Source: an uncultured bacterium
GTDB taxonomy: Bacteria > Acidobacteriota > Thermoanaerobaculia > Multivoradales > JAHZIX01
NCBI GenBank assembly: GCA_965368975.1
Contig: CBDUPA010000022.1
Coordinates: 1 to 64,000 of the forward strand
Direction: 5' to 3'
Length of the DNA stretch: 64,000 nt
Shown: one piece after another, positions 1 to 64,000 of the stretch
Position numbering within the stretch: position 1 is the stretch's first letter
How the letters are laid out: each line of letters begins with the position of its first letter
Translations under genes and position numbers: made by a program
Notes under the pieces: generated by a model
The model's input: the letters and a program-made list of their open reading frames with translations, nothing else
What the model was told of the DNA's origin: nothing
Databases searched by the model: none

Positions 1-3000
1 GGCAACGGAGAGCGCATCGCCCTCGTCCATGGACGCCAGCACCTCAGCTACAGCGAACTGTGTCGCCGTGCCGAAGCGCTGGCCGTCGAGCTGCGCCAGC
101 ACGGCGCCGGCCCGGAACGCGTCGTCGGCCTGTGTCTGCCGAGGAGCGTCGAGTTGGTGGTGGCGATCTTGGGCACGCTGCAGGCGGGCGCGGCGTACCT
201 GCCGCTCGACCCGGCGTATCCGGAGGAGCGGCGGCAGTTTAGTTTGGCGGATGGGGGAGCGGTAGCGGTGGTGGAGATGGAAGAAGGCTACCTTTCGATT
301 TCCGATGCGGCTGCGCCGCAGGGCACCCACACGGGGGTGCCCCTACATCAGAGCAGAGAGGGCGGCCTCGCATACCTCCTCTACACCTCTGGCTCCACCG
401 GCCGTCCCAAAGGCGTGCTGATCCCCCAATCGAACGTCCTGCGCCTACTCGACGCCACCGACCCCTGGTTCCACTTCGGGCCCGACGACACCTGGACGCT
501 CTTCCACTCCTACGCGTTCGACTTCAGCGTGTGGGAACTCTGGGGTGCCCTGGCCTACGGCGGACGCCTGGTCATCGTGCCCTACCTGGTGAGCCGCGAA
601 CCGGCACGCTTCCACCGTCTCTTGGCTGAACAACGCGTCACCGTGCTCAACCAGACGCCGTCCGCCTTCCGGCCGCTGATCGAGGCGGACGCCGGGGTGG
701 CTGCCGAGGGGGCCCCGCGCCTGCCGCTGCGACGGGTGATCTTCGGCGGTGAGGCGCTGGAGCCGGCGGCGCTGCGGCCGTGGGTCGAGCGCTACGGCGA
801 CGAGCAGCCGCAGCTGGTCAACATGTACGGCATCACCGAGACCACCGTGCACGTCACGCACCGGCGTCTGCACCGTCGCGACGTGGAAGGCAAAGCACCG
901 GCTAGCCTGATAGGCCCCGCTAGCCTGATAGGACGGGCGATCCCGGACTTGCGCCTCTACGTGCTCGACCGCCACGCGCAGCCGGTGCCCATCGGGGTCG
1001 TCGGTGAGCTGTACGTGGGTTCCGAGCCCGGACACGACGCCGGCCTGGCACGCGGCTACCATGGGCGTCCGGCCCTGACGGCACAGCGCTTCGTGCCGGA
1101 TCCGTTCGCCGACCGTACCCCCGCCCCGGGCGGCCCCCGCCTATACCGTTCCGGAGACCTCGTGCGCCACCGCGGCGACGGTGACCTCGAATACCTCGGC
1201 CGTGCCGACCATCAGGTCAAGGTACGTGGTTTCCGCATCGAGCTGGGCGAGATCGAAGCGGCCCTCGCGGCGCTCGAGAGCGTGCGCGAGGCGGCGGTCC
1301 TGGTGCAGGAACTCGGTGGCGACTCTCGGCTCGTCGCGTTCGTGGTCGGCGACAGTTTCGACCCAACCGAACTGCGCCAAGGCCTGCTCGAACACCTTCC
1401 CGACCACATGGTGCCGGCGCTCTTCGTGCCGCTCGACCGCCTGCCGCTGACCCCCAACGGCAAGCTAGACCGCAAGGCGTTGCGGGCGCTCGACGTCGAA
1501 GTGCCGGCCTTGGTCGAGCGTGTGCCACCGCGCGACGACCTCGAAGCGCGCATCGCGGCGCTGTGGAGCGAGGTTCTGGGTGTCGGCGAGGTCGGGGTGT
1601 ACGATGATTTCTTCGCCCTCGGTGGCCATTCGCTGCTGGCCTTGCAATTGCTCGGACGCATGCGGCGCGAGCTGGACGTCGAGGTACCGCTGGCGCGTCT
1701 CTTCGAGACTCCGACAGTGGCGGGTCTGGCTTTCTACATCGCCGAGCGGCGAGGAGCTTCCAACATCGCCGAGCGGCGTACGGTGACCGCGGATTCTCTC
1801 GCGCTACCGCCCTTGCTACCGCTCGACCACCCGGCCACGACCTCCGGCACGGCACCGCTGTCCTTCGCGCAGCAGCGACTGTGGTTGCTCCACCAGCTCG
1901 ACCCGGCGTCCAGCGCCTACCACGTGCCGCTGGTGCTGGAACTGCGGGGCGCTCTCGACATCGCCGCGCTTCAGCACGCCCTCGACACCCTGGTGGCCCG
2001 GCACGCGGTGCTGCGTACCCGCTTCCAGACAAGCGCGGACGGCGAGCCGGTGCAGCACATCGACCTGCCGTCCCCGCTACCGCTGCCCGTCTGTGTACTC
2101 CCCTGCGACCTCGAGGCCGAAGCGGTGGACGCCTGGGTGCGCTGGGCGATCCGGCAGCCCTTCGATCTGGAGCACACTGGTGAGCAAGCCGGGCCGTTGC
2201 GTGCGTCGCTGCTGCGCTTGCCGGCGGGACCGCGGGAGCGCCACCTGCTGGTGCTCGTGCTGCACCACATCGCTGCGGATGGCTGGTCCCTGGGAGTGCT
2301 GCTGCGCGAGCTGGGCGCCGCCTATCGCGGGCTAGTGCTGCCACCGCTGCCGTTGCAGTACGCGGACTTCGCGCGCTGGCAGCGAGCCGCGCTGCACGAA
2401 GTCGAGGCCGCCGAGTTGACCTACTGGCGCCAGCGGCTCGCCGGCTTGCCACCGCTGCTCGAACTGCCCACCGACCGGCCACGCCCGGCGGTGCGGCGCG
2501 ACGCGGGTGCACGCGTCGCCGTGCGCTTCACGCCGCCGCAGGTCGAGACCCTGCAGCAGCTGGCCCGCGCGCACGGCGCCACCCTCTTCTCCGTCCTGCT
2601 CGCCGGCTTCATGGCCTGGCTCGGCCGCCTCACCGGGGCTCGCGACGTCGCCGTCGGTACTCCGGTGGCAGGCCGCGACCCGGTGGACGTCGAGCCGCTG
2701 ATCGGCTTCTTCGTCAACACTCTGGTACTCCGCGGCGACCTGAGCGGCGAGCCGAGCGGCACTCCGACCTTCGAACAGTTCCTGGGCCACCTGCAGACCG
2801 CGACGCTGGCGGACGTCTCGCATCGAGCCTTGCCCTTCGAACGCTTGGTCGAGGCGCTGAGCCCTGAGCGGGCGACGGCCCACACGCCGCTGTTCCAGGT
2901 CATGCTGGCGTTGCAGAACGCACCGCTGGCCGCGCCCGAGCTACCGGGTGTCGAGGTGCGGGTGCGCGAGATCGATCCCGGCAGCAGCAAGTTCGACCTC

Positions 3001-6000
3001 ACCCTGGGGCTGGTGCAGCAAGACGGACGGGACGGCGCCCCACCGGGCGACCTGTGGGGTGCCCTCGAGTACGCCACCGACCTCTTCGACGCCACCACCA
3101 TCCGGCGCTGGACGGCCCAGCTGCAGCGGCTGCTGCTCGCCGCCGCGCGGGCCCCGTCGACCCCACTGGCGGCCCTGTCGCTGCTGTCGCCGGCCGAGCA
3201 GCAGACTGTCGCCCACGAGTGGCCCGCCATGGCGAGTGTCCCCAACACGCAGGATCTCTTCCCCCACCGCATCGCCGCCCAGGTCAGGGCGCAGCCGGAC
3301 GCCGTCGCCCTGGTGCACGAGACGCATCACCTCAGCTACCGCGAGATCTGGCGCCGTGCCACGTCGCTGGCCGCCGACCTGCGCCGCCGAGGTGTGGGGC
3401 CGGAAGTGCCGGTCGCCGTCTGCTTGCGGCGCGCGCCGCGTTTGCTCGTCACCCTGCTGGCGGTGCTCGAATCAGGCGGCTTCTACGTGCCGCTCGATCC
3501 TACCTATCCGTCAGAGCGACTGCGTTTCACGCTCGACGACGCCGGCGCCGTGCTGTTGCTCACCGAGCGGCGCCTGGACACCTTGACCGCCGACCTCGAC
3601 GTACCGCGGCTCGATCTGGATTCTCTCGATTCTGAAGCCAGCAACCGCGAACCAGGCTCGTCGACCTGCCCAGCCGCACCCGCCAACCTGGCCTACACCA
3701 TCTACACCTCCGGTTCCACGGGCCGGCCCAAGGGCGTGGCGATCGTGCACGCCAGCACCGCCGGGCTGGTGGAGTGGACGGCGCGCACGTACTCCACCGC
3801 CGAACTGCAGGGCGTGTTGGCCGCGACGTCGGTGTGCTTCGACATCTCGGTGTTCGAACTCTTCGTCACCCTCAGCCTGGGCGGCCGCATCGTCCTGGCT
3901 GAGAACGCGCTGGCGTTGCCGTCGCTGCCGGCGGCCTCGGCGGTGCGCCTGGTCGACACGGTGCCGTCGGCGGTGGCGGAGCTGTTGCGCGGGGCGGATG
4001 CCGATGCCGGCGGCCACCCGCGCGGCCTACCGGCTGGCGTGCTCACCGTCAACCTGGCGGGCGAGACCGTGTCGCGGGACCTGTTGCGACGGTTGGAAGC
4101 CGGTATAGGGCCGCGCGCCATCAACCTCTACGGGCCGTCCGAGGACACCACCTTCTCCACCTGGGCCGTCGTCTCGGACCCGGCGCGCGGCGTACTGAGC
4201 ACCCTGGACGATACCTCGTCCGTCAGCATCGGTCGCATGCTCGACGGCGGCAGCGGTTGGGTCCTGGACCGCGTTGACCAACCGGTGCCCATCGGTGTGG
4301 CCGGCGAGCTTCTCGTGGGCGGACTGGGCGTCAGTCGCGGCTACATCGGCCGGCCCTCGCTCACCGCCTCGCGCTACGTACCGGATGCCCACAGCCGTGA
4401 GATCGGCAGCCGCCTCTACCGCACGGGCGACCTGGTGCGCTGGCGCACGGACGGCAGCCTGAGCTTCCTGGGACGCATCGACCACCAGGTCAAGGTACGG
4501 GGCTTCCGCATCGAGCTGGGCGAGATCGAAGCCCGCCTCGACCGCCATCCTGCCCTCGCCTCGGCTGCTGCCGGCGTGCGTCGCTGGCCGTCCGGAGATC
4601 AGCTGGTCGCCTACGTCGTTGCCCATGCTGGGGTCGCACGGCCAAGCGTCGCCGAACTGCGCGCTTTCTTGGCCGAGACCTTGCCCGCTCACCTGGTGCC
4701 GGCGCGCTGGCGCTGGCTGGACGCCATGCCGCTGACGCCCAACGGCAAGACCGATCGTCGCGCGCTGGCGGCTCTCTTGTGGGAAGAAGCAACCGGGGGC
4801 GAAGACGGCACGGGCGTTCCCGACGGTGAGGCCGCCGTGCCGCCGGAGGGCCCCGTCGAGGAGCTGCTGGCGTCCCTGTGGCGCGCGACGCTGAGCTTGC
4901 CCGTCGCGACGCCGGTGCACCGCGCCTCCAACTTCTTCGATCTTGGCGGCCACTCCCTGCTTGCCACCCGTGTCGCCAACCGCGTGCGCGAACAGCTCGA
5001 CGTCGTGCTGCCGCTGGCCGAGGTCTTCGCCGCGCCCACCCTGGCCGAGTTGGCCGCTCGCGTCGAGGCGCTGCGCTCGGCCGGGAGCGGGGTCGCAGTA
5101 CCACCGCTCGTCCCAGGCGCAGACGGCGATCCCGGCGGCGGCGATCGCACCGCGCCGCTCAGTTTCGCGCAGGAACGCCTTTGGTTCATCGAGCAGTTGC
5201 AGCCCGGCAACTTTGCCTACAATGTGCCGCTGGCGCTGGTCCTGACGGAGCGTGCAGCGGGAGCGCTGCGCGTCGAACGACTCGCCGCCGCGCTGGCGTC
5301 CGTGTGCCGCCGTCACGAAGCCCTGCGTACCACCTTCGCCGAGGTCAACGGCCGGCCGCGGCAAGTGATTGCCCCGGCCTCGTCCGTGCCTCTACACCTG
5401 GCCTTGCCCTGCGTCGACCTGGAGCGGTTGCCGGCCGACGTGCTGGGGCCGGAAAGCCGCCGCCTGGCCACCCGGGAGGCGCGGCGTGTGTTCGACCTGC
5501 AAGCGGGGCCGTTGGTGCGTGGGGTGGTGGTCAGAAGGCCCTGTAGCACAGCCGCAGCCGGTACCGGCCTTCTCCTGCTCACCCTGCACCACCTGGTTTC
5601 TGACGCCTGGTCCTTCGACATCCTGCTAGCCGAAGTCGCCGCCCACCTCCGCGAGCAGGAGCTGCCGCCGCTGCCGGTCCAATATGCCGACTTCGCCACC
5701 TGGCAGCGCCGCGACGAGGTCCGAGAGCAGCTCTTCGACCGCCAGCTCGACTACTGGCGCCGGCAGCTGGCGGGCGTTCCAGAGGCGTTGGATCTGCCGT
5801 TCGACCATCCACGGCCGGCCGTGCAGACCTGGGCCGGTAGTGCAGTACCGTGGGCGTTGCCGGCGTCCTTGTGCCGGGATCTCGACACCTTCGGGCGCCG
5901 TCATGGCTACACCCCCTTCATGCTGCTGAGCGCCGCCTTCCAGGCCGTGCTCGGACGCTACGCCAACGCCCGGGACGTGTGCACCGGCATGCCGATCGCC

Positions 6001-8583
6001 GGCCGGGGTCGGCGCGAGACGGAAGGGCTGATCGGCTTCTTCACCAACACCCTGGTGCTACGCGCACGGCTCGACCCCGGCCTGCGCGGTGACGAGCTGC
6101 TGCGCCGGCAACGCACCGCCGCGCTCGCAGCCTACGACCACCAGGACATTCCCTTCGAGCGCTTGGTCGACGAGCTCCAGCCGGCCCGTGCCCTCAGCCA
6201 CCAGCCGCTGTTCCAGGTGCTCGTCTCGTTGCAGGCTTCGAGTTTTGGGGGCCTTGCCGCGAGCTTGCCCGGCCTCGATGTCGAGGTTCTCGATGTCGAC
6301 CGTGGCAGCGCCAAGTTCGACATCGCTCTCTTCTTGCGCCAGGAGGAGAGGGCCAGCTTCGCCGGTGGCTTCGAGTTCAACCTGGCCCTCTTCGACCGCA
6401 GCACGATCGAACGCCTGCGCCACCACACCGAGTCCTTCCTGCGCGCCCTGCTGCAGCGGCCCGAGGTGCCGATCGACGCACTGTCGCTGCTGTCGGCGAG
6501 TCAGCGTCAGCAACTGCTGCGCGAGTGGCAAGGCTTGCCCCTGGCCCGGACAGCGCGCCCTTCCTACCGTCCCGTCCAGCGTGCCGTCCTCGACTTCGCC
6601 GACGCTACCCCGGACGCCACCGCCCTGCTGTTCTACGCCGGCTTCGCCGGAGCTCCCTATCCGGGCACCCTCAGCTACGGCGAACTGGCGCGCTACGTGC
6701 GCCGTCTGGCCGCCTGGCTGCAACGTCCCAAAGCGGGACCTGCCGGCGTCAGTCCTGCGGGTGTCGGTTCCGCGCGTGTTGGCTTGGGGCATGTCGTCGC
6801 CGTCGTCTGCGGACGCTGCCCGGAACTCTTCATCGCCCTGCTCGCCACCCTCGAAGCCGGCGCCGCCTTCCTGCCCGTCGACCCCACCTACCCGCAAGCG
6901 CGGCGTGACTTCATGCTCGAAGATAGCGGCGCCACCATCGTGCTGACCCAGCGCGACATCCAGGCCGCCCTGGTCTCGACCCGTGGTGAAGCCGACGCCA
7001 TCCTCGCTGCCGCCACTGCCCGCGCCGCCGCGCGCGCCGCTGCCCGCGCCACCGGGCGTGCTACTGCAGCGAATCCACCCAGTGTCGACACGCCGGCCTA
7101 CGTCATCTATACCTCCGGCTCCACCGGTCGTCCGAAAGGTACCGTCGTTGGCCACCACACCCTCGGCAACCTGCTGCACTGGCAGCACCGGCGCACGCGG
7201 GAGCTGCACGGTGCGGCGCAGAAGGATCGCCCCCTGCGCACCCTGCAGTTCAGCTCGCCCAGCTTCGATGTCGCCCAGCAGGAGATCTTCGCCACCTGGC
7301 AAGCCGGCGGCACTCTCGTCCTGCTCGGCCACGGCGAGCGCCGCGACCCCACCCAAGTCCTGCGCCGTCTCGCCGAAGCCGGCGTCGAGCGTCTGTTCCT
7401 GCCCTTCGTCGCGCTGCAACAGCTGGCCGAGCTCGTCCACGCCGGTGTCCACCGTCACGAGTTGCCCACCCAGCTGCGCGAAGTCGTCACCGCGGGCGAG
7501 CAGCTGCGCGTCACCCCGCAGCTGCGCGGCCTCTTCCGTCGCCTGCCCGGCTGCCGCTTGTGGAACCACTACGGCCCTTCCGAGACGCACGTGGTCACCA
7601 CCGAGCTGCTGGTCGACGATCCCCAAGCCTGGGACGACCTCCCCGCCATCGGTCGCCCCATCGACGCCACCACCGTCTACCTGCTGCCTCCGTCCACCGC
7701 CCCCAGCCGCGAACCCGTGCCGCCCGGTGTCGCCGGTGAGATGTGCCTGGCTGGTCAAGCCCCCGGATTCGGCTACCTGCGCCGCCCCGCCGCCACCGCC
7801 CGTGTCTTCGTGCCGGACCCCTTCAGCGAAGATCCCGGCGCCCGCATCTACCGCAGCGGCGACCTCGCCCGCACCCGCCCCGATGGCCGCCTCGACTTCC
7901 TCGGCCGTGCTGACCACCAGGTCAAGGTGCGTGGCTTCCGCGTCGAGTTGGGGGAGATCGAGGCGGTCCTGAGTCGCCTGCCACAACTGCGCGACGCGGT
8001 CGTCGTGGCGCGCGAAGATGTTCCCGGCGACAAGCGCCTGGTGGCCTACCTGCTCGCTGCCGCAGGCGTCGACCTGGAAGATCCGGCGACCGTCGCCCAG
8101 CTGAAAGACCAGCTGAGCGTCGAGTTGCCAGAGCACATGCTGCCGTCCGTCCTGATGCCGCTGGAGACCCTGCCCTTGCTGCCGAGCGGCAAGGTGGACC
8201 GCAAGGCGTTGCCAGCGCCGACGCTGGTCAAGACGGGGGCGGCGTATGTGGCGCCGGAGAACGAAGTTGAGACGGTGATCGCGGGGGTGTGGAAGGAGGT
8301 TCTGCACCTGGAGCAGGTCGGCGTCGAGGACAATTTCTTCGAGATCGGTGGTAGTTCCCTGTTGATCGTCCAGCTGCGCAGCCGTCTGCAGGAAGCGCTA
8401 GGACGCCAGATCCCGCTGGTCGAGCTGTTCCAGTATCCGACGGTGCGGGCGATGGGGGAGCGGTTCGGGAAGGGGGAAGGAGAGGCGGAGGAGAAGTCAG
8501 AGGCGTTGGAGGCGGTGCAGGATCGAGGGAAGGCGCGGAAGAAGTCGTTGGCGCGGTTGAAGAAGAAACGGCGGCGGCGGTAG
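1..8583 (+). CDS. Non-ribosomal peptide synthetase, 5'-truncated by the window; A-PCP-C-A-PCP-C-A-PCP, no thioesterase
   Basis: Frame is open from base 1 (GNGERIALVHGRQHLSYSEL...). Three YTSGSTGRPKG A-domain cores. PCP motifs FFALGGHSLL, FFDLGGHSLL, FFEIGGSSLL. C-domain motifs HHIAADGWS and HHLVSDAWS. Specificity residues read by eye: DFWNIGMV (Thr), DIFDNALT (Ala-like), DVQFVAHV (Pro). Confidence 0.97.
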   Translation, partial: GNGERIALVHGRQHLSYSELCRRAEALAVELRQHGAGPERVVGLCLPRSVELVVAILGTLQAGAAYLPLDPAYPEERRQFSLADGGAVAVVEMEEGYLSISDAAAPQGTHTGVPLHQSREGGLAYLLYTSGSTGRPKGVLIPQSNVLRLLDATDPWFHFGPDDTWTLFHSYAFDFSVWELWGALAYGGRLVIVPYLVSREPARFHRLLAEQRVTVLNQTPSAFRPLIEADAGVAAEGAPRLPLRRVIFGGEALEPAALRPWVERYGDEQPQLVNMYGITETTVHVTHRRLHRRDVEGKAPASLIGPASLIGRAIPDLRLYVLDRHAQPVPIGVVGELYVGSEPGHDAGLARGYHGRPALTAQRFVPDPFADRTPAPGGPRLYRSGDLVRHRGDGDLEYLGRADHQVKVRGFRIELGEIEAALAALESVREAAVLVQELGGDSRLVAFVVGDSFDPTELRQGLLEHLPDHMVPALFVPLDRLPLTPNGKLDRKALRALDVEVPALVERVPPRDDLEARIAALWSEVLGVGEVGVYDDFFALGGHSLLALQLLGRMRRELDVEVPLARLFETPTVAGLAFYIAERRGASNIAERRTVTADSLALPPLLPLDHPATTSGTAPLSFAQQRLWLLHQLDPASSAYHVPLVLELRGALDIAALQHALDTLVARHAVLRTRFQTSADGEPVQHIDLPSPLPLPVCVLPCDLEAEAVDAWVRWAIRQPFDLEHTGEQAGPLRASLLRLPAGPRERHLLVLVLHHIAADGWSLGVLLRELGAAYRGLVLPPLPLQYADFARWQRAALHEVEAAELTYWRQRLAGLPPLLELPTDRPRPAVRRDAGARVAVRFTPPQVETLQQLARAHGATLFSVLLAGFMAWLGRLTGARDVAVGTPVAGRDPVDVEPLIGFFVNTLVLRGDLSGEPSGTPTFEQFLGHLQTATLADVSHRALPFERLVEALSPERATAHTPLFQVMLALQNAPLAAPELPGVEVRVREIDPGSSKFDLTLGLVQQDGRDGAPPGDLWGALEYATDLFDATTIRRWTAQLQRLLLAAARAPSTPLAALSLLSPAEQQTVAHEWPAMASVPNTQDLFPHRIAAQVRAQPDAVALVHETHHLSYREIWRRATSLAADLRRRGVGPEVPVAVCLRRAPRLLVTLLAVLESGGFYVPLDPTYPSERLRFTLDDAGAVLLLTERRLDTLTADLDVPRLDLDSLDSEASNREPGSSTCPAAPANLAYTIYTSGSTGRPKGVAIVHASTAGLVEWTARTYSTAELQGVLAATSVCFDISVFELFVTLSLGGRIVLAENALALPSLPAASAVRLVDTVPSAVAELLRGADADAGGHPRGLPAGVLTVNLAGETVSRDLLRRLEAGIGPRAINLYGPSEDTTFSTWAVVSDPARGVLSTLDDTSSVSIGRMLDGGSGWVLDRVDQPVPIGVAGELLVGGLGVSRGYIGRPSLTASRYVPDAHSREIGSRLYRTGDLVRWRTDGSLSFLGRIDHQVKVRGFRIELGEIEARLDRHPALASAAAGVRRWPSGDQLVAYVVAHAGVARPSVAELRAFLAETLPAHLVPARWRWLDAMPLTPNGKTDRRALAALLWEEATGGEDGTGVPDGEAAVPPEGPVEELLASLWRATLSLPVATPVHRASNFFDLGGHSLLATRVANRVREQLDVVLPLAEVFAAPTLAELAARVEALRSAGSGVAVPPLVPGADGDPGGGDRTAPLSFAQERLWFIEQLQPGNFAYNVPLALVLTERAAGALRVERLAAALASVCRRHEALRTTFAEVNGRPRQVIAPASSVPLHLALPCVDLERLPADVLGPESRRLATREARRVFDLQAGPLVRGVVVRRPCSTAAAGTGLLLLTLHHLVSDAWSFDILLAEVAAHLREQELPPLPVQYADFATWQRRDEVREQLFDRQLDYWRRQLAGVPEALDLPFDHPRPAVQTWAGSAVPWALPASLCRDLDTFGRRHGYTPFMLLSAAFQAVLGRYANARDVCTGMPIAGRGRRETEGLIGFFTNTLVLRARLDPGLRGDELLRRQRTAALAAYDHQDIPFERLVDELQPARALSHQPLFQVLVSLQASSFGGLAASLPGLDVEVLDVDRGSAKFDIALFLRQEERASFAGGFEFNLALFDRSTIERLRHHTESFLRALLQRPEVPIDALSLLSASQRQQLLREWQGLPLARTARPSYRPVQRAVLDFADATPDATALLFYAGFAGAPYPGTLSYGELARYVRRLAAWLQRPKAGPAGVSPAGVGSARVGLGHVVAVVCGRCPELFIALLATLEAGAAFLPVDPTYPQARRDFMLEDSGATIVLTQRDIQAALVSTRGEADAILAAATARAAARAAARATGRATAANPPSVDTPAYVIYTSGSTGRPKGTVVGHHTLGNLLHWQHRRTRELHGAAQKDRPLRTLQFSSPSFDVAQQEIFATWQAGGTLVLLGHGERRDPTQVLRRLAEAGVERLFLPFVALQQLAELVHAGVHRHELPTQLREVVTAGEQLRVTPQLRGLFRRLPGCRLWNHYGPSETHVVTTELLVDDPQAWDDLPAIGRPIDATTVYLLPPSTAPSREPVPPGVAGEMCLAGQAPGFGYLRRPAATARVFVPDPFSEDPGARIYRSGDLARTRPDGRLDFLGRADHQVKVRGFRVELGEIEAVLSRLPQLRDAVVVAREDVPGDKRLVAYLLAAAGVDLEDPATVAQLKDQLSVELPEHMLPSVLMPLETLPLLPSGKVDRKALPAPTLVKTGAAYVAPENEVETVIAGVWKEVLHLEQVGVEDNFFEIGGSSLLIVQLRSRLQEALGRQIPLVELFQYPTVRAMGERFGKGEGEAEEKSEALEAVQDRGKARKKSLARLKKKRRRR
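321..347 (-). repeat. GTAG-family REP-like palindrome inside the NRPS coding sequence
   Basis: Minus strand reads TGTAG-GGGCACCC-CCGTGT-GGGTGCCC, the same layout as the intergenic copy at 17143-17169. Confidence 0.6.
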
Positions 8584-8589
8584 GGGCGC

Positions 8590-8895
8590 CTAGTTCTTGG
8601 TGGCGAGTTGCTGGCGGAGCTGTTCGAGGGCGGCGGAGTCGGCTTCGAGATCGGGGTGGCCGAGTTTCGCCTCCTGGGCGATGCAGGCTTCCAGGGTCTC
8701 CATGGCTTCGGGTAGGCGGTCGAGGTCGCGGAGGACGGGCCCAGCGGTCCCCGACCTCTCTTCGAACGTTGAGAGCTTCGTTGTATTTCTCGAGTGCCAC
8801 CTGTTTCTGTCCGAGGTGTGAGTAGACGGCCGCGATGTTGTTGAGTGTGGGTCCTCTCCAGCCCTGTCTCCGACCTCTCGGGTAACTGCTGGTGG
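8590..8895 (-). pseudogene. Frameshifted remnant of a tetratricopeptide-repeat protein C-terminus
   Basis: TPR-like text is split across two frames: AVTREVGDRAGE (frame A), PTLNNIAAVYSHLGQKQVALEKYNEALNVRREVGDR (frame B), LDRLPEAMETLEACIAQEAKLGHPDLEADSAALEQLRQQL (frame A). No convincing start. Confidence 0.75.
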
Positions 8896-8993
8896 ATCGA
8901 GCGCCGTAGCTCGGGGGCGGTGGTTGGGCATCGTCGTGTTCGAGAATTGCAGACCAAGTAGTTTGGCGAATTGTACCCAAGACACACGTCATA

Positions 8994-9054
8994 CTTCCTT
9001 CAGGAAATCCAACCGACCGCATGGAGCGGCTCCGCGGAGGTTTCCGGAAGGAAG
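8994..9054 (+). promoter_or_regulatory. Structured 5' leader copy 1 (hairpin that pairs with the Shine-Dalgarno)
   Basis: CTTCCTTCAGGAAA...CCGC-ATGGA-GCGG...TTTCCGGAAGGAAG; the 5' CTTCCTT is complementary to AAGGAAG just before the ATG at 9059. Similar to 9251-9316. Confidence 0.55.
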
Positions 9055-9058
9055 AACT

Positions 9059-9157
9059 ATGTCCACCACTCAGCTCGTCGTCTCGACTCTGTCCACCTGG
9101 AGCCGTGGCGCCACCTACGATCCAGATGGTCTACCCGTCGTACTTGCGGAGCGCTGA
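9059..9157 (+). CDS. Small peptide (32 aa) with RGATYDPDG motif
   Basis: MSTTQLVVSTLSTWSRGATYDPDGLPVVLAER; GGAAGGAAG RBS; motif shared with the ORF at 9322. Confidence 0.6.
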   Translation: MSTTQLVVSTLSTWSRGATYDPDGLPVVLAER

Positions 9158-9250
9158 GTTCCGCCCGCTCTCCATCTTTTTTGGTTCTCTCACTGAATTT
9201 CTTGTGATTCTCGGCTTGAACTCTTCCTGCTTCGACGCATGAGTCGCACA

Positions 9251-9316
9251 CTTCTTTTCAGGAGAGTCCCACGGGCCGCATGGTGCGGCCTTGTGGTGGT
9301 TCCCTGAAATGAGGAG
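9251..9316 (+). promoter_or_regulatory. Structured 5' leader copy 2
   Basis: CTTCTTTTCAGG...CCACG-GGCCGCA-TGG-TGCGGCC-TTGTGG...CCTGAAATGAGGAG; aligns with 8994-9054. Confidence 0.55.
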
Positions 9317-9321
9317 ACGTA

Positions 9322-9462
9322 ATGTCGAAGAAGCAATGTTCTGTCGTCCTGGTTCTCAGCCTGGGTCTCATGCCCTTGCTGGGACTGGTTCCTCAGCTCG
9401 AGGATGCACAGCACCGTGGCGTGACCGTCGATCCAAACGGAAGGTCAGGAGCAGAGAGCTAG
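9322..9462 (+). CDS. Small, probably exported peptide (46 aa) with RGVTVDPNG motif; below the ORF-track size cut-off
   Basis: GAGGAG RBS; MSKKQCSVVLVLSLGLMPLLGLVPQLEDAQHRGVTVDPNGRSGAES*. Basic N-terminus plus hydrophobic stretch resembles a signal peptide. Confidence 0.7.
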   Translation: MSKKQCSVVLVLSLGLMPLLGLVPQLEDAQHRGVTVDPNGRSGAES

Positions 9463-9474
9463 AACGTCGAACCT

Positions 9475-9513
9475 GAGGGTAGGCGGGCATCCCTGGGGCG
9501 CCCGCCTACCCTC
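9475..9513 (+). terminator. Strong hairpin after the peptide cassette (terminator or mRNA-stabilising stem)
   Basis: Perfect 14-bp inverted repeat GAGGGTAGGCGGGC / GCCCGCCTACCCTC; no clear U-tract. Confidence 0.55.
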
Positions 9514-9647
9514 CCGCCTTGGGCTGCGAGATCTTTCTTGTATCAATGGCCGTAGTTTTGTCACACTCGGCAACTTAGCGTGCACTATACGAGTGCTGCG
9601 GCAAGATCTCCGTCAGCGCACCCAGAATCCAATGAGGAGGAGCAAGG

Positions 9648-10937
9648 ATGCATATCAACCGTGATCTTCTGATGGCCCTTTTCCGTGGAGAGATCTCATC
9701 AGAGGAGTTGCTCCGACTGGCTCAGGAACATCTGTTGGACCGCTGCCGCTTCTGCCGGCAGGAATTCACCGCCTTCGTCAAGCTGCTCGAGCAAGTAGAG
9801 GAACCGGAAGACACGGCATTGCTGACCTTCGACCGAAGACGCGAACTCCTGGGAAGTGAGGAGTTCAAGGTGCTCGAACCGCAAGCGCGCCGCTGGCAGC
9901 GGGAGCTGGCGGGTCTGCCGAGATCCGCGCAGCTCGAAAAGGTCCAGCGGGCCCGCACGCGGTTTCGCGGTCCTGTCTTCGGCAATCTGATGCTGGAGAT
10001 GGCACGGGCGGCGATGCCGGATGATCCGGCTGCAGCTCTACATCTGGCCAGGATCGCCCAGGTGGCGACGATTCTCGAGGAGGACTACCGGGAGGTTCAC
10101 ATCCTGGCCTTGGCCTACCAGGCGAATGCGCATCGAGTGCTGGGTAACGTGGATGAAGCGGAACACCTCTTCAAGGGGCTCCGGGGCTGCATGGATCTCG
10201 TGACCGATACCCGAACCATCGCGGAAGTGGCGAGTTTCGAAGGCTCCATGGCCTTGGATCACCGGCTGTTCACGGACGCCGAGGCGCGATTCAACCGGGC
10301 GATCAGTCTCTACCGCCTGGTGCGCGATACCGAAGGTGAGGCCCGCAACCTCTTGAATCTCGGTTCTGCCGCTTACTACGCCGGGCACCTCCGTGAAGCA
10401 GTGCTGGTCACCAGGGAGGCGCTACGTCTCGTAGCCGATGAGGAGAGCGAACTCTATCTCTCGGCCAGGCACAACCTAGGTGTCTACTTGTTGGCGGATG
10501 GTGCTGCCGAAGAGGTGGCGACGATGCTGGTCGAGGATTTGCCGCTCTACAGGAAGCTCTCCGTCACTGCACCCAGGTGGAACACCTTCTTCTTCTGGCT
10601 CTCCGGGCGGGCTGCTTCGGCTCTCGGAAACAACGAGCAGGCGGAAGCCCTCTTTCATCAGACGCGCGGCATCTTCGAGCAGTCGGCGAAGGACTACGAG
10701 GCGGCCCTCGTGGGGCTGGACCTTCTGCGGCTCTATGTCAGTGAGCAGCGTTTTGCGGAGGTCTTACGGGTGGTGGAAGAGATCCTGCCGGTCTTCGCTC
10801 GCTATGAGCTGGCTCCGGAGACGCTGGAGCTGCTGTCCGCGTTGGAAAGCGCGGTGCAGCGCGGGCGGGTTGGAGCGAAGCTCCTCGAAAGAGTGACTCT
10901 GCACCTGGAGCACGCCCGGAGACACACTCGGGTCTGA
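9648..10937 (+). CDS. TPR protein with N-terminal HxxxxCxxC (zf-HC2/ZAS-like) motif
   Basis: GAGGAGGAG RBS; EHLLDRCRFCRQE near the N-terminus; TPR-like helices (LALAYQANAHRVLGNVDEAEHLF, ARNLLNLGSAAYYAGHLREAV, ARHNLGVYL). Confidence 0.8.
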   Translation: MHINRDLLMALFRGEISSEELLRLAQEHLLDRCRFCRQEFTAFVKLLEQVEEPEDTALLTFDRRRELLGSEEFKVLEPQARRWQRELAGLPRSAQLEKVQRARTRFRGPVFGNLMLEMARAAMPDDPAAALHLARIAQVATILEEDYREVHILALAYQANAHRVLGNVDEAEHLFKGLRGCMDLVTDTRTIAEVASFEGSMALDHRLFTDAEARFNRAISLYRLVRDTEGEARNLLNLGSAAYYAGHLREAVLVTREALRLVADEESELYLSARHNLGVYLLADGAAEEVATMLVEDLPLYRKLSVTAPRWNTFFFWLSGRAASALGNNEQAEALFHQTRGIFEQSAKDYEAALVGLDLLRLYVSEQRFAEVLRVVEEILPVFARYELAPETLELLSALESAVQRGRVGAKLLERVTLHLEHARRHTRV

Positions 10938-10980
10938 GAGAGCTTCTGCTCTGGTGCCAGGAAACCTGAGGGTTTCCACA

Positions 10981-11009
10981 AAGAAAAACGGCCGGGTCAC
11001 CCCGGCCGT
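10981..11009 (-). terminator. Rho-independent terminator of the TonB-dependent receptor gene
   Basis: ACGGCCGGG-loop-CCCGGCCGT stem followed by TTTTTCTT on the minus strand, between convergent genes. Confidence 0.7.
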
Positions 11010-11050
11010 GTTCCTCTTACGCCTCTGCCCTGCGGCAGAAGGCGCCGTGA

Positions 11051-13987
11051 TCAACGGAAGTTCAGACGCACACCGAAGCGGATCACCCGCGGGCTGACCA
11101 CTTCGTCGACGAAGAAGCCGTTCGAGCCGCTGATGTCGCGCTCGCGCTGCAGGATGGTGTCATCGTTGAACAGGTTGAAGATGTCGGCGCTCAAGGTGGC
11201 CTTGAAGTCGCTGAACGAGATCTCCTTGTCGATGCGCAGATCGACCAGGTACAGCTCGTCGTTGCGCTCGCTACCGGTCGACGTCACCTGAAGGTCACGC
11301 GGCAGGCCGTCCGAGGTCGAGACCGTCGAGTTGCCCAGGTAGTAGGGGCGCGGGTAGCCTTCACGGCCGCTGATGTTGACCGCGACGTTGAAGCCCCACG
11401 GCTCGCTCGGAGCGACCTGGTACATGCCGTTGATGTTGAATGACCAGCGGCTGTTCAGCAGGATGTCGTCCTTGTCACCGGAGCCGTCGGACTGCTGAGC
11501 AACCGGGGCGCCGTTGTTGTCGAAGTCCTTCCACTCGTCGATGTCGGTCTCCGGACGCTGGCCGGGAGCGAGGTCGTTCGGGTCGAAGAAGTAGCTACCC
11601 GGGATGTCCCACTTCCAGTCGTAGTAGGTGAACTGACCACGCAGCATCCACTGATCGGCGAGACGCTTGGTCAGGGTCGCGGTATAGCCGGTGTACTCCT
11701 GCTCGCGGTCACCGTTGCGCAGCAGGTAGCCGCCGGTGAAGGCAACCGCCGGGCTGAGCGCGAAGCTGGGCACGGAGTAGGTGCCGCCACCCGGAATCGG
11801 GCCGCTCAGGGTGCCGTCGAAGACGAAGTCGCCGGGGCCGGCGGGGCGCACGTTGCCGCTGGCGTCACGCACCAGGTAGGCACGCTCGTGCAGGTCCGAG
11901 ACGATGCGGTGGGTCAAGATGAAGCCGCCTACGAGCTCGGGCCGGAAGGCGTGCTCGATGCTCAGGTTGATCTCGTCGGTCTTCTCGGCTTCCAGGCCCG
12001 GATCGTTGCGGTTCGGGCTCGACAGGGCGGCCGGGTTGGCCGGGTCGAAGCCGATGGCGTTGAGGAAGTCGTAGTCTTCACCGGCGTCGAATTCCAGGTT
12101 GCCGTTGGCGTCCGTGAAGTCGATGATCGCGAAGGCGCTGTCCAGCGGGTTGGTACGCGAGATCAGGCCCTGCTGCATCTGCTGCACAAAGCGCGAGTAG
12201 CTGGCACGCAGGAGGGTCTTGCGCTCCGGGCCCAGGGCGTAGGTGACACCGATACGGGGCGAGAAGTCGGTGAACTCGATACCGTCGGCGTCGTTGCCCT
12301 GGAAGTCCAGGTCGGGCAGCAGGCCGGGCAGCAGGTCGTTGCCGGCCAGGGTGAAGGCCGGGTTGTCACCGGTCTGCTCGTCGTAGCGGAAACCGACGTT
12401 GACCGTCAGGTTGTCGCGCGTGATGGTGTCCTGGGCCCAGATAGCCGTGTACTCGGTGGTGTTCTTGAACGCCGGCAGCTCGGCGCGGTAGACGCGGGCG
12501 CGGTGGTCGCGGCCGGCAGTGTTGGCGCCGTTCTCGAACACGATCACATTCTCGCCGCCCCAGGTGGTGCCGGTGCCGGTGTCGGCCTCGCGCAGGCTGG
12601 TGCCGAACTTCAGTTCGTGGGCCATGTTGCTGGTGTTGAAGAAGTACGAGCCATCGACGCGGTACTGGTCGACGTCACGGTCGGAACCGAAGTCGAGATA
12701 GGTACGACCCCAGACACCGCCGCTGTTGAGCACCTGGTCCTCACGCCCCTTGGCGATCAGGCCGAAGCCACCATCGACGTAGGACCACAGGCCGGTCAGG
12801 TAGAAGTCCGAGTTGAAGATGTGGGTGTCTTCGAACTTGAAGATCTCGGTCGGGCCACTCTGGTTCCAGGTGGTTTCCGGCGGGCGCGTGTTGCCGGCAC
12901 CGCGGCCGTCCTTGATCTTGTCACCACGACTGAACTGGAAGACCGCCGAGTTGTTGTCGGTCGCCTGGGCGTTCAGTTTGAGGTTGCTGTTCTCCAGGAT
13001 CGTATCGTCGCGGGCACCGCTGGCCACGATGTTGCGGACGTTCTGTTCGCCGTAGGCGCCCCAGAACCAGAGATGGTCGCGCCAGATCGGGCCGCCGACC
13101 TCGAGGCCCTTCTCTTCCAGCGTGTTGATCTCGTTGCCCTGGAAGTTGGTCTGGCCAGCGGGGAGCTGGTTGGTGTTGAAGTCCGAGCTGCTCTGGAACT
13201 CGGAATCAGCGTTGAAGTAGCGTGCCGAGCCGCGCAACTGGTTGGAACCACGGCGAGTCACCAGGTTGACCGTGACGCCCGGCGTGGCGTTGGCGACGTC
13301 GACACCACCGGTCGACAGCTGCACCTCTTCGAAGGCGTCGAAGTCGTAGTAGGTGGGCGAGGCGCCGATGGCCGACATGTCGGTGATCACGACGCCGTCG
13401 ACGGCGAATACGTTCTGGCCGCTGTCGGAACCAGGGCCCGTGAACACGCTCTGCTGACCACTCTCGTTACCGCCGACGTTGTTGCGGTCGACCTGCACGC
13501 CCGGGGCTTGGTTCAGGATGCTCCAGGGATCGCGCGAGGTGGGGAGCTTTTCGAGCTCCACCGAGCTGATGCTGGTACCGGTGACCAGCTTGCGCTCGTC
13601 GAGCAGCGGGCTGGCGGAGGTGACCGTGATGGTTTCCTCGATCGCTGGCGACAGCGTCACCTCGACTGTCGTGGTGCGGCCAACGCGAATGTTGATGTTC
13701 GGGTACTCGACGGTCGAGAACCCTTCCAGCTCCACGACGAGCTGGTAGTTGCCCGGCGACAAGCCGAGGAAGCGGAACTGGCCTTCCGCGTTGGTGATGG
13801 TGACACGCGGAGCTCCGAGGCCGGAAAGCGTCACGGTGACGCCCGGCAGGGGCTCGCCCTGATTGTCGACGGCGGTGCCGAAGAGGTCGCCGGTTTGTAG
13901 CTGCGCCTGGGCGGTGCCGGCTGAGAAAGCCAGTATCGCGACGAGGGCGAGCAGCCAGAGACTGCGCCTGATTCCTTGTCCTTGCAT
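11051..13987 (-). CDS. TonB-dependent receptor with N-terminal carboxypeptidase-regulatory-like domain (Oar-like)
   Basis: Start at 13987 after a GGAGG RBS; signal peptide MQGQGIRRSLWLLALVAILAFSAGTAQA; LPGVTVTL...GQFRFLGLSPGNY; plug-like region; C-terminal beta-strand FGVRLNFR. Confidence 0.9.
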   Translation of the reverse strand: MQGQGIRRSLWLLALVAILAFSAGTAQAQLQTGDLFGTAVDNQGEPLPGVTVTLSGLGAPRVTITNAEGQFRFLGLSPGNYQLVVELEGFSTVEYPNINIRVGRTTTVEVTLSPAIEETITVTSASPLLDERKLVTGTSISSVELEKLPTSRDPWSILNQAPGVQVDRNNVGGNESGQQSVFTGPGSDSGQNVFAVDGVVITDMSAIGASPTYYDFDAFEEVQLSTGGVDVANATPGVTVNLVTRRGSNQLRGSARYFNADSEFQSSSDFNTNQLPAGQTNFQGNEINTLEEKGLEVGGPIWRDHLWFWGAYGEQNVRNIVASGARDDTILENSNLKLNAQATDNNSAVFQFSRGDKIKDGRGAGNTRPPETTWNQSGPTEIFKFEDTHIFNSDFYLTGLWSYVDGGFGLIAKGREDQVLNSGGVWGRTYLDFGSDRDVDQYRVDGSYFFNTSNMAHELKFGTSLREADTGTGTTWGGENVIVFENGANTAGRDHRARVYRAELPAFKNTTEYTAIWAQDTITRDNLTVNVGFRYDEQTGDNPAFTLAGNDLLPGLLPDLDFQGNDADGIEFTDFSPRIGVTYALGPERKTLLRASYSRFVQQMQQGLISRTNPLDSAFAIIDFTDANGNLEFDAGEDYDFLNAIGFDPANPAALSSPNRNDPGLEAEKTDEINLSIEHAFRPELVGGFILTHRIVSDLHERAYLVRDASGNVRPAGPGDFVFDGTLSGPIPGGGTYSVPSFALSPAVAFTGGYLLRNGDREQEYTGYTATLTKRLADQWMLRGQFTYYDWKWDIPGSYFFDPNDLAPGQRPETDIDEWKDFDNNGAPVAQQSDGSGDKDDILLNSRWSFNINGMYQVAPSEPWGFNVAVNISGREGYPRPYYLGNSTVSTSDGLPRDLQVTSTGSERNDELYLVDLRIDKEISFSDFKATLSADIFNLFNDDTILQRERDISGSNGFFVDEVVSPRVIRFGVRLNFR

Positions 13988-14044
13988 CAGATCTGATCCT
14001 CCCTTGGGTTCCCTGGGGTTTGGTTGGGTCCGTTCCTTGGTATG

Positions 14045-14061
14045 TGCCAATGTCGTGCCAA
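14045..14061 (-). promoter_or_regulatory. Sigma54 (-24/-12) promoter of the TonB receptor
   Basis: TTGGCACGACATTGGCA = GG-N10-GC, about 60 nt upstream of the ATG. Confidence 0.65.
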
Positions 14062-14308
14062 CTTTCGTGTGCTGCGTCTTCCCGGCACGGTGCTCGCAAA
14101 TGCCACCTGTGTGCGGAGTCTTGGCGTGGTTGTGCCCAGACGCCGAATCCAAGCCAAAGTGGGCTTCAGTTCAAGAATTTGGATCTCTCCAAGGCGTGGA
14201 CCAAGAAATTGAATCGTAATGAGCTTTAGAAGCATACCATGTGCGCGTGGCGTTGGGGTAAGGTCTGTGCGGAGGTGTTCGATGACGTTGGGCTGTAGGA
14301 AGCGACCG

Positions 14309-15841
14309 ATGCGCGTACTGCTGTGCGGTGCTTTGCTGGTGTATGCCAGCGTGACCGCCAGCGCGGCGCAGGAGCCGCCGGCGGCGGATGTCTTCGAACC
14401 GATCCGGCAGCTGTTGTCGACAGCGGACCGGCAGACGCGCCGAGCGGCTGCCGAAGAGTTGCAGCGTGCCGGCGACCTGGCGTTGGTGCCACCGCTTGTC
14501 GACGCACTCTTCTTCTTGCCGCGTGACCGGCGGCGCGAAGCTCTGGAGGTCCTGGAGGCGCTGAGCGGGGAACGGCCGGGTGGCCGCTACATGGATTGGG
14601 TGGAAGTCGTCGGCCGGCGTCGCGACCTCGAACCGCCGCCCGGCTACGCCGCCTTCAAGCTGGAGTTGCTGCAGCGCATCGACCCGAGCTACGCCAAGAT
14701 CTTCTACCCTGGTGCACCGTTGCGTATCCGGCTGGAAGAGGTGGTGTGGGGGGGCGTGCCACTGGACGGTATCCCGACGCTGGAGCAGCCGGCCCACATT
14801 CCGGCTGCCGAGGCGGACTATCTGCGCGACGACGAGGCGGTGTTCGGTGTGGCGATCGGTGGCGAAGCGCGCGCGTATCCGCTGCGCATGCTCGACTGGC
14901 ACGAGCTGCTCAACGACGTGGTCGGTGGGGAGCCGGTGAGCTTGAGCTACTGCACGCTGTGCGGCTCGGCTGTCCTGTACTCGACGCGCACGCGCGGTGC
15001 GCCCTACACGTTCGGCACCTCGGGCCTGCTGTATCGCAGTAACAAGTTGATGTTCGATCGTCAGACCTACAGTCTGTGGAGCAACCTCACCGGCGAACCG
15101 GTCATCGGCCGGCGGGCGCGCGGCAGCGTGCGGCTGCGGCAGCTGCCGGTGACGCGCACCACCTGGGAAGCGTGGCACCAGCGCTTCCCGGACACCACGG
15201 TGTTGGCGCTCGATCGTGAGCTGGAGCGCCGGACGGGTTTTCGCTACCGTCCCGGCGCGGCTCGCCTGGCGCGTCGCGGCGTCGAGTTCCCGGTCTGGCA
15301 GCGCGACGATCGTCTGGCGCGTGAGGACGAGGTTTACACGCTGCGCCTGACACAGCTAGACGCTGCGGTCGACGGGGAGGAGTCGGTGAAGGCCTACGAG
15401 CTGGATGCTTTGCTCGAGGTGGGTGTGTTGCACGACGAGCTGGGCGGCCAGCCGCTGGTGTTGGTGGCGGACGAAGGCAGCGGTGCCGTGCGGGCCTATG
15501 CACGTGCTTCCACGGCGCAGACTTTCACGGCGCGCGCTTCGGGCTTGGAGCCGGGCTTGGAGCTGCTCGATGGCGCGGGGGCGATCTGGAGAGCGGACGA
15601 GGACGCGCTGCGCTGTGTCGAGGGATGTGCCGCGTCGACGGATGCACCGCCCGAGGACATGCTGCCCGAGGACATGCTGCCCGAGGACGCACCGTCCGTA
15701 CAACCGCGTGAACTGTCGCACGAGTTGCCGCGATTGGCTGGGCATGTCGCCTTCTGGTTCGGCTGGTACGGCTTCTATCCGCACACCGAGTTGTGGCCGG
15801 ACGCCGAGCGTCCAGACGAGGAGCATAGGATTCGCCGATGA
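14309..15841 (+). CDS. DUF3179-domain secreted protein
   Basis: Signal peptide MRVLLCGALLVYASVTASAA; WGGVPLDGIPTL, ARAYPLRMLDWHELLND, SYCTLCGSA, FGTSGLLYRSNKLMFDRQT, AFWFGWYGFYPHT. Confidence 0.8.
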   Translation: MRVLLCGALLVYASVTASAAQEPPAADVFEPIRQLLSTADRQTRRAAAEELQRAGDLALVPPLVDALFFLPRDRRREALEVLEALSGERPGGRYMDWVEVVGRRRDLEPPPGYAAFKLELLQRIDPSYAKIFYPGAPLRIRLEEVVWGGVPLDGIPTLEQPAHIPAAEADYLRDDEAVFGVAIGGEARAYPLRMLDWHELLNDVVGGEPVSLSYCTLCGSAVLYSTRTRGAPYTFGTSGLLYRSNKLMFDRQTYSLWSNLTGEPVIGRRARGSVRLRQLPVTRTTWEAWHQRFPDTTVLALDRELERRTGFRYRPGAARLARRGVEFPVWQRDDRLAREDEVYTLRLTQLDAAVDGEESVKAYELDALLEVGVLHDELGGQPLVLVADEGSGAVRAYARASTAQTFTARASGLEPGLELLDGAGAIWRADEDALRCVEGCAASTDAPPEDMLPEDMLPEDAPSVQPRELSHELPRLAGHVAFWFGWYGFYPHTELWPDAERPDEEHRIRR

Positions 15842-17130
15842 CTCGTCTGGATCGACCTTCACGCAGGCGCTTCTATGCTCTCCTTGCCCTGGCGTTGGCG
15901 GCACTTGGGTTGAGCTGGGGACTCGCGCGCTGGCCGTCCGGCAGCGAGGTGGCACCGGAGGAAGCGGGGGGTCCCCAGGGCTATTGGCTGTTCGACGGCT
16001 CCTCCGCACCGTCCCCGGATGCTTCGTCAGACGAGCTCGCGCGCTTGCTGTCCTTGCCCTACTCGGGCACCGGCGAGGCCGCGAGTGGTGATAGCGGTGT
16101 GGTCTTCCACGATGCGTCTCGTACCTGGGGGAAATACAACCTCTACAGCGCCGGGCACGGGCCGGAGGCTTTCCTGGTCGACATGGACGGCAATGTCGTG
16201 CACCGCTGGCGTTTCCCCTACGCCGCCGCCTTTCCCGAGCGCGAAGTCGACTCCTGGACCAGCTACTGGCGGCGCGTGCGCTTGTTGCCGGACGGTGGTT
16301 TGGTGGCGCTGTTCCAGAGCGGTGGTCTGATCCGAATCGACCAGCGCTCGCGCTTGCAATGGCGTCTCGACCGTGGCGTCTACAACGACGTGCGCGTCGC
16401 CGCGGATGGCTCGATCGTCACGATCACCAAGGACGCGCGGCAGCTGCCGTGGATCGACCCGCTACAGCCGGTGCTCGAAGATCAGGTCCTGGTGTTGAGC
16501 GCGGGTGGTGTGCCGCTGCGCGAGGTGTCCCTCTTGCGGGTGCTGCTCGACCATGACCCTGGCCTAGTGCGCTTCACCGGCGAGCCGGACCTGCTGCACG
16601 CCAACACCGTCGAGGTTCTAGACGTTGCTGGACCACCGCGCCGCATCCTGTTCTCGGCGCGCAACATCGATACCATCGGCGTCCTCGACCTGGAGACCCA
16701 GCGCGTCGAGTGGGCGCGGCGGGGTCCCTGGCGACGCCAGCATGATCCGCGGCCGCTAGGCTCGGGTGCGGCGAGCGAATGGGGCGATTCGGTCAACGGT
16801 CGTGTGCTGCTGTTCGACAACCAGGGTGGCTCCGACGGCCGCTCGCGGGTCATCGAATTCGATCCGGCGAGCAGTGAGATCGTCTGGACCTTCGAGCACG
16901 AGAGCTTCGACTCCTTCGAGGGCGGCGCCTGCGCGCGCTTGCCCAACGGCAATACGCTGATCAGTTCGTCGATCGAAGGCCGCGCCTTCGAAGTGACGGC
17001 GAGCGGTGAGGTGGTGTGGGAGTTCGTCAACCCGCACCGCGGCGGTCAGCGCGGCGAGTTGCTGGCGGCGCTGTGGGAGGTCGAGCGACTGGCAGCCGAG
17101 GATGTCGAGGGCTGGTTGCTACGCCAGTGA
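15838..17130 (+). CDS. Arylsulfotransferase (ASST)-family beta-propeller protein
   Basis: N-terminal membrane anchor; LVDMDGNVVHRW, DLLHANTV, QHDPR, LLFDN, RLPNGNTLI, GEVVWEF; ATGA overlap with the upstream gene. Confidence 0.75.
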   Translation: MTRLDRPSRRRFYALLALALAALGLSWGLARWPSGSEVAPEEAGGPQGYWLFDGSSAPSPDASSDELARLLSLPYSGTGEAASGDSGVVFHDASRTWGKYNLYSAGHGPEAFLVDMDGNVVHRWRFPYAAAFPEREVDSWTSYWRRVRLLPDGGLVALFQSGGLIRIDQRSRLQWRLDRGVYNDVRVAADGSIVTITKDARQLPWIDPLQPVLEDQVLVLSAGGVPLREVSLLRVLLDHDPGLVRFTGEPDLLHANTVEVLDVAGPPRRILFSARNIDTIGVLDLETQRVEWARRGPWRRQHDPRPLGSGAASEWGDSVNGRVLLFDNQGGSDGRSRVIEFDPASSEIVWTFEHESFDSFEGGACARLPNGNTLISSSIEGRAFEVTASGEVVWEFVNPHRGGQRGELLAALWEVERLAAEDVEGWLLRQ

Positions 17131-17142
17131 ATTCCGTTCCGA

Positions 17143-17169
17143 TGTAGGGGCGACCCCATGTGGCCGCCC
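17143..17169 (+). repeat. GTAG-family REP-like palindrome between convergent genes
   Basis: TGTAG-GGGCGACC-CCATGT-GGCCGCCC. Confidence 0.6.
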
Positions 17170-17181
17170 TCCGATAGGCCT

Positions 17182-18330
17182 TCAAACCCGAGTTCGCAAC
17201 GCCTTGCGCGCCTCGGTCACGGACTTGACGGCGTCGTTGGCGCTGTCGCCGAGTGCGGTCAAGTGGCCCATCTTGCGGCCCTGACGCGGCTTGTGTTTGC
17301 CGTAGAGGTGCAGCTTGACTTCGGGAAAGCGGCAGACGGCTTCCCAATTCGGCTCGCCGCCCTTCCAAACGTCACCCAGTAGATTGGCCATGGCGGCGGG
17401 CCGGTGCTGCTGGGTGCTGCCCAGCGGCAGGCCGCAGGCGGCGCGCAATTGCTGCTCGAACTGGCTGGTGACGCAGGCGTCGACGGTGTAGTGGCCGGAG
17501 TTGTGCGGGCGTGGCGCCAGCTCGTTGATCAGCAGTCCGCCGTCGCGGGTGACGAACATCTCGACGCACATGACGCCGACCACCTCGAGCTGCTCGAGGA
17601 CGCCGTGCGCCAGCTCGACCGCCTCGTTGGCGACCGCTTCGGGCAGGTCGGCGGGGGCGATGGTGACGTCGAGAATGTGGCGGCTGTGGCGATTGCTGAC
17701 CGGGCCGTAGTGCTTGCACTTGCCGTCGAGTCCGCGCACCGCGACCACCGAGATCTCTTGCTCGAAATCGATGAAGCGTTCGAGCACCGCCTGGTTGGTG
17801 CCGAGCGCCAGCCAGGCATCGTCGGCTTCACCTGGCCCGGCGATCTTGGCCTGGCCCTTGCCGTCGTACCCGAAGCCGCCAGTTTTGAGCACCGTTGGGC
17901 TGCCGAGTTCTTCGAGGGCCTGGTGCAGGTCGGTGACGGTGGTGACCTCCGCGTAAGGGGTGACGGGGAAGCCGGCATCGCGCAGGAAGGCCTTCTCGCG
18001 CAGCCGGTTCTGCGTCACGTACAGGACCTCGGCACGCGGCCGGCACGGCGCGTTCTCAGCCGCCGCCGCGATGGTGGCGGCGGGGACGTTCTCGAACTCG
18101 AAGGTGATGACGTCGACCTTCTCACCGAAGGCGCGCGCGGCGTCGAGATCTTCATAGGGCGCAGACACTTCGACGTCGGCGACATGGCCGGTCGGGGTAT
18201 CGCTCTGCGGTGAGAAGGTGTGTACGCGGTAGCCCATGCGGCGGGCTTCGAGTGCCAGCATGCGGCCGAGCTGGCCACTGCCGAAGACGCCAATGGTGGC
18301 GCCGGGCAGGATTGGGCTGTGTGTCGTCAT
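17182..18330 (-). CDS. purK: N5-carboxyaminoimidazole ribonucleotide synthase
   Basis: [44 protein letters not shown]...GRKMGH; start [10 protein letters not shown] overlaps the purE stop. Confidence 0.96.
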
Positions 18331-18869
18331 GATCGGGTCGACTCCTCGGCAGGGGGCAAAGTCTGCGCCCTCACTTTGGCGGTTTGAGCGTTGCGGAAGG
18401 TGTGCAGCTTGGCGCGTAGCTCGGGGTCTTGACGCGCCAGGATCGATACCGCCAGCAGCGCTGCATTCTTGGCGCCGGCATCGCCGATCGCCAGCGTCGC
18501 GACGGGCACGCCGGCCGGCATCTGGACGATCGACAGCAGGGAGTCGACGCCGTGGAGTGCGCGGCTCTTGACCGGCACGCCGAGCACCGGCAACAAGGTC
18601 TGGGCGGCCACCATGCCGGGCAGGTGCGCGGCGCCGCCAGCGCCGGCGATCACCACCTGGACGCCGCGCTCTTCGGCGGTTTCGGCGAACTCGGTCAACC
18701 ACTGCGGCGTCCGGTGCGCCGACACCACCAGGCATTCGTGGCCGACACCGAAGTCGTCGAGCAGCTCGTGGGCACCGCGCATGGTGTCCCAATCCGAGGT
18801 GCTGCCCATGATCACGCTGACGCTCGGTCGTGACTGCAGGGACTCTTGCGGAAGGGGCCCTTGCTTCAT
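18327..18869 (-). CDS. purE: N5-CAIR mutase
   Basis: [40 protein letters not shown]. Confidence 0.97.
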
Positions 18870-19348
18870 TCGATCTTCCTTTCCAGGTCCGGTTCCATCA
18901 CGGTGAATGTCTTGTCGACATCCGCGGCCTCACCCAGCGGCTGTCCGTCCAGTTCGATCCAGGCGTGTGCATCCAGACGCGTGGTTTGTGGCACTCTGGG
19001 CTCAGTTCCGCGCAGGTTCACCCCCAGGCGCAGCCGTGCCTCGAATCCGCGCCGTCGCAGCAGCCACCACAAGGTCATCGCGCGTGGCAGGCAGACGTAG
19101 GTTCCGGGGAGATGGGTCGCGGCCCGCTGCACCGCCAGGACTGCACCCTCGGCTACCTGACCGACGGCCTCTCGTGGTGCATCGGGGTACGGCGCGCTGA
19201 GCGCTTCCGGGACCGTCCGGCGCAGCCAGGACCAGCAGCGCCGGAAGCCGAACCATACCAGACCCCAGCGCACGAGGGGCAGTATCAGAACCGCCGCGAC
19301 CAGGGGCCGCCGCTCGTCCGGCGGCAGGCGCAGCAGCTTGCCGATCAC
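18866..19348 (-). CDS. Lasso peptide biosynthesis B2-type (transglutaminase-like) leader peptidase
   Basis: [16 protein letters not shown]...LRLGV...[10 protein letters not shown], carrying the catalytic Cys and His of this family. Confidence 0.85.
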
Positions 19349-19364
19349 CGGCGTTCCAGCGGAC

Positions 19365-19631
19365 TCATGGGGTCTCCAGCTCGATCAACTGATCGGCGGC
19401 GAGTTGGTCGAGCAAGGATCGCAGGTCGCGGCGCAGGCGCTCCGGTGCCACCTCGAATTCGTCCAGCAGCGCGGCCTGGACGGCTTCGACATCCCGCAAC
19501 TCGTCGAGCAACTGCCAGATGCGCGTGCCCACTTCGTCGAGGCCGAAGTACTTCTGGCTGCGCAGGTCGAGCAGCACAGACTCGCCGTCGAGCTCGCGGA
19601 ACAGAACTTGTTGAGAGGGGGTAGCGCGCAT
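19365..19631 (-). CDS. PqqD-family RiPP recognition element (lasso B1-type)
   Basis: About 88 aa; VLFRELDGESVLLDLRSQKYFGLDEVGTRIWQLL...EFEVAPERLRRDLRSLLDQL. Start position uncertain. Confidence 0.88.
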   Translation of the reverse strand: MRATPSQQVLFRELDGESVLLDLRSQKYFGLDEVGTRIWQLLDELRDVEAVQAALLDEFEVAPERLRRDLRSLLDQLAADQLIELETP

Positions 19632-19683
19632 CTGGATCTCCGGCGCCAGTTTAGCAGCCGGCGATGGACGATAATATGACGCC

Positions 19684-20268
19684 ATGTTCCAGATCAAAAG
19701 CCCGTCCCTCCTCCTGCTCGCCGTGACCGTGTTCGTGGGCAGCGTCGCCGTCTTGCAGTTCGGCTGCGCCACCGTGCGGGGTCCCGAACGTCTCGACGGC
19801 TATCGTCAAGCTCTCGACGCCAGCGTCGCCTCGGCTTCCGGTCACCTGGACGCCGAGGCCGCGCGCCAGCGCTTCGCTGCCTTCTATGCCGAGTTCACCC
19901 CCGAGGCCGTGCGCCGCAACGTGCCCGAGGTGTTCGCGCCGGATGCCTACCTCAACGACTACCTGCACGAAGCGCATGGCCGTGAGGCTGTCGCCGCCTA
20001 CCTGAGCCAGGTCGCGGAGGACTTCGTCGACGCGTCCTTCGTCGTCGAGGGAGTGGCGCACAACGACATCGACTACTACTTCCGCTGGACCATGTCGTTC
20101 CGCCTGCGTGGCAACGAGGACGACCCACCCCTGACCTCTCCCGGCGTCTCGCACGTGCGTTTCGACGCCGAGGGCCGCATTCTCTTCGAGGCGGATCATT
20201 GGGACCTCAATGCCGTTTACGAGCGCATCCCGGGGGTGGCGGCAGTCGTGCGCAAGCTACGTCAGTGA
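19684..20268 (+). CDS. SnoaL/NTF2-like exported protein, possibly a lipoprotein
   Basis: Hydrophobic N-terminus ending FGC; FAPDAYLND...HGREAVAAYL, GVSHVRFDAEGRI...DHWD. Confidence 0.75.
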   Translation: MFQIKSPSLLLLAVTVFVGSVAVLQFGCATVRGPERLDGYRQALDASVASASGHLDAEAARQRFAAFYAEFTPEAVRRNVPEVFAPDAYLNDYLHEAHGREAVAAYLSQVAEDFVDASFVVEGVAHNDIDYYFRWTMSFRLRGNEDDPPLTSPGVSHVRFDAEGRILFEADHWDLNAVYERIPGVAAVVRKLRQ

Positions 20269-20338
20269 CCGGTGCCTGGCAGTGATCGGTGCCTTCGCTA
20301 CGTTACGTGTCCGTATCGAAGCTTTCTCACCTTTACGC

Positions 20339-20367
20339 TTGACAGCAGGCGTCATCGTGGTGAAACT
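20339..20367 (+). promoter_or_regulatory. Putative sigma70 promoter of the RiPP-like operon
   Basis: TTGACA-N17-GAAACT, about 80 nt upstream of the precursor ATG. Confidence 0.45.
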
Positions 20368-20447
20368 GAATGGCAAACTCTGATCACCCAACCTGTGTCG
20401 AGTTCCACGGCTCGCCGTGTCTCGATCGCCGTCCTGGAGAGATCGCC

Positions 20448-20768
20448 ATGAGCTGGAACCAAGCCCCCTCCGTACAGCCTGAGACCCCGAACCCGGTCAT
20501 CCCCTCCTACCGCGCCGCCTACGATGGTGCCAAGACAGCCAAGCCGGAAGTGATCACCGAGGTGGCTCCGGAAGTGAAGCCGGAGATCATCACCGAGGTT
20601 GCACCCGAGGTGAAGGGCGAGATCATCACCGAGGTGGCACCGGAAGTGTCCAAGGAGATCAAGCGCAGGCCCGAAGTGATCGTCGAAGTGGCGCCCGAGC
20701 TGTCCCACGAGAAGGTCAAGAAGATCGCCAAGGAAGTGATCGTCGAGGTAGCGCCGGAGACCAAGTAA
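20448..20768 (+). CDS. Putative multi-core RiPP precursor peptide (106 aa) with five E[VI]I[TV]EVAPE repeats
   Basis: GGAGAG RBS; ~30-aa non-repetitive leader, then PEVITEVAPEV, KPEIITEVAPEV, KGEIITEVAPEV, RPEVIVEVAPEL, KEVIVEVAPETK. Repeats vary at synonymous positions. Only 4 nt separate it from the next gene. Confidence 0.75.
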   Translation: MSWNQAPSVQPETPNPVIPSYRAAYDGAKTAKPEVITEVAPEVKPEIITEVAPEVKGEIITEVAPEVSKEIKRRPEVIVEVAPELSHEKVKKIAKEVIVEVAPETK

Positions 20769-20772
20769 CTCC

Positions 20773-23700
20773 ATGGCGGGGGACCGAGAGCGGCTGCTGC
20801 GGCTCTTGCTCCGCCAGGGCATTCTCCATGCATCGCCGACGCAGCCGGTGCGTTCCCGCGACGGAACGCCGGCGCGTTGGATGCTCGATTCTCTCGGCGT
20901 CACGTTGGAGGGAGAGGGGCTGCAGCTGGCCGCGCGGTGCCTGCTGCCCCTGCTCGCTCGTTTCGAAGGCCGGCAGATCGCCACCTTTGGCACCACCGCC
21001 ATCCCGCTGGTCGCCGCCTGTGTCGCGGCCTCGGAGGGCCGCTACCACGGGTTGCTGGTGCGCAAAGAGCGTAAGCCGCACGGCTCTTCCAAGCGCATCG
21101 AGGGCCGCATCGAGCGCGACGAGCCGGTCATCCTGCTCGACGACTCGGTGAGTTCCGGCACCGCCATGACCGACGGGCGGCACCACCTGGAGAAAGCCGG
21201 CCTGTGGGTCGAGGGCGGTGTCTGCCTGGTGCGCTTCGGCTGGGACCGCGGCATCGCGCGCATGATGCAAGACGGCCTGCACATGGAAGCCGTCTTCGAC
21301 ATCTACGACGACGTCATGGCCGGCATGGACGCCGAGCCCGACCCGCTGGCCAATCCCACCAAGGTGTTGCCGGCGATTTGCTGGAGCGCCGAGTCGGCTC
21401 CTGAGGGCCTGCACCCCGCGCACCTGGCGCGCCGTGTCATGGAGCACCGCTTGCGGACCGGCGAGCTGCTACGCCCTCCCGCGACCCTCGACACCAATTA
21501 TGATTCCAGCGGTGGTGCCTACGTCAGCGTACGCGACCGCGAGCAGATCTACCAGCGCTACGGCCGCGAGGGTTTTTGGCACTTTCCTGAAGAGTTATCA
21601 GCGGCTCCGCCCAAGGACGCCATCTCCCCGGTCTTTCAAGAACTCCCCCCTTCCGCGCCGCGCGACGTCGTTCTCGCCGCGCACAAGACCCTCGCCCTGC
21701 TGCCCGAAGGCGAGGAAGGCCTGGCGACGCTCGACCGCAGCCTGCTCGCCGTCACCCTCTTCTCGGCGCTCGAGAGCTGCACCGTAGGCCAGCTCGACAA
21801 CCAGCGCTACGGCATCGTCGTGCGCAGCCGCGAGCGCACCGGCGTCATGGGCGGTGCCTTGCCTCGCATGCCCGGCCTGCGCGACAGCTGGGGCCAGTTC
21901 CAGCACGCGCGCATCAAGAACGGCAAGCTGATCTCCTTCGAGCCCTACGAAGTCCTGCGTCACGACGTCACCAAGCTCGTCGAGCCGGGCGCCCACTGGC
22001 AGCCCACCGGTGTGCCCAGGTCCGCTGAGACACCCTGGTTCGAAGACGCCGACATCGCCGGCCGCGTGGCTTTGAGGGTACGGCAAGTGGCGTTGAGCGA
22101 GATGCTCGGTGAATCGACAGCCAGCTCCGTAGAGCTGCCCAGCTTGCCCGAGACCTTCGACTCAGTGTTCGTTTCCGTCTACGTGCGCGGCCGGCTGCGC
22201 GGGTGTGTCGGTAGCTCGTGTGGGGCGGACGCGGGAGCCAGCCCGGACGAGCTGGAGGCGACGCTGCAGCAGCTCGTGCCCCTGGCCCTCGAAGACGGAC
22301 GCTTCGACGACGACCTACGTCCCGGCTCGGCGCAAGAACTCGCCGTCACCGTGTCCTTGCTGCACCAGCCCTTGACCCTCGGCGTCATGTCGCCGGCAGA
22401 CGTCATGCCACGCATCCGCCTGGGCGAACAGGCGCTCAAGGTGTCGCAGGGCACACGTGAAGGTCTGCTGCTGCCCTTCGTCGCCAGCTCGCGGCACCCG
22501 CTGGCGCACGACTTCGCCGCCGAGGTCATCGACAAAGCCGGCGTCACCCGGCCGCCCTACACCTGGCACCGTTGGGAATGCGCCACCTGGCTGGCGGACG
22601 CGTTTCACGGTGCTTCCGAAGAAAGAATGCACGGAACACCCCGCCAGCTGCGCGGGACGTTTCCACCCATTCCGCCCGGCGACGACTCGCCTGCACAGCG
22701 TGTGCAGCGTCTCACCGACCTCTACGCGCGCTACCTGCTGCGTCACCAGAAGACCGATGAGGAGGACGCCGGCAGCTTCTATTTCCGCTACAAGCCGCAT
22801 CCGAACGTGCTGGTCGACGGCATCGACGTGCCGCGTCTGGCGCACACCGCCTGGACCCTCGCGCGCGCCGCCCGCCTGCTCGATCGAGACGACCTGCGCC
22901 AGGCCACGGATCGTACCGTCGTGCACCTGCTGGCCCTGTGCCGCTGTTTCGACCCCAGCGACGATGCGCATGGCGGCTGGTGGCTCGAGCGTGAGGGCGA
23001 GCAGCCGCACGCGGCCATCGCCGAAGTCGCGTTCCTGCTGCTGGCGCTGTGCGAACGCGCCGACGATGCGGGCCAGCCCCCGGCACCGGAAGAGGTCCGC
23101 ATGGCGCCGCGCCTGGCCGGAACGCTGTGGGCGTCGATCGACCGTCTCGGCTACATCAGCACCCACCGTATCGACCACGGCGGCCCGGGCAGCCTGTCCA
23201 GGGACGACCTCGAGGCGTACCAGAACTTCTATCCCGGCCAGGCGCTGCTCGCCCTCGCCCGCGCCGCCGAACTCGAGATCCACGTACCTGACCCGCGGCG
23301 CCTTGCCGCTGCCTTCCGGCGGTACCGTCATCGCTACCGGCACCAGCACCACTTCGGCCAGGCGTCGTGGCTGGCGCAGGCCTGGGCTGCCTGGGCGCGG
23401 AGCAGTGGCGAGAACCGGGACGCCTACGCCGCCTTCGTCCACCAGATCGTCGATCATGCTCTGGAGCACCAGGTGCAAGCGCCAGAGCAGAGAGACGTCG
23501 GTGCTTTCCTCACTCCCTTGCAGCAGGGCCCCGGCTTCACCAGCGTGCTTTTCTTGGAGGTACTCGCCGCCGCCATGAGCCTGAGCCTCGAGAGCGAAGT
23601 CGACGAGCGCTACCGCCGCGCTTACCACCTCGGCGTCCGCTTTCTCGATACCTTGACGCTGCAAGAGCCCATGCTGCCATTGCTGCCGGCTCCCGAGTGG

Positions 23701-23814
23701 GCGTACGGTGGCGTGCGTCAAGATCCCTACTACGACGAGATCCGCATCGACTTCGTCAGCCACTCACTGTCCGCGCTGCTGTGGTCCCATCCCGCACCCC
23801 AGGAGTCCTCATGA
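20773..23814 (+). CDS. Multidomain protein: orotate-PRTase-like + two AMMECR1-like domains + C-terminal alpha-helical (alpha/alpha toroid-like) domain
   Basis: PyrE-like LLVRKERKPHGSSKRIEG and PRPP-binding loop VILLDDSVSSGTA. AMMECR1 motifs VFVSVYVRGRLRGCVGS, ALEDGRF, GLLLP..KAG, and a divergent copy (GGAYVSV...YGIVVRS...GGALPRMPG). C-terminal GSFYFRY, FYPGQALLAL, GGVR...IRIDFVSH. Confidence 0.75.
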   Translation: MAGDRERLLRLLLRQGILHASPTQPVRSRDGTPARWMLDSLGVTLEGEGLQLAARCLLPLLARFEGRQIATFGTTAIPLVAACVAASEGRYHGLLVRKERKPHGSSKRIEGRIERDEPVILLDDSVSSGTAMTDGRHHLEKAGLWVEGGVCLVRFGWDRGIARMMQDGLHMEAVFDIYDDVMAGMDAEPDPLANPTKVLPAICWSAESAPEGLHPAHLARRVMEHRLRTGELLRPPATLDTNYDSSGGAYVSVRDREQIYQRYGREGFWHFPEELSAAPPKDAISPVFQELPPSAPRDVVLAAHKTLALLPEGEEGLATLDRSLLAVTLFSALESCTVGQLDNQRYGIVVRSRERTGVMGGALPRMPGLRDSWGQFQHARIKNGKLISFEPYEVLRHDVTKLVEPGAHWQPTGVPRSAETPWFEDADIAGRVALRVRQVALSEMLGESTASSVELPSLPETFDSVFVSVYVRGRLRGCVGSSCGADAGASPDELEATLQQLVPLALEDGRFDDDLRPGSAQELAVTVSLLHQPLTLGVMSPADVMPRIRLGEQALKVSQGTREGLLLPFVASSRHPLAHDFAAEVIDKAGVTRPPYTWHRWECATWLADAFHGASEERMHGTPRQLRGTFPPIPPGDDSPAQRVQRLTDLYARYLLRHQKTDEEDAGSFYFRYKPHPNVLVDGIDVPRLAHTAWTLARAARLLDRDDLRQATDRTVVHLLALCRCFDPSDDAHGGWWLEREGEQPHAAIAEVAFLLLALCERADDAGQPPAPEEVRMAPRLAGTLWASIDRLGYISTHRIDHGGPGSLSRDDLEAYQNFYPGQALLALARAAELEIHVPDPRRLAAAFRRYRHRYRHQHHFGQASWLAQAWAAWARSSGENRDAYAAFVHQIVDHALEHQVQAPEQRDVGAFLTPLQQGPGFTSVLFLEVLAAAMSLSLESEVDERYRRAYHLGVRFLDTLTLQEPMLPLLPAPEWAYGGVRQDPYYDEIRIDFVSHSLSALLWSHPAPQESS

Positions 23815-25736
23815 CCGCGCCCCCCATACAGCGCCACGGGCCCCTGCTCGAACTGCGCCCGCAGGACGGCGATGCGTCGCAGCCGGATGTCGACGCCAGC
23901 TTCCCCGTTGCCCTGATCAGCATGCCCACCCTGGCGCCGCACTTCCCGAGCTTCCAGCTGGGCTTGCTCCAACCCACCCTCGAACGCGCCGGCATCGCCG
24001 TCCAGCCCTTCAGTCTCTTCCTCTACTTCGGTGCCCACATCGGCTGGTCCCTCAACGACGCCCTGTCCGCCGTGCGTCCGTGTATGGCCGGCGAGTGGAT
24101 CTGGTCCAAAGCCGCCTTCGGCGAGTTCTCGGATGCCGACGAATACCTGCAGCACTACGCCCGCAACTTCGCCCAGATCTGCCAGGGCGCCGGCTGCACC
24201 CTCGACGACCTGCACCGCGTGCGCGACGAGCAGACCTTCACCTTCCTGGACGCCATGCTCGATGCCGTCGACTGGAGCCGCTTCCAGCTGATCGGTTTCA
24301 CCGTCGTCTTCCAGCAGATGGTCGCCAGCCTCGCCTTCGCCCGCCGCCTCAAAGAGCGCCACCCTGACATTCCGATCATCTTCGGCGGGGCCACCTTCGA
24401 AGACGACATCGCCGAAGGCATCTTCGACGCCAGCCCCTGGATCGACTACATCCACTGCGGCGACGCTGACGACACCTTCCCCGAGCTGGTGCGACGCCTC
24501 AAAGCAGGTGAGTCGATGGACGGCATGACCGGCATCCGCTGGCGTGACCAGGATGGAGTGCCTCAATTCGCTGGCCGTGCCCCCAACCTGCACAATCTCG
24601 ACCAGACCCCGGTGCCGTCCTACGACGAGTACTTCTTCGCCCGCCGTCAGAGCGGCTATGACGCCTACACCCAGGCCAAGGGCTCCATGATCCCCATCGA
24701 AACCGCACGCGGCTGCTGGTGGGGCATGAAGCAGCACTGCACTTTCTGCGGCCTCAACCGCTCTGGCATGCACTTCCGCGCCAAGAGCGTCGACGGCGTG
24801 CTCGACATGCTGGCCGACCTGAGCCGCAAGTACGGCATCCTGCACTTCGACGCCATCGACAACATCATGGCCCCGGAGTACCTAGAGCAGCTCTTCGGCC
24901 AGCTCGCGGACGCTCACACCGACGTCCAGATCCACTACGAAGTGCGGCCCTACCTCAGCCGCGATCAACTGCGCGAACTCAAGCGCGGCGGCCTCTATTC
25001 AGTGCAGCCTGGCATCGAGAGCCTGAACACCCACGTGCTGAAACTGATGCGCAAGCACAGCACCGGCGTCAACAACCTCAGTTTCATGAAGTGGTGCACC
25101 TACTTCGGCATCAACAATCTCTACAACCTGCTGATGGGTTTTCCGGGCGAGACGGTCGAAGACTACGAGCAGCAGCTGGAAGTCATCGCCAAGATCCCCC
25201 ACTTCCAAGCCCCCTACGGCGTCGCCCGTGCCCGTGCCGATCGCGGCTCTCCCATGTACACCGAGCCCGACCAGCACGGCATCCTCAACCTACACCCCAG
25301 CTGGTGCTACCAGCACATCTACCCCCCGGATCGCTACGACCTGGCGAAGGTCTCGTATTACTTCGATCACGAGCTGGACGGTGAGCTGCCCAAGGAGGTC
25401 TATGAGCAGACCTTCAACGCCGTCTACGAGTGGCAAGCCCGCTGGCACTCGCGTCCGCGGCCATCGCTAACGTACTCCAAGAGCTGGAAGACCCTGGTGC
25501 TTTCCGATCAACGCGGATTGCCGGGCCTTCCCACCCGCGTCACCCTACAGAACCGCGCCGCGGACCTCTACGAGTTCTGCCATGAGCCCAAGGGGCTGGC
25601 GTCGGTGGTGCGGCACTTCGAGGGCGATGAAGCCTGGGTCCAGGCGATGCTTGCGGAGCTGTGCGGCATGGACTTGATGATCCACCTGGACGGGCGGTAT
25701 CTGAGCTTGGCGCTGCCGGAGAATCCTTATTACTGA
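23811..25736 (+). CDS. RiPP maturation B12-dependent (class B) radical SAM enzyme, probable C-methyltransferase (PoyC/TIGR03975-like)
   Basis: Start at 23811 (ATGA overlap, AGGAG RBS); VALISMP...PSFQLGLL; B12-binding LIGFTVVFQQ...IIFGGA; ETARGCWWGMKQHCTFCGLN (Cx7Cx2C); DNI; VQPGIES; YNLLMGFPGE. Confidence 0.9.
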   Translation: MTAPPIQRHGPLLELRPQDGDASQPDVDASFPVALISMPTLAPHFPSFQLGLLQPTLERAGIAVQPFSLFLYFGAHIGWSLNDALSAVRPCMAGEWIWSKAAFGEFSDADEYLQHYARNFAQICQGAGCTLDDLHRVRDEQTFTFLDAMLDAVDWSRFQLIGFTVVFQQMVASLAFARRLKERHPDIPIIFGGATFEDDIAEGIFDASPWIDYIHCGDADDTFPELVRRLKAGESMDGMTGIRWRDQDGVPQFAGRAPNLHNLDQTPVPSYDEYFFARRQSGYDAYTQAKGSMIPIETARGCWWGMKQHCTFCGLNRSGMHFRAKSVDGVLDMLADLSRKYGILHFDAIDNIMAPEYLEQLFGQLADAHTDVQIHYEVRPYLSRDQLRELKRGGLYSVQPGIESLNTHVLKLMRKHSTGVNNLSFMKWCTYFGINNLYNLLMGFPGETVEDYEQQLEVIAKIPHFQAPYGVARARADRGSPMYTEPDQHGILNLHPSWCYQHIYPPDRYDLAKVSYYFDHELDGELPKEVYEQTFNAVYEWQARWHSRPRPSLTYSKSWKTLVLSDQRGLPGLPTRVTLQNRAADLYEFCHEPKGLASVVRHFEGDEAWVQAMLAELCGMDLMIHLDGRYLSLALPENPYY

Positions 25737-25789
25737 GTTCGCTCCGGAGGTGTGAAGTGAATATTACTCACCAAGGGTATACCACGCAG

Positions 25790-26566
25790 TCACCTGCCTC
25801 GATTCGTGCCAGCCGGGCAACTCCGTTCCGCCAGATACCGTTCGACGAACTCGAAGTACTCCGGCGACGTGCAGGCGGCGACTTTGCGGCAGGTGGTGTC
25901 GAACTCGAGATGCTGGCTGGCGGCGAAGTCACGGAGCGTGTCGAGTGCCATCAGCATTCCGGGTAGATCTTGGGCTTTGACCGCGGCGGCCGTCAGCGCT
26001 CGTCGCAACGCGACTTCGGGTAACTCTTCGCCAGTGCGCGTGAGCCCGAAGGCATAGGCGGAGATGCGCTGAGCCAGGTGAGGGCGCTGGAGTAGGAAGC
26101 GTTCGGCGGCGTCCTGCGACTCGCGATCGGTGACCAGGTAGTGGTCCAGGAACTCGGCGAAGAGCGAATCGGGCTTCGTCGAGTCGTGAGGCTGCGATCT
26201 GTTCAGCTGACGCAGCATGCCCTGCAGTTTCGCGTCCCGAGCTTGCGGCAGGGTGCTGGGAATCGACGAGCGGTTGCGGAAGTAGGCGAAGCCGATGCCG
26301 CACGCGACGAAGCTGAGAAGGAGGGGCGCGAACCACAGGTCGTTGAGGTCTCGGTTTGTGCCCCAGACGGCGAGTGCGAACAGGAGGGGGAAGGCGAGCA
26401 GACCAGCCAGGGCGATGTTGTTGGCGCGCTGCAAGTCGCGCAGTTGTTCGGGTTGGAGGTGCTGGTTCATCAGCTCCGTGGAGGTTCGCAGGTTGTAACC
26501 GCCCAGGAGGACGAGTGCCGCGTAGACAACATAAGCTCCTATTCCGTACAGCCAGCCTTCCATCAT
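25790..26566 (-). CDS. Hypothetical membrane protein
   Basis: Three hydrophobic segments in the N-terminal half, then a soluble domain; abuts the upstream gene's stop codon. Confidence 0.6.
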   Translation of the reverse strand: MMEGWLYGIGAYVVYAALVLLGGYNLRTSTELMNQHLQPEQLRDLQRANNIALAGLLAFPLLFALAVWGTNRDLNDLWFAPLLLSFVACGIGFAYFRNRSSIPSTLPQARDAKLQGMLRQLNRSQPHDSTKPDSLFAEFLDHYLVTDRESQDAAERFLLQRPHLAQRISAYAFGLTRTGEELPEVALRRALTAAAVKAQDLPGMLMALDTLRDFAASQHLEFDTTCRKVAACTSPEYFEFVERYLAERSCPAGTNRGR

Positions 26567-29434
26567 CTAGTCTCCTGTTCGTAGCACGCGGGCCAGACCG
26601 CATCGCTCGTAGGCCCCGAAACCGAACGCCAGTCCCTGGAACATCTGGTCGGCACCCTTCCACCAACCGGACGCGTTGCCCAGGTAGTCGGCCCACCAGC
26701 CGGCCAGGCTGGGATTATCGAAGGCGGCGCGGCCGAGGGTGCACAGGTCGATGGCTGGAGTGGCAGTGGGGTCCAGCTCGTGGGCTTGCAGCAGCCAGGC
26801 GATCGTGTGGGGACGGTTGGGGCCGAGGATGCTGAGACCATCGCCGTTGTCGAACCAGGTACAGCTGTTCACCTGCGTTCCACCCCCGGTCAGACTACAG
26901 CTCATGAGCGCCGCCCAGTCGGCATTGACGTCGATGGCGCCGCCGGGACCTTGCATCATGCCCTGCTGGTAATAGACCAACGGCGCTTCGATCAGCGACC
27001 GTTGTAGGCCGCCGAAATCCCCGTAGTTGCGCAGCATGCGGTGGAAGAAGAGGAAGTGCATGGCGTTCTGCATGAACTGCTGGGGCTGGTCGCAGGTGTT
27101 GGCGTTGGGAATGTCGCCCTGGCAGAGTAGTCCGGCACGCAGGTTGTCTTGCCCTAGCTCAGCGAGAATCTCTTGCAGACGATCGTGGCAGGCTTGGCCC
27201 GCCGCGCCGGGGACGAACTCGGCACAGTTGGCCAGCATCTCGAAGTGCTGGATCACCTGACGCGTGATGTCGACCTGATCGACGAACGCCTCGCGCAAGC
27301 CTTGCTGAGCTTGCGGCAGGCTGTAGCGATTGGTCATGGTGATGCCAGCTTGACGGAACCGGTCGCGCAGCGCGGGACTGGGGCGCAGCAGGTAGGCGAG
27401 TTGCAGGCCTTGGTTGTAGCTGTAGTCGTCCGAGCCGAAGGCGCTGCGGTGCCACTGACCCTCGCCGCTGCCACCGGAGGTCACCGCGACGCCGGCGCGG
27501 TTGCCGTGACTCTGGTTGCCGATGTTGAGATAGGCGGTGTGCGTTTGCAGCCAGCTCTGCGGCAAGGCGAAATCCCAGGCCCAGCGTGGGTGGCCGCTGC
27601 GCAGGAACTCGAGCAACTCGGTGCCGCTGGGATTCCAGTAGTTCATCGCGCCGCTGTTGCTCGCCGGGTCGGGATTGTCGATCAGCCACAGGTCGCGCTG
27701 CACGTCGGGCCACAGCTGCGAGCCGAAGGTCTTGGCACGGTGCCACTGTCCGTTCGGGGCGGCGCCGACGGTCTGCCCGTGCAGCTCGCCGAGCAGCTGG
27801 AGGTAGGTGGTCTCGGTGGCGGACGGCGTGCCGGTACCGGCGCCCAACGTGGGCAGGACGCTGGCGCGGTCGAAGCGACTGCGGTAGGTGCGCACCAGCA
27901 GACCGCGTTCGAGTTCGTCGACAGCCTCGGTGCGCAGCGCCTCGACGTCCGCAATCGCGTTCGCGAAAGGGCCTCCGGAGGGGCCGGGTAGCAGGCTCAG
28001 GCGGGCTTGATTCCACAGGCCCTTGCCTTCGCCGACGACCAGGCTCTCGCTGATCACGCGCAGCGACAGCGTCGAGCCCTGGGCCACGATCGCTTGTGGC
28101 TCTCGGTAGCGCATCCAGGCGAGGTTGAGCGCGGCGAGTAGGTGGTTGCCGCCCAGGGGGCCAGCAGTCTGACCCTGGATCGCCAGCACCGGGCGATCGA
28201 AAGCCTGCGCGGTCTGCTGGTCGACGCTGTTCAGGCGGATGCGCGCGCGACGCTGCCACGGCGAGCCGGTGCCCTTGCGCTGCTCGACGTCCACGGTGCC
28301 GGCACCGAAAGTCGTGACCGCACCGGCGCCGCCGGCATGGGCGCTGACCTGGGTCCAGCCGAGGGGCAACTCCCAGGACGCTCGGTGCACGGTGACGGCG
28401 TCGTCGGTCCAGGGACCGGAGTTGGCGTCGCTACACTCGTTGCGCAGGTGGAATTCCAGCAGCACGTGACGGCTGGCGCGCTGGAAGGTGGCGACGAGGG
28501 TGTAGCCGAAGCGTTCGTAGTCGGTGGGGCCGCTGGTGCACAGGCTGGCGCCGGTACCGGAGGAGAAGTGCCCGTCGAGTGCCACGGTCACCTTGGCCGG
28601 GCCGTTCTCCAGGATGCGGAAGCTGCCGGCATCGACGGTCACCTGCCCGGGCGTCGCGGTGCTCAGGGTCAGCGGAGTTCCACCGTTGTCGAAACTCAGG
28701 TACGGACCGGCGCCGGCGACATGACTGTAGACCGGAATGCGCGTGGCGCTGTCGATGTCGTTGGGGTTGACGCCGATGGCGTGGAACAGGGCGGGATTGG
28801 CGGCATCCAGTTCGAAGGTCGCCAGGCCGGTGTCGGCCATAAAGCGGCTCGTTGCCGGAACCGGCGTGATGCTGGCGGCGAAAGGCGTCGCGCTCGAAGC
28901 GGGTGTTTCCATGCGCCGCAGGGCGACTCGCACGAACGCCGGATTGTTCGCACTACCGGCACCGACGTGTGCGGGGAAGACCACCTGTAGCCAACGGATT
29001 GGCAAGCTGGTGTCGTCCACCGGACCGCCCCAGCGCGCAAGAACGTCGAATTGCGCCTCGAGGCGGCGTTGACCGCTGCCGGCGACGATCAAGGCGTCCG
29101 TCGAGGTCAGCCCCAGGTCGCGGGCGATCGGGATCGCCGACCAGGCGAGTTCACGACCGCGCGCTCGCGGCCTGTCGTTGAACACTTCCAGGCAGGCCAG
29201 CTCCTGGAACGAGCCGGCCGGCACCGCGCCCGGACTGCCGTCCAGGGCGCTGGTGATCACGGGGCCTTCGAGGCAACTGGCGCCGAGGCCGAAGACGCGC
29301 TGGAAGTCGCCGGTCTCACCGGTCTCGAAGCCGGTGATGTTGAGGGCTTGGCTTTGGCCGGCACACGGTGGCGGAGTCCAGCAGAGCGCCAGCGAAGCCG
29401 CCAGCGCAACGAGGTGGGCAATTCTGCACTTCAT
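26567..29434 (-). CDS. Large secreted protein, possibly PcRGLX/YetA-like polysaccharide lyase or hydrolase
   Basis: Signal peptide MKCRIAHLVALAASLALCW; AQFDVLARWGG...IRWLQV; ILENGPAKVTV; helical C-terminal part. Family assignment is tentative. Confidence 0.55.
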   Translation of the reverse strand: MKCRIAHLVALAASLALCWTPPPCAGQSQALNITGFETGETGDFQRVFGLGASCLEGPVITSALDGSPGAVPAGSFQELACLEVFNDRPRARGRELAWSAIPIARDLGLTSTDALIVAGSGQRRLEAQFDVLARWGGPVDDTSLPIRWLQVVFPAHVGAGSANNPAFVRVALRRMETPASSATPFAASITPVPATSRFMADTGLATFELDAANPALFHAIGVNPNDIDSATRIPVYSHVAGAGPYLSFDNGGTPLTLSTATPGQVTVDAGSFRILENGPAKVTVALDGHFSSGTGASLCTSGPTDYERFGYTLVATFQRASRHVLLEFHLRNECSDANSGPWTDDAVTVHRASWELPLGWTQVSAHAGGAGAVTTFGAGTVDVEQRKGTGSPWQRRARIRLNSVDQQTAQAFDRPVLAIQGQTAGPLGGNHLLAALNLAWMRYREPQAIVAQGSTLSLRVISESLVVGEGKGLWNQARLSLLPGPSGGPFANAIADVEALRTEAVDELERGLLVRTYRSRFDRASVLPTLGAGTGTPSATETTYLQLLGELHGQTVGAAPNGQWHRAKTFGSQLWPDVQRDLWLIDNPDPASNSGAMNYWNPSGTELLEFLRSGHPRWAWDFALPQSWLQTHTAYLNIGNQSHGNRAGVAVTSGGSGEGQWHRSAFGSDDYSYNQGLQLAYLLRPSPALRDRFRQAGITMTNRYSLPQAQQGLREAFVDQVDITRQVIQHFEMLANCAEFVPGAAGQACHDRLQEILAELGQDNLRAGLLCQGDIPNANTCDQPQQFMQNAMHFLFFHRMLRNYGDFGGLQRSLIEAPLVYYQQGMMQGPGGAIDVNADWAALMSCSLTGGGTQVNSCTWFDNGDGLSILGPNRPHTIAWLLQAHELDPTATPAIDLCTLGRAAFDNPSLAGWWADYLGNASGWWKGADQMFQGLAFGFGAYERCGLARVLRTGD

Positions 29435-29509
29435 GGGTTCTCCCTGGGAACGAAGGCAAACTGTAGGAGCTTCTGTACTGCAGTTCGCGCTTACGCGCAC
29501 GGGTTCGAC

Positions 29510-30463
29510 TCACTTCGCCAGGGGCGCGTCGGACGGCAGGTGAAAGCGCAACCAGCGCGGACACACCCGGAAGTGCAGGTTGCGCTCGAAGACCGGCTCG
29601 CCGTCCAGGTTGACGTGCAGACCTTCCGGCACCTCGATGTCCAGGCGCTCGACCTGCCAGCGGAGTACGTCCTTCTCGAGCGCTGCGGTACCTTCGAGCA
29701 GGAATGCCGTCACCTTCTCGGCTTTCGGCTGTTCAGGCTCATCCGGCAGGATGGTCACGTCCAGCAAGCCATCGTCGAGCAGCGCCTGTGGACAGGGAGC
29801 CATGCCACCGCCGGCCAGGCGTCCGTTACCTACCGCCAGACCCCAGAAGGAGCCGTGCCAGTCGAGGTCCGGACCCTGCAGCCGTCCGCGCACGGGCTGC
29901 AGCTCACCCAGGCGCGCCAGACCGGTGAGCAGGTATGCCGTGCCGCCGAAGACGCGCTTGAACTCGGGGGCCGTCTCGGCGGTGATGCGGGTGCCAAAGC
30001 CACCCGACGCCACGTTGACGAAGACGCGTCCATCGAGCAAACCGATGTCGATCGGATGTGCTTCTGTTTCGATCACCAGGCGCAGCGCGGCTTCGACGTC
30101 GTCCGTGGGTATTCCGCAGCCGTGGGCGAAGTCGTTGGCGCTACCCAGGGGCAGGAGGCCGACCGAGCAGCGCGGCCGCGCCGGAGGCTCTTTGCGCTGT
30201 GCCTCGTACAGACCGCTCACGACTTCGTTCAGCGTGCCATCGCCGCCGCCTGCGACCACTTTGGCGATGCCCTCGGCTTCGGCCTGACGCGCAAAGCGGG
30301 CGGCGTCTCCCTGCTCCCAGGTGACGCGTACCTCGATGCGGTGTCCCTCGCCGCGCAGTCGCTCGACGGCGGACCGAACCTGGGGCTGGTCCGCGACTTT
30401 GCCGTTCAGAATCAGCCGGATGTGTTGTGTGCCGTTCGCGTCTTCCTTGCTCACAAACACCAT
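29510..30463 (-). CDS. yegS: YegS/diacylglycerol kinase family lipid kinase
   Basis: LILNGK, VRVTWE, GGGDGTLNEV, LPLGSANDFA, NVASGGFG, GNGRLAGGG, NLDGEP. Confidence 0.9.
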   Translation of the reverse strand: MVFVSKEDANGTQHIRLILNGKVADQPQVRSAVERLRGEGHRIEVRVTWEQGDAARFARQAEAEGIAKVVAGGGDGTLNEVVSGLYEAQRKEPPARPRCSVGLLPLGSANDFAHGCGIPTDDVEAALRLVIETEAHPIDIGLLDGRVFVNVASGGFGTRITAETAPEFKRVFGGTAYLLTGLARLGELQPVRGRLQGPDLDWHGSFWGLAVGNGRLAGGGMAPCPQALLDDGLLDVTILPDEPEQPKAEKVTAFLLEGTAALEKDVLRWQVERLDIEVPEGLHVNLDGEPVFERNLHFRVCPRWLRFHLPSDAPLAK

Positions 30464-30465
30464 TC

Positions 30466-30504
30466 TAGCGCTCAGGCAGGGTCGGCTACCCTGCCTGAGC
30501 GCTA
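30466..30504. repeat. Perfect 17-bp inverted repeat between the OPT gene and yegS
   Basis: TAGCGCTCAGGCAGGGT-cggct-ACCCTGCCTGAGCGCTA. Confidence 0.7.
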
Positions 30505-30529
30505 TTCACGGTTCGACCGACGGGGCGCG

Positions 30530-32473
30530 TCAGGCTTCGGCGGGTCGGAGGGCCTTGCGCATCAGCATCCAGACGACCACGCCCAGGCCGGCTAGCGACA
30601 CAATGTCGACGATCAGTCCGCCCTGCAACCAATCCGCGAAGATCGGCAGGTTCAGGTTGGTGACCAGCAGGCCGGCGACGGCAATGCCGGCGATGGCTTC
30701 ACCGGCCACCAGGCCGGAGGAGAAGAGCAGACCTCGGTGGATCGCCTTCTGCTTGTCCTCTTCGTCGGCCTGGTCCTTCTGCAGTCGACGCTCGACCAGC
30801 AGGTAGACGATGCCGCCGAGCAGGATCGGCGTGGTCACGGTCCACGGCAGGTACATGCCGACGGCCAGTGGCATGGCATGCAGGCGGAACTTCGAGCCCT
30901 TGGGGGCGAGGAAGATCAGGTCGATGGCGATGGCGAGGACGCCGACCAGGGCGCCCCAGCCCACCAGGTTCCACGGGATCGCCTCACCGTGACCGAAGAT
31001 ACCGCCGACCAGCTTCTCGAACATCACGCCCTGCGGCGCCTGCAACGGCTCGACACCCTCGCGCACCGATTCACCGATGCCGTAGGCCTTGTGCAGCAAC
31101 ACCATCACTGGCGCAATGATGAAGGCCGGCACGATGGTGCCGAACAGCTCGCCGATCTGCAGCTTTTTGGGCGTGGCGCCGACGATCTGACCGATCTTGA
31201 GGTCCTGACAGATGTCGCCCGAGGTACAGGCGGCGCAGCAGACGACACCGGCGACGCCGAGCGTCGCCAGCATGCCACCAGCACCGGTGTAGCCGAGCAT
31301 CAGCAGCAGGCCGGCGGTGATCAGCACGGTGCAGATCGTCATGCCGGACACCGGTGAGTTCGAGGACCCCACCAGACCCACGATGTAGGCGGCGACGGCG
31401 ACGAAGAAGAAGGCGAGGATGAACAGCAAGATCGCGGTGATCACCGTCGTCACGATGCTGCCGGTCATCATGTAGTAGACGCCGCCGCTCATCAGCAGGG
31501 TGGCGGCCAGCAGGCCGAACAGCAGCTTGCCGGAAATACCCTGCTCAGTGCGCGGCACGTTGGTCTCGTCCTCGTGTCCGCGGATGCCGCGCGCGGCGGT
31601 GCGGATCGCCTGGCCCATCGAACCGGAAATCTTGAAGATCGAGTAGATACCGCCGACCACCATGGCGCCGATGCCGAAGAAGCGGATCTTGCTGTCCCAG
31701 ATACCCATCAGCCCGTCGATCATCGAGGCGTTGCCCAGGTCGGCGCCCCAGGCCAGCACCGGAATGGCGCCGAGGAAGGAGATGGCGCCGCCGAGGAAGA
31801 TCAGCAGTGACACCTCCCAGCCGACGATGAAGCCGACCGCCATCAGCATGGGGGAGATGTCCATGCCGGCGTAGACACCCGTCTTGCCGAACCGCGTCGC
31901 GGCCTCGACGCTACCCTTGAACAAGCCGACCAGGCTCTGCAGTAGCTTGAACCCGAAGCCGATGCCGAGCGCGGTGAAGATGCCCATCATCTCGGCACCG
32001 CCGCGGTCGCCGGCCTTCAGCACCTCGGCGCACGCGACGCCCTCGGGGTAGCGCAGCTCTTTCTGCTCGATGATCATCGGCCGCCGTAGCGGGATCATCA
32101 TCACCACGCCCATCACGCCGCCGGCGGCGGCGATCAGCGTCGTTTCCCAGTAGTTGAACGTGTCCCACAGGTTGAGCAGGACGATCGCCGGCACCGTGAA
32201 GATGATGCCGGCGGCCAGGGACTCGCCGGAACTGGCGATGGTGTGCACAATGTTGTTCTCGAGAATCGTGCCGCGCTTCAGGATGCCGCGCAGGACGCCC
32301 ATCGAGATCACCGACGCAGGGATGGCGGCCGATACGGTCATGCCGGCGTACAGGCCGACATAGATGTTGGCCGCACACATGATCAGGCTGAGCACGAGGC
32401 CCAAGAAGATCGCTTGGAACGTCAACTCGGGCAGATTCTTCTCCGCCGGAACATAGGGCTGGATTTCAGGCAT
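30530..32473 (-). CDS. OPT family oligopeptide transporter
   Basis: ANIYVGLYAGMTVSAAIPA, ENNIV, LRYPEGVACAEVL, GSSNSPVSG, QDLKIG, APQG, SGLVAGE; many TM helices. Confidence 0.93.
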   Translation of the reverse strand: MPEIQPYVPAEKNLPELTFQAIFLGLVLSLIMCAANIYVGLYAGMTVSAAIPASVISMGVLRGILKRGTILENNIVHTIASSGESLAAGIIFTVPAIVLLNLWDTFNYWETTLIAAAGGVMGVVMMIPLRRPMIIEQKELRYPEGVACAEVLKAGDRGGAEMMGIFTALGIGFGFKLLQSLVGLFKGSVEAATRFGKTGVYAGMDISPMLMAVGFIVGWEVSLLIFLGGAISFLGAIPVLAWGADLGNASMIDGLMGIWDSKIRFFGIGAMVVGGIYSIFKISGSMGQAIRTAARGIRGHEDETNVPRTEQGISGKLLFGLLAATLLMSGGVYYMMTGSIVTTVITAILLFILAFFFVAVAAYIVGLVGSSNSPVSGMTICTVLITAGLLLMLGYTGAGGMLATLGVAGVVCCAACTSGDICQDLKIGQIVGATPKKLQIGELFGTIVPAFIIAPVMVLLHKAYGIGESVREGVEPLQAPQGVMFEKLVGGIFGHGEAIPWNLVGWGALVGVLAIAIDLIFLAPKGSKFRLHAMPLAVGMYLPWTVTTPILLGGIVYLLVERRLQKDQADEEDKQKAIHRGLLFSSGLVAGEAIAGIAVAGLLVTNLNLPIFADWLQGGLIVDIVSLAGLGVVVWMLMRKALRPAEA

Positions 32474-32571
32474 ACGAGTCCCCAGAGTTAGGTAGGTTCA
32501 ATTTGAGCAAGGCTGACGCAGAAGTATAGCCAATCGCCTGGGTCCACACCAATTGCGGTACAGTCCAAGAT

Positions 32572-33935
32572 ATGGACCGTGTTTCCCGTGCCTTGGCTCG
32601 GCGGCAGCCGGCGGCTCGTTGGGACCTGTGGTTGCCGCTGGCCGGTGCGCTGATCACCGTTGCGTTGTTGGTGCTGGCGGTGCTGGCGGATCAGGCGTTG
32701 CGGCAGCGTCGAGACCTCGCCCTCGATGGCGCCTTCCTGCGCCTCGCGCACCGCCTGGAGATCGAGTTGCGTGAGACACCGCCCGCCGAGGCTAGTCCCG
32801 TGCTCGATCGCTTTCTCCGAGAGTCGCAGGAAGACGCCGAAGCGCCGACGTACAACCTGGTACAGGCCCTGGCTCTGCTGGACGGCCAAGGACTCGCGAC
32901 GCACAGGGCAGGCCCTCTGGACGCAGCCGCAACCCGGCACGACGAGCCCGGGCGCGACATCCTGTTGTTTCTGGGGCGCTTGTGGGCTCTGGAACGACTC
33001 GGCCAGGGTGCCAGCGAGGGACATCAACTCCTGCCGCCGGCCAGACGTGGACTGGGGCAAGGAGGGCTGGTTCAGCTTGGCCACCCGGCTGTGCGTACCC
33101 TGCGCGTGATCGAGACGGCAGCGGCCCGCGGACGCCCGCTCAGTGAACTGTTGCTGCTGCCGGCTGCCGCGGTGGCCAGTGCCGCGGTCCTGGCTCTCGC
33201 CGTCCTTGGGGGGCGGCTGCTGCGACGCCAACAAGAGGTTGCACGGCAGGAAGCATCCCGACGGCGGCTGGAAGGGCTCGGACGCGCTGGCGCCGGACTG
33301 GCGCACCAGCTGCGCACACCCCTGGCGACCCTGAAGGGGACCTGCCAATTGCTCGCCGAAGATCTCCAGGAGGTCGATACCGAGCGTCAGGAGCTTCGCC
33401 TACAGCGTGTCCTGGGGGAAGTGGATCGCATGGAAGCGCTGCTCGGTCAGTTGCTCGACTACGCTCGGCCTCCAGCACCCGAAGCGCGCGACTTCGAGCT
33501 GAAGCCTCTGTGCGACCGGATCGTCGAGGCGGAACTCGACGGTGAGACTGTGAGGGTCGACGTGCCCGCGGGCTTGCAGGTGTGCGCGGATCCGCAGCAT
33601 GTGCGGCAGATTCTGGACAACTTGCTGCAGAATGCGATGCAGGCGGTGGCTCTGCGTGCCTCGATGGCTTCGACGAGGGGGACTCGCGGAGTCGAGCTGG
33701 CGGCACGGCGGGTGGCGGGAGGGGTCGAGATTCGTATCGCGGACGCGGGCGACGGGCCGGGGGACGACCCCGAACATCTCTTCGAGCCCTACGTCACCGG
33801 GCGCGCTGCCGGCACAGGGCTCGGCCTACCGATCGCGCGGGCCCTGGCCGAGGCGAACGGTGGCAGTCTGCATCTGCAGTCTCGGGAAGAAGGTGGCACC
33901 GTGGCCGTGCTGATGCTGCCGGCGGGAGAGGCGTG

Positions 33936-33936
<1 letters not shown>
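32572..33936 (+). CDS. Membrane sensor histidine kinase
   Basis: Two TM segments; [10 protein letters not shown]-box; NLLQNA, DAGDG, GTGLGL. Confidence 0.9.
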
Positions 33937-35269
<1,333 letters not shown>

Positions 35270-35273
<4 letters not shown>

Positions 35274-36139
35274 TCACCCAGCTGTCGCTGGAAGGCTGCC
35301 AGGTGGTTCTGCGTGGCGAAGATCAAGCGGTCGAAGACGGCTCTGAAGTCCGCGTCGTCCGTGTAGGTGTGAGATGACCGCAGGTCCGCGAGATCCATCT
35401 CCTCGATCACCACGCCGACTTTCAGCGCCTCGGTCGGGGAGACTTTGCCGCGGGCCACCAGGTCGGTGTAGAGCGCCGCGAGTTCAGGATCCTGGAAGAC
35501 ACCCTCGGTATCGTCGACGATCGGGTCGACCAGGCCGTAGCGCTCGACCAGCAGGCCGACCAGTTCCATGTGATGGACTTCAGAGCCGGCGATGCGGTGG
35601 AAGACTCGCAGGTTCCAGGTGCGTCCGAGTTCGCGGTACACGTCGCGGGCCAGCTTCTCTTCTTCCCGGTTGCGCAGAACCGCTGCCGTTTCCGTGACGT
35701 CCGGGGTGCCGATCGGCAGCTCGGCGAGTTCGCTCAGGACGGTCCGGGTGCAGCCGCCTCGTCCGCCACCGCCTCCGACGCCTGGGCCGCGGCCCGGTCC
35801 GCGGAACTGGCGAACGCCAGGAGCATTCGTACCCGGGCCGGCATTCGGGCCGTTGCCCGTCGGGTCACTGCCGTTCGGATTCGGGTTCGGGCAATTGGGG
35901 CAGGTTCCCGGGGCGTTGGGGCACTCCCCCGTGCCGTCACCCGGTGTCCCCGTCGGGTTGTTCGGACAGTCGCCCGTGCCGGGGCCATTGCCCGGGCCCG
36001 GACCGTTACCAGGGCCGCGCTGCGGGTTGTCGGCGCACGGCGGGTTGTCGCAGTTGGGGCCGGGGCCGGAACCCTGCTGAGCGGTGACGGGCAGCACGAG
36101 CAGTGCGAGGATCGCTGGGACGATGAAGATGCGTGACAT
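35270..36139 (-). CDS. DUF2202 (ferritin-like) secreted protein with a Gly/Pro/Asn/Cys-rich N-terminal region
   Basis: GGAGA RBS; signal peptide [20 protein letters not shown]; [34 protein letters not shown]. Confidence 0.85.
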
Positions 36140-36196
36140 GGCGGGTCTCCGTTTCAATCGAGCCGGCGAGCCCATCTCGCGGCCAACTGTCTAGAG

Positions 36197-36213
36197 AGCA
36201 GCAATCGTGCCAG
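36197..36213 (-). promoter_or_regulatory. Sigma54 promoter of the DUF2202 gene
   Basis: CTGGCACGATTGCTGCT = GG-N10-GC, about 60 nt upstream of the ATG. Confidence 0.75.
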
Positions 36214-36305
36214 ATGAGTTCTTGAGGGTTGTAGGCGGAAGCTCTTTTTTCTTATGGACTTACGGGAGGATGGAGATAGGTCTCTTGCTGGCAGTAGCTG
36301 CGGAA

Positions 36306-36341
36306 CTGCAGAGTTTGCAGGAGGCCCTGCAAGGATTGCAG
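36306..36341. promoter_or_regulatory. Tandem palindromic upstream activator sites (CTGCA-N5-TGCAG x2)
   Basis: CTGCAgagttTGCAG (36306-36320) and CTGCAaggatTGCAG (36327-36341), 21 bp apart, ~95-130 bp upstream of the -24 element. Confidence 0.65.
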
Positions 36342-36430
36342 ATCCACGGTGTGCGGTCATTGCCGGGTTGTTGTCCGAGAAACTGTCCGAGATGGGTCGA
36401 AGATGAGGGCCCAATCGCTGGTTCGAACAG

Positions 36431-37354
36431 CTATTCGATTTCACGGCTCTTGCTACCGTCGTGCTGCGGCGAGTCCCATGGCTGCAGCCATTGGTACAGC
36501 CAGTCCCGCGCCTCCCGGCTCAACGCTGGGTAGGCGGGGGCCAGCAAGGTTGCCAAGTTGATACCCTTCAGCTCGACGGGGCCAGGTCCCAGCTGGCGCA
36601 GGACGGCGTCCGGCACGGTGGATTCTTGCCACTCGGCGGCAGGGCGATCGGAGAGAGGCTCGGACCCTTCGAAGAAGGTTGCCACCGAGGCACATTGAGA
36701 TAGAGGCTCGGCTGTGGCCACGGCTTCCTGTGCCGGCTCGCCGGTGCTGCCCCGCAGCTTCCTCAGGTTGGCCAGCAGTTGTTCCTGAGTGCGGCCGCGC
36801 CAAGTGAAGATCAGGAAGGGGTTCTCGTCGAAGGCCTCCGCCAGGATGTAGTAGGTGGCGGCGATGTGCTTGCAGGGGTTGGCCCAGTCCGGGCAGGAGC
36901 ACTCGGTATCCAGATCCGCGTTGGAGCCGGGGAAGAGGTCGAGGCCACAGATCTCGAAGGCCTCTTCGATCTCCTGTGGCATCTCTCCGACGAGGAGTTT
37001 GGCTAGGAACAAGGCTTGCTGCGCCAGGACTGTTTCCACCCTGGTCCAGTCTTTCGAACGCAGTGGCCAGAGGTGGATCTCGACCTCGTAGGGCCTGGAC
37101 CTCGAGCCCTGGACCGCCGCGGTCACCATGCCCGGCTGTACCTGAAGGTCTATGACCTGTCCCTTGCGGGCGTACGTGCGCCCCCGTCCCAGGCGGGAGC
37201 CCATGTCGAACGATTCCAGTACCTCCACGAAGCGCTGAGACCACCAGGTTTCGCCGATAACTCCCCGCTGGCTCCTTGCCGAAATGCCCCCTGGAGCCGG
37301 GCGCGGACGTGTCTTGGGATAGTAGCTGGCAGATCGTCTGCGGCGGCGGCTCAT
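36431..37354 (-). CDS. SWIM zinc finger protein
   Basis: WWSQRF, RLGRGRTYARKG, VQGSRSRPY, CSCPDWANPCKHIAA; ATGA overlap with the SNF2 gene. Confidence 0.9.
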   Translation of the reverse strand: MSRRRRRSASYYPKTRPRPAPGGISARSQRGVIGETWWSQRFVEVLESFDMGSRLGRGRTYARKGQVIDLQVQPGMVTAAVQGSRSRPYEVEIHLWPLRSKDWTRVETVLAQQALFLAKLLVGEMPQEIEEAFEICGLDLFPGSNADLDTECSCPDWANPCKHIAATYYILAEAFDENPFLIFTWRGRTQEQLLANLRKLRGSTGEPAQEAVATAEPLSQCASVATFFEGSEPLSDRPAAEWQESTVPDAVLRQLGPGPVELKGINLATLLAPAYPALSREARDWLYQWLQPWDSPQHDGSKSREIE

Positions 37355-40300
37355 GCTTCCTCCTCGGCCAGTGTGTCGGCGGAGAGCTCGATCACGGTGC
37401 GCAGCTCCTCCGTGGACAGCTCGGTCAGCCAACCTTCGCCGGCACCGACAACCTGCTCGGCCAGGGCCTTCTTGGTCTCGATCATCTGGTCGATCCGTTC
37501 TTCCAGGGTGCCCATGCACACCAGCTTGCGCACTTGTACGGTCTGTTTCTGCCCGATCCGGAAGGCGCGGTCGGTTGCCTGGTCTTCGACCGCGGGATTC
37601 CACCAGCGGTCGAAGTGGATGACGTGGCTCGCTGCCGTGAGATTGAGACCAGTGCCCCCGGCCTTGATCGAGAGCAGGAAGATCGGCGGTCCGTCCTCGC
37701 CCTGGAATCGTTCCACCATCCGGTCGCGCTCTTTCTTGCTGGTGCCGCCGTAGAGGAAGAGCACCTCGCGCCCGAAGCGCTGCTGCAAGTGCTCGCGCAG
37801 CAGGTGCCCCATTTGTGCGAACTGTGTGAACACCAAGGCACGGTCGCCTTCCGCCAGCACTTCCTCCAGAATCTCTTCCAGTCGGGTCAGCTTGAAGGAG
37901 CGGCCGTCGAGGGCGGAGCGGTCCTGCAGCAGTTGGGCAGGATGGTTGCATACCTGCTTGAGCTTGAGCATGGTGGCCAGCACGAGCCCCCTGCGTTCCA
38001 TACCGCTGGCGGATGCGATCTTCTCCAGCATGTCGTCCACCACCGCCTGGTAGAGCGTTGCCTGCTCGCGCGTCAGGTTGCAGGGCACCTTGATCTCCAG
38101 TTTTTCTGGCAGATCACGGAGGATGCGCTTGTCCGTCTTCAGCCGCCGCAAGATGAAGGGACCACAGAGTCGCCGCAACAACGCCGCCCGGTCGGGGTCG
38201 TGGTAGCGCTCCACCGGCACGGCGAAACGCTGGCGGAAGTCTCGCTGCGAACCGAGCAGTCCCGGGTTCAGGAATTGCATGATCGACCACAGCTCGCTCA
38301 GCCGGTTCTCGACCGGAGTGCCGGTCAGAGCCACTCGCCGGGACGCGCGGAAGCTGCGCACCGCTTGGGTCTGGCGCGCGGCGCTGTTCTTGATGTTCTG
38401 GGCTTCGTCGAGCACCAGCCGGTGCCACGTCAGTTCCGCGAGATGGTCACGGTCGCGAGCCACCAGCGCGTACGTGGTGATCACCAGGTCCGTCTTCGCG
38501 ACCTGGTCCGCGAGATCGCGGTCGTTCAGTCGGCCGGAGCCGTGGTGCACGTAGACGACCAGGTGAGGAGCGAAGCGGGCGGCCTCCCGCTGCCAGTTGC
38601 CGGCCACGGACATCGGACAGACCAGGAGCGTCGGCCCCACGGGTGCGTGCTTGCGCTGCGCCGGCAGCCGCTCGCGGACCAGCAGCGCGAGAAGCTGAAT
38701 GGTCTTGCCCAGGCCCATGTCGTCCGCCAGGCAGGCGCCGAGTCCGTGGTCTCCCAGGAAGGCCAGCCACGACAGGCCGCGTTGTTGGTAGGGCCGCAGC
38801 TTGCCCTTGAACCCCGCCGGCGTCTTGCACGCTCGTGGGCGGGACCGCCCGGTCAGCAGCTCACCGAGCTGGCCCTCGGCCTCTAGCGCCACCACCGGCA
38901 GGCCGGCCGGCGAGGGGGCGGCGCCCAAGCCCAGGCGCAGCAAGTCCACCGTGGTCGCCTGTCCTCCGCCGGCCTGCTGCTCCAGGAAGCGCAGTGCCTG
39001 CCCGATTTCGTCGGGTTTCACCTCGACCCAATGCCCACGTGTCCTGACCAGCGGTACCTTGAGAGCCGCGAGGTGTCGCAGCTCATCCAGGGACAGCTCC
39101 TCGTCGCCGAGCGCCACGGACCACTCGAAAGTACATATCCCTTGCTCGGTGAGCAGCCCAGAGGAGGTGCTGCTGTCACTGCTCGACTGAGCCCGCACCT
39201 TCATGCCCAGGCGGGCGTCCGGCTTCTTCCACCATGGCGGCACCAGCACGCCGAAGCCCGCCTGTTCGAGCAGCGGCGCGCCCTCGCTCAGAAAGCGCCA
39301 TGCCTCCTGTGTGGCAAGGGTCAGCGCGGATGGCTGTGCAGTGTGCAACGCGGTTTCCAGCTCCGGATACAGTCGACTTGCCCGCCCCAGCTCTGCGAGC
39401 AGGTACTCCTGAGGATTGTGCAACTGGCGTTCGAGGATGGTCAGGGCTCCGCGGCTGGTTTCCCAGACCCGCTCTACCGGAACCACCAGGCTCGGGTCGT
39501 GCCGTGCCTGCAACAGGAAGTCCACCTGCCAGTGGACGTCTGTCGCACTCGCTTCGTCGTGGTCTTCGTCCGGTGGACTGAGCCGGAAGCAGCAACGGAA
39601 AGGACCACTCGCACGTAGCGGTGCCGGGTTCAGCCAGGTGTCCAGCTGCCGGTGCAGGCGCTCGAGATCCGCGTCCTCGCCGTCTTCCAGAATGCCGTCC
39701 GGCGTCACCAGCGCTTCCAGCCAGGCTTCCACGGCGGGCACAGTCTTGGGCCGCCTGCCACGGCGCGCGGGCGCCAGTCGTTGTCCGGTCAATCCCTCGC
39801 GCGCCAGGCCGTCGACCAGCGCCGCCAGGAGGTCTTCCAGGATCTTGGTAGCGACAGGCAGCGGTATCTCGCCCCAACCCGCCGCGCGTATCTGCTGCTC
39901 CGGCTGCGAAAGGTCGGGTTCTAGCAACGCTCGGCCCAACGCCGGCAAGGCTTGGGACAATCGGTCCAGGCGATCCAGACAGTTTTCCTGCCACTGCCAG
40001 GGACGCCAGCAGGCCATCCAGTCTTCACCCCGTAGCTCGAGCGTCGGGGCCACCTGGCCTTGGGCCACTCCCTCCAGCGCCAACAGCGCCACCTCCGCCA
40101 GCACCCCCAACTCAGCGCCGAGCCTTGAGACTTCTAGCCCCTGCGGAGACGGATTCTCCACCGGCAGGGCGAGCAGGAACGCGAGTGCCCGGTCTGGCCG
40201 CAGGGCGAGCGCTGGCACCGTCCAGGGCGCCAAGCCGATGGCTTCTGCCTGCGCGCTGCCGTCACCGCGCAGGAGACGAGGAGAAGAGCACGGCCCCGCC

Positions 40301-40542
40301 TGGTGTGCTGGTAGCAGCAGGGTCGCCTCAGCTAGTAGATCTTCCGGTTGTGGTGGGAAATCCAGAGCTCGCAGGGCTTCTTCCAGGGTATCCGTGCCGC
40401 AGGCAAAGGGATGCGGCCGTGGTGCGACGGCGCCGGAGCGTTCGCCAGGAGTTGACGGCCCAGTGAACGGCAGCTGTGAATCCTCACCCCAGAGCAGCAA
40501 CTCTCCGAGTCTGAGAGACCAATTGGCGTGCAAGACCCGCAT
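37351..40542 (-). CDS. SNF2/SWI2 family helicase-like ATPase
   Basis: LRPYQQRG, LADDMGLGKT, LDEAQNIKN, LTGTPVENRL, GTGLNL, DRWWNPAVEDQATDRAFRIGQ. Confidence 0.95.
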   Translation of the reverse strand: MRVLHANWSLRLGELLLWGEDSQLPFTGPSTPGERSGAVAPRPHPFACGTDTLEEALRALDFPPQPEDLLAEATLLLPAHQAGPCSSPRLLRGDGSAQAEAIGLAPWTVPALALRPDRALAFLLALPVENPSPQGLEVSRLGAELGVLAEVALLALEGVAQGQVAPTLELRGEDWMACWRPWQWQENCLDRLDRLSQALPALGRALLEPDLSQPEQQIRAAGWGEIPLPVATKILEDLLAALVDGLAREGLTGQRLAPARRGRRPKTVPAVEAWLEALVTPDGILEDGEDADLERLHRQLDTWLNPAPLRASGPFRCCFRLSPPDEDHDEASATDVHWQVDFLLQARHDPSLVVPVERVWETSRGALTILERQLHNPQEYLLAELGRASRLYPELETALHTAQPSALTLATQEAWRFLSEGAPLLEQAGFGVLVPPWWKKPDARLGMKVRAQSSSDSSTSSGLLTEQGICTFEWSVALGDEELSLDELRHLAALKVPLVRTRGHWVEVKPDEIGQALRFLEQQAGGGQATTVDLLRLGLGAAPSPAGLPVVALEAEGQLGELLTGRSRPRACKTPAGFKGKLRPYQQRGLSWLAFLGDHGLGACLADDMGLGKTIQLLALLVRERLPAQRKHAPVGPTLLVCPMSVAGNWQREAARFAPHLVVYVHHGSGRLNDRDLADQVAKTDLVITTYALVARDRDHLAELTWHRLVLDEAQNIKNSAARQTQAVRSFRASRRVALTGTPVENRLSELWSIMQFLNPGLLGSQRDFRQRFAVPVERYHDPDRAALLRRLCGPFILRRLKTDKRILRDLPEKLEIKVPCNLTREQATLYQAVVDDMLEKIASASGMERRGLVLATMLKLKQVCNHPAQLLQDRSALDGRSFKLTRLEEILEEVLAEGDRALVFTQFAQMGHLLREHLQQRFGREVLFLYGGTSKKERDRMVERFQGEDGPPIFLLSIKAGGTGLNLTAASHVIHFDRWWNPAVEDQATDRAFRIGQKQTVQVRKLVCMGTLEERIDQMIETKKALAEQVVGAGEGWLTELSTEELRTVIELSADTLAEEEA

Positions 40543-40786
40543 TCCCGGTGCGTCCTTCCGAGCCCACCAGAAGATTTCTCGTCCTGAGTCGAGAAGATTC
40601 TGCTGGCGTTCGGTGTGAGTTCACTGCAGCAAGCAACTGCTTCGTGCGGTTGACATTTCTTCCAGGAGGAGAAGATAACATCATCCTGGCCATCGAGAAA
40701 TTGACACCGGCGGTCAAGTAGGTCGCGAAGTCCGAATGTCAGCGCTCGACCTTGCGCCATCGGCCAGAAGAGCGAGCAGCTCGACA

Positions 40787-42190
40787 TCAGGGGCCTCCCT
40801 TCGACCACTCTTCTACCTTCGCCCAAAGTCGGTTCTCTGCTTTCTCGGCTTTGTCCGGTTCCTCGTTGGATGCTTTGGTTAGGTTAGCGCGCTGGAAGTA
40901 GCGGTGGTGCCCGAGCCAGCACATCGCCTGCGCCGGGATACTGAGTAGCAGAAGCCAGACGACCGGCCTCCAGGAGCCAACATCCGGCAACTGCAGACCA
41001 TGCGCATGAAAACCGCCCACCAAGATGATCAGCGGGAAGGCACTTTCTGCCAGGTCCCGTACCCAAGGGCTGCGGCTCCCGAGCACGGCTGCTTTCCAGA
41101 CCGGAAGCAAGAGTAGGCTCAAAGCGAGCGCCCGAAGGTAGGGCAAGAGCAGGTCCACCTGCAACTCTTGCCCGGCAAGCAGCAGAAAGGCTGCCCAGAA
41201 GAACAACAGCGACAGCAGTGCGCCAAGCGCGTTCATTGATGTTAGCCACAGTCCGTCCACAAATGCGCAGTTTGCCCGCTCGCGTCGTGTGAGCGGATAG
41301 AGCAAGCTCGTCTTGAACTCGAGCCGCCCTACCGAAGCCAAGCTTCCCAGCAAGACTGCCACGAGAAAAACGACCTGCAAGGGCTGCGGTGGCTCCTGGA
41401 AACACAAGCGTGCCGCCCTCTGCCAGGAAGCGGGCTCTGTGTCGTCGATCAGACTGGCCAGGCCCAAGAAGATGAGCGGGGTCAGGAAGGGCATGAGAAA
41501 GTAGCCCTGCCAGCGTCCTGAGCGCTGATTCTCGAAGCGGAGAATGCTCAACCAGTGGCGCAATCTCTCGGGTGTTTCCGTGGTCCGGTGGCGACGGTTG
41601 GCTCGATTCAAGGTCGTGACTGAATGCTCGGTCGCGGTCAAGATGCGCCGCGGTGGTGTCGTTGCGGCAGTGAAATAGCTGAACATGGCGAGGTAGCAGC
41701 AGAACAAACTGAGCCACAACATGTTCATCCAGTCCGCCTGCCAGAGTTGCACTTCTGCCGCGAGTACGAGAACTACGAGCAGGCCGAAGTTTGCGGTCTT
41801 CAGGGTGCGTTGGAATCTGTGTCTGGGGGTGATGTTCGAGCTGAAGCCGAGCCAGAAAGCGCAGAGTTGGGCGACGTATATGTAGAGCGCGGTTAGCAGG
41901 TCTGCCAGGAGAAAGAGCGGCAGCGTCGCGATCAGAAGCAAGAGACTGGACACCCGCAGCACTTGCCAGATGAAGAACCGTTCCGAGGTCGGCAACACCA
42001 AGGTGAAGCTGGATTGGAACACCGTTCGGAGGCTTTCTGCCAGGAAGATCCCATAGAGAGAGGCGCCCAGGACAAGAACGAGACTCGCTACTTTGTCGCT
42101 TAGTCCAAGAAGAATTATGAAGATTGGCCAGATCAAGATGACGCCCAGATCCGGAAGGTACAGGCGCCAAAACAGGGCTTGTCGCTTCAT
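40787..42190 (-). CDS. Multi-pass membrane protein, probable ABC permease
   Basis: Many hydrophobic helices; ATGA overlap with the ABC ATPase; shares RHWL and LxYP[LV]xR segments with 43127-44503. Confidence 0.65.
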   Translation of the reverse strand: MKRQALFWRLYLPDLGVILIWPIFIILLGLSDKVASLVLVLGASLYGIFLAESLRTVFQSSFTLVLPTSERFFIWQVLRVSSLLLLIATLPLFLLADLLTALYIYVAQLCAFWLGFSSNITPRHRFQRTLKTANFGLLVVLVLAAEVQLWQADWMNMLWLSLFCCYLAMFSYFTAATTPPRRILTATEHSVTTLNRANRRHRTTETPERLRHWLSILRFENQRSGRWQGYFLMPFLTPLIFLGLASLIDDTEPASWQRAARLCFQEPPQPLQVVFLVAVLLGSLASVGRLEFKTSLLYPLTRRERANCAFVDGLWLTSMNALGALLSLLFFWAAFLLLAGQELQVDLLLPYLRALALSLLLLPVWKAAVLGSRSPWVRDLAESAFPLIILVGGFHAHGLQLPDVGSWRPVVWLLLLSIPAQAMCWLGHHRYFQRANLTKASNEEPDKAEKAENRLWAKVEEWSKGGP

Positions 42191-43143
42191 GGCGATCCCG
42201 GCAAGTCGACAGGCGTTGCGTTCTCGACGTCGTCTCGATACCTCAGCGGAGAATCGATCAGACCCAGCAAGATCCGTTCGAGCGAGGCAGGACGTTCGAC
42301 GACGTCAACCCGATAGGTCTTCTGGAACCTCTCCAGATCCGCCTTCTCGCGTTGCACCAACAACTGGACCCTTGTGTCTACGCCGTCCTGGTGCACGACA
42401 TACGGCTCCCGAAATCTCTGTATCGGTTTGTTCGAAGACGCGGATCGCGCCACGACCCATTCCACGTAGCGCTCCTGAAGTTCGTCCACCGGCGCGTCCT
42501 CGCGAACGTAGCCGTGCTTCAGGCAAACGACACGATCGATGATCTTCTCGATGTCGTGCAGGCCATGTGACGAGATGACCACCGTCGTTTCCTGCTCGCG
42601 TACCGTCTCGAGCAGATACTCCAGCGTCCGTTCGCGCACAACCGGGTCCATGTGGCTCACCGGTTCGTCGAGCAAGATGAGTTCTGGACGGTGGCACAGC
42701 GCCAGCATCAGTGCCAGCTTCTGTTGATTGCCGCCGGACAGCGTCTCGACCTTCGCGAACAGGTCGAGTTGAAGCTTGGCGCGCAGCTTCTCTTCCAGCT
42801 CGCGATCCCACGTGTTGTAGAAGCCGGCCACATAGTCCAAGTGCTGCTCTACCGTCAGCCAGCCCAGCAGCTGGATCTTCTGATCCAGCGCACCAATGCG
42901 CCGCAGCTGCTCGGCGCCGAGGTCCTGTACGGGCTTGCCCAGCGTGTGCGCAGACCCACCGTCCGGTACGAGCACGCCCGACATGAGGCGCAGTAGCGTC
43001 GTCTTTCCCGCGCCGTTGGCCCCGACTAGGCCGATCACGGAACCGCGCGGTAGCGAGAGGTTGACATCGTTTAGCGCCACCTTGCTGCCAAAGCACTTGA
43101 CGGCGAATTCCATTTCGACCACGGGTTCACGATGCATTGCCAA
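42187..43143 (-). CDS. ABC transporter ATP-binding protein (YtrB-like)
   Basis: GANGAGKTT, LSGGNQQK, ILLDEP, ISSH. Confidence 0.92.
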   Translation of the reverse strand: MAMHREPVVEMEFAVKCFGSKVALNDVNLSLPRGSVIGLVGANGAGKTTLLRLMSGVLVPDGGSAHTLGKPVQDLGAEQLRRIGALDQKIQLLGWLTVEQHLDYVAGFYNTWDRELEEKLRAKLQLDLFAKVETLSGGNQQKLALMLALCHRPELILLDEPVSHMDPVVRERTLEYLLETVREQETTVVISSHGLHDIEKIIDRVVCLKHGYVREDAPVDELQERYVEWVVARSASSNKPIQRFREPYVVHQDGVDTRVQLLVQREKADLERFQKTYRVDVVERPASLERILLGLIDSPLRYRDDVENATPVDLPGSP

Positions 43144-44503
43144 CCTCCTCGGGCAGAGTAGGGTTCCGCCGGAGAGAAGCCGCCGCCAGGCGCCAGCCGT
43201 TGCGCAGGAGCAAGCGGGAGCTTCGTATCAGTAGGTACAGAGCCAGGATGAAAGGGAGAAAAGCCAGGATGAAGAAGCTGATCCTGTCGAACCAAAAGAG
43301 AAAGAGATAGGCCCCAACTCTCATGTAGAACAACGCTTGCCCGAAGAAGAAACTCTCGGGATTTACGTAGAAGAAGAGATGGAGGGCGAGCCACGCCAGG
43401 CTGAGGCTGTCCGCGGAGTACGTCTTCGCCAACTCCTGGAGTAGAGGTATCGTCGCGCTGGTCAGGATCACGAAGACCAGGAGGCCGACGGGAAAGGCTG
43501 TCCAGCCCAGGCCTTCTTGTCCTAGCCATAGGAGGCCCAAGAACGTCAGGTTGGAGAGCAGGGCCGACAGCACGAGCGAAATGCTCGCCGCCGCGTCCAT
43601 CGCGTCGTGGGTCTCGCGGGCGACTGGGTAGCGTAGGCTCAGCATCAGCTTGGGGAATCTGAGGCCCGCGAGAGTATTGATAGAGCCGATGGCGAGCGGG
43701 AGCAAGAGCTCCCAACTCGAGTTACTGTGAGCCGCCCAGCCGGAACCCCGATTGAGGAGCAGGAGCAAGCCGGCGAAGATAAACGGTGCGACGGCGAACG
43801 GTAGCCACCAAAACGAGGAGCCAAACTCGAAAAATGCCAGGCGCAGCCAGTGGCGCCACGTGGCCTTGGAAGGGCGCGGTGTGCACAGCATCGGAACTCG
43901 ATGGTAGGGCAGCTCGGTTTTCCGGCGCGAGTTTCGAGAGCGGCCTGCTTCGATCTCTTCACGGAGTTTGGTGCGTCGCAAGGTCCAAAAGAACAACACC
44001 AGCACTGGGATAGAAAAGAGCAATGCCAGCGCTCCCTGTTGCCAAGGTGTCCCCGGGACCGCTTCGAGCGGCGGGCGCTCCGGATCGATGAAGATCGCCG
44101 GGATCATTGCGACGACGATGCGCTTCTCGGCTTGCCGCAGCCAGGAAGCGATCGTCATGCCGCACACCAGCGCCAGCCATTCGAAGCTGACCAGCCAAAA
44201 GGCCGTGCCGACTCCCTGCATCAAGGCGATCAAGACAAAGCTGGGCAGCAGGAAAGCGCAACTGCCCAGGACGGCCTGCCGCCAGATGCGACGCTCGGCG
44301 CGCGGCAGCAGCCACGAGAAGTAAGCGCGACGTACGGTAGTTGTTGCCGCTCCCAGTGCATCGCCTAGCAAGTAGGCGCTGACCAACAAACTCACCTGGA
44401 CTCCCAGAGAGAAGAAGCCCCGCAGCAGTAGCAGCCAGGTCAGAACCTGGAGGCAGAGCGCTATGATCAAGGGGATGAGGACTGATTTCCGCGTTGGCAT
44501 CAT
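43127..44503 (-). CDS. Multi-pass membrane protein, probable ABC permease
   Basis: Many hydrophobic helices; sits between the two ABC ATPases. Confidence 0.65.
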   Translation of the reverse strand: MMPTRKSVLIPLIIALCLQVLTWLLLLRGFFSLGVQVSLLVSAYLLGDALGAATTTVRRAYFSWLLPRAERRIWRQAVLGSCAFLLPSFVLIALMQGVGTAFWLVSFEWLALVCGMTIASWLRQAEKRIVVAMIPAIFIDPERPPLEAVPGTPWQQGALALLFSIPVLVLFFWTLRRTKLREEIEAGRSRNSRRKTELPYHRVPMLCTPRPSKATWRHWLRLAFFEFGSSFWWLPFAVAPFIFAGLLLLLNRGSGWAAHSNSSWELLLPLAIGSINTLAGLRFPKLMLSLRYPVARETHDAMDAAASISLVLSALLSNLTFLGLLWLGQEGLGWTAFPVGLLVFVILTSATIPLLQELAKTYSADSLSLAWLALHLFFYVNPESFFFGQALFYMRVGAYLFLFWFDRISFFILAFLPFILALYLLIRSSRLLLRNGWRLAAASLRRNPTLPEEVGNAS

Positions 44504-45390
44504 CAGATCTTCTCCAGCAGGTGCAGGAGAGTCCGCTCGAGACTCAGATGCCGCTCGATCACATCGACTCGATACCGCTCGCGGAAAGCTTGTGGCTCGG
44601 CACCCGTGCGCACGATCAGGCTGGCTCGGTTGTTCGCTCGCGTGATGTGCTCGACGTACGGCTCCGTGAAGACTTCAGGCAGCTCCGACTCTGTGCCCGC
44701 CGCCGGGGCCACGACCCACTCGCGATACTGCTCCTGCAGCTCGTGGACCGGGCTGTTGAGCGTGATGCGTCCGAAGGCCATGCAGACGACGTGGTCCACT
44801 ACCTTCTCGACGTCGCGCAGCACGTGAGACGAGATGACGATCGTCGTTTCCTGTTCGCGCACAGCTTCCAGCAGGTACTCCAGGATCCTTTCTCGCACAA
44901 TCGGATCCATCGCGCTGACCGGCTCGTCGAGCAGGATCAACTCCGGGCGATGGCACAGCGCCAGCAGCAACGCCAGCTTTTGCCGGTTGCCGCCCGAGAG
45001 CGAGTCCACGTTGGCCACCTGGCTGAGTTCGAAGCGCTCCAGCAGCTGAGCTTCCAGGTCGCGGTCCCAATGGTCGTAGAAGCCGGCGACGTAGCGCAAG
45101 TGCTGCTCGACGGTCAGGAAATCCAGCAGTCGGATCTCCTGGTCCAGCGCGCCGATTCGATTCAGTCGAGCCGCGTCGAGACCGGAAGCCGGTACACCGA
45201 GCGTTGTCACTTCACCGAATGTAGGGATTAGCATGCCGGTGATCGAGCGCAGGAGCGTCGTCTTGCCGGCACCGTTGGCCCCGATCAGACCGACGATCGA
45301 TCCTTTGGGCAGCGACAAGGTGACTTCGTGCAGCGCGGTCGTTTCTTGAAACTTCTTCGTCAGCATGACGGTCTCGACGGGAGTGCTCAT
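44503..45390 (-). CDS. ABC transporter ATP-binding protein (YtrB-like)
   Basis: GANGAGKTT, LSGGNRQK, ILLDEPVSAMDP, ISSH. Confidence 0.92.
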   Translation of the reverse strand: MSTPVETVMLTKKFQETTALHEVTLSLPKGSIVGLIGANGAGKTTLLRSITGMLIPTFGEVTTLGVPASGLDAARLNRIGALDQEIRLLDFLTVEQHLRYVAGFYDHWDRDLEAQLLERFELSQVANVDSLSGGNRQKLALLLALCHRPELILLDEPVSAMDPIVRERILEYLLEAVREQETTIVISSHVLRDVEKVVDHVVCMAFGRITLNSPVHELQEQYREWVVAPAAGTESELPEVFTEPYVEHITRANNRASLIVRTGAEPQAFRERYRVDVIERHLSLERTLLHLLEKI

Positions 45391-45782
45391 CGCGACTCTC
45401 CTTTCGACCCGGCATCCGCCAACATCGCCCCGAACACGCCCAGGGCCTCATCGCCGCCCAGGTCGAGTTCTGCCACCAACTGCACCGCCGGCTCGAGGCT
45501 GCCGCGCAACCGCTCGATCTGCTGTCCACGCCGGTCGTCGTCCGAGCGCTTCGCCACCACGGAGGGCAGCCCCTTGCGCCGTTCGATGTAGCCCTCCTCT
45601 TCGAGCAGGCTGTACGCCTTGCTCAGCGTCATCGGGTTGACCTTCAACTCGGCGGACAGCGAGCGCGTGGAAGGAATCTCGCTGCCTTCCGGCAGCTTTC
45701 CTGTATCGATGTGGAACTTGATCTGGTCCATGACTTGCCTGTAGACGGGAATGCCCGAGTGGGCGTCGACCACGATCAACAT
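45387..45782 (-). CDS. GntR family (YtrA subfamily) transcriptional regulator
   Basis: PVYRQVMDQIK...IPSTRSLSAELKVNPMTLSKAYSLLEEEG; short C-terminal domain; heads an ABC operon. Confidence 0.92.
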   Translation of the reverse strand: MLIVVDAHSGIPVYRQVMDQIKFHIDTGKLPEGSEIPSTRSLSAELKVNPMTLSKAYSLLEEEGYIERRKGLPSVVAKRSDDDRRGQQIERLRGSLEPAVQLVAELDLGGDEALGVFGAMLADAGSKGESR

Positions 45783-45881
45783 TGCCGCCGCCTGTCTCGA
45801 ACTGGGTTGGATGGATGCCTCATGGGTCCTCTCGATGTCGGTGCCGCGTCCGGCACAGGGTGCGAGTTCGCGCTGCGTGAG

Positions 45882-45947
45882 GGTGCATCATTCATGTAAT
45901 GCACCATGAGTATCTGTAAGCCGGGTGTATTTGTCAAGTAATACACC
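45882..45947 (-). promoter_or_regulatory. Sigma70 promoter overlapped by two YtrA-type palindromic operators
   Basis: Operators GGTGCAT-N10-ATGCACC (45882-45905) and GGTGTAT-N10-ATACACC (45924-45947). Minus strand TTGACA (45937-45932)-N17-GATACT. Confidence 0.8.
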
Positions 45948-46005
45948 TGCCTCTTCTGAGAATGCCGCTGAGGATGCCGCCGAGGAATCGAGCTGCCGAA
46001 ACGCC

Positions 46006-46037
46006 GAAACCCCCGATCCGGAGGCTGGATCGAGGGT
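46006..46037 (-). terminator. Probable terminator of the amidase/small-protein unit
   Basis: Minus strand ACCCTCGATCC-loop-GGATCGGGGGT followed by a short T run. Confidence 0.45.
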
Positions 46038-46112
46038 CATAGTGGGACGCTAAAGAGGACTAGGAGTGAGGTTATGTGCCGCAGATGGCCGGTCCGTTGG
46101 ACTCAAGGCTCG

Positions 46113-46349
46113 TCAGTCGGCGGTGTGGGTGGTCCCTTGCGGTAGTGGCTTCGCTGGCTTCGACTGAGCAGCCTCATGAGCATCCTGCTCTCTCTCCCTT
46201 CTCTTCTCTTGACGGACCAGATACGCGCCAACCGCCATCAATATCCAGTCCAAATTAAAAGGAAAGTCTATTCTCACGGCCTTCAGCACCATGACCACCA
46301 ACAGGAGGATCATGCCGAAGATGGCGAGGAACTTGGCTCGAGAGTTCAT
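46113..46349 (-). CDS. Small membrane protein (2 TM)
   Basis: MNSRAKFLAIFGMILLLVVMVL...LDWILMAVGAYLV; GGAG RBS; ATGA overlap with the amidase. Confidence 0.6.
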   Translation of the reverse strand: MNSRAKFLAIFGMILLLVVMVLKAVRIDFPFNLDWILMAVGAYLVRQEKRREREQDAHEAAQSKPAKPLPQGTTHTAD

Positions 46350-47176
46350 GGCAGCTCCCTCCCCACAAACCCCGTCCACAACCCATCCTCCACCAGCCCC
46401 CACTCCCGCTGAAACCGCCTCAATGCCGCATCACTCGCTTCCCCCCAAACCCCTCGACGCACCTCGTCCTCCTCCCCCCGCAGCACCCCGACGCCCACCA
46501 GTGCTCGCTGCCGCCCCTTGACAGTCAGGTACGGTGTCCACACGTCCGGCACCTCCCGCCCATAGATCCCCGACAGCACCCGCGCGAAGGGAAACCCCAA
46601 CACATCCTGCTTGTAGGTCGGGCAGAGATCGCTGTGCCCGTGGTGATGCTCCGGCCGGATGTGGGGAAACGCCGCGACGATCTCTTTGCCGACTTCGATC
46701 ATCATTTCGATCTGCTCTTCCGGCCACGGCGGGACGCGCAGGATCCACTTGCCGTTCGGGGTCGCGACACGGATCCAATCCTCTTCGGACGGGTAGCCGC
46801 GACGCGCGTAGCCGATGTGCACGGTTTCGATGCCGATGCACGTGCGTGCACCCTTGTCAGCGGCTCCCGTGTACGCTCGTCCATCCCAGCGCAGGCGCTG
46901 CTGCTTGCCGGCGTGCCACGAGCGATCCTCGAGCCGTACGTATCGATCGATGCCTTCGTGCCACGTCCGGCCGACGCCGTAGTGGGCGCTCGCTTGGCCC
47001 TTGCGCTCCGGCTCGGGACCACCGATGAGTCGTCGACATTCGGCGAGATCTTCCGTCGCCGTCCAGTGCCAGGTGACGCCGTGGGGACGGCTGCCGGTGG
47101 CCGCGGGCCAACCGACATCGACGGCGTGGCCGGCGGCGGGGTCGGTGGGCAGGAGGGTGTCTTCGCGGATCTCCAT
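46346..47176 (-). CDS. N-acetylmuramoyl-L-alanine amidase (Amidase_2) with C-terminal peptidoglycan-binding domain
   Basis: VTWHWTA, ASAHYGV, SWHAG, IGIETV, GHSDLCP; AALRRFQREWGLVEDG. Confidence 0.82.
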   Translation of the reverse strand: MEIREDTLLPTDPAAGHAVDVGWPAATGSRPHGVTWHWTATEDLAECRRLIGGPEPERKGQASAHYGVGRTWHEGIDRYVRLEDRSWHAGKQQRLRWDGRAYTGAADKGARTCIGIETVHIGYARRGYPSEEDWIRVATPNGKWILRVPPWPEEQIEMMIEVGKEIVAAFPHIRPEHHHGHSDLCPTYKQDVLGFPFARVLSGIYGREVPDVWTPYLTVKGRQRALVGVGVLRGEEDEVRRGVWGEASDAALRRFQREWGLVEDGLWTGFVGRELP

Positions 47177-47200
47177 GAGGTGCAGCTTACCTTCCGTGCG

Positions 47201-50026
47201 TCAGTTCTCGCGTTCCTGGCGCCGCTCTGCCGTGCGGAGCCGCCGGCGCACGTCGCGGAGAGTCTGCTCCAGCTCCTCTTCGTGCTCGCGCAGTTTCTCG
47301 TCGTCGTCGTCGGGTCTCGGCTGGAGTCGACGCAGGGACAGGATGGCGGTGCGCTGCAGGCGGCGCTGGGGTTCGTCGGCGGCGAGTTGGCGCAGGGTCG
47401 GCAGGGCGTCGAGGTCGCCGAGCAGGCCGAGGGCGCGGATGGCGGCGGTGCGGACTTGTAGGTGGCCGGCTTGGGCGGCGTCGACGAGGAGGTCGAGGAT
47501 GCGCGGGTCTTCTTTCTGCCGGCCGAGCACGGCGAGCAGGGAGAAGGCGGCTTGTTGTTCGAAGGGTCGTTCGGGGGACCTGGTCCGTGTGCCCGCCCGC
47601 TGCAGAGCCAGCTCGACGACAGCGGTGCGCGTTTCAGACTCGAGGGCGCCGGAGCGCACCAGCGAGGTGAGCGCGTGCAGCGCGCCGACGCGGATCTCGT
47701 CGTGCCAGCTGTCGACCTCCAGGGCGGCGTTGAGGGTGGGTAGGGCGGCTTCGCCGAGCACCATGGCCAGGCTGAGCATGGCTTCCTTCTGCACCTCGAA
47801 GCTGGCGTCGGCCGTGGTGGCCGGGGCGATGAGGGCTTGCAGCAGGGCGGTGGCTTGGGAGTCGGCGGGGAAGCCGCTCAGAGCCGTGGCAGCGGCGGCG
47901 CGGACCTTGGGGTGCTCCTGTTCCAGGGCAGTGGTCAGGACGGGCAGGGTGGACGCTTCGGCGAGCTGCCCCAGCGTACGGGCGGCGGCGGCGCGGACGC
48001 CGGAAACGGGGTCGCTGTCGACGGCTGTGGTGAGGGCGGCCAGCACAGCGGGGTTGGGTTCGACCAGCACCAACGCTTCGGCGGCATCGAGACGGTCGAG
48101 GGTGCCGGTGGCGTGACGAAGCTGGTGCAGCAGCAGGTTGGTGTCTTTGTCGAAGGTGACGCTGGCCAGCAGGTGACGGCCGGGGTCGAACAGCAGCATC
48201 TCGGGAGGTGCGGGCACCTCCATCGAGACGGTGGTGACGGCATCGGCGAAGCGCAAGGGCCGGCGTACCACCCGGCCGCCGGTATGAGCCTCGAGGTGTG
48301 TCTCGATGGGGAAGGGCGCGTCGGCTGCTCCGGCTTGAAGCTGACGAACGGTCCAGATGATGGTACCGGCCGAGCTGGACTCACCGGCGTCCGGGTCGGC
48401 CTCGGAGGTCGAGGCTCGGAACTCGGCGCGCACTTCCAGCTCGGGATGACCGGCGCGGTAGATCCAGCGATCGAAGAGAGCGGCGTGCCGCTTGCCCGTC
48501 TCGGCTTCGAGGACGTCGAGGAAGTCTTGCGTATCGACCGACTCAGCGGCGTAGCGCACGACGTAGCGACGCAGAACCCGGCGGAACCGATCGGCGCCCA
48601 ACTGCTGCCGCAGTACGTGCAACACCAGCGCACCCTTGAAGTAGGTGTGCCGGTCGTACAGGTCTTCCGGATGGGGGTAGCGACGGCTGATCACCGGCCG
48701 TTGGTAGGCATTGGCGGCTTCGGCCAGGTAGCCTTCCAGCAGCTGGCGCCGATGCAGGTCGAAGGCGGCGGTGCCAAAGCGATCCTCGATGTAGAGCGCC
48801 GCCAGGTAGGTGGTAAAGCCTTCGTTCAGCCACACCTCGGACCATTCGCGGCAGCTGACCCAGTTGCCGAGCCACTGGTGAGCCAGCTCGTGTACCAGCA
48901 GGGTTTCGTGACTGATTCGGTGGTCGAGCAGTGAGCGCTCTGTGTGCAGGGCACGGTCGGTGAGGGTCGTGGCGGAGATGTTCTCCATGCCGCCCCAGGG
49001 AAAGTCGCTGACCAGGATCTGAGCGTACTTGGCGAAGGGGTAGGGGGCGTCGAGGTAGTCGCTCAGGAAGCTCAGCATCTCGGGCATGGCGCCGAAGTTG
49101 CGTCGCCAGCCCTCTTCAGCCGCGGTGGGGTTGCTGGCGTCGAACCAAGGGTGGCCAAGAGGTAGGTAGTAGCTGAAGGGAAGGCGCCGTCCTCGATGCT
49201 CGAGGATCTCCCGCTGGACTTGGAAGCGGCCGACCGCGACGGTGAGGAGATAGGTCGGATGTGGTTCTTCTTGGCGCCAGTGGAAGATGTACCGTTGGCC
49301 GATGGCGGCAGCGCTCCTTGCGAGGCTCGATATTGTCGCATCTGGCGGGCCGGGTTCCGCGGTGATTTCGGGTTCCAGTGGAAGCACCGTGCGCAACTCT
49401 CCAGCCGCCAGGGCCACCTCGCCATCGTCGACGGTGATCCACATTTCGCTGCTGGTGCGGTCGTTGGGATAGTCGTGGAGCGGGATCCAATGGCGCGTCT
49501 GCTCGGCCGCCCCCTGCGACCACACCTGTCGGGGTTCGTCGCGGAAGTAGATGCCGAGCCGCGGCCGGGCGCGGTAGCGGATGCGCACGTCCAGCCATGT
49601 ACCGCGGTCGACGGGGTCCGCCCAGTCGAGGCGCAGGCGCTGCCCGTCGTTGCGGATGCCAGGCGGTGCTGGTAGGCCCTCGATCGTGGTGGCGAGGATC
49701 TCGAGATCCACCGCATCGAGTTCCAGGGTCGTCAGCTCGTCGGATAAGGCCTCGACGCTGAGGGTGACGTCGCCGTGGACGGTGCGGGTCTCATGCTCGA
49801 AGCGCACCCGCAAGGCCACGTGATGTAGGTCCCAATCACGGTCCGGTGGATAGTGCACCGGCGTCGAGAGAGCACTGAAGGCGGATGTCGGCCCCTCTAC
49901 TTCGGCGAGGGTTGCCGCGGCTACAGGTGAGACGGGCCAGCTCGAACACAAGAGCACGGTGAACGAGACAACTACGGACAAGGTCCACAGCACAGTCAGC
50001 CGAACGCGCGCACGGCGTTGGGGCAT
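47201..50026 (-). CDS. M1 family aminopeptidase with C-terminal HEAT repeats, probably secreted
   Basis: GGMEN, HELAHQW...WLNEG, TYFKGALVLH; HEAT-like VRAAAARTLG repeats; N-terminal signal-like segment. Confidence 0.92.
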   Translation of the reverse strand: MPQRRARVRLTVLWTLSVVVSFTVLLCSSWPVSPVAAATLAEVEGPTSAFSALSTPVHYPPDRDWDLHHVALRVRFEHETRTVHGDVTLSVEALSDELTTLELDAVDLEILATTIEGLPAPPGIRNDGQRLRLDWADPVDRGTWLDVRIRYRARPRLGIYFRDEPRQVWSQGAAEQTRHWIPLHDYPNDRTSSEMWITVDDGEVALAAGELRTVLPLEPEITAEPGPPDATISSLARSAAAIGQRYIFHWRQEEPHPTYLLTVAVGRFQVQREILEHRGRRLPFSYYLPLGHPWFDASNPTAAEEGWRRNFGAMPEMLSFLSDYLDAPYPFAKYAQILVSDFPWGGMENISATTLTDRALHTERSLLDHRISHETLLVHELAHQWLGNWVSCREWSEVWLNEGFTTYLAALYIEDRFGTAAFDLHRRQLLEGYLAEAANAYQRPVISRRYPHPEDLYDRHTYFKGALVLHVLRQQLGADRFRRVLRRYVVRYAAESVDTQDFLDVLEAETGKRHAALFDRWIYRAGHPELEVRAEFRASTSEADPDAGESSSAGTIIWTVRQLQAGAADAPFPIETHLEAHTGGRVVRRPLRFADAVTTVSMEVPAPPEMLLFDPGRHLLASVTFDKDTNLLLHQLRHATGTLDRLDAAEALVLVEPNPAVLAALTTAVDSDPVSGVRAAAARTLGQLAEASTLPVLTTALEQEHPKVRAAAATALSGFPADSQATALLQALIAPATTADASFEVQKEAMLSLAMVLGEAALPTLNAALEVDSWHDEIRVGALHALTSLVRSGALESETRTAVVELALQRAGTRTRSPERPFEQQAAFSLLAVLGRQKEDPRILDLLVDAAQAGHLQVRTAAIRALGLLGDLDALPTLRQLAADEPQRRLQRTAILSLRRLQPRPDDDDEKLREHEEELEQTLRDVRRRLRTAERRQEREN

Positions 50027-50107
50027 GCATCCTCCCGGAGAGAGCGTCAGGTCACGATAGCCGATCTACAACGACATCGTATTGTAACGCGACCCTCCGG
50101 TCCCGGC

Positions 50108-50683
50108 TCACACCAACAACACGCCCTCCAACACCAACAACTGCTGCTTCACATCCAAGCCGCCGCCGAAACCGGTCAGACTACCGTCGGCACCGATCAC
50201 ACGGTGGCAGGGGACGATGATCGAGATCGGGTTGGCGCCGTTGGCACCCCCGACGGCGCGCGCCGCGGTGGGACGACCGAGCGTACCCGCGACGCCCGCG
50301 GCGATGTCCTGGTAGCTGACCGTGGTGCCGTAGGGAATGCGGCTGAGCTGATCCCAGACCGCCTTCTGGAACTCAGTGCCGCGCGCCGCCAGCGGTAGAT
50401 CGAAGTCGCGGCGTTGTTTGCGGAAGTACTCGTCCAGCTGCGCGACCACGTGGGCGCAGCGCTCGGCGTCCGGGACCAGGCTGACCCGGTACTGCGTCTC
50501 CGCGTCCTCGACCATGCCTTCGAGCGTGCGATCCTGGTTCAGGAAACGCAGCTGGACGACGGCGCCGTGCTCGTCGACGACCAGGAACAGGTCGCCCACG
50601 GGTGAAGGCATGACGTGCGAGTACAAGGTCTCGGGCTGGGCGCCCTGCTTGGGCGGTGCGTTCTTGACGGTTCGGGCGTTCAT
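50108..50683 (-). CDS. ogt: Methylated-DNA--protein-cysteine methyltransferase
   Basis: GTEFQKAVW, IPYGTTVSY, ARAVGGANGANP, VPCHRVIG. Confidence 0.93.
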   Translation of the reverse strand: MNARTVKNAPPKQGAQPETLYSHVMPSPVGDLFLVVDEHGAVVQLRFLNQDRTLEGMVEDAETQYRVSLVPDAERCAHVVAQLDEYFRKQRRDFDLPLAARGTEFQKAVWDQLSRIPYGTTVSYQDIAAGVAGTLGRPTAARAVGGANGANPISIIVPCHRVIGADGSLTGFGGGLDVKQQLLVLEGVLLV

Positions 50684-52233
50684 GCAGGGTCTCCGAGGGT
50701 TCTCCAGAGGTGGTAGGTGGCGAGGCTTCGGTAGGGGCTGAAGGGTTCCATGAGGCGCAAGGTCTCGTCCTTGTCCGGCCGCTCCTCGAGGTCGAAGAAG
50801 CGGCGCAGGGCTTCGTGTAGGCCGCTGTCACCCACCGGCACGCAGTCGGCGAAAGCGCAGGCGCGCAGCATGACGTAGTGGGTCGACCAGGGGCCGAAGC
50901 CGCGCCGGGCGAGCAGCGTGCGTTCGGCTTCCAGCGGGGGGCGCTCGGCGAGGCCTTCCGGGTTCAGTTCGCCGGCCACAACGGCACGGGCCAGGTCGAT
51001 CAGGTATTCCGCCTTGCGCTGCGAGAACTGCAGCGGTCGCAAGTCGTCGACGTCCAGCTGGGCGACCTCGGCGGGTGTCGGATGAGCGCGTGGCGGAGTG
51101 TCACGGCCGGGCAGGGTGCCGGCGCCTTGGGCGTCCACGTGGACGACCGGCCCTGCCAGCTCGATCAGGCGTCGACGCAGCAGGCTGGCGAAGCCGACGT
51201 TGAGCTGCTGGCCGACGATCGACCACACCATGCCTTCGAAGACGTCCGGCGTCTGCGGGATGCGCAATCCCGTGTGCCGCTCGAACAGACGGCGCAGCTT
51301 CGGTTTGCGGCTCAGCTGCGCGGCGAAGGCTTCAGCGTCGAAGTCGAGGCCGAGCATGCGCCAGGCGCAGCGATGCGCCGAGGCCATCTCGTGGGTGCTG
51401 AGCGGTCGGGGGTCGCTACCGCTGAGCCAGCCCGGCGTCACCGTGACGCGTAGGCGCAGTCCGTGCGCGGCGTCGCCCTCGAAGTCGAGACCGAGCAAGG
51501 CCGGGCGAGCCCTGGCGGAGTCCGAACGAAGCCAGACAATCCGCCGCGCCGACCGTCCGTCCGCCCACTCCGTGGGACTCTCGGGATCGCGACCGATGAG
51601 CGTCAGCGGGTCGTACTCGACATAGCCGTCCGGAAGTTCAAGGACGAAGCTGTGCGACCCGGGTGGCTCGCCTTCGTCACGACGCAGGCGCCGGTAGTCC
51701 CCCGGCGACAGGCCCGTCAGGCGCCGGAAGTTGGCGTGGAAGGTCGAACTGCTCTCGAAGCCCACCGCCGCGGCGACATCGAGCAGAGACTCGTCAGAGT
51801 CGAGCAACCGTCTGCGTGCCGCGTCGATACGCACGCGTTGCAGGAAGGCTGCCGGCGTCGTGTGTCCGCAGCGGCGGAACTCGGCGCTCAGCTTGGTATT
51901 GCCCATGCCTGCCATCTTCGCCAGTGCTTGCACGTCGGCAAAGATCTCCGGCGCCGCGCGTGCCGTGTCCCACAGGTCGCGCAGACGTTCGAGGTCCGGG
52001 TCGAAGTCGCGGTAGAAGTAATGTGGCCGGCAGCGCTTGCACGGTCGCAGTCCCGCGTCCTTGGCTGTGTCCTCGGCGTCGAAGAACTGCACGTTCTCCG
52101 GCTTTGGATTGCGCGCCGGGCACGAGGGTAAGCAGTAGATGCCGGTGGACAGGACCCCCACGATGAAGCGCCCGTCGTAGCTGGCGTCGCGGGCGTAGGC
52201 CCGCTCCAACATGTGTTCCCGCGTCAAGTTCAT
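50680..52233 (-). CDS. alkA: Ada Zn-binding/AraC HTH - AlkA DNA glycosylase fusion
   Basis: STGIYCLPSCPAR, GLRPCKRCRP, AraC HTH (VAAAVGFESSSTF), SIVGQQ, HhH motif RGFGPWS, PYRSLATYHLW. Confidence 0.88.
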   Translation of the reverse strand: MNLTREHMLERAYARDASYDGRFIVGVLSTGIYCLPSCPARNPKPENVQFFDAEDTAKDAGLRPCKRCRPHYFYRDFDPDLERLRDLWDTARAAPEIFADVQALAKMAGMGNTKLSAEFRRCGHTTPAAFLQRVRIDAARRRLLDSDESLLDVAAAVGFESSSTFHANFRRLTGLSPGDYRRLRRDEGEPPGSHSFVLELPDGYVEYDPLTLIGRDPESPTEWADGRSARRIVWLRSDSARARPALLGLDFEGDAAHGLRLRVTVTPGWLSGSDPRPLSTHEMASAHRCAWRMLGLDFDAEAFAAQLSRKPKLRRLFERHTGLRIPQTPDVFEGMVWSIVGQQLNVGFASLLRRRLIELAGPVVHVDAQGAGTLPGRDTPPRAHPTPAEVAQLDVDDLRPLQFSQRKAEYLIDLARAVVAGELNPEGLAERPPLEAERTLLARRGFGPWSTHYVMLRACAFADCVPVGDSGLHEALRRFFDLEERPDKDETLRLMEPFSPYRSLATYHLWRTLGDPA

Positions 52234-52344
52234 GCACGGAGCGTAGCGGACGTCGGGATCTTTTGTCTTCCGGATTTCTTCGCTGGATGTGATTGCCGGG
52301 AGTGTTGTGACTCGAGAACTAGGCTACCCGCGTACCGCCTCTTC

Positions 52345-53024
52345 TCATCCGAAGACCCGCTCCCAAGTTGCCCGCAAGCCACCTTCCAGCGCCTCGGCTC
52401 CGTACTTCCACGCCACGTACAAAGCCAGCACGGCGATGCCGCCAGCCAGGGGAGCGATCAGCAGGCCGCCAAGCAGGACCAAGCCGTCTTCTTCCAGCAA
52501 GCCACAGGCGAGCACGAAGATGACGAAGCTGGGGGCGGTGTTGGTGAGCGGGATGGGCAGGCTCATGGAGCAGGCCATCAGGATCACCACGATGCCGATC
52601 AGGGCATGAAAGGTACGGTGCTGGGCCATGCGGGTCAAGCGGGGGCGGACGAGGACTTCGGTGAAGCGGAAGAGGCTGCCGGCAGCGCCGAGGGTCGTCT
52701 TGAGAGTCTTGCCGCCGAGTTTGCGGCGGCGCGACCACTCGGGTAGGGACGGGGTGCTGCGGTGCAGGACCATCTGCACGCCGAGGACGATCATCATCAG
52801 GCCGAAGGGTGTGGCGTAGCCCGGAGCCGGCAGGGGTAGGGCGGCGGGCAGGGCGAGGATGGCGAGCAGCAGACCGAAGCCGCGCTCGCCGATGCGGTCG
52901 ACGAGATCACCGAGGGTGACGTCTTGTCCGTCGAGGGAGTCGACCAGGTCGGCCAGCTCGACGGACAGGCGCCGGTGCGATGAGGAGGAGGTCGGCTCGG
53001 CCTCGCTTTCCGCGCTGGCTGGGG

Positions 53025-53028
<4 letters not shown>
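52345..53028 (-). CDS. exoD: Exopolysaccharide biosynthesis protein ExoD family
   Basis: [31 protein letters not shown]. Probable TTG start overlapping the thiC stop; start uncertain. Confidence 0.82.
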
Positions 53029-54779
<1,751 letters not shown>

Positions 54780-54836
54780 CAGGGTCTTCTCCTCGAATTG
54801 GATCGCCGAGACGGCAGATGAAGCCAGAACGATGCG

Positions 54837-56342
54837 CTAGGCGTCGCCGGAGGCCTCGCCTCCGGGTGAATCTTCGGAACTATAGCTCAGGGGTAGCACC
54901 AGCACGAGCGTGGTACCTCGTGGTCCGCTGTCACCGACGAACAGACGGCCGCCGTGCGCTTCGGCGATGCGTCGCGCGATGGCCAAGCCAAGGCCGGTGC
55001 CTTGCGTCTTGGTGGTGTAGAACGGCTCGAAGAGGTGGTCGCGCTGCGCGCCGTTGAGGCCGGGGCCGTTGTCGCGCAGTCTTAGCTGGATGGCGGCGCG
55101 GCCTTCGAGCTCGCTGCGTTGGCAGTCGGCCTGCAGCTCGACGTCGTCTTCGCAGGCGTCGAGGGCGTTCTCCAGAATGTTGCGTAGCACCTGGGTGAGG
55201 CGGCCGCGGTCGACCGGGAAGGGAGCGTCGCAGGCGCTGCCGGTGATATCGAGACGGCAGCAGCGGTCTTGACGGCGCGCCGCGAGCTGGTCCCAGGCTT
55301 CGAGCAGCAACTCCGGAAGCAGCTGGTCGCTGCGTTCGAGCGTGATCGGAGCAGCGTAGTTGCGCACGTCGCCGTAGAGCTGCTCCAGGTGATTGCCGGC
55401 CTGACCGATGCGCTCGACCAGCTGCCGTGCCTCGGGGTCCTCGACCTTGGCTTTGAGCAGGTCGAGGTACCAGCGCATAGCCTGCAGATCGCTACGACTC
55501 TCGTGCGCCAGCACGGTGAGCATCTGGCCGATGGTCGCCAGCCGTTCGGCGCGCAGGGCGCGATCCTGGGCCCCCTTGAGGCTGGTGATGTCGTGGCCGA
55601 CCACGAGCAGCGCCGAACCGTTCTCCAGGTCTGGTAGGCGCAGGCTCTGCCAGAGCAGCCAGGCGCGTGATCCGTCGCGGCGCTGGATCGGCCCCTGGTA
55701 GCCATGGGCTGGTAGCTCTTCGAGTACGTAGCGCAGATCCTGGCGATCGGATTCGGCCAGGTCTTTGGGTAGCAGCAACTCGACCAGGTCTTGGTTCACC
55801 GCTTCTTCGACGCTGTAGCCGGTGACCTTGCGGGCGTGCGGATTGAGGTAGTGGATCTGGTAGCCAGGCTTGAGAATGGCGATCATGCACGGCGCCGCTT
55901 CGACCAGCGCCTGGAAGACGGCGTCGCTGCTCTGTTTGGCGAGAAGCAGGCGACGGTGCTCGGCGAGGCGGTCGAGGGTGGCGCGCAGGGCGTCGGGGTG
56001 GACCGGCTTGAGCAAGTAGTCGGCGGCGCCTTGACGCAGGGCGACGAGGGCGCCGTCGAGGTCGGTGTAGCCGGTGATGATGACGACATCCGCCTGCGGC
56101 GCGCGCCGGCGTAGCCAGGGCAGCAGGTCTTCGGCGCGACCATCGGGCAGACGGCGATCGAGCAAGATGGTGGCGATGGCCGACCAGTCCTGGCGCTGGT
56201 GCACTTCGTCGACGCTGCCGGCGGTCTCGACCTTGTAGTCGTCGAGCTCCAGGATGTCGCGGAAGTTGGCGCGGGCATCGGCGTCGTCTTCGATGACCAG
56301 GATTCGATCGGGTAGGGCAGCGGGGCGCAGGGTCGTGTCCAT
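54837..56342 (-). CDS. Hybrid REC-PAS-histidine kinase
   Basis: ILVIEDD...LLDRRLPDG; PAS (YLNPHARKVTGYSVEEA); LAHESR H-box; NILENA, DNGPG, GTGLGL. Confidence 0.9.
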   Translation of the reverse strand: MDTTLRPAALPDRILVIEDDADARANFRDILELDDYKVETAGSVDEVHQRQDWSAIATILLDRRLPDGRAEDLLPWLRRRAPQADVVIITGYTDLDGALVALRQGAADYLLKPVHPDALRATLDRLAEHRRLLLAKQSSDAVFQALVEAAPCMIAILKPGYQIHYLNPHARKVTGYSVEEAVNQDLVELLLPKDLAESDRQDLRYVLEELPAHGYQGPIQRRDGSRAWLLWQSLRLPDLENGSALLVVGHDITSLKGAQDRALRAERLATIGQMLTVLAHESRSDLQAMRWYLDLLKAKVEDPEARQLVERIGQAGNHLEQLYGDVRNYAAPITLERSDQLLPELLLEAWDQLAARRQDRCCRLDITGSACDAPFPVDRGRLTQVLRNILENALDACEDDVELQADCQRSELEGRAAIQLRLRDNGPGLNGAQRDHLFEPFYTTKTQGTGLGLAIARRIAEAHGGRLFVGDSGPRGTTLVLVLPLSYSSEDSPGGEASGDA

Positions 56343-56350
56343 GGCTTGCC

Positions 56351-56797
56351 TCAGGTATCCGGAGTGCCGCTGCGGTGCTCGTGGCCGGTCCGGCGGCTCA
56401 GCTGGTAGACGGTGCTCAAGAGATCTTCCATATCCACGGGTTTGTAGCACACCGCGTCGATGCCACCGCCGAGTGTCGGCAGTCGTGCTTCGACGCCATA
56501 CGCGGTGACGATGACCGCGGCGGTGCCGGGACTCAGTTGCTTGAGTCGGTGGAAGAGGGTCAGTCCGTCCATGTGTGGCATCTTGAAGTCGAGCAGTGCC
56601 ACGTCATACGTGGTGCGGCTGGCCAGCTCTAGCGCCTCGAAGCCATCGCCAGCGGTGTCGACCCGGTAGTCGAGTTCGAGCAGGATGTCGCTCAGGTTGG
56701 CACACGCGTCCGGCTCGTCATCGACGATCAGGATGTGCGGCTGACGGTCGCAGCCACGCGAGGAGGAGCGCGAGCGGGCAGCCGGATCACGCGTCAT
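56351..56797 (-). CDS. Single-domain response regulator
   Basis: ILIVDDE, LLDFKMPHMDG, VTAY, KP. Confidence 0.85.
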   Translation of the reverse strand: MTRDPAARSRSSSRGCDRQPHILIVDDEPDACANLSDILLELDYRVDTAGDGFEALELASRTTYDVALLDFKMPHMDGLTLFHRLKQLSPGTAAVIVTAYGVEARLPTLGGGIDAVCYKPVDMEDLLSTVYQLSRRTGHEHRSGTPDT

Positions 56798-58118
56798 GGC
56801 GAGACCGATTCCTGTCAGGTGCCGGCGTGGGGTCGAGCGCGGCTGTGGCCGGCAAGCGTACCGTGAAGGTGGCGCCCTGACCGGGCACGCTGGTGACCTG
56901 CAGCTGACCTTGGTGTTTCTCCAGGATGCCGCGGCACAGTGCCAGTCCCAAGCCGATACCGCGCGCCTTGGTGGTGAAGAGTGGTTCGAGAATGCGCGGG
57001 AGTTCTGGCTCCGGGATGCCGGGGCCGTCATCGATGACCTGCACCTCGACGCTGGTCCCGGTATCGCCGCCCGGAACCCGCGCACGCACTTGTAGGTGGC
57101 CGCCCGCGGTCATGGCTTCCCGAGCGTTGCGGATCAAGTTGGCGAAGACGATCACCAGCTGAGCCGGATCGGCCTTCACCGCGGGGAGGTCGGGTGGTAG
57201 GTCGAGGGTCAGCTGCAGGCCGTTCGTGGGCGGCGTGTCGGACTCGGGCAGCAGGCCTTCCTGTCCGAGCACCTGGTTGAGCAGGTGGTGTAGCTGGACG
57301 GGCTCAAGGCTCGGCATCGGCATACGCGCGAAGTTGGACAGCGCGGTGATCACCTCGTCGGCAGCGCGCACTTGGCGCTCGATGCGTTCCAGGTGCTCTT
57401 CCACCTTGGCTGCTGCTGGCTCGCGCGCACGGCGTAGGTAATAGGCCGACGTCTTGATCACGTTGAGCGGATTGCGCAGCTCGTGCGCCAGTCCACCGGC
57501 CATCTGACCGATGGCCGCCAGCCGCTCGGTTCGTTGTTGTTGCGCCGCGCGCGCCCACTGATAACTGGTTTCGATGATGATCAGGTCCAGATCCAGCCGC
57601 TTGTTCAGCGACACGACGGTTGAAGACAGATCGTCGGGGCTGGCTTGCCACGCTGCGTGCAGTCGCTGGCACAGCCCCTGGCGCAGGCGGGCCAGGGCAG
57701 CCAGGGCGTAGATCTGGTCGAGGCCGATCTCGCTGTGGCGCAGCCCGACGCGCCAGCGTCGGCGGATGTAGTCGTCGCTATCGCCGCTGCCCAGCAATTC
57801 GTCGAGCCACACGCGCAGGGAGCCTTTGAGTCGCTCGATCTGCACCGCGCCGCCGGTCAGCACCTGACGCGTGGCGGTATGCCGCTCGATCTCGGCATAG
57901 AAATCGTCGATCAGGTCCGGGATGTGCGGTTGCAGGAGCTGGTACGCACTGTGCACCCGCTGCGCATCCTCGGCGCTGTAGCCGATGTACTTCTGCAGCT
58001 CGGCAATGCGTTGCACGGGAGGCTCAGCTGATCCCTGGTGGTGGCTCGATCCCTGGTCGGGACTTGGGACCGGGACGGGACTCGGAGCCTGATGGGCACT
58101 GTCCATAGGTGACGCCAT
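56787..58118 (-). CDS. Protoglobin (globin-coupled sensor) histidine kinase
   Basis: YIGYSAEDA...DFYAEI...QIERLK...RVGLRHSEIGL; LAHELRNPL; NLIRNA, DDGPG, GIGLGL. Confidence 0.85.
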   Translation of the reverse strand: MASPMDSAHQAPSPVPVPSPDQGSSHHQGSAEPPVQRIAELQKYIGYSAEDAQRVHSAYQLLQPHIPDLIDDFYAEIERHTATRQVLTGGAVQIERLKGSLRVWLDELLGSGDSDDYIRRRWRVGLRHSEIGLDQIYALAALARLRQGLCQRLHAAWQASPDDLSSTVVSLNKRLDLDLIIIETSYQWARAAQQQRTERLAAIGQMAGGLAHELRNPLNVIKTSAYYLRRAREPAAAKVEEHLERIERQVRAADEVITALSNFARMPMPSLEPVQLHHLLNQVLGQEGLLPESDTPPTNGLQLTLDLPPDLPAVKADPAQLVIVFANLIRNAREAMTAGGHLQVRARVPGGDTGTSVEVQVIDDGPGIPEPELPRILEPLFTTKARGIGLGLALCRGILEKHQGQLQVTSVPGQGATFTVRLPATAALDPTPAPDRNRSRHDA

Positions 58119-58268
58119 GTTGAGTCGCGATGGAGAAGCCGTTGCAGGTGGGAAGCTCCCCGAAGTGCCGCACGCGCACTCCCTACGTGGAGGTCCGGCT
58201 CGTCAGGGTGGCAGGAAGCCTATCACGCGCGCCCTTTCTACAGTACTGACGAACTACGATGACTTGAC

Positions 58269-60452
58269 TCAGGCTGCCGGGCGCTTCTCTCTTCCGGTCT
58301 CGGTTTCGCGCTGCTGGAGGGCTCGCCGGGTCTGATCGAGCGCCGCGTGCATCGCCGCGCGTTCCTCGTCGCTCAGCGTATCGCCGCCGAAGCTCTCGCG
58401 CAGGTAGAAGCGGATCACCCGCGCGGCCGGTTCATGGGCTTGCGGAAACCGCTCGCCTGTCCGTTGCTGCAAATCGAGCGGAGCGGTCGCATCGCTGATC
58501 TCGAGGCCGCGCCGTTGCAGCAGGCGGCGCAACTCCTGGAAAGCGCGGGTCGCGTCGCCGCTGCCACGCCGCTGCAGCCACAGAGCCAGCAAGATGATCG
58601 CGGTCACCAGTGCGAAGCCGCCGACCAGCAGCCATGGCGAGAGCGCTTCACCGCCTTTCTCCACCGGCGTCGGATCCTGCGCCGCGGCTGTCTCTTGGCT
58701 GTCGGTGGATGCGTCGTCGCTACGCAGGGAGGCGGTGAGTTCCAGGAACCAGTTGCGCAATCCCCAGAGGAACGAGATCTGGTCCTGCAGGCCGAAGGTG
58801 AGGATGTAGCGATCCCAGTGGAAGTTGAGGTACTCGGTGATCTGGCGCAGCATCGTCAGCTGGATCTGGCTGACGCCGGTGGGTCGACCGCCGGGCGGGG
58901 TCGGATCGTACTGCTGCCAGCCGACACCCGGCAGGTACGCCTCGACCCAGGCGTGGGCGTTGCGCTGGCGCACGGTGTAGTCGCGCGTCAGGCGGTTGTA
59001 CTCGGCGCCCAGGAAGCCGCTGATCAGGCGGGCCGGGATGCCCTCGGATCGCAGCATCAGGACCATCGACGAGGCGAACAGCTCGCAGTGGCCGGTGCGG
59101 TAGGTGAAGAGGAAGTCTTCGATCGGGTTGTCGTTGATGTCGCCGACGAAGTCCGTGCTGTAGTTGTAGTTCTGGATCAGGTGCGTTTCGAGGTCGAAGG
59201 CTTGCTGGGCGGCGCTGCCCTCGCCCATCACCTCGGCGGCCAGCTCGGCCATCGCCGGGGTCAGGCCCGTGAGATCGAGCGTCGGCTCGTCGGGGTCGTC
59301 GAGCTTCGGCATGACGGCGGTGAGGTTGACCTCGTCTTGCAGCCACACGCGGTAGTTGAGCGGCCCTCGATAGTTGGTCCACTTGTAAATGGCGCCGCCT
59401 TCATCCTGCGCCAGGATCGGCATTAGCAGTTCCATGCGCGTGGCTTTGACCGGTACCGGCACGGCGCGGCTGCGGATCGGCAGCAGCCAGACGTTGACCC
59501 AGGGGCCTTCGTCGACATCGCCGAGCCGCAGGTCGCTGGTGAGCTGGAACTGGCCACGGTAGTTGGTCAGCGTAGTGTCGCGTACTTCGGCGCGCTGCCA
59601 GCGCCGCTGGCCGGGGTGGTAGATGTCGTGCGTACCGCCTTTGAACCGGATGTCGGCGTTCTCGGGTCGGTTCTCGTCGAACTCCAGGCGCATCACGACT
59701 TCCGGGTTGTCGCGCAGGCCACCGATCGAGTTGAGCGTCACCTCGTCGCTGAAGCCCGTCGAGCGAATCTGCGTGCCGGTGCCGGTACGCATGCCGACGT
59801 AGGGGTTGCTGATGCGTGGGAACAGCGTGAACAGTGGCACCGAGAGGATCGAGGCGACGATCAGCCAGGCGCTGAGTGCGGTTGCCAGTCGCGGTGGCCC
59901 GGTGACGGTCACGGGTGCGTCGGCGTCGAGGCTTTCGAGGGTGCGCGCCTGCGCGTGGCGGGTCAGCAGGACCAGGCCGATGGCCGCGAATATCAGCAGG
60001 TACAGGACGATGCTCGGGTGGACGCTGGTGCCGACGCCGGCCAAGAACAGGAAGAAGACCGGCAGCAGGGTGAAGGACTCGTCGCGCCGCTTGCCGAGCG
60101 CGAACAGTTTGACGATAACGGTGAACATGCACACGTGCACCATCGACTGCACCAGTTGGCCGCGGAAGGCGGAGAACAGCAGGTCGATGCCCAGCACCGG
60201 CAGGTACGCCAGGCCGAGCACGTTGAGCACCCAGGTGGGCAGCTGGCTGTAAATGCCGTGCCGGGAGCGCTGCAGGAAGACGGCGACCAGGATCAGATAG
60301 AGCCCGAGCAGCGGCCACAGGAGTACGCTGTTGAGTGGCAGCGGCAAGGGAGCCAGCAGCGCCAGGATGCCGAGCAGCAGGTAGCGCTCCTGGCGCAGAC
60401 TCTGGAGCGCAGTCGCGGCGGTCGTCGGCTCGATCTTCGGCTCACGGCTCAT
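58269..60452 (-). CDS. Transglutaminase TgpA-family membrane protein (DUF3488 + transglutaminase + DUF4129)
   Basis: N-terminal TM helices; TGFSDEV; GHCELFASSM, GIPARL, AHAWVEAY...YDPTP. Confidence 0.9.
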   Translation of the reverse strand: MSREPKIEPTTAATALQSLRQERYLLLGILALLAPLPLPLNSVLLWPLLGLYLILVAVFLQRSRHGIYSQLPTWVLNVLGLAYLPVLGIDLLFSAFRGQLVQSMVHVCMFTVIVKLFALGKRRDESFTLLPVFFLFLAGVGTSVHPSIVLYLLIFAAIGLVLLTRHAQARTLESLDADAPVTVTGPPRLATALSAWLIVASILSVPLFTLFPRISNPYVGMRTGTGTQIRSTGFSDEVTLNSIGGLRDNPEVVMRLEFDENRPENADIRFKGGTHDIYHPGQRRWQRAEVRDTTLTNYRGQFQLTSDLRLGDVDEGPWVNVWLLPIRSRAVPVPVKATRMELLMPILAQDEGGAIYKWTNYRGPLNYRVWLQDEVNLTAVMPKLDDPDEPTLDLTGLTPAMAELAAEVMGEGSAAQQAFDLETHLIQNYNYSTDFVGDINDNPIEDFLFTYRTGHCELFASSMVLMLRSEGIPARLISGFLGAEYNRLTRDYTVRQRNAHAWVEAYLPGVGWQQYDPTPPGGRPTGVSQIQLTMLRQITEYLNFHWDRYILTFGLQDQISFLWGLRNWFLELTASLRSDDASTDSQETAAAQDPTPVEKGGEALSPWLLVGGFALVTAIILLALWLQRRGSGDATRAFQELRRLLQRRGLEISDATAPLDLQQRTGERFPQAHEPAARVIRFYLRESFGGDTLSDEERAAMHAALDQTRRALQQRETETGREKRPAA

Positions 60453-61609
60453 GCCGCCTCCCGCGTCGCCCTATCGAGGCCGAGGCGCAGTACCGGGGAT
60501 CGCTCGTCGCTGCTGCGCGGTGCCTCGCCGGCCTCGGTGTCTGGTTCCACCAGCGCCAGGGCTTCCAGCACGGCCATCCGTTGACGCGTGCCAGCAGAGA
60601 AGGGTAGGCGCACACGGCGGGTCACCAGCTCCAGCTCGAAGCCAGCATCCAGGTAGGCGTCTGCGGCGGTTGCGGCCTCGCTCACCAGGCGCTCGAAGCG
60701 CTGCAGGTCGTCGCCGTCGCACCAGCGGCCGTGGTTGTCGAACAAGGTGGGATCGACGTGGTTGTCGAACAGGATGGCGATGCGCCGGCCTTCCTCGGCT
60801 TCCCTTTCCTGGTACACCAGGTCGCCGGTGCGAGCGCTCCGCTTCCAGTGGATGTTGCGCGGATCGTCGCCCTCGCGGAAGCCGCGTAGCTCGTGCAGGT
60901 CGTGCCCCCAACCCCGCTGTTGGCGGCTGCTGGGGCCGACGTCCGTGTCTTGGGGGCGCGCTTCGGTGCCGGCCGGGAACAGTTCCGGATAGACCAGCAG
61001 TTCGGTCTCGGTGCGGTAGAGCTGCCCCTTCTGGAACAGGCCGAAGGGGAACAGACTGGTGACGCGCACGCCGCGCAGCCGCTGCCGGCCGCGCCGCCGG
61101 AAGACGCAGGGCACCGAGCCTTGAAGCTCCGTGCGCGTGGCTAGCCGTGAGACGAACCAGGGGGAACTGCTGCTGCTGTCGTCGTCGAAGGAGCGCTTCT
61201 TCGTCGCGGGCTTGCCCGTCTTGCTCGATCTCTTGGTTTTTGCGCTGGTTGCCGTCGATTCACTGACCGCCTGCAGCAGCAGGAACCAGCGTGGCCACCA
61301 GCGGGCACGGTTGTGCAGGTGCAGGCCGAGCCGGAAGGGGCGGTTGGCGAACAGCTCGACCGGGGCTTCCACCTCCACCTGCAAGCCGCGCACGTTGCTG
61401 CGCGACACGAAGCCGGAGACGGCGAGCAGGCCGAGCAGCAGAGCCAGCACCATGAACAGGGTGTTGTTGCCGGTGTTGGTGGCCGCCAAGGCGACCAGGA
61501 AGATCAGGCCGATATAGATGATGCCGAAGCGCGTGCCTCGGATCGCCGAGGGCCGCGACCGAAAGCGGCGTCGCCGGAGGTCCGGAAGACGAAGTCTGAA
61601 CTGGGTCAC
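60449..61609 (-). CDS. DUF58 domain protein
   Basis: GTG start after AGGAG; AATNTGNN, FPFGLF, LVYP, LRGFREGDDPRNIHWKRSAR. Confidence 0.88.
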   Translation of the reverse strand: MTQFRLRLPDLRRRRFRSRPSAIRGTRFGIIYIGLIFLVALAATNTGNNTLFMVLALLLGLLAVSGFVSRSNVRGLQVEVEAPVELFANRPFRLGLHLHNRARWWPRWFLLLQAVSESTATSAKTKRSSKTGKPATKKRSFDDDSSSSSPWFVSRLATRTELQGSVPCVFRRRGRQRLRGVRVTSLFPFGLFQKGQLYRTETELLVYPELFPAGTEARPQDTDVGPSSRQQRGWGHDLHELRGFREGDDPRNIHWKRSARTGDLVYQEREAEEGRRIAILFDNHVDPTLFDNHGRWCDGDDLQRFERLVSEAATAADAYLDAGFELELVTRRVRLPFSAGTRQRMAVLEALALVEPDTEAGEAPRSSDERSPVLRLGLDRATREAA

Positions 61610-61628
61610 GGCCGGCTCCTGACCGGCC

Positions 61629-62678
<1,050 letters not shown>

Positions 62679-62728
62679 GTCCTGAGTGTACGGACGCCGG
62701 GGCGCCAGAGTTTGTCGAAAGGGACGTC

Positions 62729-63376
62729 TTATTCGCTGCCGGCGGTGGCGGGGAACTCCGGATACAGCGGGTAGTCGCTGGCCGGCACGTTGCCGCGCAC
62801 CTCGACGTAGAACATGTGGTTGGCCGGGTCGTAGGCGATGTTCTCGAGCTTGTGGCTGAGCTGGGTATCCATGCCCTTGAGCAACTGCGAGGTGTCGACG
62901 GTGTGGTGGAAGCGGGCGATCTCGTTCTCTGCGCGGTCCGTCTGTACGATGTCGAGGGTCAGCTGTGGCAGCGCCTCGTTGTTGGTGTTCTGCAGCAGGA
63001 TGTCGAGCAGCACGTCGTAGCCGGTCGGCTCGGCCATTGTTGCCTCGGGCATCGCTGCGGCGTCGCCCTCGGGGGCCGCGTCGGTGGGCAGTTCGTCCGC
63101 GGTGTCCTGGGTCTCACCTTCGACGACCATCTCGTCCCCGGCTTCACCGTCGGTGACCTCCATGTCGGCGGCGTCCAGTTCGGTCGGGTCCGGCTGCGGC
63201 TCCTCGTGCGGCATCGCGACCAGGCCGCTCGGGTTGACCTGGACCACGTATTTGGCGCGCATCTTGGCGACGCGCTGCACCGGGTCTTCCGGCTGGCAGG
63301 CGGTCAGCGGAAGCAGCAGCAGCAGGGCCAGAGTCCAGAGAGTCGAACGGTGGGTGATCTTCGCAAGCTTGGGCAT
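62729..63376 (-). CDS. Hypothetical lipoprotein
   Basis: AGGAG RBS; lipobox LTAC; acidic low-complexity linker. Confidence 0.7.
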
Positions 63377-63488
63377 AGCGATCTCCTTCTTGGCAAGCTT
63401 TCTTGGGCAGAAAGCCCCGGGATGACAGAACCAGGGTGGGTGGGGGGAGCCGGAACCCGTCGGGTGCCGGAGAACTAGGCAAACTATA

Positions 63489-64000
63489 TCAGTGCCTGTC
63501 CAGGACCTCTTCCGGGGTCCCGCGCGCCACCAGCCGCCCGCGGTCCAGGCACAGAACTTCGTCGCATAGCTCGCGCACCTCGTCCGGATCGTGCGACACC
63601 CACAGCATCGGGATCGACAGCTCGTGGCGCACGCGCTGGATCAGCGGCAGCAGGCGCCGGCGCAGGGGGTGGTCTATGGAGGCCAGGGGTTCGTCGAGCA
63701 GCAGCAGGCGCGGGCCGGAGCACAGCGCGCGGCCGAGGGCGACGCGCTGGCGCTCACCGCCAGAGAGGGTCGTGACGCTACGGTCCAGCAAGGGCTCCAG
63801 CTCCAGCAAGCCACACACCGTCCGCAGCTGCGCGGCCGGGTCGAGACCGCGCGCGCGGGCGCGGCGGGCGCCGCTGAGCAGGTTGCGGCGCACGTCCAGG
63901 TGCGGGAAGAGCAGGCCGTCCTGCGGAACATAGCCGATGCCGCGGTGTTCGGGCGGCAGGCGCACGGGAGAGGGGGCTTGGGTGTCGAGCCAAACGTCGG
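63489..64000 (-). CDS. modC: ModC-like ABC ATP-binding protein, 5'-truncated by the window
   Basis: VWLDT...LPPEHRGIGYVPQDGLLFPHL, LSGGERQRVA, LLLDEP, VSHD; frame open to the window edge. Confidence 0.75.
   Translation of the reverse strand, partial: DVWLDTQAPSPVRLPPEHRGIGYVPQDGLLFPHLDVRRNLLSGARRARARGLDPAAQLRTVCGLLELEPLLDRSVTTLSGGERQRVALGRALCSGPRLLLLDEPLASIDHPLRRRLLPLIQRVRHELSIPMLWVSHDPDEVRELCDEVLCLDRGRLVARGTPEEVLDRH

Follow-up and report, generated by a model that had tools for sequence, protein, structure and literature searches.

A widespread pairing of small peptide genes with anti-sigma-like TPR proteins in Acidobacteriota and its possible role in peptide signalling

The locus described here lies in a window of 64,000 nucleotides (the whole stretch of DNA that was analysed) from an uncultured bacterium and is best read as belonging to a large and so far unnamed family from the Acidobacteriota (Thermoanaerobaculia/Holophagales), in which a pro-peptide gene accompanies the gene of a soluble receptor-regulator. 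The pairing of the peptide with an anti-sigma/TPR protein is almost certainly a real conserved module, and on balance we lean towards an anti-sigma switch gated by the peptide, similar in its working to the RRNPP signalling of Firmicutes. Peptide–TPR signalling has so far been regarded as characteristic of Firmicutes and their mobile elements, and a family joining peptide sensing and anti-sigma function would be a new way to control ECF sigma factors. If true, intracellular peptide sensing would be extended to an abundant, little-studied soil and sludge phylum and would offer a testable handle on how mostly uncultured organisms communicate from cell to cell.

Results and Discussion

Organization of the locus

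A sequence-only reading of the window had described a peptide cassette and a hairpin, followed co-directionally by a 429-aa TPR ORF with the N-terminal motif HLLDRCRFC, and all of these were recovered as described. The features of the locus are as follows:

9008..9049, plus strand: upstream element of cassette 1, a direct repeat containing a small palindrome
9059..9157, plus strand: peptide ORF 1, 32 aa, ATG with AGGA 4 nt upstream
9267..9308, plus strand: upstream element of cassette 2, a copy of 9008–9049
9322..9462, plus strand: peptide ORF 2, 46 aa, ATG with AGGAG 3 nt upstream
9475..9513, plus strand: GC-rich hairpin, starting 13 nt past the peptide 2 stop
9648..10937, plus strand: 429-aa ORF, anti-sigma-like head and TPR body
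9648..9821, plus strand: N-terminal anti-sigma-like domain, residues 1–58, from alignments, profile matches and model
9972..10937, plus strand: TPR superhelix, residues 109–429 (stop codon included), with the predicted peptide-binding groove
10988..11009, no strand assigned: hairpin in the spacer where the TPR gene and the outer-membrane receptor gene converge, 9-bp stem with 8 GC pairs

Both small ORFs share the C-terminal core G-x-x-h-D-P-[ND]-G. Peptide ORF 1 ends in RGATYDPDG followed by 8 residues (core G-A-T-Y-D-P-D-G), and peptide ORF 2 in RGVTVDPNG followed by 6 residues (core G-V-T-V-D-P-N-G at nt 9418–9441). The 27-nt core stretches 9103–9129 and 9414–9440 are 78% identical, and the upstream elements form a 42-nt direct repeat of 74% identity at a spacing of 259 nt. 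Judged by sequence, the cassettes arose by tandem duplication and have since diverged, peptide ORF 1 possibly being a decayed copy. That the upstream element serves as promoter or operator is a guess; a sigma-70 scan detected no promoter at the locus, and inspection by eye of the regions upstream of the 17 paralogues described below gave no convincing shared promoter motif, a common upstream stretch being present only in the window gene and its closest paralogue. The minus-strand ORF at 8590–8985 has no paralogue in the genome.

The spacer between the peptide 2 stop (9462) and the TPR gene start (9648) measures 185 nt and contains the hairpin 9475–9513, with a folding energy of −38.2 kcal/mol (z −3.5) that none of 200 shuffled sequences equalled. 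As it has no U tract it was missed by a simple terminator scan, and we regard it as a candidate terminator or attenuator. Of the seven co-directional peptide-to-TPR spacers of the genome, five have a similar hairpin behind the stop codon of the peptide gene. The second hairpin at 10988–11009 has a T-rich tail on the minus strand only and is terminator-like on that strand. Attenuation of the TPR gene by a leader peptide was also considered, but loci in which the peptide gene is convergent with the TPR gene or lies downstream of it do not agree with this idea.

Pairing of peptide and TPR genes within the genome

Seventeen paralogues of the TPR gene are encoded in the genome; each scores at least 226 bits, and the best ORF outside this group reaches 123 bits. 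In the six-frame translation (14.25 million residues) DP[ND]G occurs 262 times, and 18 small ORFs combine a Shine-Dalgarno sequence and an ATG with DP[ND]G near their end. Eleven of these are located at most 479 nt from a paralogue, compared to a chance expectation of about 0.2 of the 18, with 1.05% of the genome lying within 1.5 kb of paralogues. The DP[ND]G pairing is far from chance; the other seven ORFs are all distant from the paralogues and mostly look like chance occurrences. A stricter rule (ATG, Shine-Dalgarno sequence, at most 135 aa, h-D-P-x-G within 25 aa of the stop) yielded 26 ORFs genome-wide, 13 of which flank 11 of the 17 paralogues. Three further paralogues possess a motif ORF that fails this rule, so that 11–14 of the 17 have an adjacent hDPxG peptide.

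The family across Acidobacteriota

A search of public genomes with an alignment of the five closest paralogues (an alignment of 13 had no sufficiently conserved stretch) revealed 49 loci, all from Acidobacteriota MAGs, for which genes were called with our own heuristic based on GC content by codon position. The resulting collection comprises 75 full-length family ORFs from Thermoanaerobaculia/Holophagales MAGs, including the 17 of this genome. An hDPxG peptide is adjacent in 43 of the 75 members and an ECF sigma gene lies directly upstream in 19; by the rules used, 35 members have the peptide only, 8 peptide and sigma factor, 11 the sigma factor only and 21 neither. Three loci (L041, L059 and L016, the last from this genome) show the gene order peptide-sigma-TPR and three others (L031, L036 and L040) the order sigma-TPR-peptide. 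Members with the peptide are found in almost all clades of the family tree, and the pairing recurs across about 40 genomes. Thus the co-occurrence of TPR homologues and motif peptides that the sequence-only reading had proposed as a check was indeed found, here with the wider hDPxG motif and within the genome for 11 of the 18 DP[ND]G ORFs. The width of the motif matters: among 26 loci from the best-scoring relatives a DP[ND]G ORF was present in one only, and the wider motif rescued some. A word-index homology search with the protein found only six relatives, including the 69%-identical P0002, and no orthologue was found in metagenome contigs with the single protein as query. Many unnamed Acidobacteriota TPR clusters are listed in the Atlas.

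Clustering of the neighbours of 66 loci showed sigma factors (10 loci), small XRE-type HTH proteins (8) and FHA/sigma-54 activators (6) as the only recurrent groups. The NRPS cluster and the TonB receptor, which the earlier reading had taken as context, are not conserved partners across the family loci. For the sigma factors we found 303 relatives, all carrying generic names only. The genome has three close sigma relatives, one adjoining paralogue L016 and two standing alone on contig C13; no ECF sigma gene adjoins the TPR gene of the window.

The anti-sigma-like head

A zinc-type anti-sigma domain is a module that keeps an ECF sigma factor inactive. HLLDRCRFC (residues 28–36, nt 9729–9755), which had been put forward as such a ZAS motif, has the spacing H-x4-C-x2-C and thus one residue more than the canonical H-x3-C-x2-C, which does occur in the relatives L031, L032, L036, L040 and L076 (two genes). 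Candidate zinc ligands in the window protein are H2, H28, C33 and C36. At the level of the family the assignment is supported by a profile built from the first 60 residues of 32 members, which matched anti-sigma factors of solved structure, namely ChrR (E 3.5e-5), DdvA (E 1.6e-4) and the RslA-type chain 3hug_B (E 6.4e-3). Pfam zf-HC2 is matched by 12 of the 32 relatives individually but not by the window protein alone at E up to 1. The motif is absent from 36 of the 75 members, and the invariance of H28, C33 and C36 in the head alignment is given by construction, the rows having been chosen by the motif, so that the N-terminal His (at least 90%) alone is independent. The model of the head shows helices at residues 5–12, 18–24, 34–48 and 53–58 with pLDDT 73–84. 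Taken together with the ECF sigma gene upstream of 19 of the 75 members, these matches support the anti-sigma idea computationally, and the head very probably descends from anti-sigma domains.

The TPR body and its predicted peptide binding

Pfam TPR_12 matches the 429-aa protein with 31.7 bits (cut-off 30.1). As no membrane-spanning stretch is present (best 19-mer hydropathy 1.24), we regard the protein as cytoplasmic. The AlphaFold2 model of the TPR body is an all-helical superhelix (pLDDT 92.1, pTM 0.88), for which Foldseek returned LGN (E 7e-6) and RapJ-PhrC (4gyo_A, E 7e-5), the LGN and Rap-Phr matches ranging from 7e-6 to 5e-4.

Modelling of the TPR domain with the peptide, which had been suggested as a further check, resulted in a score of 0.68 (runs 0.71, 0.68 and 0.53) compared to 0.00 for the best of three controls. 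Of 157 solved complexes 116 reach the mark applied, as do 2 of 215 mismatched pairs; these counts are only a rough guide here because we supplied the alignments ourselves. The runs have at least 61% of their contacts in common. The partner pLDDT is at least 45 but falls under 50 in some runs, which leaves the fold of the partner itself uncertain. In the predicted groove the peptide stretch R-G-V-T-V-D-P-N-G-R contacts N160, R233, N276 and W317, conserved to 90%, 72%, 82% and 94%, respectively; taken as a whole, the predicted interface shows no excess of conservation over the remaining TPR domain (mean entropy 2.17 vs 2.27, one-sided p 0.27). The score may stem from Rap-Phr or LGN complexes that the model has memorized. 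From these predictions we consider binding of the peptide core to the TPR domain probable, and together with the pairing, the selection on the peptides and the Rap-Phr/LGN-like fold they speak computationally for the peptide sensing that had been proposed.

The peptides as genes and the question of export

All 22 peptides from other genomes start with an ATG behind GGAGG or AGGAG, and dN/dS of the peptide ORFs amounts to 0.17–0.72 in 14 of 14 pairs; by this sequence measure purifying selection acts on them. The relatives' peptides are 72–109 aa long, with one outlier of about 200 aa carrying about 20 cores. When the peptide 2 core is aligned with 33 relatives, D, P and G do not vary, an invariance that is partly given by construction. 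The number of cores per peptide varies from 1 to about 20 and the repeat period from 9, 14 and 16 to about 22 aa, which favours duplicated cores over a structural repeat. A beta-roll-like nonapeptide structural repeat was ruled out, since the periods vary between genomes.

A crude signal-peptide rule was passed by all 22 peptides elsewhere and by 2 of the 14 in this genome (on contigs C23 and C26); the peptide of the three-gene locus L016 also bears a signal. Several peptides here begin directly with a Trp-containing hydrophobic helix, which elsewhere succeeds the signal peptide. By the same rule peptide ORF 1 has no signal-like N-terminus (no K/R, weak hydrophobic core), and peptide ORF 2 starts with Lys-Lys and a hydrophobic stretch (2 K/R, 10-mer hydropathy 2.85) without an AXA-like site. 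As peptide 1 lacks a signal and peptide 2 such a site, export of the window peptides is doubtful. In streptococci, pheromone precursors that are short and hydrophobic and have no Sec signal are exported by PptAB (PMC10075063), and thus a missing signal is no proof of retention. The genome contains OppA-type binding proteins, with five matches over the cut-off.

Proposed mechanism and alternative explanations

In the mechanism that we propose the conserved core G-x-x-hydrophobic-D-P-x-G would sit in the concave TPR groove, occupancy of the groove would alter the hold of the N-terminal domain on a sigma factor, and the sigma regulon would thereby be switched on or off by the peptide. For the window regulator the sigma factor would be encoded elsewhere in the genome. 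The chances that binding controls a sigma factor we see as even. By analogy to RRNPP systems the peptide would probably be exported, trimmed and taken up again, resulting in cell-to-cell signalling, and this extracellular loop we propose tentatively. Tentative as well is an Acidobacteriota-specific form of communication, in which exported and trimmed hDPxG signals would re-enter the cell, bind to the grooves of anti-sigma TPR proteins and release ECF sigma factors, with up to 17 channels per genome, most of them with their own peptide, converging on few sigma factors. If true, this would be peptide quorum sensing with RRNPP logic in diderms with a sigma factor as direct output, which is undescribed in the literature searched. 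The many paralogues per genome would then be a natural experiment on peptide–receptor specificity, and the small modular parts (peptide, receptor, sigma factor) could be used as orthogonal switches.

ECF operons commonly include their own targets, and the peptide might accordingly be a secreted product of the sigma/anti-sigma regulon (bacteriocin-like, matrix or another effector), with the TPR domain sensing something else, for example another protein, or redox via the zinc site. The three-gene loci with the peptide in line with sigma and anti-sigma genes are in agreement with such an output, as are the 22 of 22 peptides elsewhere that look exported while the regulator is cytoplasmic; furthermore, ZAS domains are known redox sensors (PMC8999054). 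We nevertheless consider it unlikely, because 35 of the 75 regulators retain the peptide without an adjacent sigma gene, the short core is the sole invariant part of the fast-evolving peptides and just the part modelled in the groove, and neither exporter nor immunity or processing genes recur nearby.

The export data also bear on a second possibility, namely that the peptides, at least in this genome, stay inside the cell as anti-anti-sigma-like adaptors of the neighbouring regulator without any cell-to-cell signalling. The binding prediction is independent of export, 12 of the 14 peptides here fail the crude signal rule and several start with the Trp-containing helix. This explanation is improbable in view of the clear signal peptides in all 22 relatives elsewhere and in the C23, C26 and L016 peptides here, and of the PptAB route, by which export in streptococci proceeds without a Sec signal (PMC10075063).

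NRPS genes adjoin the window locus as well as a paralogue on contig C40, and the small ORFs could also be RiPP precursors tied to the NRPS cluster next to them; the TPR protein would then serve as a scaffold or regulate the pathway. Leader-plus-core and multi-core precursors are typical of RiPPs and the peptides show this layout, with up to about 20 cores. Yet among the 17 family loci of the genome just two have NRPS genes beside them, no family of modifying enzymes, proteases, transporters/exporters, immunity or processing genes recurs within 3–6 kb of the 66 loci, and none of the 10 peptides scanned, window peptide 1 included, matched a family or precursor family in Pfam or NCBIfam, making this highly improbable. 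Finally, although short ORFs abound in high-GC DNA and 7 of the 18 motif ORFs lie far from paralogues, the idea of random open frames beside an ordinary TPR protein is in our view refuted by the 11 of 18 near paralogues (about 0.2 expected), the strong Shine-Dalgarno sites, dN/dS below 1 in 14 of 14 pairs and the recurrence in about 40 genomes.

Comparison with known systems

With class I ZAS anti-sigma factors (ChrR 2q1z/2z2s, RslA 3hug, DdvA 8rlz) the family shares a His...His-x3-Cys-x2-Cys pattern, which its profile aligns with ChrR; like ChrR the protein is soluble, and ECF sigma genes abut 19 of the 75 members. In contrast, the window copy has H-x4-C and no adjacent sigma gene, nearly half of the family is motif-less, and the sensor is a 320-residue TPR superhelix instead of a cupin (ChrR) or a membrane/periplasmic part. 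ZAS factors paired with a peptide gene are not described in the literature searched, nor was a peptide/anti-sigma-TPR system of this kind found there. In the classification of Casas-Pastor 2021, as summarized in PMC8999054, ECF270 is listed for Acidobacteria; its anti-sigma factor is given as soluble and ZAS-type with unknown mechanism, and by this listing the group would fit the sigma-coupled family members. The supplements of Casas-Pastor 2021 might already contain a mention of TPRs or of a conserved small gene for this group.

The RRNPP systems (Rap-Phr, NprR-NprX, PlcR-PapR and AimR-AimP of Firmicutes, phages and plasmids) likewise combine a small pro-peptide gene with a neighbouring 250–500-aa cytoplasmic TPR receptor. 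The RRNPP detector paper (PMC10075063), which screened Firmicutes and viruses, names a signature including a pro-peptide of 10–100 aa, a receptor of about 250–500 aa with TPRs and reference spacers of −50 to 191 bp, and describes intragenic duplication as frequent in RRNPP pro-peptides. With peptides of 32 and 46 aa, a 429-aa TPR receptor and the 185-nt spacer, the window locus agrees with four of the five points of this signature; for the fifth, export, the crude rule gives a mixed picture, being passed by 22 of 22 peptides elsewhere and by 2 of 14 here. Further likenesses are the conserved peptide part at or near the C-terminus, the duplication of cores within a gene and a receptor fold resembling Rap (4gyo_A, 8rtc_A, 6t46_E, 4i9c_A) with a peptide predicted in the groove. 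On the other hand, the structural alignments show 11–15% identity with no detectable sequence relationship, and the Rap, NprR, PlcR and AimR models of Pfam and NCBIfam do not match the window protein. The output is an anti-sigma-like domain and not an HTH or the Rap helix bundle, the phylum is diderm, many pro-peptides carry an extra Trp-rich helix and a genome has up to 17 receptors. Lacking receptor homology and an HTH or Rap output, the family is thus RRNPP-like in its proposed working and we do not file it as a member. PatS/HetN-HetR of heterocystous cyanobacteria presumably differs further, HetR being neither a TPR nor an anti-sigma protein and the genes not being paired neighbours, but we take it to be alike in that, in a diderm, a short C-terminal motif of a small product acts on a cytoplasmic regulator.

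Results and Discussion

The two short ORFs on the plus strand, the hairpin and the co-directional 429-aa ORF are all present where the sequence-only reading had placed them:

9059–9157, plus strand: peptide 1, 32 aa, ATG behind a Shine-Dalgarno-like AGGA
9322–9462, plus strand: peptide 2, 46 aa, ATG behind a Shine-Dalgarno-like AGGAG
9475–9513, 13 bases 3' of the peptide 2 stop: hairpin, −38.2 kcal/mol, z −3.5
9648–10937, plus strand: regulator ORF, 429 aa, TPR_12 the sole Pfam family above the cut-off

Both peptides have nine residues near the C-terminal end in common, R-G-x-T-h-D-P-[ND]-G (h, hydrophobic). The two cassettes are 74% identical over a 42-nt upstream element and 78% identical over 27 nt spanning the core, and they are old tandem duplicates. 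The hairpin folds better than all shuffles (0/200 fold as well) and has no U tract. In the home genome (G000), 5/7 co-directional peptide-to-regulator spacers have a GC-rich hairpin right behind the peptide stop, namely those of the window and of the loci L011, L012, L013 and L018, with a U tract at L012. The z-scores over 80 nt are −4.5 (window), −2.9 (L011), −1.0 (L012), −3.4 (L013), −0.95 (L014), +0.2 (L021) and −3.5 (L018). As hairpins follow the peptide stops in these five spacers, a separately terminated and probably more abundant peptide transcript would fit.

The 5' part of the window (1–8583, plus) is a multi-module NRPS ORF continuing past the window's 5' end, in whose translation adenylation, condensation and carrier core motifs can be seen; an NRPS likewise adjoins the paralogue on contig C40 (Pfam). 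The stretch that separates the NRPS stop (8583) from the peptide cassette contains, at 8590–9022 (minus), what looks like the 3' remainder of a frameshifted TPR_12-type gene, with a sub-threshold TPR_12 match reaching the profile end in frame 8231–9022 (minus, E 2.2e-4) and a C-terminal helical tail in frame 8590–8985 (minus); no paralogue of this remnant was found in G000. Convergent to the regulator gene lies the gene of a 1033-aa outer-membrane receptor (11051–14152, minus; CarboxypepD_reg, a weak Plug match and a beta-barrel), and plus-strand genes for a DUF3179 protein (14219–15841) and an arylsulfotransferase-like protein (15838–17130) follow downstream.

G000 comprises 7.13 Mb on 59 contigs, the window being contig C22. 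It holds 16 matches to the window regulator (E up to 0.001), and a paralogue-profile search returned 17 ORFs scoring at least 226 bits, with the following one at 123. DP[ND]G occurs 262 times in the six-frame translation of the whole genome. An unbiased scan for ORFs of 220 aa or less with ATG and Shine-Dalgarno sequence and with DP[ND]G within 45 aa of the stop yielded 18 ORFs, 11 of which are at most 479 nt away from one of these 17 regulator genes, where about 0.2 are expected by chance (1.05% of G000 is within 1.5 kb of these genes). Thus, the pairing of peptide and regulator genes is not chance, and the co-occurrence with regulator homologues that the sequence-only reading implied is borne out. 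Under a stricter ORF rule and the wide core h-D-P-x-G, 26 ORFs were found, 13 of them flanking 11/17 regulator genes; three further paralogues (one on C26, two on C21) have a motif ORF failing the stricter rule, and none was found at the paralogues on C9, C40 and C44. A clear three-core family peptide on C1 (~682145–682288; L025:5902–6045) has no regulator gene nearby and is flanked by a pentapeptide-repeat gene on one side and by a VapB/PIN (VapC-like) pair on the other. The closest paralogue (L011, C12 ~221–235 kb) has a defence-like neighbourhood, being adjoined by a TIR-domain protein and three Ser/Thr kinase-FGE-sulfatase fusions, one of them with SEFIR/TIR.

In NCBIfam the window regulator has no name, and nothing more than a weak resemblance to AfsR and NsdA over its TPR region. 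The species-representative genomes contributed 49 related loci, every one from an Acidobacteriota MAG (labelled Thermoanaerobaculia, Holophagales or plain Acidobacteriota). In the Atlas we found many clusters of 54–189 members; their sole names are 'TPR protein' or 'hypothetical', and the commonest phylum is Acidobacteriota. In a phylum sample of 301 genomes 15 have a regulator match at E up to 1e-25, G000 included (14/300 without genome G024, which is flagged unpublished), and 13 of the 14 other matching genomes are in the same class as G000. Pooling the G000 and fetched loci gave 102 ORFs at E up to 1e-20 and 75 members at 150 bits or more with the family profile. By the narrow motif DP[ND]G, 31 of these 75 have a peptide only, 6 a peptide and a sigma gene, 13 a sigma gene only and 25 neither; by the wide motif the counts are 35, 8, 11 and 21. 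However, among the best matches from the 301-genome sample, which are mostly from sigma-coupled clades, the narrow motif marks a peptide in just 1/26 non-G000 loci. A FastTree built from 68 members shows the peptide state in almost every major clade, with sigma-coupled clades in between. Recurrent neighbours are sigma factors (10 loci), small XRE-type HTH proteins of 131–209 aa (8 loci: L034, L042, L046, L053, L054, L063, L064, L072) and FHA/sigma-54 activators (6 loci: L013, L043–L045, L048, L050), the latter two being possible further layers of control.

The N-terminal HLLDRCRFC of the window regulator had been read as the motif of zinc-type anti-sigma factors (ZAS, H-x3-C-x2-C). This holds for the head but not for the literal motif, as the spacing is H-x4-C-x2-C, one residue longer, and the window copy has no match to Pfam zf-HC2. 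In rows picked for H-x3/4-C-x2-C (30/72 members by a first count, 39/75 by a later one) the aligned N-termini read His, ~24 residues, His, x3-4, Cys, x2, Cys; the last three ligand positions are invariant by construction, and the first His, outside the selection, is kept in 90% or more. A profile of 32 N-terminal segments matches ChrR (2q1z_B, E 3.5e-5), where each of the four ligand positions is in register, as well as DdvA (8rlz_A, E 1.6e-4) and 3hug_B (E 6.4e-3), and 12/32 segments match zf-HC2 (best E 5.2e-5). Canonical H-x3-C spacing occurs in six members (L031, L032, L036, L040 and two genes in L076). These similarities argue that the head is an anti-sigma domain and that the family descends from ZAS anti-sigma factors.

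In sigma-coupled members an ECF sigma gene (Sigma70_r2 and r4_2) ends at or overlaps the regulator start. The order is peptide-sigma-regulator in L041, L059 and the G000 locus L016 (peptide 4732–5037, sigma 5058–5645, regulator 5638–7014), and sigma-regulator-peptide in L031, L036 and L040. G000 has three close relatives of the L016-type sigma, one beside L016 and two as tandem ECF genes on C13 (5714–7281, minus; L107; 264 and 211 bits against the L016 sigma) with no anti-sigma or regulator gene beside them. For the orphan regulators, which we infer to act in trans on the three related sigma factors, the C13 genes are candidate partners. The peptide might also be a regulated output of this system, which we consider unlikely; we prefer to see it as the ligand of the regulator.

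The 22 peptides from other genomes that were compared have an ATG behind GGAGG or AGGAG in every case, and those from other genomes measure 72–109 aa. By a crude Sec rule, which asks for K/R within residues 1–12, a hydrophobic 10-mer and an AXA-like site, 22/22 look like Sec substrates in other genomes and 2/14 in G000. The layout in other genomes is a signal, a Trp-rich amphipathic helix, a low-complexity linker and one to four cores, often with the stop codon directly after the core Gly; several G000 peptides start directly at a Trp-containing hydrophobic stretch. For such signal-less peptides of G000 a role as intracellular small-protein ligand is plausible, although we give this reading a low overall probability. 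Multi-core precursors of G000 carry three cores (C6), four (C23) and ~20 (C7). The last is the most extreme one seen, a ~200-aa ORF (254669–255307, minus; L026:6265–6864) which joins a short hydrophobic leader to ~20 tandem units x-S-x-x-I-D-P-[ND]-G. This ORF lies immediately 5' of a single-core peptide of 34 aa and is convergent with a paralogue. Repeat periods vary among genomes (9, 14, 16 and ~22 residues), which opposes a structural repeat and speaks for duplicated linker-plus-core units. All 14 pairs of orthologous peptide ORFs show dN/dS of 0.17–0.72. None of 10 peptides tested has a Pfam or NCBIfam family; no rows appeared other than sub-threshold, repeat-driven ones for the two multi-core peptides and, for L074, a single weak one. 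Neighbour clustering and Pfam revealed no recurrent enzyme, protease or transporter near family loci, and that the peptides are RiPP precursors seems very improbable to us.

In the AlphaFold2 model of the window regulator (50-row alignment; pLDDT 92.1, pTM 0.88) a linker joins four short helices at the N-terminus to a continuous superhelix. No membrane-spanning stretch was detected in the protein (best 19-mer hydropathy 1.24); 12/75 family open frames reach 1.6 or more by this crude measure. Among the PDB structures that Foldseek matched to the model, LGN/Pins TPR domains come top (E 7e-6 and up), followed by Rap with Phr peptides (4gyo_A, E 7e-5, TM 0.57 on query; 8rtc_A, 6t46_E, 4i9c_A). In these structures an extended peptide is wrapped in the groove, and the model's similar fold suggests that its TPR is of the peptide-binding kind; since TPR folds generally resemble each other, this is a similarity rather than proof.

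Co-folding of the regulator (alignment A3) with the C-terminal 30 residues of peptide 2 (alignment A5) gave a complex score of 0.68 (runs 0.71, 0.68 and 0.53), the best of three controls scoring 0.00. Binding of the peptide by the TPR protein is thus predicted, as the sequence-only reading had supposed. The score mark is reached by 116/157 solved complexes and 2/215 mismatched pairs, a calibration that is only rough here because our own alignments were used, and solved Rap-Phr or LGN complexes may have contributed to the score. At least 61% of contacts are common to the runs, partner pLDDT is at least 45, and the confident contacts involve residues 11–12, 14 and 16–25 of the 30-mer (R-G-V-T-V-D-P-N-G-R). 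Among the predicted contacts of the regulator N160 (90%), R233 (72%), N276 (82%) and W317 (94%) are conserved in the 50 rows, and positions 237, 240, 243, 272 and 279 are highly variable. That the conserved residues read the motif and the variable ones set specificity is a reading and not a result, as the whole predicted interface is no more conserved than the rest of the TPR domain (entropy 2.17 vs 2.27, p 0.27).

In the mechanism we propose, the peptide core would bind the TPR groove, and groove occupancy would change the grip that the anti-sigma head has on an ECF sigma factor. Exported peptides might undergo export, trimming and re-uptake by analogy to RRNPP, the peptide-TPR signalling of Firmicutes; five matches to OppA-type binding proteins in G000 provide a necessary but weak condition for re-uptake.

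Comparison with known systems

Our literature search yielded no publication on a TPR anti-sigma factor coupled to a peptide, nor on RRNPP-like systems in Acidobacteria. In PMC8999054, ECF270 is an Acidobacteria group with a soluble ZAS anti-sigma factor and its mechanism is listed as unknown. The window regulator differs from ZAS proteins in the literal motif and in having no adjacent sigma gene. With the RRNPP signature, as given in PMC10075063, the window module agrees in four of five criteria, which are peptide size, receptor size and TPRs (two criteria) and adjacency (185-nt spacer). For the fifth, peptide export, the crude Sec rule gives a mixed picture: window peptide 2 shows K/R and a hydrophobic core but no AXA-like site, and peptide 1 shows none of the three. 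Because homology, output domain and host all differ, we do not file the module as a member of RRNPP; by analogy we say that it would work like one.

Follow-up and report, generated by a model that had tools for sequence, protein, structure and literature searches.

Clavusporin biosynthesis, encoded by the mpc genes (MpcA, MpcB and MpcC), is the closest known system to the locus described here. MpcB is a B12-binding radical SAM (rSAM) enzyme with a CX7CX2C motif that beta-methylates Pro, Val, Ile and Thr of a ribosomal peptide, and it requires the adjacently encoded non-rSAM partner MpcC, a DUF5825 protein, in order to do so (PMC10849626). That account gives the clavusporin core as one hydrophobic 13-mer, released by cleavage after Arg, places an S9 peptidase and an MFS transporter in the cluster and reports mpc clusters only from Actinobacteria (PMC10849626).

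Proteusin-type C-methylation, exemplified by PoyB/PoyC of polytheonamide, employs rSAM enzymes of the TIGR03975 subfamily. Polytheonamide biosynthesis uses multiple methyltransferases, and the TIGR03975 family is associated with nitrile-hydratase-like and Nif11-like leaders. AMMECR1, a further component relevant here, is conserved from archaea to humans. An analysis of its fold appeared in 2007, and to our knowledge no reaction has been assigned to it since. That analysis defined the motifs RGChG and DxR-aromatic, noted a neighbourhood of AMMECR1 with rSAM genes, and predicted action on RNA bases (PMC2034487). The AmmeMemoRadiSam system comprises an AMMECR1-type protein A, a Memo-type protein B and an rSAM protein.

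The repeat-peptide gene

The locus analysed here combines a repeat peptide with a TIGR03975 rSAM enzyme and an AMMECR1-containing fusion enzyme. Its features, within the window (the whole 64-kb stretch of DNA that was analysed), are as follows.

18866..19348, minus strand: lasso-type B2 peptidase, divergent, of doubtful membership in the system (lasso_biosyn_B2 74.9 bits, cut-off 33)
19365..19772, minus strand: PqqD-family chaperone, divergent, of doubtful membership in the system (lasso_PqqD 55.9 bits, below cut-off 80)
20436..20441, plus strand: Shine-Dalgarno-like GGAGAG, 6 nt upstream of ATG 20448 (sequence)
20448..20768 including the stop, plus strand: repeat-peptide gene, 106 aa, first gene of the operon (ORF list; homologous ORFs adjoin the same enzymes)
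20448..20546, plus strand: N-terminal non-repeat segment, 33 aa, with YRAAYDG (sequence)
20547..20573, plus strand: repeat unit 1, EVITEVAPE (sequence; Tandem Repeats Finder period 36)
20583..20609, plus strand: repeat unit 2, EIITEVAPE (sequence)
20619..20645, plus strand: repeat unit 3, EIITEVAPE (sequence)
20673..20699, plus strand: repeat unit 4, EVIVEVAPE, preceded by spacer SKEIKRRP (sequence)
20733..20759, plus strand: repeat unit 5, EVIVEVAPE, preceded by spacer SHEKVKKIAK (sequence)
20773..23814, plus strand: fusion enzyme, 1013 aa, ATG 4 nt past the peptide stop (ORF; AF2 pLDDT 90.7, pTM 0.90)
20773..21327, plus strand: orotate-phosphoribosyltransferase (OPRT)-like domain, aa 1-185, PRPP loop kept (Foldseek; TIGR00336 below cut-off)
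21340..22062, plus strand: degenerate AMMECR1-like unit, the first of two, aa ~190-430, lacking the Cys motif (Pfam match below cut-off)
22090..22602, plus strand: canonical AMMECR1 unit, aa ~440-610, RGCVG and DGRF (Pfam PF01871, Foldseek)
22630..23811, plus strand: (alpha/alpha)6 barrel domain, aa 620-1013 (AF2 domain model, pLDDT 90.7; VIA-align, Foldseek)
23811..25736, plus strand: B12-binding rSAM C-methyltransferase, 641 aa, ATG overlapping the fusion TGA (TIGR03975, Pfam)

The first gene (ATG 20448, stop 20766-20768; sequence and ORF list) encodes a 106-aa product, MSWNQ...APETK, with five E[VI]I[TV]EVAPE units. Three units form a tandem array at 36-bp spacing (Tandem Repeats Finder: 3.0 copies, 81% matches, score 146), followed by two units behind the spacers V-SKEIKRRP and L-SHEKVKKIAK. 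This architecture, including the K/R-rich character of the spacers, is as described in an earlier note made from the DNA sequence alone, which had also remarked correctly on the lack of Cys and aromatic residues in the cores; the whole repeat part is free of both, the aromatics W3, Y21 and Y25 all falling within the N-terminal 33 residues. EVAPE is invariant, as the note had said, whilst its codons in units 1-5 vary for Ala (GCT/GCA/GCA/GCG/GCG), Pro (CCG/CCC/CCG/CCC/CCG) and the last Glu (GAA/GAG/GAA/GAG/GAG). Translating the entire window in six frames gave five occurrences of the nine-residue motif, every one of them inside this ORF, and a search of the 7.1-Mb genome gave no second relative of the peptide (next match E 0.17). 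No Pfam or NCBIfam model scored above its cut-off against the repeat peptides, and an ESM Atlas search with the repeat peptide gave no usable match.

Codon variation by itself does not settle which strand is coding: the antisense frame, whose third codon positions coincide with those of the repeat frame, is likewise open (20519-20833), making synonymous variation uninformative. The antisense frame is open in 44 of 80 related loci as well, so that 20448..20768 could be a non-gene, either an open frame arising from a DNA repeat or the complement of a coding antisense frame. We regard this as highly improbable. The plus strand is taken as coding because GGAGAG precedes the ATG, only 4 nt separate the stop from the fusion-gene ATG and, in all 67 related loci that have such an ORF, the frame reading E[VI]AP is the one on the same strand as the enzymes, across genomes of very different composition. 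Moreover, an antisense ORF would have to start inside the fusion gene, and clades of related peptides share non-repetitive N-termini (e.g. RPEIVL..SEINL in P0001, P0003 and L085). An alternative in-frame ATG at 20370 would extend the product to 132 aa (ORF list); on reading the sequence no Shine-Dalgarno-like motif was seen ahead of it.

The genes follow one another on the plus strand in the order peptide, fusion enzyme and rSAM enzyme, with the 4-nt gap followed by an ATGA overlap, and the genome holds one repeat peptide and one TIGR03975 member above cut-off. Between 19600 and 26000 there were no promoter-like sites and one terminator-like site, on the minus strand within the fusion gene, which is fewer than in shuffled sequence. 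GC content from 14 to 32 kb is 0.61-0.69, with no island-like break by reading of the profile. Among sequencing runs sharing words with the sequence, six DNA runs were listed, each with 0.08-0.09 of the words, and no RNA run, an outcome that bears on expression neither way. A known defence system was considered and dropped, PADLOC assigning seven locus proteins to 0 families.

The rSAM and fusion enzymes

The rSAM enzyme matches TIGR03975, 'RiPP maturation radical SAM C-methyltransferase', with 543.7 bits (cut-off 281.85) over profile positions 1-606, as well as Pfam PF02310 (B12-binding, 33.5 bits, cut-off 32.1) and PF04055 (radical SAM, 48.5 bits). Its Cys triad, CWWGMKQHCTFC, has the spacing CX7CX2C; a PDB sequence search with the protein gave no match. 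Subfamily membership is shared with the proteusin systems, and two or three rSAM paralogues occur in some related loci, recalling the several methyltransferases of polytheonamide. Unlike proteusins, the locus showed no nitrile-hydratase-like or Nif11-like leader and no NCBIfam match to the peptide, and Pfam scanning of the window ORFs gave no epimerase or dehydratase in the operon. We know of no proteusin cluster that includes the fusion enzyme.

The likeness to clavusporin is closer, both loci having a Val/Ile/Thr/Pro-rich ribosomal peptide, a B12-binding rSAM enzyme with CX7CX2C and an adjacently encoded non-rSAM partner, which in mpc is required for methylation. By this analogy, Val, Ile, Pro and Thr of the repeat units are reasonable predicted methylation targets. 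The two differ in that the partner here is an OPRT-AMMECR1-AMMECR1-barrel fusion with no DUF5825 match, the candidate substrate is an acidic repeat with 5-21 sites instead of one 13-mer, no S9 peptidase or MFS transporter is adjacent (Pfam, neighbouring window ORFs) and the carriers are mainly Acidobacteriota with four other phylum labels, whereas the mpc clusters reported are all from Actinobacteria (PMC10849626).

The fusion enzyme belongs to a family of at least 827 clusters (90% identity) at E<=1e-30. Those members that carry a name in their source are listed as 'AMMECR1 domain-containing protein', 'orotate phosphoribosyltransferase', 'TIGR00296 family' or 'hypothetical protein'. Its N-terminal domain resembles Mycobacterium tuberculosis OPRT (Foldseek: target-normalised TM 0.89-0.91, rmsd 1.7-2.3 A; 0.91 and 1.7 A for 5hki_B). 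PyrE likeness extends to the acidic PRPP loop, which is conserved among 30 homologues (D123 29/30, D124 30/30, S125 28/30, G129 29/30), and to a retained RKE-K-HG-type loop, which we take to be the flexible loop of OPRT. Unlike PyrE, however, the domain scores below the TIGR00336 equivalog cut-off (50.6 bits against 106.8) and is fused within a 1013-aa protein encoded in a candidate peptide-modification operon.

Two AMMECR1-related units follow. The degenerate first unit, searched as a piece on its own, gave a Pfam AMMECR1 match below cut-off (E 0.0039); residues 203-372 of the homologue in L080 are matched by positions 2-167 of the AMMECR1 profile, and R265 and G267 are present in 30/30 homologues. 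The canonical unit matches PF01871 over residues 458-599 (57.8 bits, cut-off 25), has Foldseek matches 1zq7, 1wsc and 1vaj, and carries both defining motifs, RGChG as RGCVG (476-480) and DxR-aromatic as DGRF (508-511). Conservation is 24/30 for C478, 25/30 for D508 and 24/30 for R510, the Cys being absent in 6 of the 30 aligned homologues. An AMMECR1 domain with these motifs tied to an rSAM enzyme is a feature shared with AmmeMemoRadiSam and echoes the neighbourhood reported earlier (PMC2034487). The model for protein A of that system, TIGR04335, gave 60.3 bits here, below its cut-off of 99. The differences are that no Memo family was found among 35 window ORFs scanned against Pfam, that the rSAM enzyme here is a B12-type methyltransferase rather than activase-like, and that AMMECR1 is here duplicated, fused to a phosphoribosyltransferase and a barrel, and co-encoded with a candidate peptide substrate.

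The C-terminal domain, as modelled, shares the fold of (alpha/alpha)6 enzymes, namely AGE epimerases, class II terpene cyclases and GH76. VIA-align superposed it on cellobiose 2-epimerase 4z4j with Z 29.3 and rmsd 3.0 A over 332 aligned residues, and on single-domain terpene cyclases and GH76 with Z 25-26, at sequence identities of 8-17% to these structural matches. The domain has no Pfam match, and its profile found no PDB sequence at E<=0.01 (best E 0.056); His997 is a conserved residue of the barrel.

Conservation of the locus and of the repeat motif

A locus scan with the single fusion protein found no relative, and one with the peptide itself returned four loci matched through non-motif words. 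Using a 12-sequence alignment of the fusion enzyme as query, we fetched 80 related loci, labelled as Acidobacteriota (65), Actinomycetota (8), Myxococcota or delta-proteobacteria (4), Thiotrichaceae (2) and Omnitrophota (1). A same-strand adjacent rSAM gene is present in 72/80 and a same-strand repeat ORF in 67/80 (57 upstream, 10 downstream). Most of the loci behind these counts belong to related Acidobacteriota, and the counts cannot be treated as independent. Twelve of the 13 loci without a repeat ORF have the expected side cut by a contig end (<330 bp of flank); in the other, L080, with full flanks, the fusion enzyme occurs with neither repeat ORF nor rSAM gene. Of 60 relatives, one alone, G020, has a full-length homologue of the fusion enzyme (57% identity); it is preceded by a 244-aa ORF with 14 matches to a strict repeat pattern (L029) and followed by two TIGR03975 genes. 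In two Thiotrichaceae/Thiolinea loci (L042 and L101) repeat ORF and fusion enzyme are kept amid unrelated neighbours, with no rSAM gene downstream in 5 kb and 2.8 kb of flank, respectively; another locus, L028, has the same two genes on a contig that ends 3 bp past the fusion-enzyme match. The peptide ORF is thus a conserved gene genetically tied to both enzymes, in support of that part of the earlier note's interpretation.

These data also bear on whether the repeat protein might instead be an acidic, proline-rich spacer, scaffold or regulator accompanying enzymes that in truth act on a nucleic acid or a small molecule. OPRT-type domains normally take small heterocycles, the enzyme occurs in L080 with no repeat ORF beside it, and P/E/V-rich linkers occur in unrelated proteins, such as the IF-2 N-terminus L103, L102 (an acidic repeat protein of 1136 aa) and stretches of (PDEVA)n, L102 and L103 having been rejected as relatives because they resemble the peptide in composition only. 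The predicted action of AMMECR1 on RNA bases (PMC2034487) would fit such a role too. Against it, the rSAM enzyme lies far above the cut-off of a curated RiPP-maturation C-methyltransferase subfamily, no neighbour but the repeat ORF is constant across five phylum labels and three gene orders, the two-gene module of peptide and fusion enzyme persists where all other neighbours are unrelated, and what is conserved is a defined 7-9-residue motif, beyond mere composition. We therefore judge a non-substrate role to be distinctly unlikely.

In a reverse test, genome contigs were scanned by pattern and 80 listed loci analysed. Among the matches listed, ten loci carry the extended motif [IV][PTV]E[VI]AP[ED] at least three times, and in nine of them the enzymes are encoded no more than 2 kb away; L153, a 406-aa archaeal protein with 13 copies, has no such enzymes within that distance. 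The bare pentamer E[VI]AP[ED] was rejected as a family marker: in 27 of 36 sampled loci with three or more copies no enzyme is nearby, and the sequences there are unrelated linkers of acidic character, (PDEVA)n for instance.

Across 671 instances in 68 proteins the family motif is [PV][IV][PTV]-E-[VI]-A-P-[ED], in which E-[VI] was fixed by the search pattern and is followed by A in 85% and P in 95%. These statistics support, at the level of sequence, the claim that the motif is under selection as protein. The note had offered Glu and Thr as candidate acceptors; Thr is not supported, its position being P in 68%, T in 17% and V in 11% across the family, and only Glu residues are invariant or nearly so. 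A protein may have anything from 0 to 21 copies, and the longest of the ORFs reach about 350 aa. The repeat ORF of L033 is nearly pure (PEIR)n, and those of L033, L042, L028 and L101 have PE[VI][KR] tetrads with few or no E[VI]AP units.

From the candidate Met to the first motif there are a median of 15-19 residues (62 proteins), and by-eye comparison of the family showed no N-terminal motif common to all members, only clade-level ones. Because these N-termini are short and share no motif, because copies vary from none to 21 and because some members are nearly pure repeat, the sequences suggest that the repeat itself could be the recognition element.

The repeat as candidate substrate

We put at roughly 0.65 the probability that the repeat ORF is a real peptide gene whose product serves as substrate for the two enzymes that follow it directly in a three-gene operon. 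The peptide is most likely their substrate because it stands directly beside a B12 methylating enzyme and the fusion enzyme, here and in numerous other soil bacteria, and it is best read as a RiPP-like, multi-site substrate. Each [IV][TPV]-E-[VI]-A-P-[ED] unit would serve as both recognition element and modification site, for which reason the enzymes could act iteratively along the chain and not via a classical leader. The rSAM enzyme would C-methylate unactivated side-chain carbons of Val and Ile (and Thr and Pro) in the units. The fusion enzyme would be the primary partner of the peptide, binding the acidic repeat, and may either present it to the rSAM enzyme, as MpcC does for MpcB, or add a second, PRPP-dependent modification, drawing on its intact PRPP loop, its AMMECR1 Cys and its barrel. 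What results would be a multiply modified polypeptide or its fragments; cleavage at the basic spacers is possible, not indicated.

A classical multi-core RiPP would work differently: a leader would direct the enzymes, and five cores would be excised at the Lys/Arg spacers and leave the cell as small methylated peptides. The window peptide does have a 33-aa non-repeat N-terminus and K/R-rich spacers, clavusporin is itself cut after Arg (PMC10849626), the divergent PqqD chaperone and lasso-type B2 peptidase lie 700-1500 bp upstream, and an OPT oligopeptide transporter is encoded about 5 kb downstream in the window. Neither the short N-termini nor the absence of a family-wide motif fits this scheme, however, and tblastn across the 80 loci gave no relatives of the window PqqD, B2, SnoaL or either downstream ORF, a search that is weak for the divergent PqqD. 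Neighbouring ORFs that recur in the 80 loci were clustered, and the clusters to which a name was given, from Pfam or on inspection, include no protease, peptidase or transporter. Units abut without an intervening basic residue in some members (L067, e.g. EVITEVAPEVITEVAPE), and copy numbers and lengths reach 21 and about 350 aa. We consider a multi-core precursor rather unlikely. The locus has the small ORF beside candidate modifying enzymes that is expected of a RiPP (67/80 loci), whilst by-eye comparison of the N-terminal segments gave no leader or other recognition sequence conserved beyond the cores. As to an RRE/PqqD-type protein, protease or exporter, across the 80 loci tblastn gave no relative of the window PqqD and B2, and the named neighbour clusters held no peptidase or transporter. 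Several usual RiPP hallmarks are therefore absent, there being no shared leader, PqqD relative, protease or transporter seen. The earlier picture of a leader and cores cut at Lys/Arg accordingly stands in part: the window peptide has its non-repeat N-terminus, no shared leader, protease or transporter was found, some lineages are without the rSAM gene, and basic residues as cleavage marks are not supported by the abutting units of L067 or by the named neighbour clusters. A lasso-peptide reading of the PqqD/B2 pair was also dropped; the window has B1-like and B2 proteins as in lasso clusters, but the scan of window ORFs turned up no Asn-synthetase-like cyclase, and in the related loci the pair does not accompany the system.

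Returning to the peptide as substrate of the operon enzymes, one elaboration would make the OPRT-AMMECR1 module a new peptide-modifying enzyme in its own right. With PRPP it would phosphoribosylate or activate the invariant Glu carboxylate of each unit, the AMMECR1 Cys and the barrel, which resembles sugar enzymes, would process the adduct, and rSAM methylation would be an add-on lacking in some lineages. This is a tentative proposal that we hold to be improbable on balance; if true, it would provide the first substrate and reaction for AMMECR1, and a PRPP-type transferase acting on the peptide would be new chemistry for ribosomal peptides.

The three-gene system is widespread and unnamed, and the openly accessible literature searched held no description of it. 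Since the candidate substrate is obvious from the genome, direct reconstitution is possible, and a motif-defined peptide co-encoded with AMMECR1 and rSAM enzymes makes AMMECR1 function testable, providing a first testable target. Genetics is feasible in the cultured carriers Blastococcus deserti CGMCC 1.15935 (L044) and Mycobacterium sp. OAS707.

Two smaller observations concern the peptides themselves. YRAAYG, comparable to YRAAYDG of the window peptide, recurs in one related peptide (L045), and the type of residue before the motif Glu (P, T or V) tracks the enzyme clades, with kinship a possible cause.

The repeat peptide gene and its operon

The repeat peptide is encoded by the first gene of a tight three-gene operon, laid out as follows:

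20448-20768, forward strand: repeat peptide ORF, 106 residues
20547, 20583, 20619, 20673 and 20733, forward strand: starts of the five E[VI]I[TV]EVAPE units, located from the sequence
20773-23814, forward strand: fusion enzyme, 1013 aa
23811-25736, forward strand: B12-binding radical SAM enzyme (rSAM), 641 aa

The reading frame bears out what the earlier note had described, running from an ATG at 20448 to a stop codon at 20766-20768, with a 33-residue non-repeat start followed by the five units. Units 1-3 repeat in tandem every 36 bp (in TRF, 3.0 copies at period 36 with a score of 146); the spacers SKEIKRRP and SHEKVKKIAK precede units 4 and 5 and the codons of the invariant Ala, Pro and Glu vary from unit to unit, both as previously stated. 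The nine-residue motif has five matches in the six-frame translation of the window, every one inside the peptide ORF, and a genome search found no second relative of the peptide in the source genome. The antisense of the repeat is also open (20519-20833, reverse strand), as it is in 44 of 80 related loci (SGATSV-type repeats); since this frame is free of stops and shares its wobble positions with the sense frame, codon variation alone is no proof of strand. The coding strand is settled by context instead, and the open antisense frame is a trap for gene callers.

The sequence GGAGAG lies 6 nt upstream of the peptide ATG, the fusion gene begins 4 nt after the peptide stop, and its TGA overlaps the ATG of the rSAM gene. 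The rSAM scores 543.7 bits against TIGR03975 (NCBIfam cut-off 281.85), named 'RiPP maturation radical SAM C-methyltransferase', carries the cluster motif CX7CX2C and is the sole member of this family above cut-off in the source genome.

Linkage of repeat and enzymes across genomes

Scanning the fusion enzyme against a single genome from each species gave 140 relatives, and conservation was assessed in the best 80 loci; by record title these comprise 65 Acidobacteriota, eight Actinomycetota, four Myxococcota/'delta proteobacterium', two Thiotrichaceae and one Omnitrophota, with two cultured strains among them. A same-strand adjoining rSAM was present in 72/80 loci (59 in the order rSAM-fusion and 13 in the window's order, fusion-rSAM) and a same-strand repeat ORF in 67/80 (in 57 loci it lies upstream of the operon; in the other 10, of the Terriglobia/Angelobacter type ARPIVEV[VS][AP][ED], it lies downstream). 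In twelve of the 13 loci without a repeat ORF, the flank where it would be expected was shorter than 330 bp, L080 being the sole locus with full flanks that lacked both repeat ORF and rSAM. The loci are mostly kin, so these counts are not independent, yet the three genes are found together under five phylum labels and in three different gene orders. Closer to the source genome, only one of 60 relatives (G020) encodes a full-length fusion enzyme (57% identity); upstream of it is a 244-aa ORF in which the strict repeat pattern matches 14 times, and two TIGR03975 genes follow. The same PE[VTI][VI]TE[VI]APE repeats occur in three metagenomic peptides of 115-150 aa.

In L042 and L101 (Thiotrichaceae/Thiolinea) the repeat ORF and fusion enzyme make up a two-gene unit whose neighbours (AcrB, cbb3 oxidase) are unrelated, with no rSAM in the flanks; L028, from the same group, has the same pair on a contig that stops at the fusion gene. 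All three repeat ORFs are of the PE[VI][KR] type with a Gly/Gln-rich N-terminal region.

Across 68 proteins (671 instances) the family motif is [RE]-[PV]-[IV]-[PTV]-E-[VI]-A-P-[ED], and the composition is dominated by P (20.6%), E (14.5%), V (9.7%), I (9.7%) and A (9.4%). The most frequent Glu-Glu distance is four residues, a spacing that fits an underlying x-E-[VI]-x tetrad; the peptides of L033, L042, L028 and L101 are nearly pure PE[VI][KR] tetrads. No Pfam or NCBIfam model matched any of nine family peptides at cut-off. The residue before the Glu (P, T or V) tracks clades of the enzyme tree, a match that fits co-adaptation and that kinship explains equally well.

The earlier note had raised the alternative that the repeat belongs to a family unlinked to these enzymes. 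This was addressed in the reverse direction, by searching species genomes with a degenerate DNA pattern that required two E[VI]AP[ED] units close together (80 loci among the matches listed). The bare pentamer is non-specific as a marker: at three or more copies, 27/36 loci among the matches listed had no enzyme within 2 kb, and these encode acidic linkers of no relation to the family, for example (PDEVA)n or (EEVAP)n. With the extended motif [IV][PTV]E[VI]AP[ED] at three or more copies, the enzymes were present in 9/10 loci among the matches listed. The exception, L153, is a 406-aa protein of a Nitrosopumilaceae archaeon MAG with 13 copies of PAAAEPVVEVAPE and neither fusion enzyme nor rSAM within 2 kb. 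The extended motif is an incomplete marker, reaching three copies in 46/67 family ORFs.

Several Terriglobia/Angelobacter loci and G020 have more than one TIGR03975-like rSAM match around the fusion enzyme (three in L073 and L092; two in L017, L029, L030, L031, L082, L088 and L095), and Terriglobia/Angelobacter repeat ORFs have spacers of ~25-30 aa between units. Many Pyrinomonadaceae peptides (e.g. L056, L058, L063) end in a Lys-rich tail and final Tyr (-KKY, -KKKY, -KTY), unlike the window peptide (-APETK).

The fusion enzyme

The sole Pfam match of the fusion enzyme is AMMECR1 (57.8 bits), with sub-threshold pyrE matches. A confident AlphaFold model built from 30 homologues (pLDDT 90.7, pTM 0.90), together with fold and profile searches, indicates four parts.

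Predicted parts of the fusion enzyme
aa 1-185: OPRT-like domain (TM 0.89-0.91 normalised to target, rmsd 1.7-2.3 Å, M. tuberculosis OPRT)
aa ~190-430: degenerate AMMECR1-like unit (weak Pfam match here, clear match in the L080 homologue)
aa ~440-610: canonical AMMECR1 unit (RGChG and DxR-aromatic motifs)
aa 620-1013: (alpha/alpha)6 barrel (fold-level assignment only)

For the barrel, the structural match to cellobiose 2-epimerase reached Z 29.3, and those to single-domain terpene cyclases and GH76 reached Z 25-26. Among the 30 homologues the PRPP loop is retained (D123 29/30, D124 30/30, S125 28/30, G129 29/30), as are, in 24-25/30, the AMMECR1 Cys, Asp and Arg; the RGChG and DxR-aromatic motifs were proposed to be the active site by Balaji and Aravind (PMC2034487). 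The enzyme has 179 representatives (E<=1e-30) in a 50%-identity library and at least 827 clusters at the 90%-identity level, its homologues being called, where named, 'AMMECR1 domain-containing protein', 'orotate phosphoribosyltransferase', 'TIGR00296 family' or 'hypothetical protein'.

Proposed function, nearest known system and neighbouring genes

We put at roughly two in three the probability that the fusion enzyme and rSAM act on the peptide as their substrate. Each repeat unit would then be both recognition and modification site, the rSAM would add C-methyl groups to side-chain carbons at Val/Ile (Thr/Pro) positions, and the fusion enzyme would act as primary partner, by presenting the peptide or by making a PRPP-dependent modification. 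The idea of a leader and cores cut at Lys/Arg is possible for the window's peptide and finds no support in the family.

The nearest characterised system is clavusporin, in which, according to PMC10849626, MpcB, a B12-rSAM with a CX7CX2C motif, beta-methylates Pro, Val, Ile and Thr residues in a ribosomal peptide only with its non-rSAM partner MpcC. Both systems have a ribosomal peptide, a CX7CX2C B12-rSAM and a non-rSAM partner. Clavusporin differs in having a DUF5825 partner rather than the fusion enzyme, a single core rather than repeats, and an S9 peptidase and MFS exporter in its cluster, and it is reported there from Actinobacteria alone. The ribosomal peptide with a B12-rSAM methyltransferase is the known part, and the substrate family and unprecedented partner enzyme are new; full-text searches of openly available main articles turned up no account of the peptide motif, nor of this operon or any RiPP or biosynthetic cluster with an AMMECR1 enzyme. 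The main value of the system is that AMMECR1 function becomes approachable by experiment.

Additional recurrent neighbours in the 80 loci differ by clade, and no protease or transporter was found among the recurrent clusters that were named. In 26/35 P-type loci (Pro before Glu, IPEVAPE; within L019-L093, mostly Pyrinomonadaceae), a same-strand PF13640 2OG-Fe(II) oxygenase gene immediately precedes the repeat ORF, compared with 0/24 non-P loci; it may represent an extra hydroxylation step or clade synteny only. A carbamoyltransferase is present in 17 loci and an SDR in 19; in P-type loci the former often lies farther upstream and the latter downstream.

Other window features are:

18866-19772, reverse strand: PqqD-family chaperone and lasso-type B2 transglutaminase-like peptidase, directly upstream of purE/purK
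25790-29500, reverse strand: two convergent ORFs, 258 aa and 977 aa, without Pfam, NCBIfam or PADLOC match
14219-17130, forward strand: DUF3179 protein and arylsulfotransferase-like (PF14269) protein, 4-nt overlap, upstream of purK
1-8583, forward strand: ORF for a large non-ribosomal peptide synthetase, open at the window start

The PqqD/B2 genes, which are oriented divergently to the repeat-peptide operon, are an orphan B1/B2 pair, with no asparagine-synthetase-like cyclase among the window ORFs scanned; the pair could act as leader peptidase for the window's peptide. By tblastn, none of the 80 loci held relatives of this pair, of the window's SnoaL lipoprotein or of the two convergent downstream ORFs, the 258-aa member of which looks membrane-like from its sequence. 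The synthetase ORF has stretches of three kinds: AMP-binding (three), condensation (two) and PP-binding (three).

Follow-up and report, generated by a model that had tools for sequence, protein, structure and literature searches.

The polytheonamide enzymes PoyB and PoyC are C-methyltransferases of the TIGR03975 type, which act in proteusin-type pathways. In other RiPP pathways, such as those of cyanobactins and orbitides, the precursors are multi-core, i.e. many short core copies are present in one gene product. The AMMECR1 domain is conserved from archaea to humans; since, to our knowledge, it has no known activity, its presence in a protein gives no mechanistic anchor. PoyB has been listed as an iterative methyltransferase and PoyC as a Csp3 methyltransferase (PMC12931638). 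RGChG and DxRa are the signature motifs of AMMECR1 (Balaji and Aravind 2007; PMC2034487). The domain is recurrently partnered with radical SAM enzymes, and the 2007 analysis went no further than predicting a Cys-based catalytic role linked to these enzymes (PMC2034487).

We analyzed a three-gene cassette (Table 1) in a 64,000-nucleotide stretch of DNA (the window), which codes for a repeat peptide (the putative precursor), a 1013-aa fusion protein and a cobalamin (B12) radical SAM enzyme. As in proteusin-type pathways, a radical SAM gene of the same subfamily adjoins a ribosomal peptide gene, and extra B12-radical SAM paralogues occur in two related loci (L040 and L042). In contrast to these pathways, the precursor lacks an NHLP/Nif11-type leader and consists of short repeats (up to ~40 in relatives), the cassette core showed no epimerase, and what constantly accompanies the precursor is a PRTase-AMMECR1-barrel fusion. 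The gene product carries many short core copies, as multi-core precursors do, but neither conserved flanking recognition/cleavage sequences nor cognate protease genes were found in 80 loci.

The coupling of an AMMECR1 domain (with RGChG and DxRa) to a radical SAM gene is reminiscent of AmmeMemoRadiSam (AMMECR1, Memo and radical SAM; TIGR04335). However, the fusion scores 60.3 against the TIGR04335 cut-off of 99, no Memo-like gene turned up in a tally of the conserved neighbors of the 80 loci, and the AMMECR1 module is present in two copies, joined to two further domains in one protein. Moreover, the cassette enzyme is a B12 class B methylase, whereas the radical SAM enzyme of the earlier analysis is MiaB-related (PMC2034487). 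The fusion also resembles orotate phosphoribosyltransferase (PyrE), by a fold-level sequence match to solved OPRTases and by the retained flexible and PRPP loops, but here this domain is the N-terminal part of a 1013-aa protein, lies in a peptide-gene context and scores below the equivalog cut-offs. The barrel gives a whole-domain structural match to AGE-superfamily sugar 2-epimerases/isomerases and six-hairpin enzymes (4z4j), although at 9-16% identity; this likeness is one of fold.

Organization of the cassette

The three genes are tightly coupled, as described in the initial annotation. The precursor gene starts with an ATG at 20448, preceded by GGAGAG, and ends with TAA (20766-20768); a 4-nt gap (CTCC) separates it from the fusion ATG at 20773. 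The fusion TGA (23812-23814) overlaps the radical SAM ATG (23811-23813) as ATGA, and AGGAG is placed 5 nt upstream of the latter start codon. Scanning of positions 19600-26000 revealed no sigma-70 promoter-like sites and one terminator-like site (on the minus strand, inside the fusion gene), which is within the expectation from shuffling.

Table 1. Coordinates of the cassette genes, their domains and the genes just upstream (positions in the window)
Feature	Position	Strand	Remarks
Lasso-type B2 protease	18866-19348	-	just upstream of the cassette
Lasso-type PqqD (B1)	19365-19772	-	just upstream of the cassette
Precursor gene	20448..20768	+	106 aa; ORF and RBS
Tandem repeat	20541..20661	+	three 36-nt units encoding KPE(I/V)ITEVAPEV
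Fusion gene	20773..23814	+	1013 aa; four domains
OPRTase-like type I phosphoribosyltransferase domain	20773..21327	+	residues 1-185; TIGR00336 1.8e-13 (below cut-off); PDB matches 2p1z, 2wns, 5hkf
Degenerate AMMECR1	21328..22038	+	residues 186-422; G-F-W-H-F-P replaces R-G-C-h-G-F-P; without Cys
Canonical AMMECR1	22039..22647	+	residues 423-625; RGCVG and D-G-R-F motifs
(alpha/alpha)6 barrel (six-hairpin) domain	22648..23814	+	residues 626-1013 and stop; AlphaFold model, VIA, Foldseek
Radical SAM gene	23811..25736	+	641 aa; TIGR03975 cobalamin radical SAM; ATGA overlap and RBS

The repeat peptide

The first 32 aa of the precursor are non-repetitive; after them come five x-E-V-A-P-E copies, arranged in 12-aa units rich in K, P, E, I and V (Tandem Repeats Finder: period 36, 3.0 copies, 78-81% matches). 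It is present in a single copy within its own genome and matches no Pfam or NCBIfam family at E<=0.01, including those of the NHLP and Nif11-type leaders by which proteusins are recognized. The motif P/T/V-E-[I/V]-x-P, found five times in this protein, reaches up to ~40 copies in relatives, the longest repeat ORFs having a stop-to-stop frame of up to 437 aa (L006). Three or more occurrences were counted for EVA and for VAP in 47 of the 65 precursors each, for PEV in 44 and for PEI in 42, and the motif logo comprises 1106 instances. The motif is kept at the protein level in loci labelled Myxococcota, Alphaproteobacteria, Thiothrix, Egibacteraceae and Omnitrophota.

No conserved leader, RRE, protease or exporter/transporter was recognizable alongside the cassette in the 80 loci. 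For this reason, and because some of the repeat ORFs are long, the product, instead of being a small RiPP of the classical kind, may be a modified polypeptide.

Domains of the fusion protein

The fusion was originally annotated as a PRTase-AMMECR1 protein. Both of these domains are present, but the protein has four domains, not two: an additional degenerate AMMECR1 and a C-terminal (alpha/alpha)6 barrel were also recognized.

The N-terminus gives PDB profile matches to 2wns (4.5e-13) and 2p1z (1.9e-12). Its RKERKxHG flexible loop and DDSVSSG PRPP loop, which align with the same loops of 2p1z, 2wns and 5hkf, are invariant or nearly so among 16 family members (R97, K98, E99, K101, G104, D123, D124, S125, S128 and G129 are invariant in the 16 sequences), and these residues presumably have the catalytic roles ascribed to them in OPRTases. 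Retention of the loops at ~50% overall family identity is the pattern predicted for an active enzyme and not for a relic. The scores (TIGR00336, 50.6 vs a cut-off of 106.8; NF001729, 22.9 vs 245; Pfam PF00156, E=0.078) indicate an OPRTase-like domain that is not a PyrE. As it scores under every curated OPRTase cut-off, the acceptor need not be a peptide.

The canonical AMMECR1 copy is well defined (PF01871, 1.2e-15, 57.8 bits vs a gathering cut-off of 25), with RGCVG at residues 476-480 and with G477, C478, G480, D508, R510 and F511 invariant across the family alignment. Its fold matches 1zq7 (Foldseek 1.1e-13; VIA Z 14.7, rmsd 4.8, 192 residues aligned). The degenerate copy matches Pfam AMMECR1 with E=0.0044 in the window protein, and 8 of 30 members do so at E<=0.1; in the divergent members P0222, P0244 and P0312 the same region clears the Pfam cut-off. 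Moreover, its profile places GFWHFP under RGCIGFP of PH0010 (E=0.093). The structure of this copy was modeled with high pLDDT; in VIA/Foldseek comparisons of a 440-residue model, the match lists were filled by the canonical half, and the degenerate half alone gave only rows with Z<=4.1 and hence no fold match of its own. The two halves of residues 186-625 did not match each other significantly in hhalign (E 0.042, probability 1.2%), and the duplication therefore rests on the Pfam and PDB profile matches. A protein atlas search with residues 186-425 returned no usable match, and the shorter proteins containing this region were only fragments of the same family (43-59% identity), no stand-alone form being seen among them.

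The barrel was modeled by AlphaFold with high confidence (pLDDT 92.7, pTM 0.93). The best VIA match is cellobiose 2-epimerase 4z4j (Z 29.4, rmsd 3.0, 332 of 388 residues aligned), followed by mannose isomerase 5x32 (Z 27.4), the single-domain squalene-hopene-cyclase-like 8paj (Z 26.6) and GH76 (Z about 25.6); the top Foldseek E value is 6.6e-7. All of these are matches at the fold level (8-16% identity). The modeled barrel thus appears closest to sugar 2-epimerases/isomerases, but scores nearly as high are obtained with class II terpene cyclases and GH76, and we therefore assign the fold alone. LanC-like cyclases do not occur among the 50 barrel matches listed, an absence that excludes nothing. 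The domain contains many invariant polar residues. Proteins of 600-800 aa from relatives, homologous to the barrel, have weak GH127 or SQHop-cyclase Pfam matches and an uninformative context, and one 1370-aa family member carries an extra APH-type kinase domain.

The radical SAM enzyme

The third protein had been annotated as a class B radical SAM enzyme with a Cx7Cx2C motif, which we verified: the cluster motif C-x7-C-x2-C reads GCWWGMKQHCTFC in the translation, and the protein matches PF02310 (B12-binding, 34.0 bits, cut-off 32.1) and PF04055 (49 bits). It scores 544.8 bits against TIGR03975 (cut-off 281.85), with residues 33-635 aligned to model positions 1-606 of 606. This family is named "RiPP maturation radical SAM C-methyltransferase" by NCBI. 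Judged by this match, the enzyme is a member of the TIGR03975 subfamily and would transfer methyl groups to carbon atoms of a peptide; the label "PoyC-type" is to be read as membership of this family alone.

Linkage in homologous loci

Clustering at 90% leaves at least 645 members of the fusion family, almost all of them 930-1050 aa long; at 50% identity, about 144 cluster representatives (some of them fragments) match a mid-plus-AMMECR1 profile at E<=1e-30. The carriers are more than 100 genomes, mostly of soil bacteria. Relatives of the fusion are encoded in 154 stretches of species-representative genomes, of which we examined 80 loci (67 with Acidobacteriota-type labels).

The adjacency of the three genes, a check suggested with the initial annotation, is conserved across phyla. 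In 71 of the 80 loci the fusion gene has the radical SAM gene as its direct neighbor in the same orientation (in 73 the latter is present anywhere in the locus); of the nine loci that deviate, six involve a contig end. A P-E-[I/V]-x-P repeat ORF was detected at a distance of up to 1 kb in 63 loci, or 64 if L054, recognized by inspection, is included. In each of the other 16 the contig terminates at less than 600 nt, and none of the 80 loci with both flanks present lacks the repeat ORF. Two loci (L065 and L074) are devoid of the radical SAM gene despite sufficient flanking sequence, yet retain the precursor and the fusion, which indicates that this pair is the core of the cassette. The radical SAM gene is a near-constant, but not obligatory, addition.

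The precursors of L065 and L074 contain no E[VI][A/S/V/G][P/A] motifs. A correlation of the radical SAM gene with this small-residue form is, however, only a hint, because L048, which has the gene, contains just one such motif.

The gene order is variable: precursor-radical SAM-fusion in most loci, precursor-fusion-radical SAM in the window and in L006, L012, L024, L062, L073 and L080, and radical SAM-fusion-precursor in the Angelobacter and Bryobacterales types. Preservation of the linkage in three different orders speaks for a coupling by function and against mere inheritance of synteny. A full-length fusion homologue was detected in only one of 60 relatives of the same order, and such patchy spread is typical of biosynthetic clusters.

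Neighboring genes of the peptide-tailoring type are found in subsets of the 80 loci: those for a 2OG-Fe(II) oxygenase (20+3 loci), an rSAM-SPASM protein (17), a carbamoyltransferase (11) and an MGDG-synthase-like glycosyltransferase (6), as well as the extra B12-radical SAM paralogues of L040 and L042.

Homologues of the lasso-type PqqD and B2 genes located upstream in the window were found in none of the 80 related loci. For this reason we set the pair aside as a source of the RRE and leader peptidase for the cassette. Nor does the window encode a lasso peptide system (B1, B2 and an Asn-synthetase-like cyclase): the genome contains 10 PF00733 matches, none of them on the contig concerned (C22).

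Discussion

We consider it probable that the cassette encodes an undescribed but conserved RiPP-like pathway, which modifies a ribosomal peptide post-translationally. The initial proposal of a candidate new RiPP system has thus gained support, both from the linkage described above and from full-text searches of the literature, which brought up no characterized pathway with these parts and no report linking the fusion to RiPPs.

[quoted passage not shown] The former may C-methylate an unactivated carbon in the motif, by analogy with characterized TIGR03975 members most likely the beta-carbon of the conserved Val/Ile. At its OPRTase-like site the fusion might transfer ribose-5-phosphate from PRPP to the motif, where the carboxylate of Glu seems the most plausible acceptor; the two AMMECR1 modules, arranged in tandem, could bind the peptide or nucleotide and supply the conserved Cys478, and the epimerase-like (alpha/alpha)6 barrel might then process the sugar. 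In its fullest form this would be a new RiPP class, in which the Glu of P-E-[I/V]-x-P is phosphoribosylated, the sugar is processed and the adjacent Val/Ile is C-methylated by the B12 radical SAM enzyme, some lineages also hydroxylating, glycosylating and carbamoylating the product, and AMMECR1 serving as a peptide-modifying module. We put forward this specific proposal tentatively, as one with a minority chance of being correct.

Alternatively, the PRTase-like domain might be a nucleotide/PRPP-sensing regulator (as are PyrR-type proteins) or a substrate-recognition module, and the AMMECR1 Cys site and/or the barrel would act on the peptide, for example by isomerizing, cyclizing or hydrolyzing it, in addition to the radical SAM methylation. 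The scores of this domain, below all OPRTase equivalog cut-offs and marginal for PF00156, fit such a role, as do the fully conserved AMMECR1 motifs and the recurrent association of AMMECR1 with radical SAM enzymes (PMC2034487). Against this speaks the (near-)invariance of the RKExKxHG and acidic PRPP loops in an otherwise divergent family, and we regard a sensor or recognition function as unlikely. Small molecules are the usual substrates of OPRTase and sugar-epimerase-like domains, and many class B radical SAM enzymes methylate such compounds; in addition, no leader or protease is conserved. These facts would suit the synthesis of a nucleoside- or sugar-phosphate-like compound from PRPP, methylated by the B12 enzyme, with the repeat protein in the part of a co-conserved accessory, for instance a scaffold, carrier, chaperone or immunity protein. 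Such a pathway is nevertheless quite improbable, given that the radical SAM protein scores far above the cut-off of a family named for RiPP maturation, that the repeat ORF is the most constant neighbor, with a motif conserved across phyla, and that the rSAM-SPASM and 2OG oxygenase neighbors are typical peptide tailoring enzymes.

Long spurious frames are numerous in GC-rich DNA and the examined loci are predominantly of the Acidobacteriota type, so that the repeat ORF might be a chance frame, or the linkage plain synteny of close relatives. This is already contradicted by the data and has a negligible likelihood: of the 840 frames between stop codons (40-500 aa) that the window contains, only the precursor passes a screen for such repeats, it is preceded by an RBS, its motif is kept across phyla, and the linkage persists under differing gene order.

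Conclusions

The cassette is a real, widespread and undescribed RiPP-like system. It is found mainly in uncultured members of the Acidobacteriota, whose secondary metabolism has received little study. Provided that the peptide is the substrate, the fusion proteins, of which there are at least 645 when clustered at 90%, would represent a widespread RiPP-like family, whose defining fusion enzyme is without known precedent in peptide natural products. PRPP and sugar chemistry would thereby enter RiPP biosynthesis, and new cobalamin radical SAM methylases would become available, with short, repeated and hence easily assayed substrates. Should the proposal of a new RiPP class prove true, the product would be a sugar-decorated, methylated, proline-rich polypeptide, and AMMECR1 would for the first time be given a biochemical role, that of modifying peptides with a radical SAM enzyme as its partner. 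The cassette offers a tractable bacterial system for studying the function of AMMECR1, a question that has stood since the family was defined.

Anatomy of the cassette

The tight coupling of the precursor, fusion and radical SAM (rSAM) genes proposed in the initial annotation is borne out by the 4-nt gap, the TGA/ATG overlap and the RBS-like AGGAG before the rSAM gene. The 106-aa precursor consists of a 32-aa non-repeat N-terminus and five x-E-V-A-P-E copies, three of which are encoded by 36-nt tandem units, and it matched no Pfam or NCBIfam family. Among the 840 stop-to-stop frames (40-500 aa) of the window, the repeat criterion singled out the precursor alone. The source genome (7.13 Mb in 59 contigs, 99.3% complete) carries one fusion gene and one precursor gene.

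A gene for a SnoaL_2 lipoprotein-like protein lies upstream of the cassette, and two other-strand genes without annotation lie downstream. The 258-aa and 977-aa proteins encoded convergently with the cassette gave no Pfam or NCBIfam match, and none of the 80 related loci described below encodes a homologue of either. Elsewhere in the window, the DUF3179 and PF14269 genes look like a coupled pair.

Coordinates of the features discussed (nucleotides of the window, unless residues or another locus are named)
Feature	Position	Strand	Details
Open frame	1-8583	+	2860 aa or more; continues beyond the window's 5' edge
DUF3179 and PF14269 genes	14219-17130	+	540 aa with HEAT repeats, and 430 aa, arylsulfotransferase-like; 4-nt overlap
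B2 transglutaminase-like protease	18866-19348	-	lasso-type pair with the next feature
PqqD-family chaperone	19365-19772	-	
Precursor	20448-20768	+	ATG 20448; TAA 20766-20768; GGAGAG before the start codon
Tandem units of the precursor	20541-20661	+	
Fusion	20773-23814	+	ATG 20773, 4 bases after the precursor stop; TGA 23812-23814; 1013 aa
OPRTase-like domain	fusion residues 1-185		TIGR00336 and solved-OPRTase matches
Degenerate AMMECR1 domain	fusion residues 186-422		Pfam E=0.0044 in the window protein
Canonical AMMECR1 domain	fusion residues 423-625		PF01871, 57.8 bits
(alpha/alpha)6 barrel (predicted)	fusion residues 626-1013		pLDDT 92.7, pTM 0.93, 71-row alignment
rSAM	23811-25736	+	641 aa; start overlaps the fusion TGA; AGGAG five bases upstream
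Membrane-like and signal-like-start genes	25790-29500	-	258 aa and 977 aa, respectively
APH-type phosphotransferase/kinase domain	P0222 residues 1049-1277		C-terminal addition; protein of 1370 aa
Protein with barrel-like C-terminus, L085	3431-5365		
Protein with barrel-like C-terminus, L086	2757-5105		
Repeat-protein region, L040	10911-15696		
Repeat-protein region, L042	10855-13638		
rSAM-less locus, L065	3934-7536		
rSAM-less locus, L074	7002-14087		

Conservation and gene order

The fusion family comprises at least 645 proteins at E≤0.001 (word-indexed search, 8000 candidates scored); among the 120 matches listed, lengths were 932-1051 aa and query coverage 96-100%. At E≤1e-30, a profile of residues 186-625 recovered 144 cluster representatives (50% identity), mostly 860-1015 aa long and matched near residues 200-600; the looser set of 5077 at E≤0.001 includes ordinary AMMECR1 proteins. 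With one genome taken per species, 154 stretches encode a fusion relative, and the best 80 of these were analysed. Their labels are of Acidobacteriota type in 67 cases, the other 13 being Myxococcota, Alphaproteobacteria, Thiothrix, Egibacteraceae, Omnitrophota and one 'Clostridia' bin. Among 60 relatives of the same family and order, a single genome has a full-length fusion homologue (57% identity), and the others match single domains only.

A search for repeat peptides and rSAM genes beside the fusion homologues, the check suggested earlier, found both. In 71 of the 80 loci the fusion gene has a TIGR03975-type rSAM gene as a same-strand neighbour no more than 400 nt away. In six of the nine exceptions (L010, L037, L055, L066, L072, L078) the contig breaks off no more than 300 nt upstream of the fusion gene, and in L035 the rSAM gene is placed after the precursor; no rSAM gene was present in the examined DNA of L065 and L074, whose flanks are long enough to show one. 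Repeat ORFs encoded on the same strand at a distance of up to 1 kb occur in 63 loci, and L054, scored as 'far' solely owing to its split rSAM match, is the 64th. In every one of the remaining 16 a contig end lies within 600 nt of the cassette, and none of the 80 loci has both flanks and lacks a repeat ORF. Three gene orders were found, and the linkage is therefore more than inherited synteny. Since L065 and L074 keep only the precursor and the fusion, these two make up the system's core.

The precursor family

In composition, the 65 precursors favour P (18%) and E (13%), with V, A, I, R and K also frequent and few C or aromatic residues. In a motif-free count, the triplets recurring at least three times in a precursor include EVA (in 47 of the 65 precursors), VAP (47), PEV (44), PEI (42) and APE (39). 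Over 1106 occurrences of the search pattern E-[V/I/M]-x-[P/A], which itself dictates three positions, the unconstrained ones favour P (70%; V 14%, T 10%) at -1, A (49%; R 23%, K 11%) at +2 and E (64%; D 8%) at +4. The minimum shared by the repeats is E-[I/V], mostly as P-E-[I/V]-x-P. The repeats begin no more than about 10-30 residues from the N-terminus in many precursors, and no leader common to the precursors is evident.

Angelobacter-type loci have R-P-I-V-E-V-[S/V/A]-[P/A] repeats, encoded after the fusion gene; in L040 and L042 these are spaced by linkers of about 25 aa, and the repeat protein is followed by one or two extra B12-rSAM paralogues. The repeats of the two rSAM-less loci are purely E-[I/V]-[K/R]-P: Thiothrix L074 has K-P-E-[I/V] and I-V-E-I-K-P-E, with a gene for an RND-type pump next on the same strand, and Myxococcaceae L065 has 40 P-E-I-R units. 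Many Pyrinomonadaceae-type precursors (L003, L007, L011, L017, L019, L020, L023, L025, L026, L028, L029, L031, L032, L056, L071, L076) close with a basic stretch and Tyr (…KKY, …KKGY, …ETKY), an ending which could be a conserved C-terminal tag.

The fusion protein

The initial annotation described a PRTase-AMMECR1 fusion; both domain types were found, together with two further domains, giving four in all. Residues 1-185 match TIGR00336 under its cut-off (1.8e-13), and the fusion-family profile matches the solved OPRTases 2wns (4.5e-13) and 2p1z (1.9e-12). Two loops of the domain, the flexible one (R97-K-E-R-K101-x-H-G104) and the PRPP one (D123-D-S-V-S-S-G129), align to those of 2p1z, 2wns and 5hkf, and both are invariant or almost so in 16 members sharing only about 50% identity. 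The domain is OPRTase-like, but it is not PyrE.

Residues 186-422 match AMMECR1 at E≤0.1 in 8 of 30 members, and the region exceeds the Pfam cut-off of 25 bits in three divergent ones (P0222, 42.9; P0244, 37.3; P0312, 26.1). When its profile is aligned to PH0010 (E 0.093), G-F-W-H-F-P occupies the position of R-G-C-I-G-F-P, and so this first copy is without the Cys. The canonical copy matches 1zq7 in structure (Foldseek 1.1e-13; VIA Z 14.7, rmsd 4.8, 192 aligned). Its RGCVG (476-480) and D508-G-R-F511, all invariant, are the RGChG and DxRa signatures, proposed as the AMMECR1 active site by Balaji and Aravind (PMC2034487).

Structures were modelled from alignments that joined the window protein to 70 of the 72 loci in which the gene is full length. 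The C-terminal domain is assigned at fold level only. The best whole-domain match of the predicted structure is cellobiose 2-epimerase 4z4j (Z 29.4, rmsd 3.0, 332 aligned), followed by mannose isomerase (Z 27.4) and glucose 2-epimerase (Z 26.7); single-domain cyclases score little lower (8paj, Z 26.6), as does GH76 (about Z 25.6). Cassette-less relatives (G001-G005, G007, G018, G027 and others, and loci L085 and L086) encode proteins of 600-800 aa whose C-terminal 350 or so residues are 26-30% identical to the barrel; their Pfam matches, to GH127 or SQHop-cyclase, are weak.

The radical SAM enzyme

The assignment to the B12-dependent class B enzymes with a C-x7-C-x2-C cluster motif proved correct: the protein carries the motif, PF02310 and PF04055, and it scores 544.8 bits against a cut-off of 281.85 on TIGR03975, across the whole model length. 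Its nearest solved structure by sequence, OxsB (E 0.0028), is not close. PoyC is a precedent for C-methylation in this subfamily. TIGR03975 is named 'RiPP maturation radical SAM C-methyltransferase' by NCBI, and PoyC is listed in the review PMC12931638.

Accessory genes

Neighbouring ORFs of at least 90 aa from the 80 loci were clustered all against all, and each cluster was identified in Pfam from one representative. A 2OG-Fe(II) oxygenase of PF13640 type lies immediately upstream of the precursor in 20 loci, and one of PF13661 type occurs in three more. An rSAM-SPASM protein is encoded in 17 loci of several phyla, at varied positions, a carbamoyltransferase in 11 and an MGDG-synthase-like glycosyltransferase in six. 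The SDR found in 16 loci may reflect synteny, because LpxD and further housekeeping genes accompany it. None of these genes, nor an extra B12-rSAM or APH-type kinase, is present in the window, and no conserved protease or exporter accompanies the cassette in the 80 loci.

Proposed function and novelty

What is observed is the anatomy of the cassette, its domain identities, the intact catalytic signatures, and a linkage between precursor, fusion and, almost always, rSAM that spans phyla. That the finding is an artefact or plain synteny is extremely improbable, given that only one of 840 frames passed the repeat criterion and that the linkage persists despite three gene orders. We consider it fairly probable that the cassette modifies a peptide, with the repeat as substrate. 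It is quite improbable that the enzymes make a small molecule to which the peptide is accessory: OPRTases and epimerases do usually act on such molecules, but the rSAM subfamily is RiPP-specific and the repeat gene is constant.

If the cassette does modify a peptide, the repeat peptide would be shared by the rSAM and the fusion. The former would C-methylate an sp3 carbon within the motif, for which Val/Ile C-beta is, by analogy, the likeliest site. The fusion might move ribose-5-phosphate from PRPP onto the motif, where the conserved Glu carboxylate would be the obvious nucleophile; the AMMECR1 pair could serve as a platform for peptide or nucleotide, with the sugar as the target of the epimerase-like barrel. 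We regard this phosphoribosylation as possible, if doubtful. A regulatory role for the PRTase domain, or one as a mere binding module, would agree with its scores under the cut-offs but is unlikely in view of the conserved catalytic loops. The oxygenase, glycosyltransferase, carbamoyltransferase or kinase found in subsets would fit a sugar-decorated, proline-rich product.

The system resembles known ones in parts. The rSAM is of the TIGR03975 type, as in proteusins, whereas the precursor type differs. The partnership of AMMECR1 and rSAM echoes AmmeMemoRadiSam, but with 60.3 against 99 bits the AMMECR1 part of the fusion is not a member of AmmeMemoRadiSam protein A. The adjacent PqqD/B2 pair, directly upstream of purE/purK and on the strand opposite to the cassette, is lasso-like, but none of the ten PF00733 (Asn-synthetase-like cyclase) matches of the genome lies on the contig. 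Homologues of the pair are absent from the 80 related loci, and it may be an orphan or serve another pathway.

A match to a characterised pathway was also sought, and full-text searches of openly accessible articles returned no description of the cassette. On the genomic evidence we rate it as a putative RiPP-like pathway built around an enzyme without precedent; its product would either be cut into small peptides or kept as a modified polypeptide.

Follow-up and report, generated by a model that had tools for sequence, protein, structure and literature searches.

A phosphoribosyltransferase-like, tandem AMMECR1 and toroid fusion gene is paired across bacterial phyla with a Pro/Glu-rich repeat-peptide gene

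We analyzed a stretch of 64,000 nucleotides from an uncultured member of the Acidobacteriota (the whole stretch is referred to as the window), in which a large open reading frame, P0001, is packed between a repeat-peptide gene and a radical SAM gene. The start codon of this fusion gene lies 4 nt past the stop of the repeat-peptide gene, and its own stop overlaps the ATG of the radical SAM gene. A promoter and terminator scan of positions 19500–26700 yielded nothing above chance. A look-up of sequencing runs listed none of RNA and six of DNA, the latter with small shares (0.07–0.08). The features of the locus, with the evidence for each, are as follows.

19365-19772, minus strand: PqqD-like gene (Pfam scan of neighbours)
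20448..20768, plus strand: repeat-peptide gene, 106 aa (ORF from ATG 20448, GGAG 6 nt upstream)
20773..23814, plus strand: four-domain fusion protein P0001 (open ORF, 1013 aa)
20773..21342, plus strand: D1, OPRT-like type I phosphoribosyltransferase (PRT), residues 1–190 (NCBIfam, PDB matches, motif conservation)
21346..22056, plus strand: D2, degenerate AMMECR1 fold, residues 192–428 (profile, AF2 and Foldseek, Pfam in distant members)
22057..22614, plus strand: D3, canonical AMMECR1, residues 429–614 (Pfam, NCBIfam, motif conservation)
22636..23811, plus strand: D4, (α/α)6 toroid, residues 622–1013 (AF2 model, Foldseek, VIA)
23808..25736, plus strand: B12-binding radical SAM protein, TIGR03975 RiPP maturation radical SAM C-methyltransferase (Pfam and NCBIfam)

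The first-pass annotation had read the 1013-aa product as an OPRT-like domain followed by two AMMECR1 domains and a helical domain, and profiles, AF2 models and Foldseek bore out this reading in each of the four parts, D1 to D4. Residue conservation was scored in 70 aligned family members. Residues 39–177 of D1 match the NCBIfam pyrE model TIGR00336 (E 1.8e-13), and a PDB sequence search with D1 retrieved the solved OPRTs 2p1z (3.5e-8), 2wns (7e-7) and 5hkf (2.2e-6). Like PyrE, a type I PRT, D1 holds a Lys/Arg-rich flexible catalytic loop, RKERKPHG (97–104), and a PRPP motif, LLDDSVSSGT (121–130), both intact as the annotation had stated: R97, K101, G104, S125, S128 and G129 are kept in 70/70 members, D124 in 69/70 and D123 in 66/70. 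Unlike PyrE, D1 is fused to three further domains and, relative to the OPRT alignments, has a four-residue insertion ahead of its SRDG segment. In addition, sequence alignments to 2wns and 5hkf place VRFGW of D1, with a two-residue insertion, opposite the OPRT (V/L)DR segment, which we take to be part of the orotate-binding site. As judged from these alignments, the acceptor pocket of D1 is predicted to differ from that of OPRTs.

The annotation had also allowed for an ordinary orotate PRTase, that is, a pyrE product that happens to carry fused domains. In NCBIfam as in PDB sequences, D1 matches OPRTs best, and homologues bear the name 'orotate phosphoribosyltransferase' in some sources; however, D1 scores 50.6 bits against a TIGR00336 cut-off of 106.8 bits, and the fusion likewise remains under the cut-off (55 bits) in a search of the whole genome, where a canonical pyrE on another contig (G000:C2:290242-290694) exceeds it with 123.8 bits. 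The seemingly remodelled acceptor-site region and the presence of the gene in only 1 of 30 same-order relatives also argue against this explanation, whose probability we consider almost negligible; the fusion is not the housekeeping pyrE of the genome.

D2 of the window protein has no match in Pfam or NCBIfam. A D2 profile built from the 70 members gave a single PDB sequence match, AMMECR1 PH0010 (1vaj, E 0.089), with RxGFWHFP set opposite LRGCIGFP. Foldseek of the AF2 model (pLDDT 91.6) returned, at E ≤ 0.001, only five chains, all from the AMMECR1 structures 1zq7, 1vaj and 1wsc (probability 1.00, TM 0.42–0.62), and in P0182 and P0228, two distant members of the family, Pfam itself assigns the region to AMMECR1. 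Because of the 1vaj profile match, the fold search and these Pfam calls, the earlier reading of YGREG at the place where LRGCIG is expected is right. D2 lacks the RGChG motif: in its segment R265-E-G267-F268-W269, the Cys position is taken by Phe268 and the Arg position by Asp/Glu. Its invariant polar set comprises R254, R262, R265, E334, N343, Y346, Q375, N383, E390, R396, H397, K401 and E404.

D3 proved to be the canonical AMMECR1 domain that its LRGCVG motif had suggested. Residues 458–599 match Pfam AMMECR1 (PF01871; E 1.2e-15, 57.8 bits against a cut-off of 25), and the domain carries R476-G-C478-V-G480 and D508-G-R510-F511, in which G477, C478, G480, D508, R510 and F511 are kept in 70/70 sequences and R476 in 58/70. 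The corresponding AMMECR1 motifs, RGChG with its conserved Cys and DxRa, are defined in the accessible text of PMC2034487. By this measure, the proposed AMMECR1 active site is retained by D3 in all 70 sequences. Profile–profile alignment of D2 with D3 (hhalign) gave a probability of only 3.6%, and it is fold search, not sequence alone, that links the two as AMMECR1 folds.

The AF2 model of D4 is all-helical (pLDDT 93.9), and each of its 122 Foldseek matches at E ≤ 0.001 is an α/α toroid. VIA placed D4 closest to cellobiose 2-epimerase 4z4l (Z 29.4, rmsd 3.0 Å, 324 residues aligned) and gave Z ≥ 8 for 727 of 991 chains, all of the toroid type among the matches listed. The best structural match of D4 is thus with the AGE superfamily of epimerases and isomerases (cellobiose 2-epimerase, YihS, GlcNAc 2-epimerase), from which it differs in its 10–14% identity and in having no significant Pfam match. 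Terpene cyclases (Z 27) and GH76 (Z 25) score only 2–4 Z units lower and therefore the fold does not settle a sugar-handling role. The motifs that the annotation had singled out in its helical C-terminal domain, YPGQ (820–823) and RIDxxxH (RIDFVSH, 991–997), hold residues Q823, D993 and H997, kept in 70/70 members. Searches of PDB sequences and of Pfam with the 70 members found no significant sequence-family match for D4; weak matches to Pfam toroid-clan models were obtained for TED (6/70), GlcNAc_2-epim (PF07221; 3/70, best E 0.021) and SQHop_cyclase_C (2/70), and an ESM Atlas search returned unnamed clusters at 0.93. D4 is a new sequence family whose closest fold is that of AGE-type sugar 2-epimerases. 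A distant D4-like protein, P0132, has a different N-terminus.

A sequence search returned at least 645 homologues of the fusion, of which the best 120 are all 932–1051 aa long, with at least 96% query coverage and 46–86% identity. In species genomes, an alignment-based search found 154 relatives; the alignment query was needed here, as the single sequence of P0001 gave none. The same held in metagenomes for P0182, with no relatives from the single sequence and a working search from the alignment. Hosts are mostly Acidobacteriota, together with Thiotrichaceae, Alphaproteobacteria, Actinomycetota and Myxococcota. The spread is patchy, as with accessory gene clusters: of 30 same-order relatives, only 1 has the gene. 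The fusion is a member of a large, widespread and unnamed family rather than a one-off. Shorter matches that might be taken for natural split forms start inside D3, past the RGC motif, and we attribute them to truncation or frameshifts in the gene calls.

D1 and D2 are the best conserved parts, with a mean identity to the window protein of ~59–60% (D1, 59.6%, 38/190 columns invariant; D2, 58.9%, 45/237 columns invariant) versus ~41–42% for D3 and D4, and distant architectural variants keep both. PRT-like domains of the D1 clade also occur in several other multidomain proteins, and one distant variant carries an extra APH-type small-molecule kinase. Variants combining the PRT with a β-propeller, sometimes with D2, were found at 76 metagenome loci, with neither a PE[VI]-rich ORF nor a radical SAM gene of the window type nearby at any of them (0/76). 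A PRT of the D1 clade therefore does not by itself imply a repeat-peptide substrate; on the link between peptide and fusion these propeller variants are uninformative.

This distribution bears on whether D1 is catalytic at all. Like the PRT-like domains of some regulators, it might be a module for PRPP or nucleotide sensing, for binding or for scaffolding, with the chemistry on the repeat protein left to the AMMECR1 domains, the toroid and the radical SAM enzyme. Its score below the pyrE cut-off, the VRFGW segment in place of VDR in the acceptor region and the same-clade domains in other multidomain proteins fit such a role. Nevertheless, the loop Lys/Arg and both acidic residues of the PRPP motif are kept at 66–70/70 across phyla, and the place of D1 among the best-conserved parts would be unusual for a decayed active site; we regard a non-catalytic D1 as rather improbable.

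The repeat-peptide gene encodes five E(V/I)I(T/V)EVAPE units, and an alternative ATG at 20370 would extend the product to 132 aa. The gene has a tandem period of 36 nt with 78–81% matches, and inspection of the sequence by eye indicated that the repeat copies encode the same residues with different codons. No Pfam or NCBIfam model matches the peptide. In related repeat proteins, the building block is (P/T/V)-E-(V/I)-(A/K/R)-P, commonly repeating every four residues. The same E(V/I)xP units are found from one phylum to another, which points to selection on the peptide gene at the protein level. In 39 such peptides (P 21%, E 15%), we counted 378 E[VI]AP and 304 E[VI][KR]P sites; the commonest E[VI] spacing is 4 residues (527), followed by 6 (104) and 12 (99) among the twelve spacings listed. 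No division into leader and core is obvious in the peptides, some exceed 300 aa, and the repeats contain no recognisable cleavage sites between units; a Mycobacterium peptide has a 44-aa non-repeat N-terminus. We consider the repeat peptide a candidate substrate or precursor of the fusion. A complex prediction for the homologue from Mycobacterium sp. OAS707 (920 aa) with residues 1–78 of its own peptide scored 0.22 (mark 0.32) and carries no weight either way.

The gene on the other side of the fusion scores 544.8 bits against TIGR03975 (cut-off 281.85) and contains B12-binding (PF02310) and Radical_SAM (PF04055) domains. A radical SAM gene of this type adjoins the fusion in 72 of 80 related loci, among which the PqqD-like gene of the window has no counterpart. 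Among the 45 loci of at least 12 kb, all carrying the fusion, an adjacent repeat peptide is present in 44 and the radical SAM gene in 42; no other neighbour is as constant as the peptide gene, over a range of five or more phyla. In the three Thiotrichaceae loci of this length, the peptide lies directly upstream of the fusion and the radical SAM gene is absent, and no close homologue of the window radical SAM protein was found in any of four Thiotrichaceae genomes (4/4). Peptide and fusion are the constant pair of the cassette. A P4H-like oxygenase occurs in 19 of the 45 long loci; a search with a query from related loci did not find it in the genome of the window.

This linkage also speaks to whether the fusion might make or modify a free sugar phosphate or nucleotide unconnected to the peptide, with adjacency reflecting co-regulation only. 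A PRT with an epimerase-like toroid would be a plausible small-molecule pair, and the APH-kinase variant points to the same, but the constancy of the adjoining peptide over these phyla, its retention even where the radical SAM gene is lacking and the translational packing of the window genes leave this possibility, in our judgment, only a slim chance.

Two known types of system invite comparison. The fusion resembles AmmeMemoRadiSam protein A and AMMECR1 proteins (PF01871, TIGR04335; 1vaj, 1zq7, 1wsc) in the RGChG and DxRa motifs and the above-cut-off Pfam score of D3, in the fold of D2 and in having a radical SAM gene as its usual neighbour. It differs in its tandem pair of AMMECR1 folds, of which the first has no Cys, in lacking a Memo partner, in encoding a candidate peptide substrate alongside and in the type of radical SAM enzyme, which here is B12-dependent TIGR03975; the AmmeMemoRadiSam radical SAM is of the activase-like TIGR04337 type. 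A radical SAM partner, though of the B12 type, is still present in most lineages. With D3 at 60.3 bits against the TIGR04335 cut-off of 99 and no Memo match among the 12 neighbouring proteins in a Pfam scan of the window, the annotation was correct to place the gene outside the AmmeMemoRadiSam context. RiPP pathways with B12-radical-SAM C-methyltransferases and multi-core precursors, of which the proteusin/polytheonamide type is an example, likewise have a small peptide gene with many repeated units beside a TIGR03975 gene. Unlike those precursors, the repeat peptide has no evident leader of the nitrile-hydratase or Nif11 type, and the neighbours in the 45 long loci include no conserved RRE, protease or exporter. 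A literature search found no counterpart of the E-V/I-x-P repeats, of the PRT/AMMECR1/toroid fusion or of any AMMECR1 joined to a PRT.

The data establish what the four domains are, that residues of catalytic type are conserved and that the genes are linked. We tentatively propose, at slightly less than an even chance, that the fusion acts as the signature maturase in a RiPP-like cassette, hitherto undescribed, in which a ribosomally made repeat protein is modified post-translationally. The annotation had called it a multi-step tailoring enzyme: peptide tailoring has strong support from the gene context of the window and of the long loci, whereas the multi-step part is what we infer from domain content and gene neighbourhood. 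The fusion probably uses PRPP on the peptide repeats; substrate, PRPP use and every chemical step are what we infer in the following scheme. The cassette would consist of the repeat-peptide gene, the fusion and, in most lineages, the B12-radical-SAM C-methyltransferase, with the adjacent Pro/Glu-rich repeat protein as the substrate. D1 would take PRPP and pass its 5-phosphoribosyl group to a nucleophile in each repeat, perhaps the carboxylate of the invariant Glu, the sole invariant reactive side chain, or a group derived from it. D2, having lost the AMMECR1 Cys, may place the repeat, the phosphoribosyl group or both beside D1, after which the pentose now attached, or the residue so modified, would be processed by D3 (catalytic Cys478) and the sugar-epimerase-like D4. 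The radical SAM enzyme would add methyl groups to V, I, A or P at unactivated carbons. Both the epimerase-like fold of D4 and the APH-kinase variant are compatible with sugar chemistry. We know of no PRT that acts on peptide carboxylates. 'RiPP' may be the wrong frame for peptides of this length and layout, and the reaction may instead be a protein post-translational modification.

The many identical units per precursor (up to 35 PE[VI] in one peptide) could also serve another end. In the manner of PQQ or mycofactocin, the repeats might be disposable templates: a small unit, such as a Glu-Val/Ile derivative, would be assembled on each or cut out of it, and phosphoribosylation by D1 would turn this unit into a cofactor or metabolite resembling a nucleotide, with the free intermediate as the substrate of D3 and D4. 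Such multiplicity would lift the yield; small heterocycles are the normal acceptors of OPRT-like enzymes, no exporter belongs to the cassette, and a carbamoyltransferase is present in 11 of the 45 long loci. Against this stand the absence of a conserved protease for unit release and of recognisable cleavage sites between repeats, and the invariant E, V/I and P, which give no obvious path to a heterocycle. We consider a peptide-derived small molecule improbable. Returning to modification of the repeat protein itself, its most explicit form holds that AMMECR1 is peptide- or protein-modifying and that the cassette adds a PRPP-dependent (phospho)pentose to the invariant Glu of E-(V/I)-x-P, the sugar then being processed by D3 and D4 and the carbons methylated by the radical SAM enzyme to give a densely decorated polyproline-like polymer; taken as a whole, this chain of steps is speculative and unlikely.

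AMMECR1 is conserved from archaea to humans. Its reaction was called uncharacterized in 2007, in the accessible text of PMC2034487, and our literature search found no later assignment. Here a pair of AMMECR1 folds shares one polypeptide with a PRPP-type transferase and a toroid resembling sugar enzymes, and is tied across phyla to one simple, repetitive candidate substrate; the question of AMMECR1 function thereby becomes testable in a small two- or three-gene system. The 154 relatives in species genomes, mostly from soil Acidobacteriota, define a widespread cassette. Genome-mining tools would pick it up by the generic TIGR03975 rule only, and at least one study set that rule aside as a likely false positive (PMC9426513). 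If the Glu-pentosylation reading is true, AMMECR1 would gain its first biochemical role, and a ribosomal peptide would for the first time be known as the target of a PRT.

The open reading frame at 20773–23814 (+) is open and encodes a 1013-residue protein (P0001, the fusion), in which the first-pass annotation had read an OPRT-like domain, two AMMECR1 domains and an α-helical barrel. A Pfam scan of P0001 returned one AMMECR1 domain only (residues 458–599, E 1.2e-15). The first domain, D1 (residues 1–190), matched the NCBIfam pyrE model TIGR00336 over residues 39–177 (E 1.8e-13; 50.6 bits, cut-off 106.8) and, searched alone, solved OPRTs (2p1z, 3.5e-8; human 2wns, 7e-7; 5hkf, 2.2e-6). With RKERKPHG at 97–104 and LLDDSVSSGT at 121–130, the loop and PRPP motif annotated there, D1 is a PRT in which the catalytic hallmarks of OPRT are intact. 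The ordinary OPRT that these matches might suggest is essentially excluded: a canonical pyrE (123.8 bits) sits on contig C2 of the same genome, so the fusion is not a housekeeping OPRT.

Neither Pfam nor NCBIfam gave a match to D2 (residues 192–428) in P0001. Searched against all PDB sequences, a D2 profile built from 70 family members found the AMMECR1 protein PH0010 (1vaj) as its sole match (E 0.089), aligning R-x-G-F-W-H-F-P opposite L-R-G-C-I-G-F-P. The AlphaFold2 model of D2 (pLDDT 91.6, pTM 0.87) retrieved by Foldseek, at E≤0.001, only five chains of 1zq7, 1vaj and 1wsc, all AMMECR1 (probability 1.00), and in P0182 and P0228, both distant relatives, Pfam assigns this stretch directly to AMMECR1. 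D2 therefore has the AMMECR1 fold, with an RGChG motif that lacks its Arg and Cys and has Phe268 at the Cys position. A D2 insertion of about 16 residues (…PKDAISPVFQELPPSA…; 21613–21660, residues ~281–296), modelled at lower confidence (pLDDT ~79), is common only to P0001 and the 86% identical P0002, which has an extra EEIGP repeat there.

D3 (residues 429–614) is canonical and contains both motifs of the AMMECR1 active site put forward by Balaji and Aravind (PMC2034487): RGChG (R476-G-C478-V-G480) and DxRa (D508-G-R510-F511). The D4 model (residues 622–1013, pLDDT 93.9) is an all-helical toroid with 122 Foldseek matches at E≤0.001, comprising AGE-family epimerases, GH88, GH76 and type II terpene cyclases. 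On re-alignment, cellobiose 2-epimerases ranked first (Z 29.4, rmsd 3.0 Å over 324 residues), followed by a single-domain squalene-hopene cyclase (Z 27.1) and GH76 (Z about 25); the toroid's nearest folds handle sugars. The PDB sequence search and Pfam on 70 members assigned D4 to no sequence family. All four annotated domains thus hold.

A word-indexed protein search with P0001 yielded 645 proteins at E≤0.001, the best 120 of which are all 932–1051 residues long, cover at least 96% of the query at 46–86% identity and, where named, go by no name other than 'AMMECR1 domain-containing protein' or 'orotate phosphoribosyltransferase'. In an exhaustive HMM search the D2 profile matched 369 cluster representatives (E≤0.001), 104 of them with E≤1e-30; almost every listed match is a protein of ~860–1015 residues with D2 at about residues 200–420. 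The four-domain architecture is that of a family rather than of an isolated fusion. A pattern scan that took one genome for each species turned up 154 relatives, and 80 loci were retained. Most come from Pyrinomonadaceae, Blastocatellia and other Acidobacteriota MAGs; further carriers are Thiothrix/Thiotrichaceae, Alphaproteobacteria, Actinomycetota (among them the isolate Mycobacterium sp. OAS707), Myxococcales and one Omnitrophota MAG. The window's genome (7.13 Mb, 59 contigs, 99.3% complete) also holds a canonical stand-alone AMMECR1 gene (C31:1859–2395, −; PF01871, 147 bits), which may lie in an AmmeMemoRadiSam system. The fusion gene occurs in one of 30 relatives searched (57% identity; 25 from the same order, five from the same family) and in none of the five from the same family; in the one carrier (L083) the repeat-peptide reading frame is the same as in L037, an Acidobacteria MAG, which assigns the window to that phylum. 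Such patchy spread is expected of an accessory cassette.

Conservation was scored on an alignment of 70 full-length members. D1 and D2 have mean identities to the window protein of 59.6% and 58.9%, D3 and D4 of 42.0% and 40.5%, and 38 of 190 D1 columns and 45 of 237 D2 columns are invariant. The invariant residues of D1 include R97, K101, G104, E110, G111, S125, S128 and G129; position 123 is Asp in 66 members and Glu in four, and position 124 is Asp in 69. Invariant in D2 are R254, R262, R265, E334, N343, Y346, Q375, N383, E390, R396, H397, K401, E404, W409 and Q410, in D3 G477, C478, G480, D508, R510 and F511, and in D4 R688, Q817, Q823, R854, W866, Q900, Q917, E929, D993 and H997. A rival reading, in which D1 is non-catalytic, has to be set beside these D1 residues on the one hand and an acceptor segment remodelled relative to OPRT on the other.

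Distant variants depart from the standard architecture. One, of 1235–1260 residues (e.g. in Paraburkholderia caledonica), combines the PRT, a PQQ-like β-propeller, D2 and a C-terminal part of no known family; the other, the metagenomic P0182 (1370 residues), has the PRT, D2, a Cys-less D3, a D4-like part and, at its C terminus, an APH-family kinase (PF01636, E 1.1e-18). Because these exceptions retain both D1 and D2, the two look like the functional core. PRT domains of the same clade are also fused to a PQQ-like β-propeller in soil metagenomes (L134:5296–7560 and many of L089–L164), in L134 with an extra N-terminal Asp/Asn β-hydroxylase domain (PF05118, E 9.6e-14); a few extend into a D2-like domain, and none of these loci has the repeat peptide or the window-type radical SAM gene.

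In the window, the fusion lies in a compact cassette among the following genes.

154–8583 (+): NRPS reading frame of at least 2809 residues from near the window start, with several adenylation, condensation and carrier modules recognised by eye; by position unrelated to the cassette and not kept in related loci
19365–19772 (−): orphan PqqD-like RRE gene (PF05402, E 3.3e-19), just upstream of the cassette; an inner Met near 19631 reads as its start
19684–20268 (+): SnoaL_2-like gene, divergent from the PqqD-like gene
20448–20768 (+): repeat-peptide gene, starting with ATG at 20448 and ending 4 nt before the fusion's ATG; GGAG lies 6 nt 5′ of its ATG
20773–23814 (+): fusion
23808–25736 (+): B12-binding radical SAM gene (TIGR03975, 544.8 bits, cut-off 281.85), directly 3′ of the fusion, its ATG overlapping the fusion's stop
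25790–26566 (−): 258-residue protein, convergent with the cassette, no Pfam or NCBIfam match
26567–29500 (−): 977-residue protein, likewise convergent and unmatched, with a signal-peptide-like N-terminal hydrophobic stretch

The neighbours outside the cassette (PqqD-like, SnoaL-like, purE, the 258- and 977-residue proteins and a YegS-like kinase) recur in none of the 80 loci. The TIGR03975 family is named 'RiPP maturation radical SAM C-methyltransferase'. The peptide reads MSWNQ...PEVITEVAPEVKPEIITEVAPEVKGEIITEVAPEV...EVIVEVAPE...EVIVEVAPETK, with five EVAPE units and repeat units of the type PEVITEVAPEVK. Its DNA repeats with a 36-nt period at 78–81% identity, and by eye the copies encode the same residues by different codons, which indicates selection on the protein.

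The window-type radical SAM gene adjoins the fusion in 72 of the 80 loci (41–75% identical; 51–64% over full-length matches). The other eight are four Thiotrichaceae loci, three short contigs that break off at the gene, and a locus ending just past a downstream peptide gene. The commonest order is peptide, radical SAM, fusion; the window and its relative L037 have peptide, fusion, radical SAM, as do a handful more (L003, L051, L056, L069, L073).

Genes in the 45 loci of at least 12 kb
Fusion: 45 of 45
Repeat peptide: 44 of 45
Radical SAM (TIGR03975-type): 42 of 45
2OG-Fe(II) oxygenase, ~200 residues, just upstream of the peptide gene: 19 of 45
TIGR03913 radical SAM/SPASM: 14 of 45
Carbamoyltransferase: 11 of 45

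The oxygenase (e.g. L080:3496–4098, PF13640, E 2e-14, on the strand of the peptide gene) could serve the Pro-rich repeats as an accessory hydroxylase; one such query found no match in the window's genome. TIGR03913, the 'GDL motif peptide-associated radical SAM/SPASM maturase' (L066:3369–4844, 825.8 bits, and 13 other loci), lies within a few kb of the cassette and probably belongs to a separate neighbouring RiPP system.

A rival explanation places the fusion in a free-metabolite pathway that is only co-located with the peptide gene. In the three Thiotrichaceae loci that span 12 kb or more (L044, L061, L075), the peptide gene is directly upstream of the fusion and there is no radical SAM gene within ~7 kb on either side; L049 (9.9 kb), the fourth, starts at the fusion gene, so the contig does not cover the upstream side. 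The window's radical SAM, searched against the four whole MAGs, which may be incomplete, gave one remote B12-radical-SAM match (27% identity, E 1.2e-12). Peptide and fusion stay paired even without the radical SAM gene, which is the strongest argument for the peptide as the fusion's own substrate. In these three loci the peptides contain Cys, their N-terminal region is rich in Ser, Gly and Asn, and K/R replaces Ala in the unit; in L044 and L061 a 1049-residue reading frame 3′ of the fusion resembles an AcrB-type RND pump in its N-terminal sequence.

The repeat proteins, ~90 to more than 400 residues long, are made up almost entirely of units like RPIPEVAPEI, PEVITEVAPE, QPEIAPEI and RPEIRPEV (KPEIIVEIKPE in Thiotrichaceae). 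Most have only a short Lys-rich head; the Mycobacterium peptide has a 44-residue non-repeat N-terminus. Across 39 peptides (7477 residues), Pro makes up 21.1% of the sequence, followed by Glu (15.0%), Ile (10.4%), Val (9.3%), Ala (7.8%), Arg (7.7%) and Lys (7.1%), with 378 E[VI]AP and 304 E[VI][KR]P sites; Glu is preceded by P (72–86%), T or V. Successive E[VI] are most often four residues apart (527), then six (104) and 12 (99), among twelve spacings listed. Six peptides matched no Pfam or NCBIfam model. Glu, Val/Ile and Pro are the constants, and only Glu bears a reactive side chain.

We consider it rather probable that the fusion acts on the repeat protein. D1 would use PRPP and, because its acceptor segment is remodelled relative to OPRT, an acceptor other than orotate; the repeat could supply it, the Glu carboxylate being the simplest candidate. 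D1 and D2 may form one working unit, D3 and D4 would process the adduct, and the radical SAM enzyme would methylate sp3 carbons. That the fusion acts on the repeat protein specifically by PRPP-dependent phosphoribosylation is doubtful. In a rival reading, a small molecule derived from the peptide is then ribosylated. The multi-step tailoring enzyme of the first-pass annotation is partly supported, the gene context, with peptide and radical SAM genes adjoining, being strong.

The candidate peptide-modifying role and the bona fide TIGR03975 neighbour liken the fusion to a RiPP or PTM maturase. The cassette differs from RiPP clusters in having no conserved RRE, protease or exporter, and its 'precursors' resemble intrinsically disordered repeat proteins more closely than they do leader-core peptides. 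Nor is the fusion a member of AmmeMemoRadiSam: its score falls below the cut-off, no Memo partner accompanies it, and the adjoining radical SAM is of a different class; the annotation had rightly placed this AMMECR1 outside that context. A full-text literature search found no paper on the fusion, its repeats or AMMECR1 together with a PRT. In two papers TIGR03975 serves as a generic RiPP rule only: PMC12350317 describes strong expression of a TIGR03975 cluster in an Acetobacteraceae MAG, and PMC9426513 sets TIGR03975 hits aside as probable false positives. With its family already in databases under names that say little, the protein as such is not new; neither the cassette nor its implied chemistry appears to have been described. 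We rate the cassette as RiPP-like peptide modification, with a small chance that it represents a modification of a categorically new kind and gives AMMECR1 its first function.
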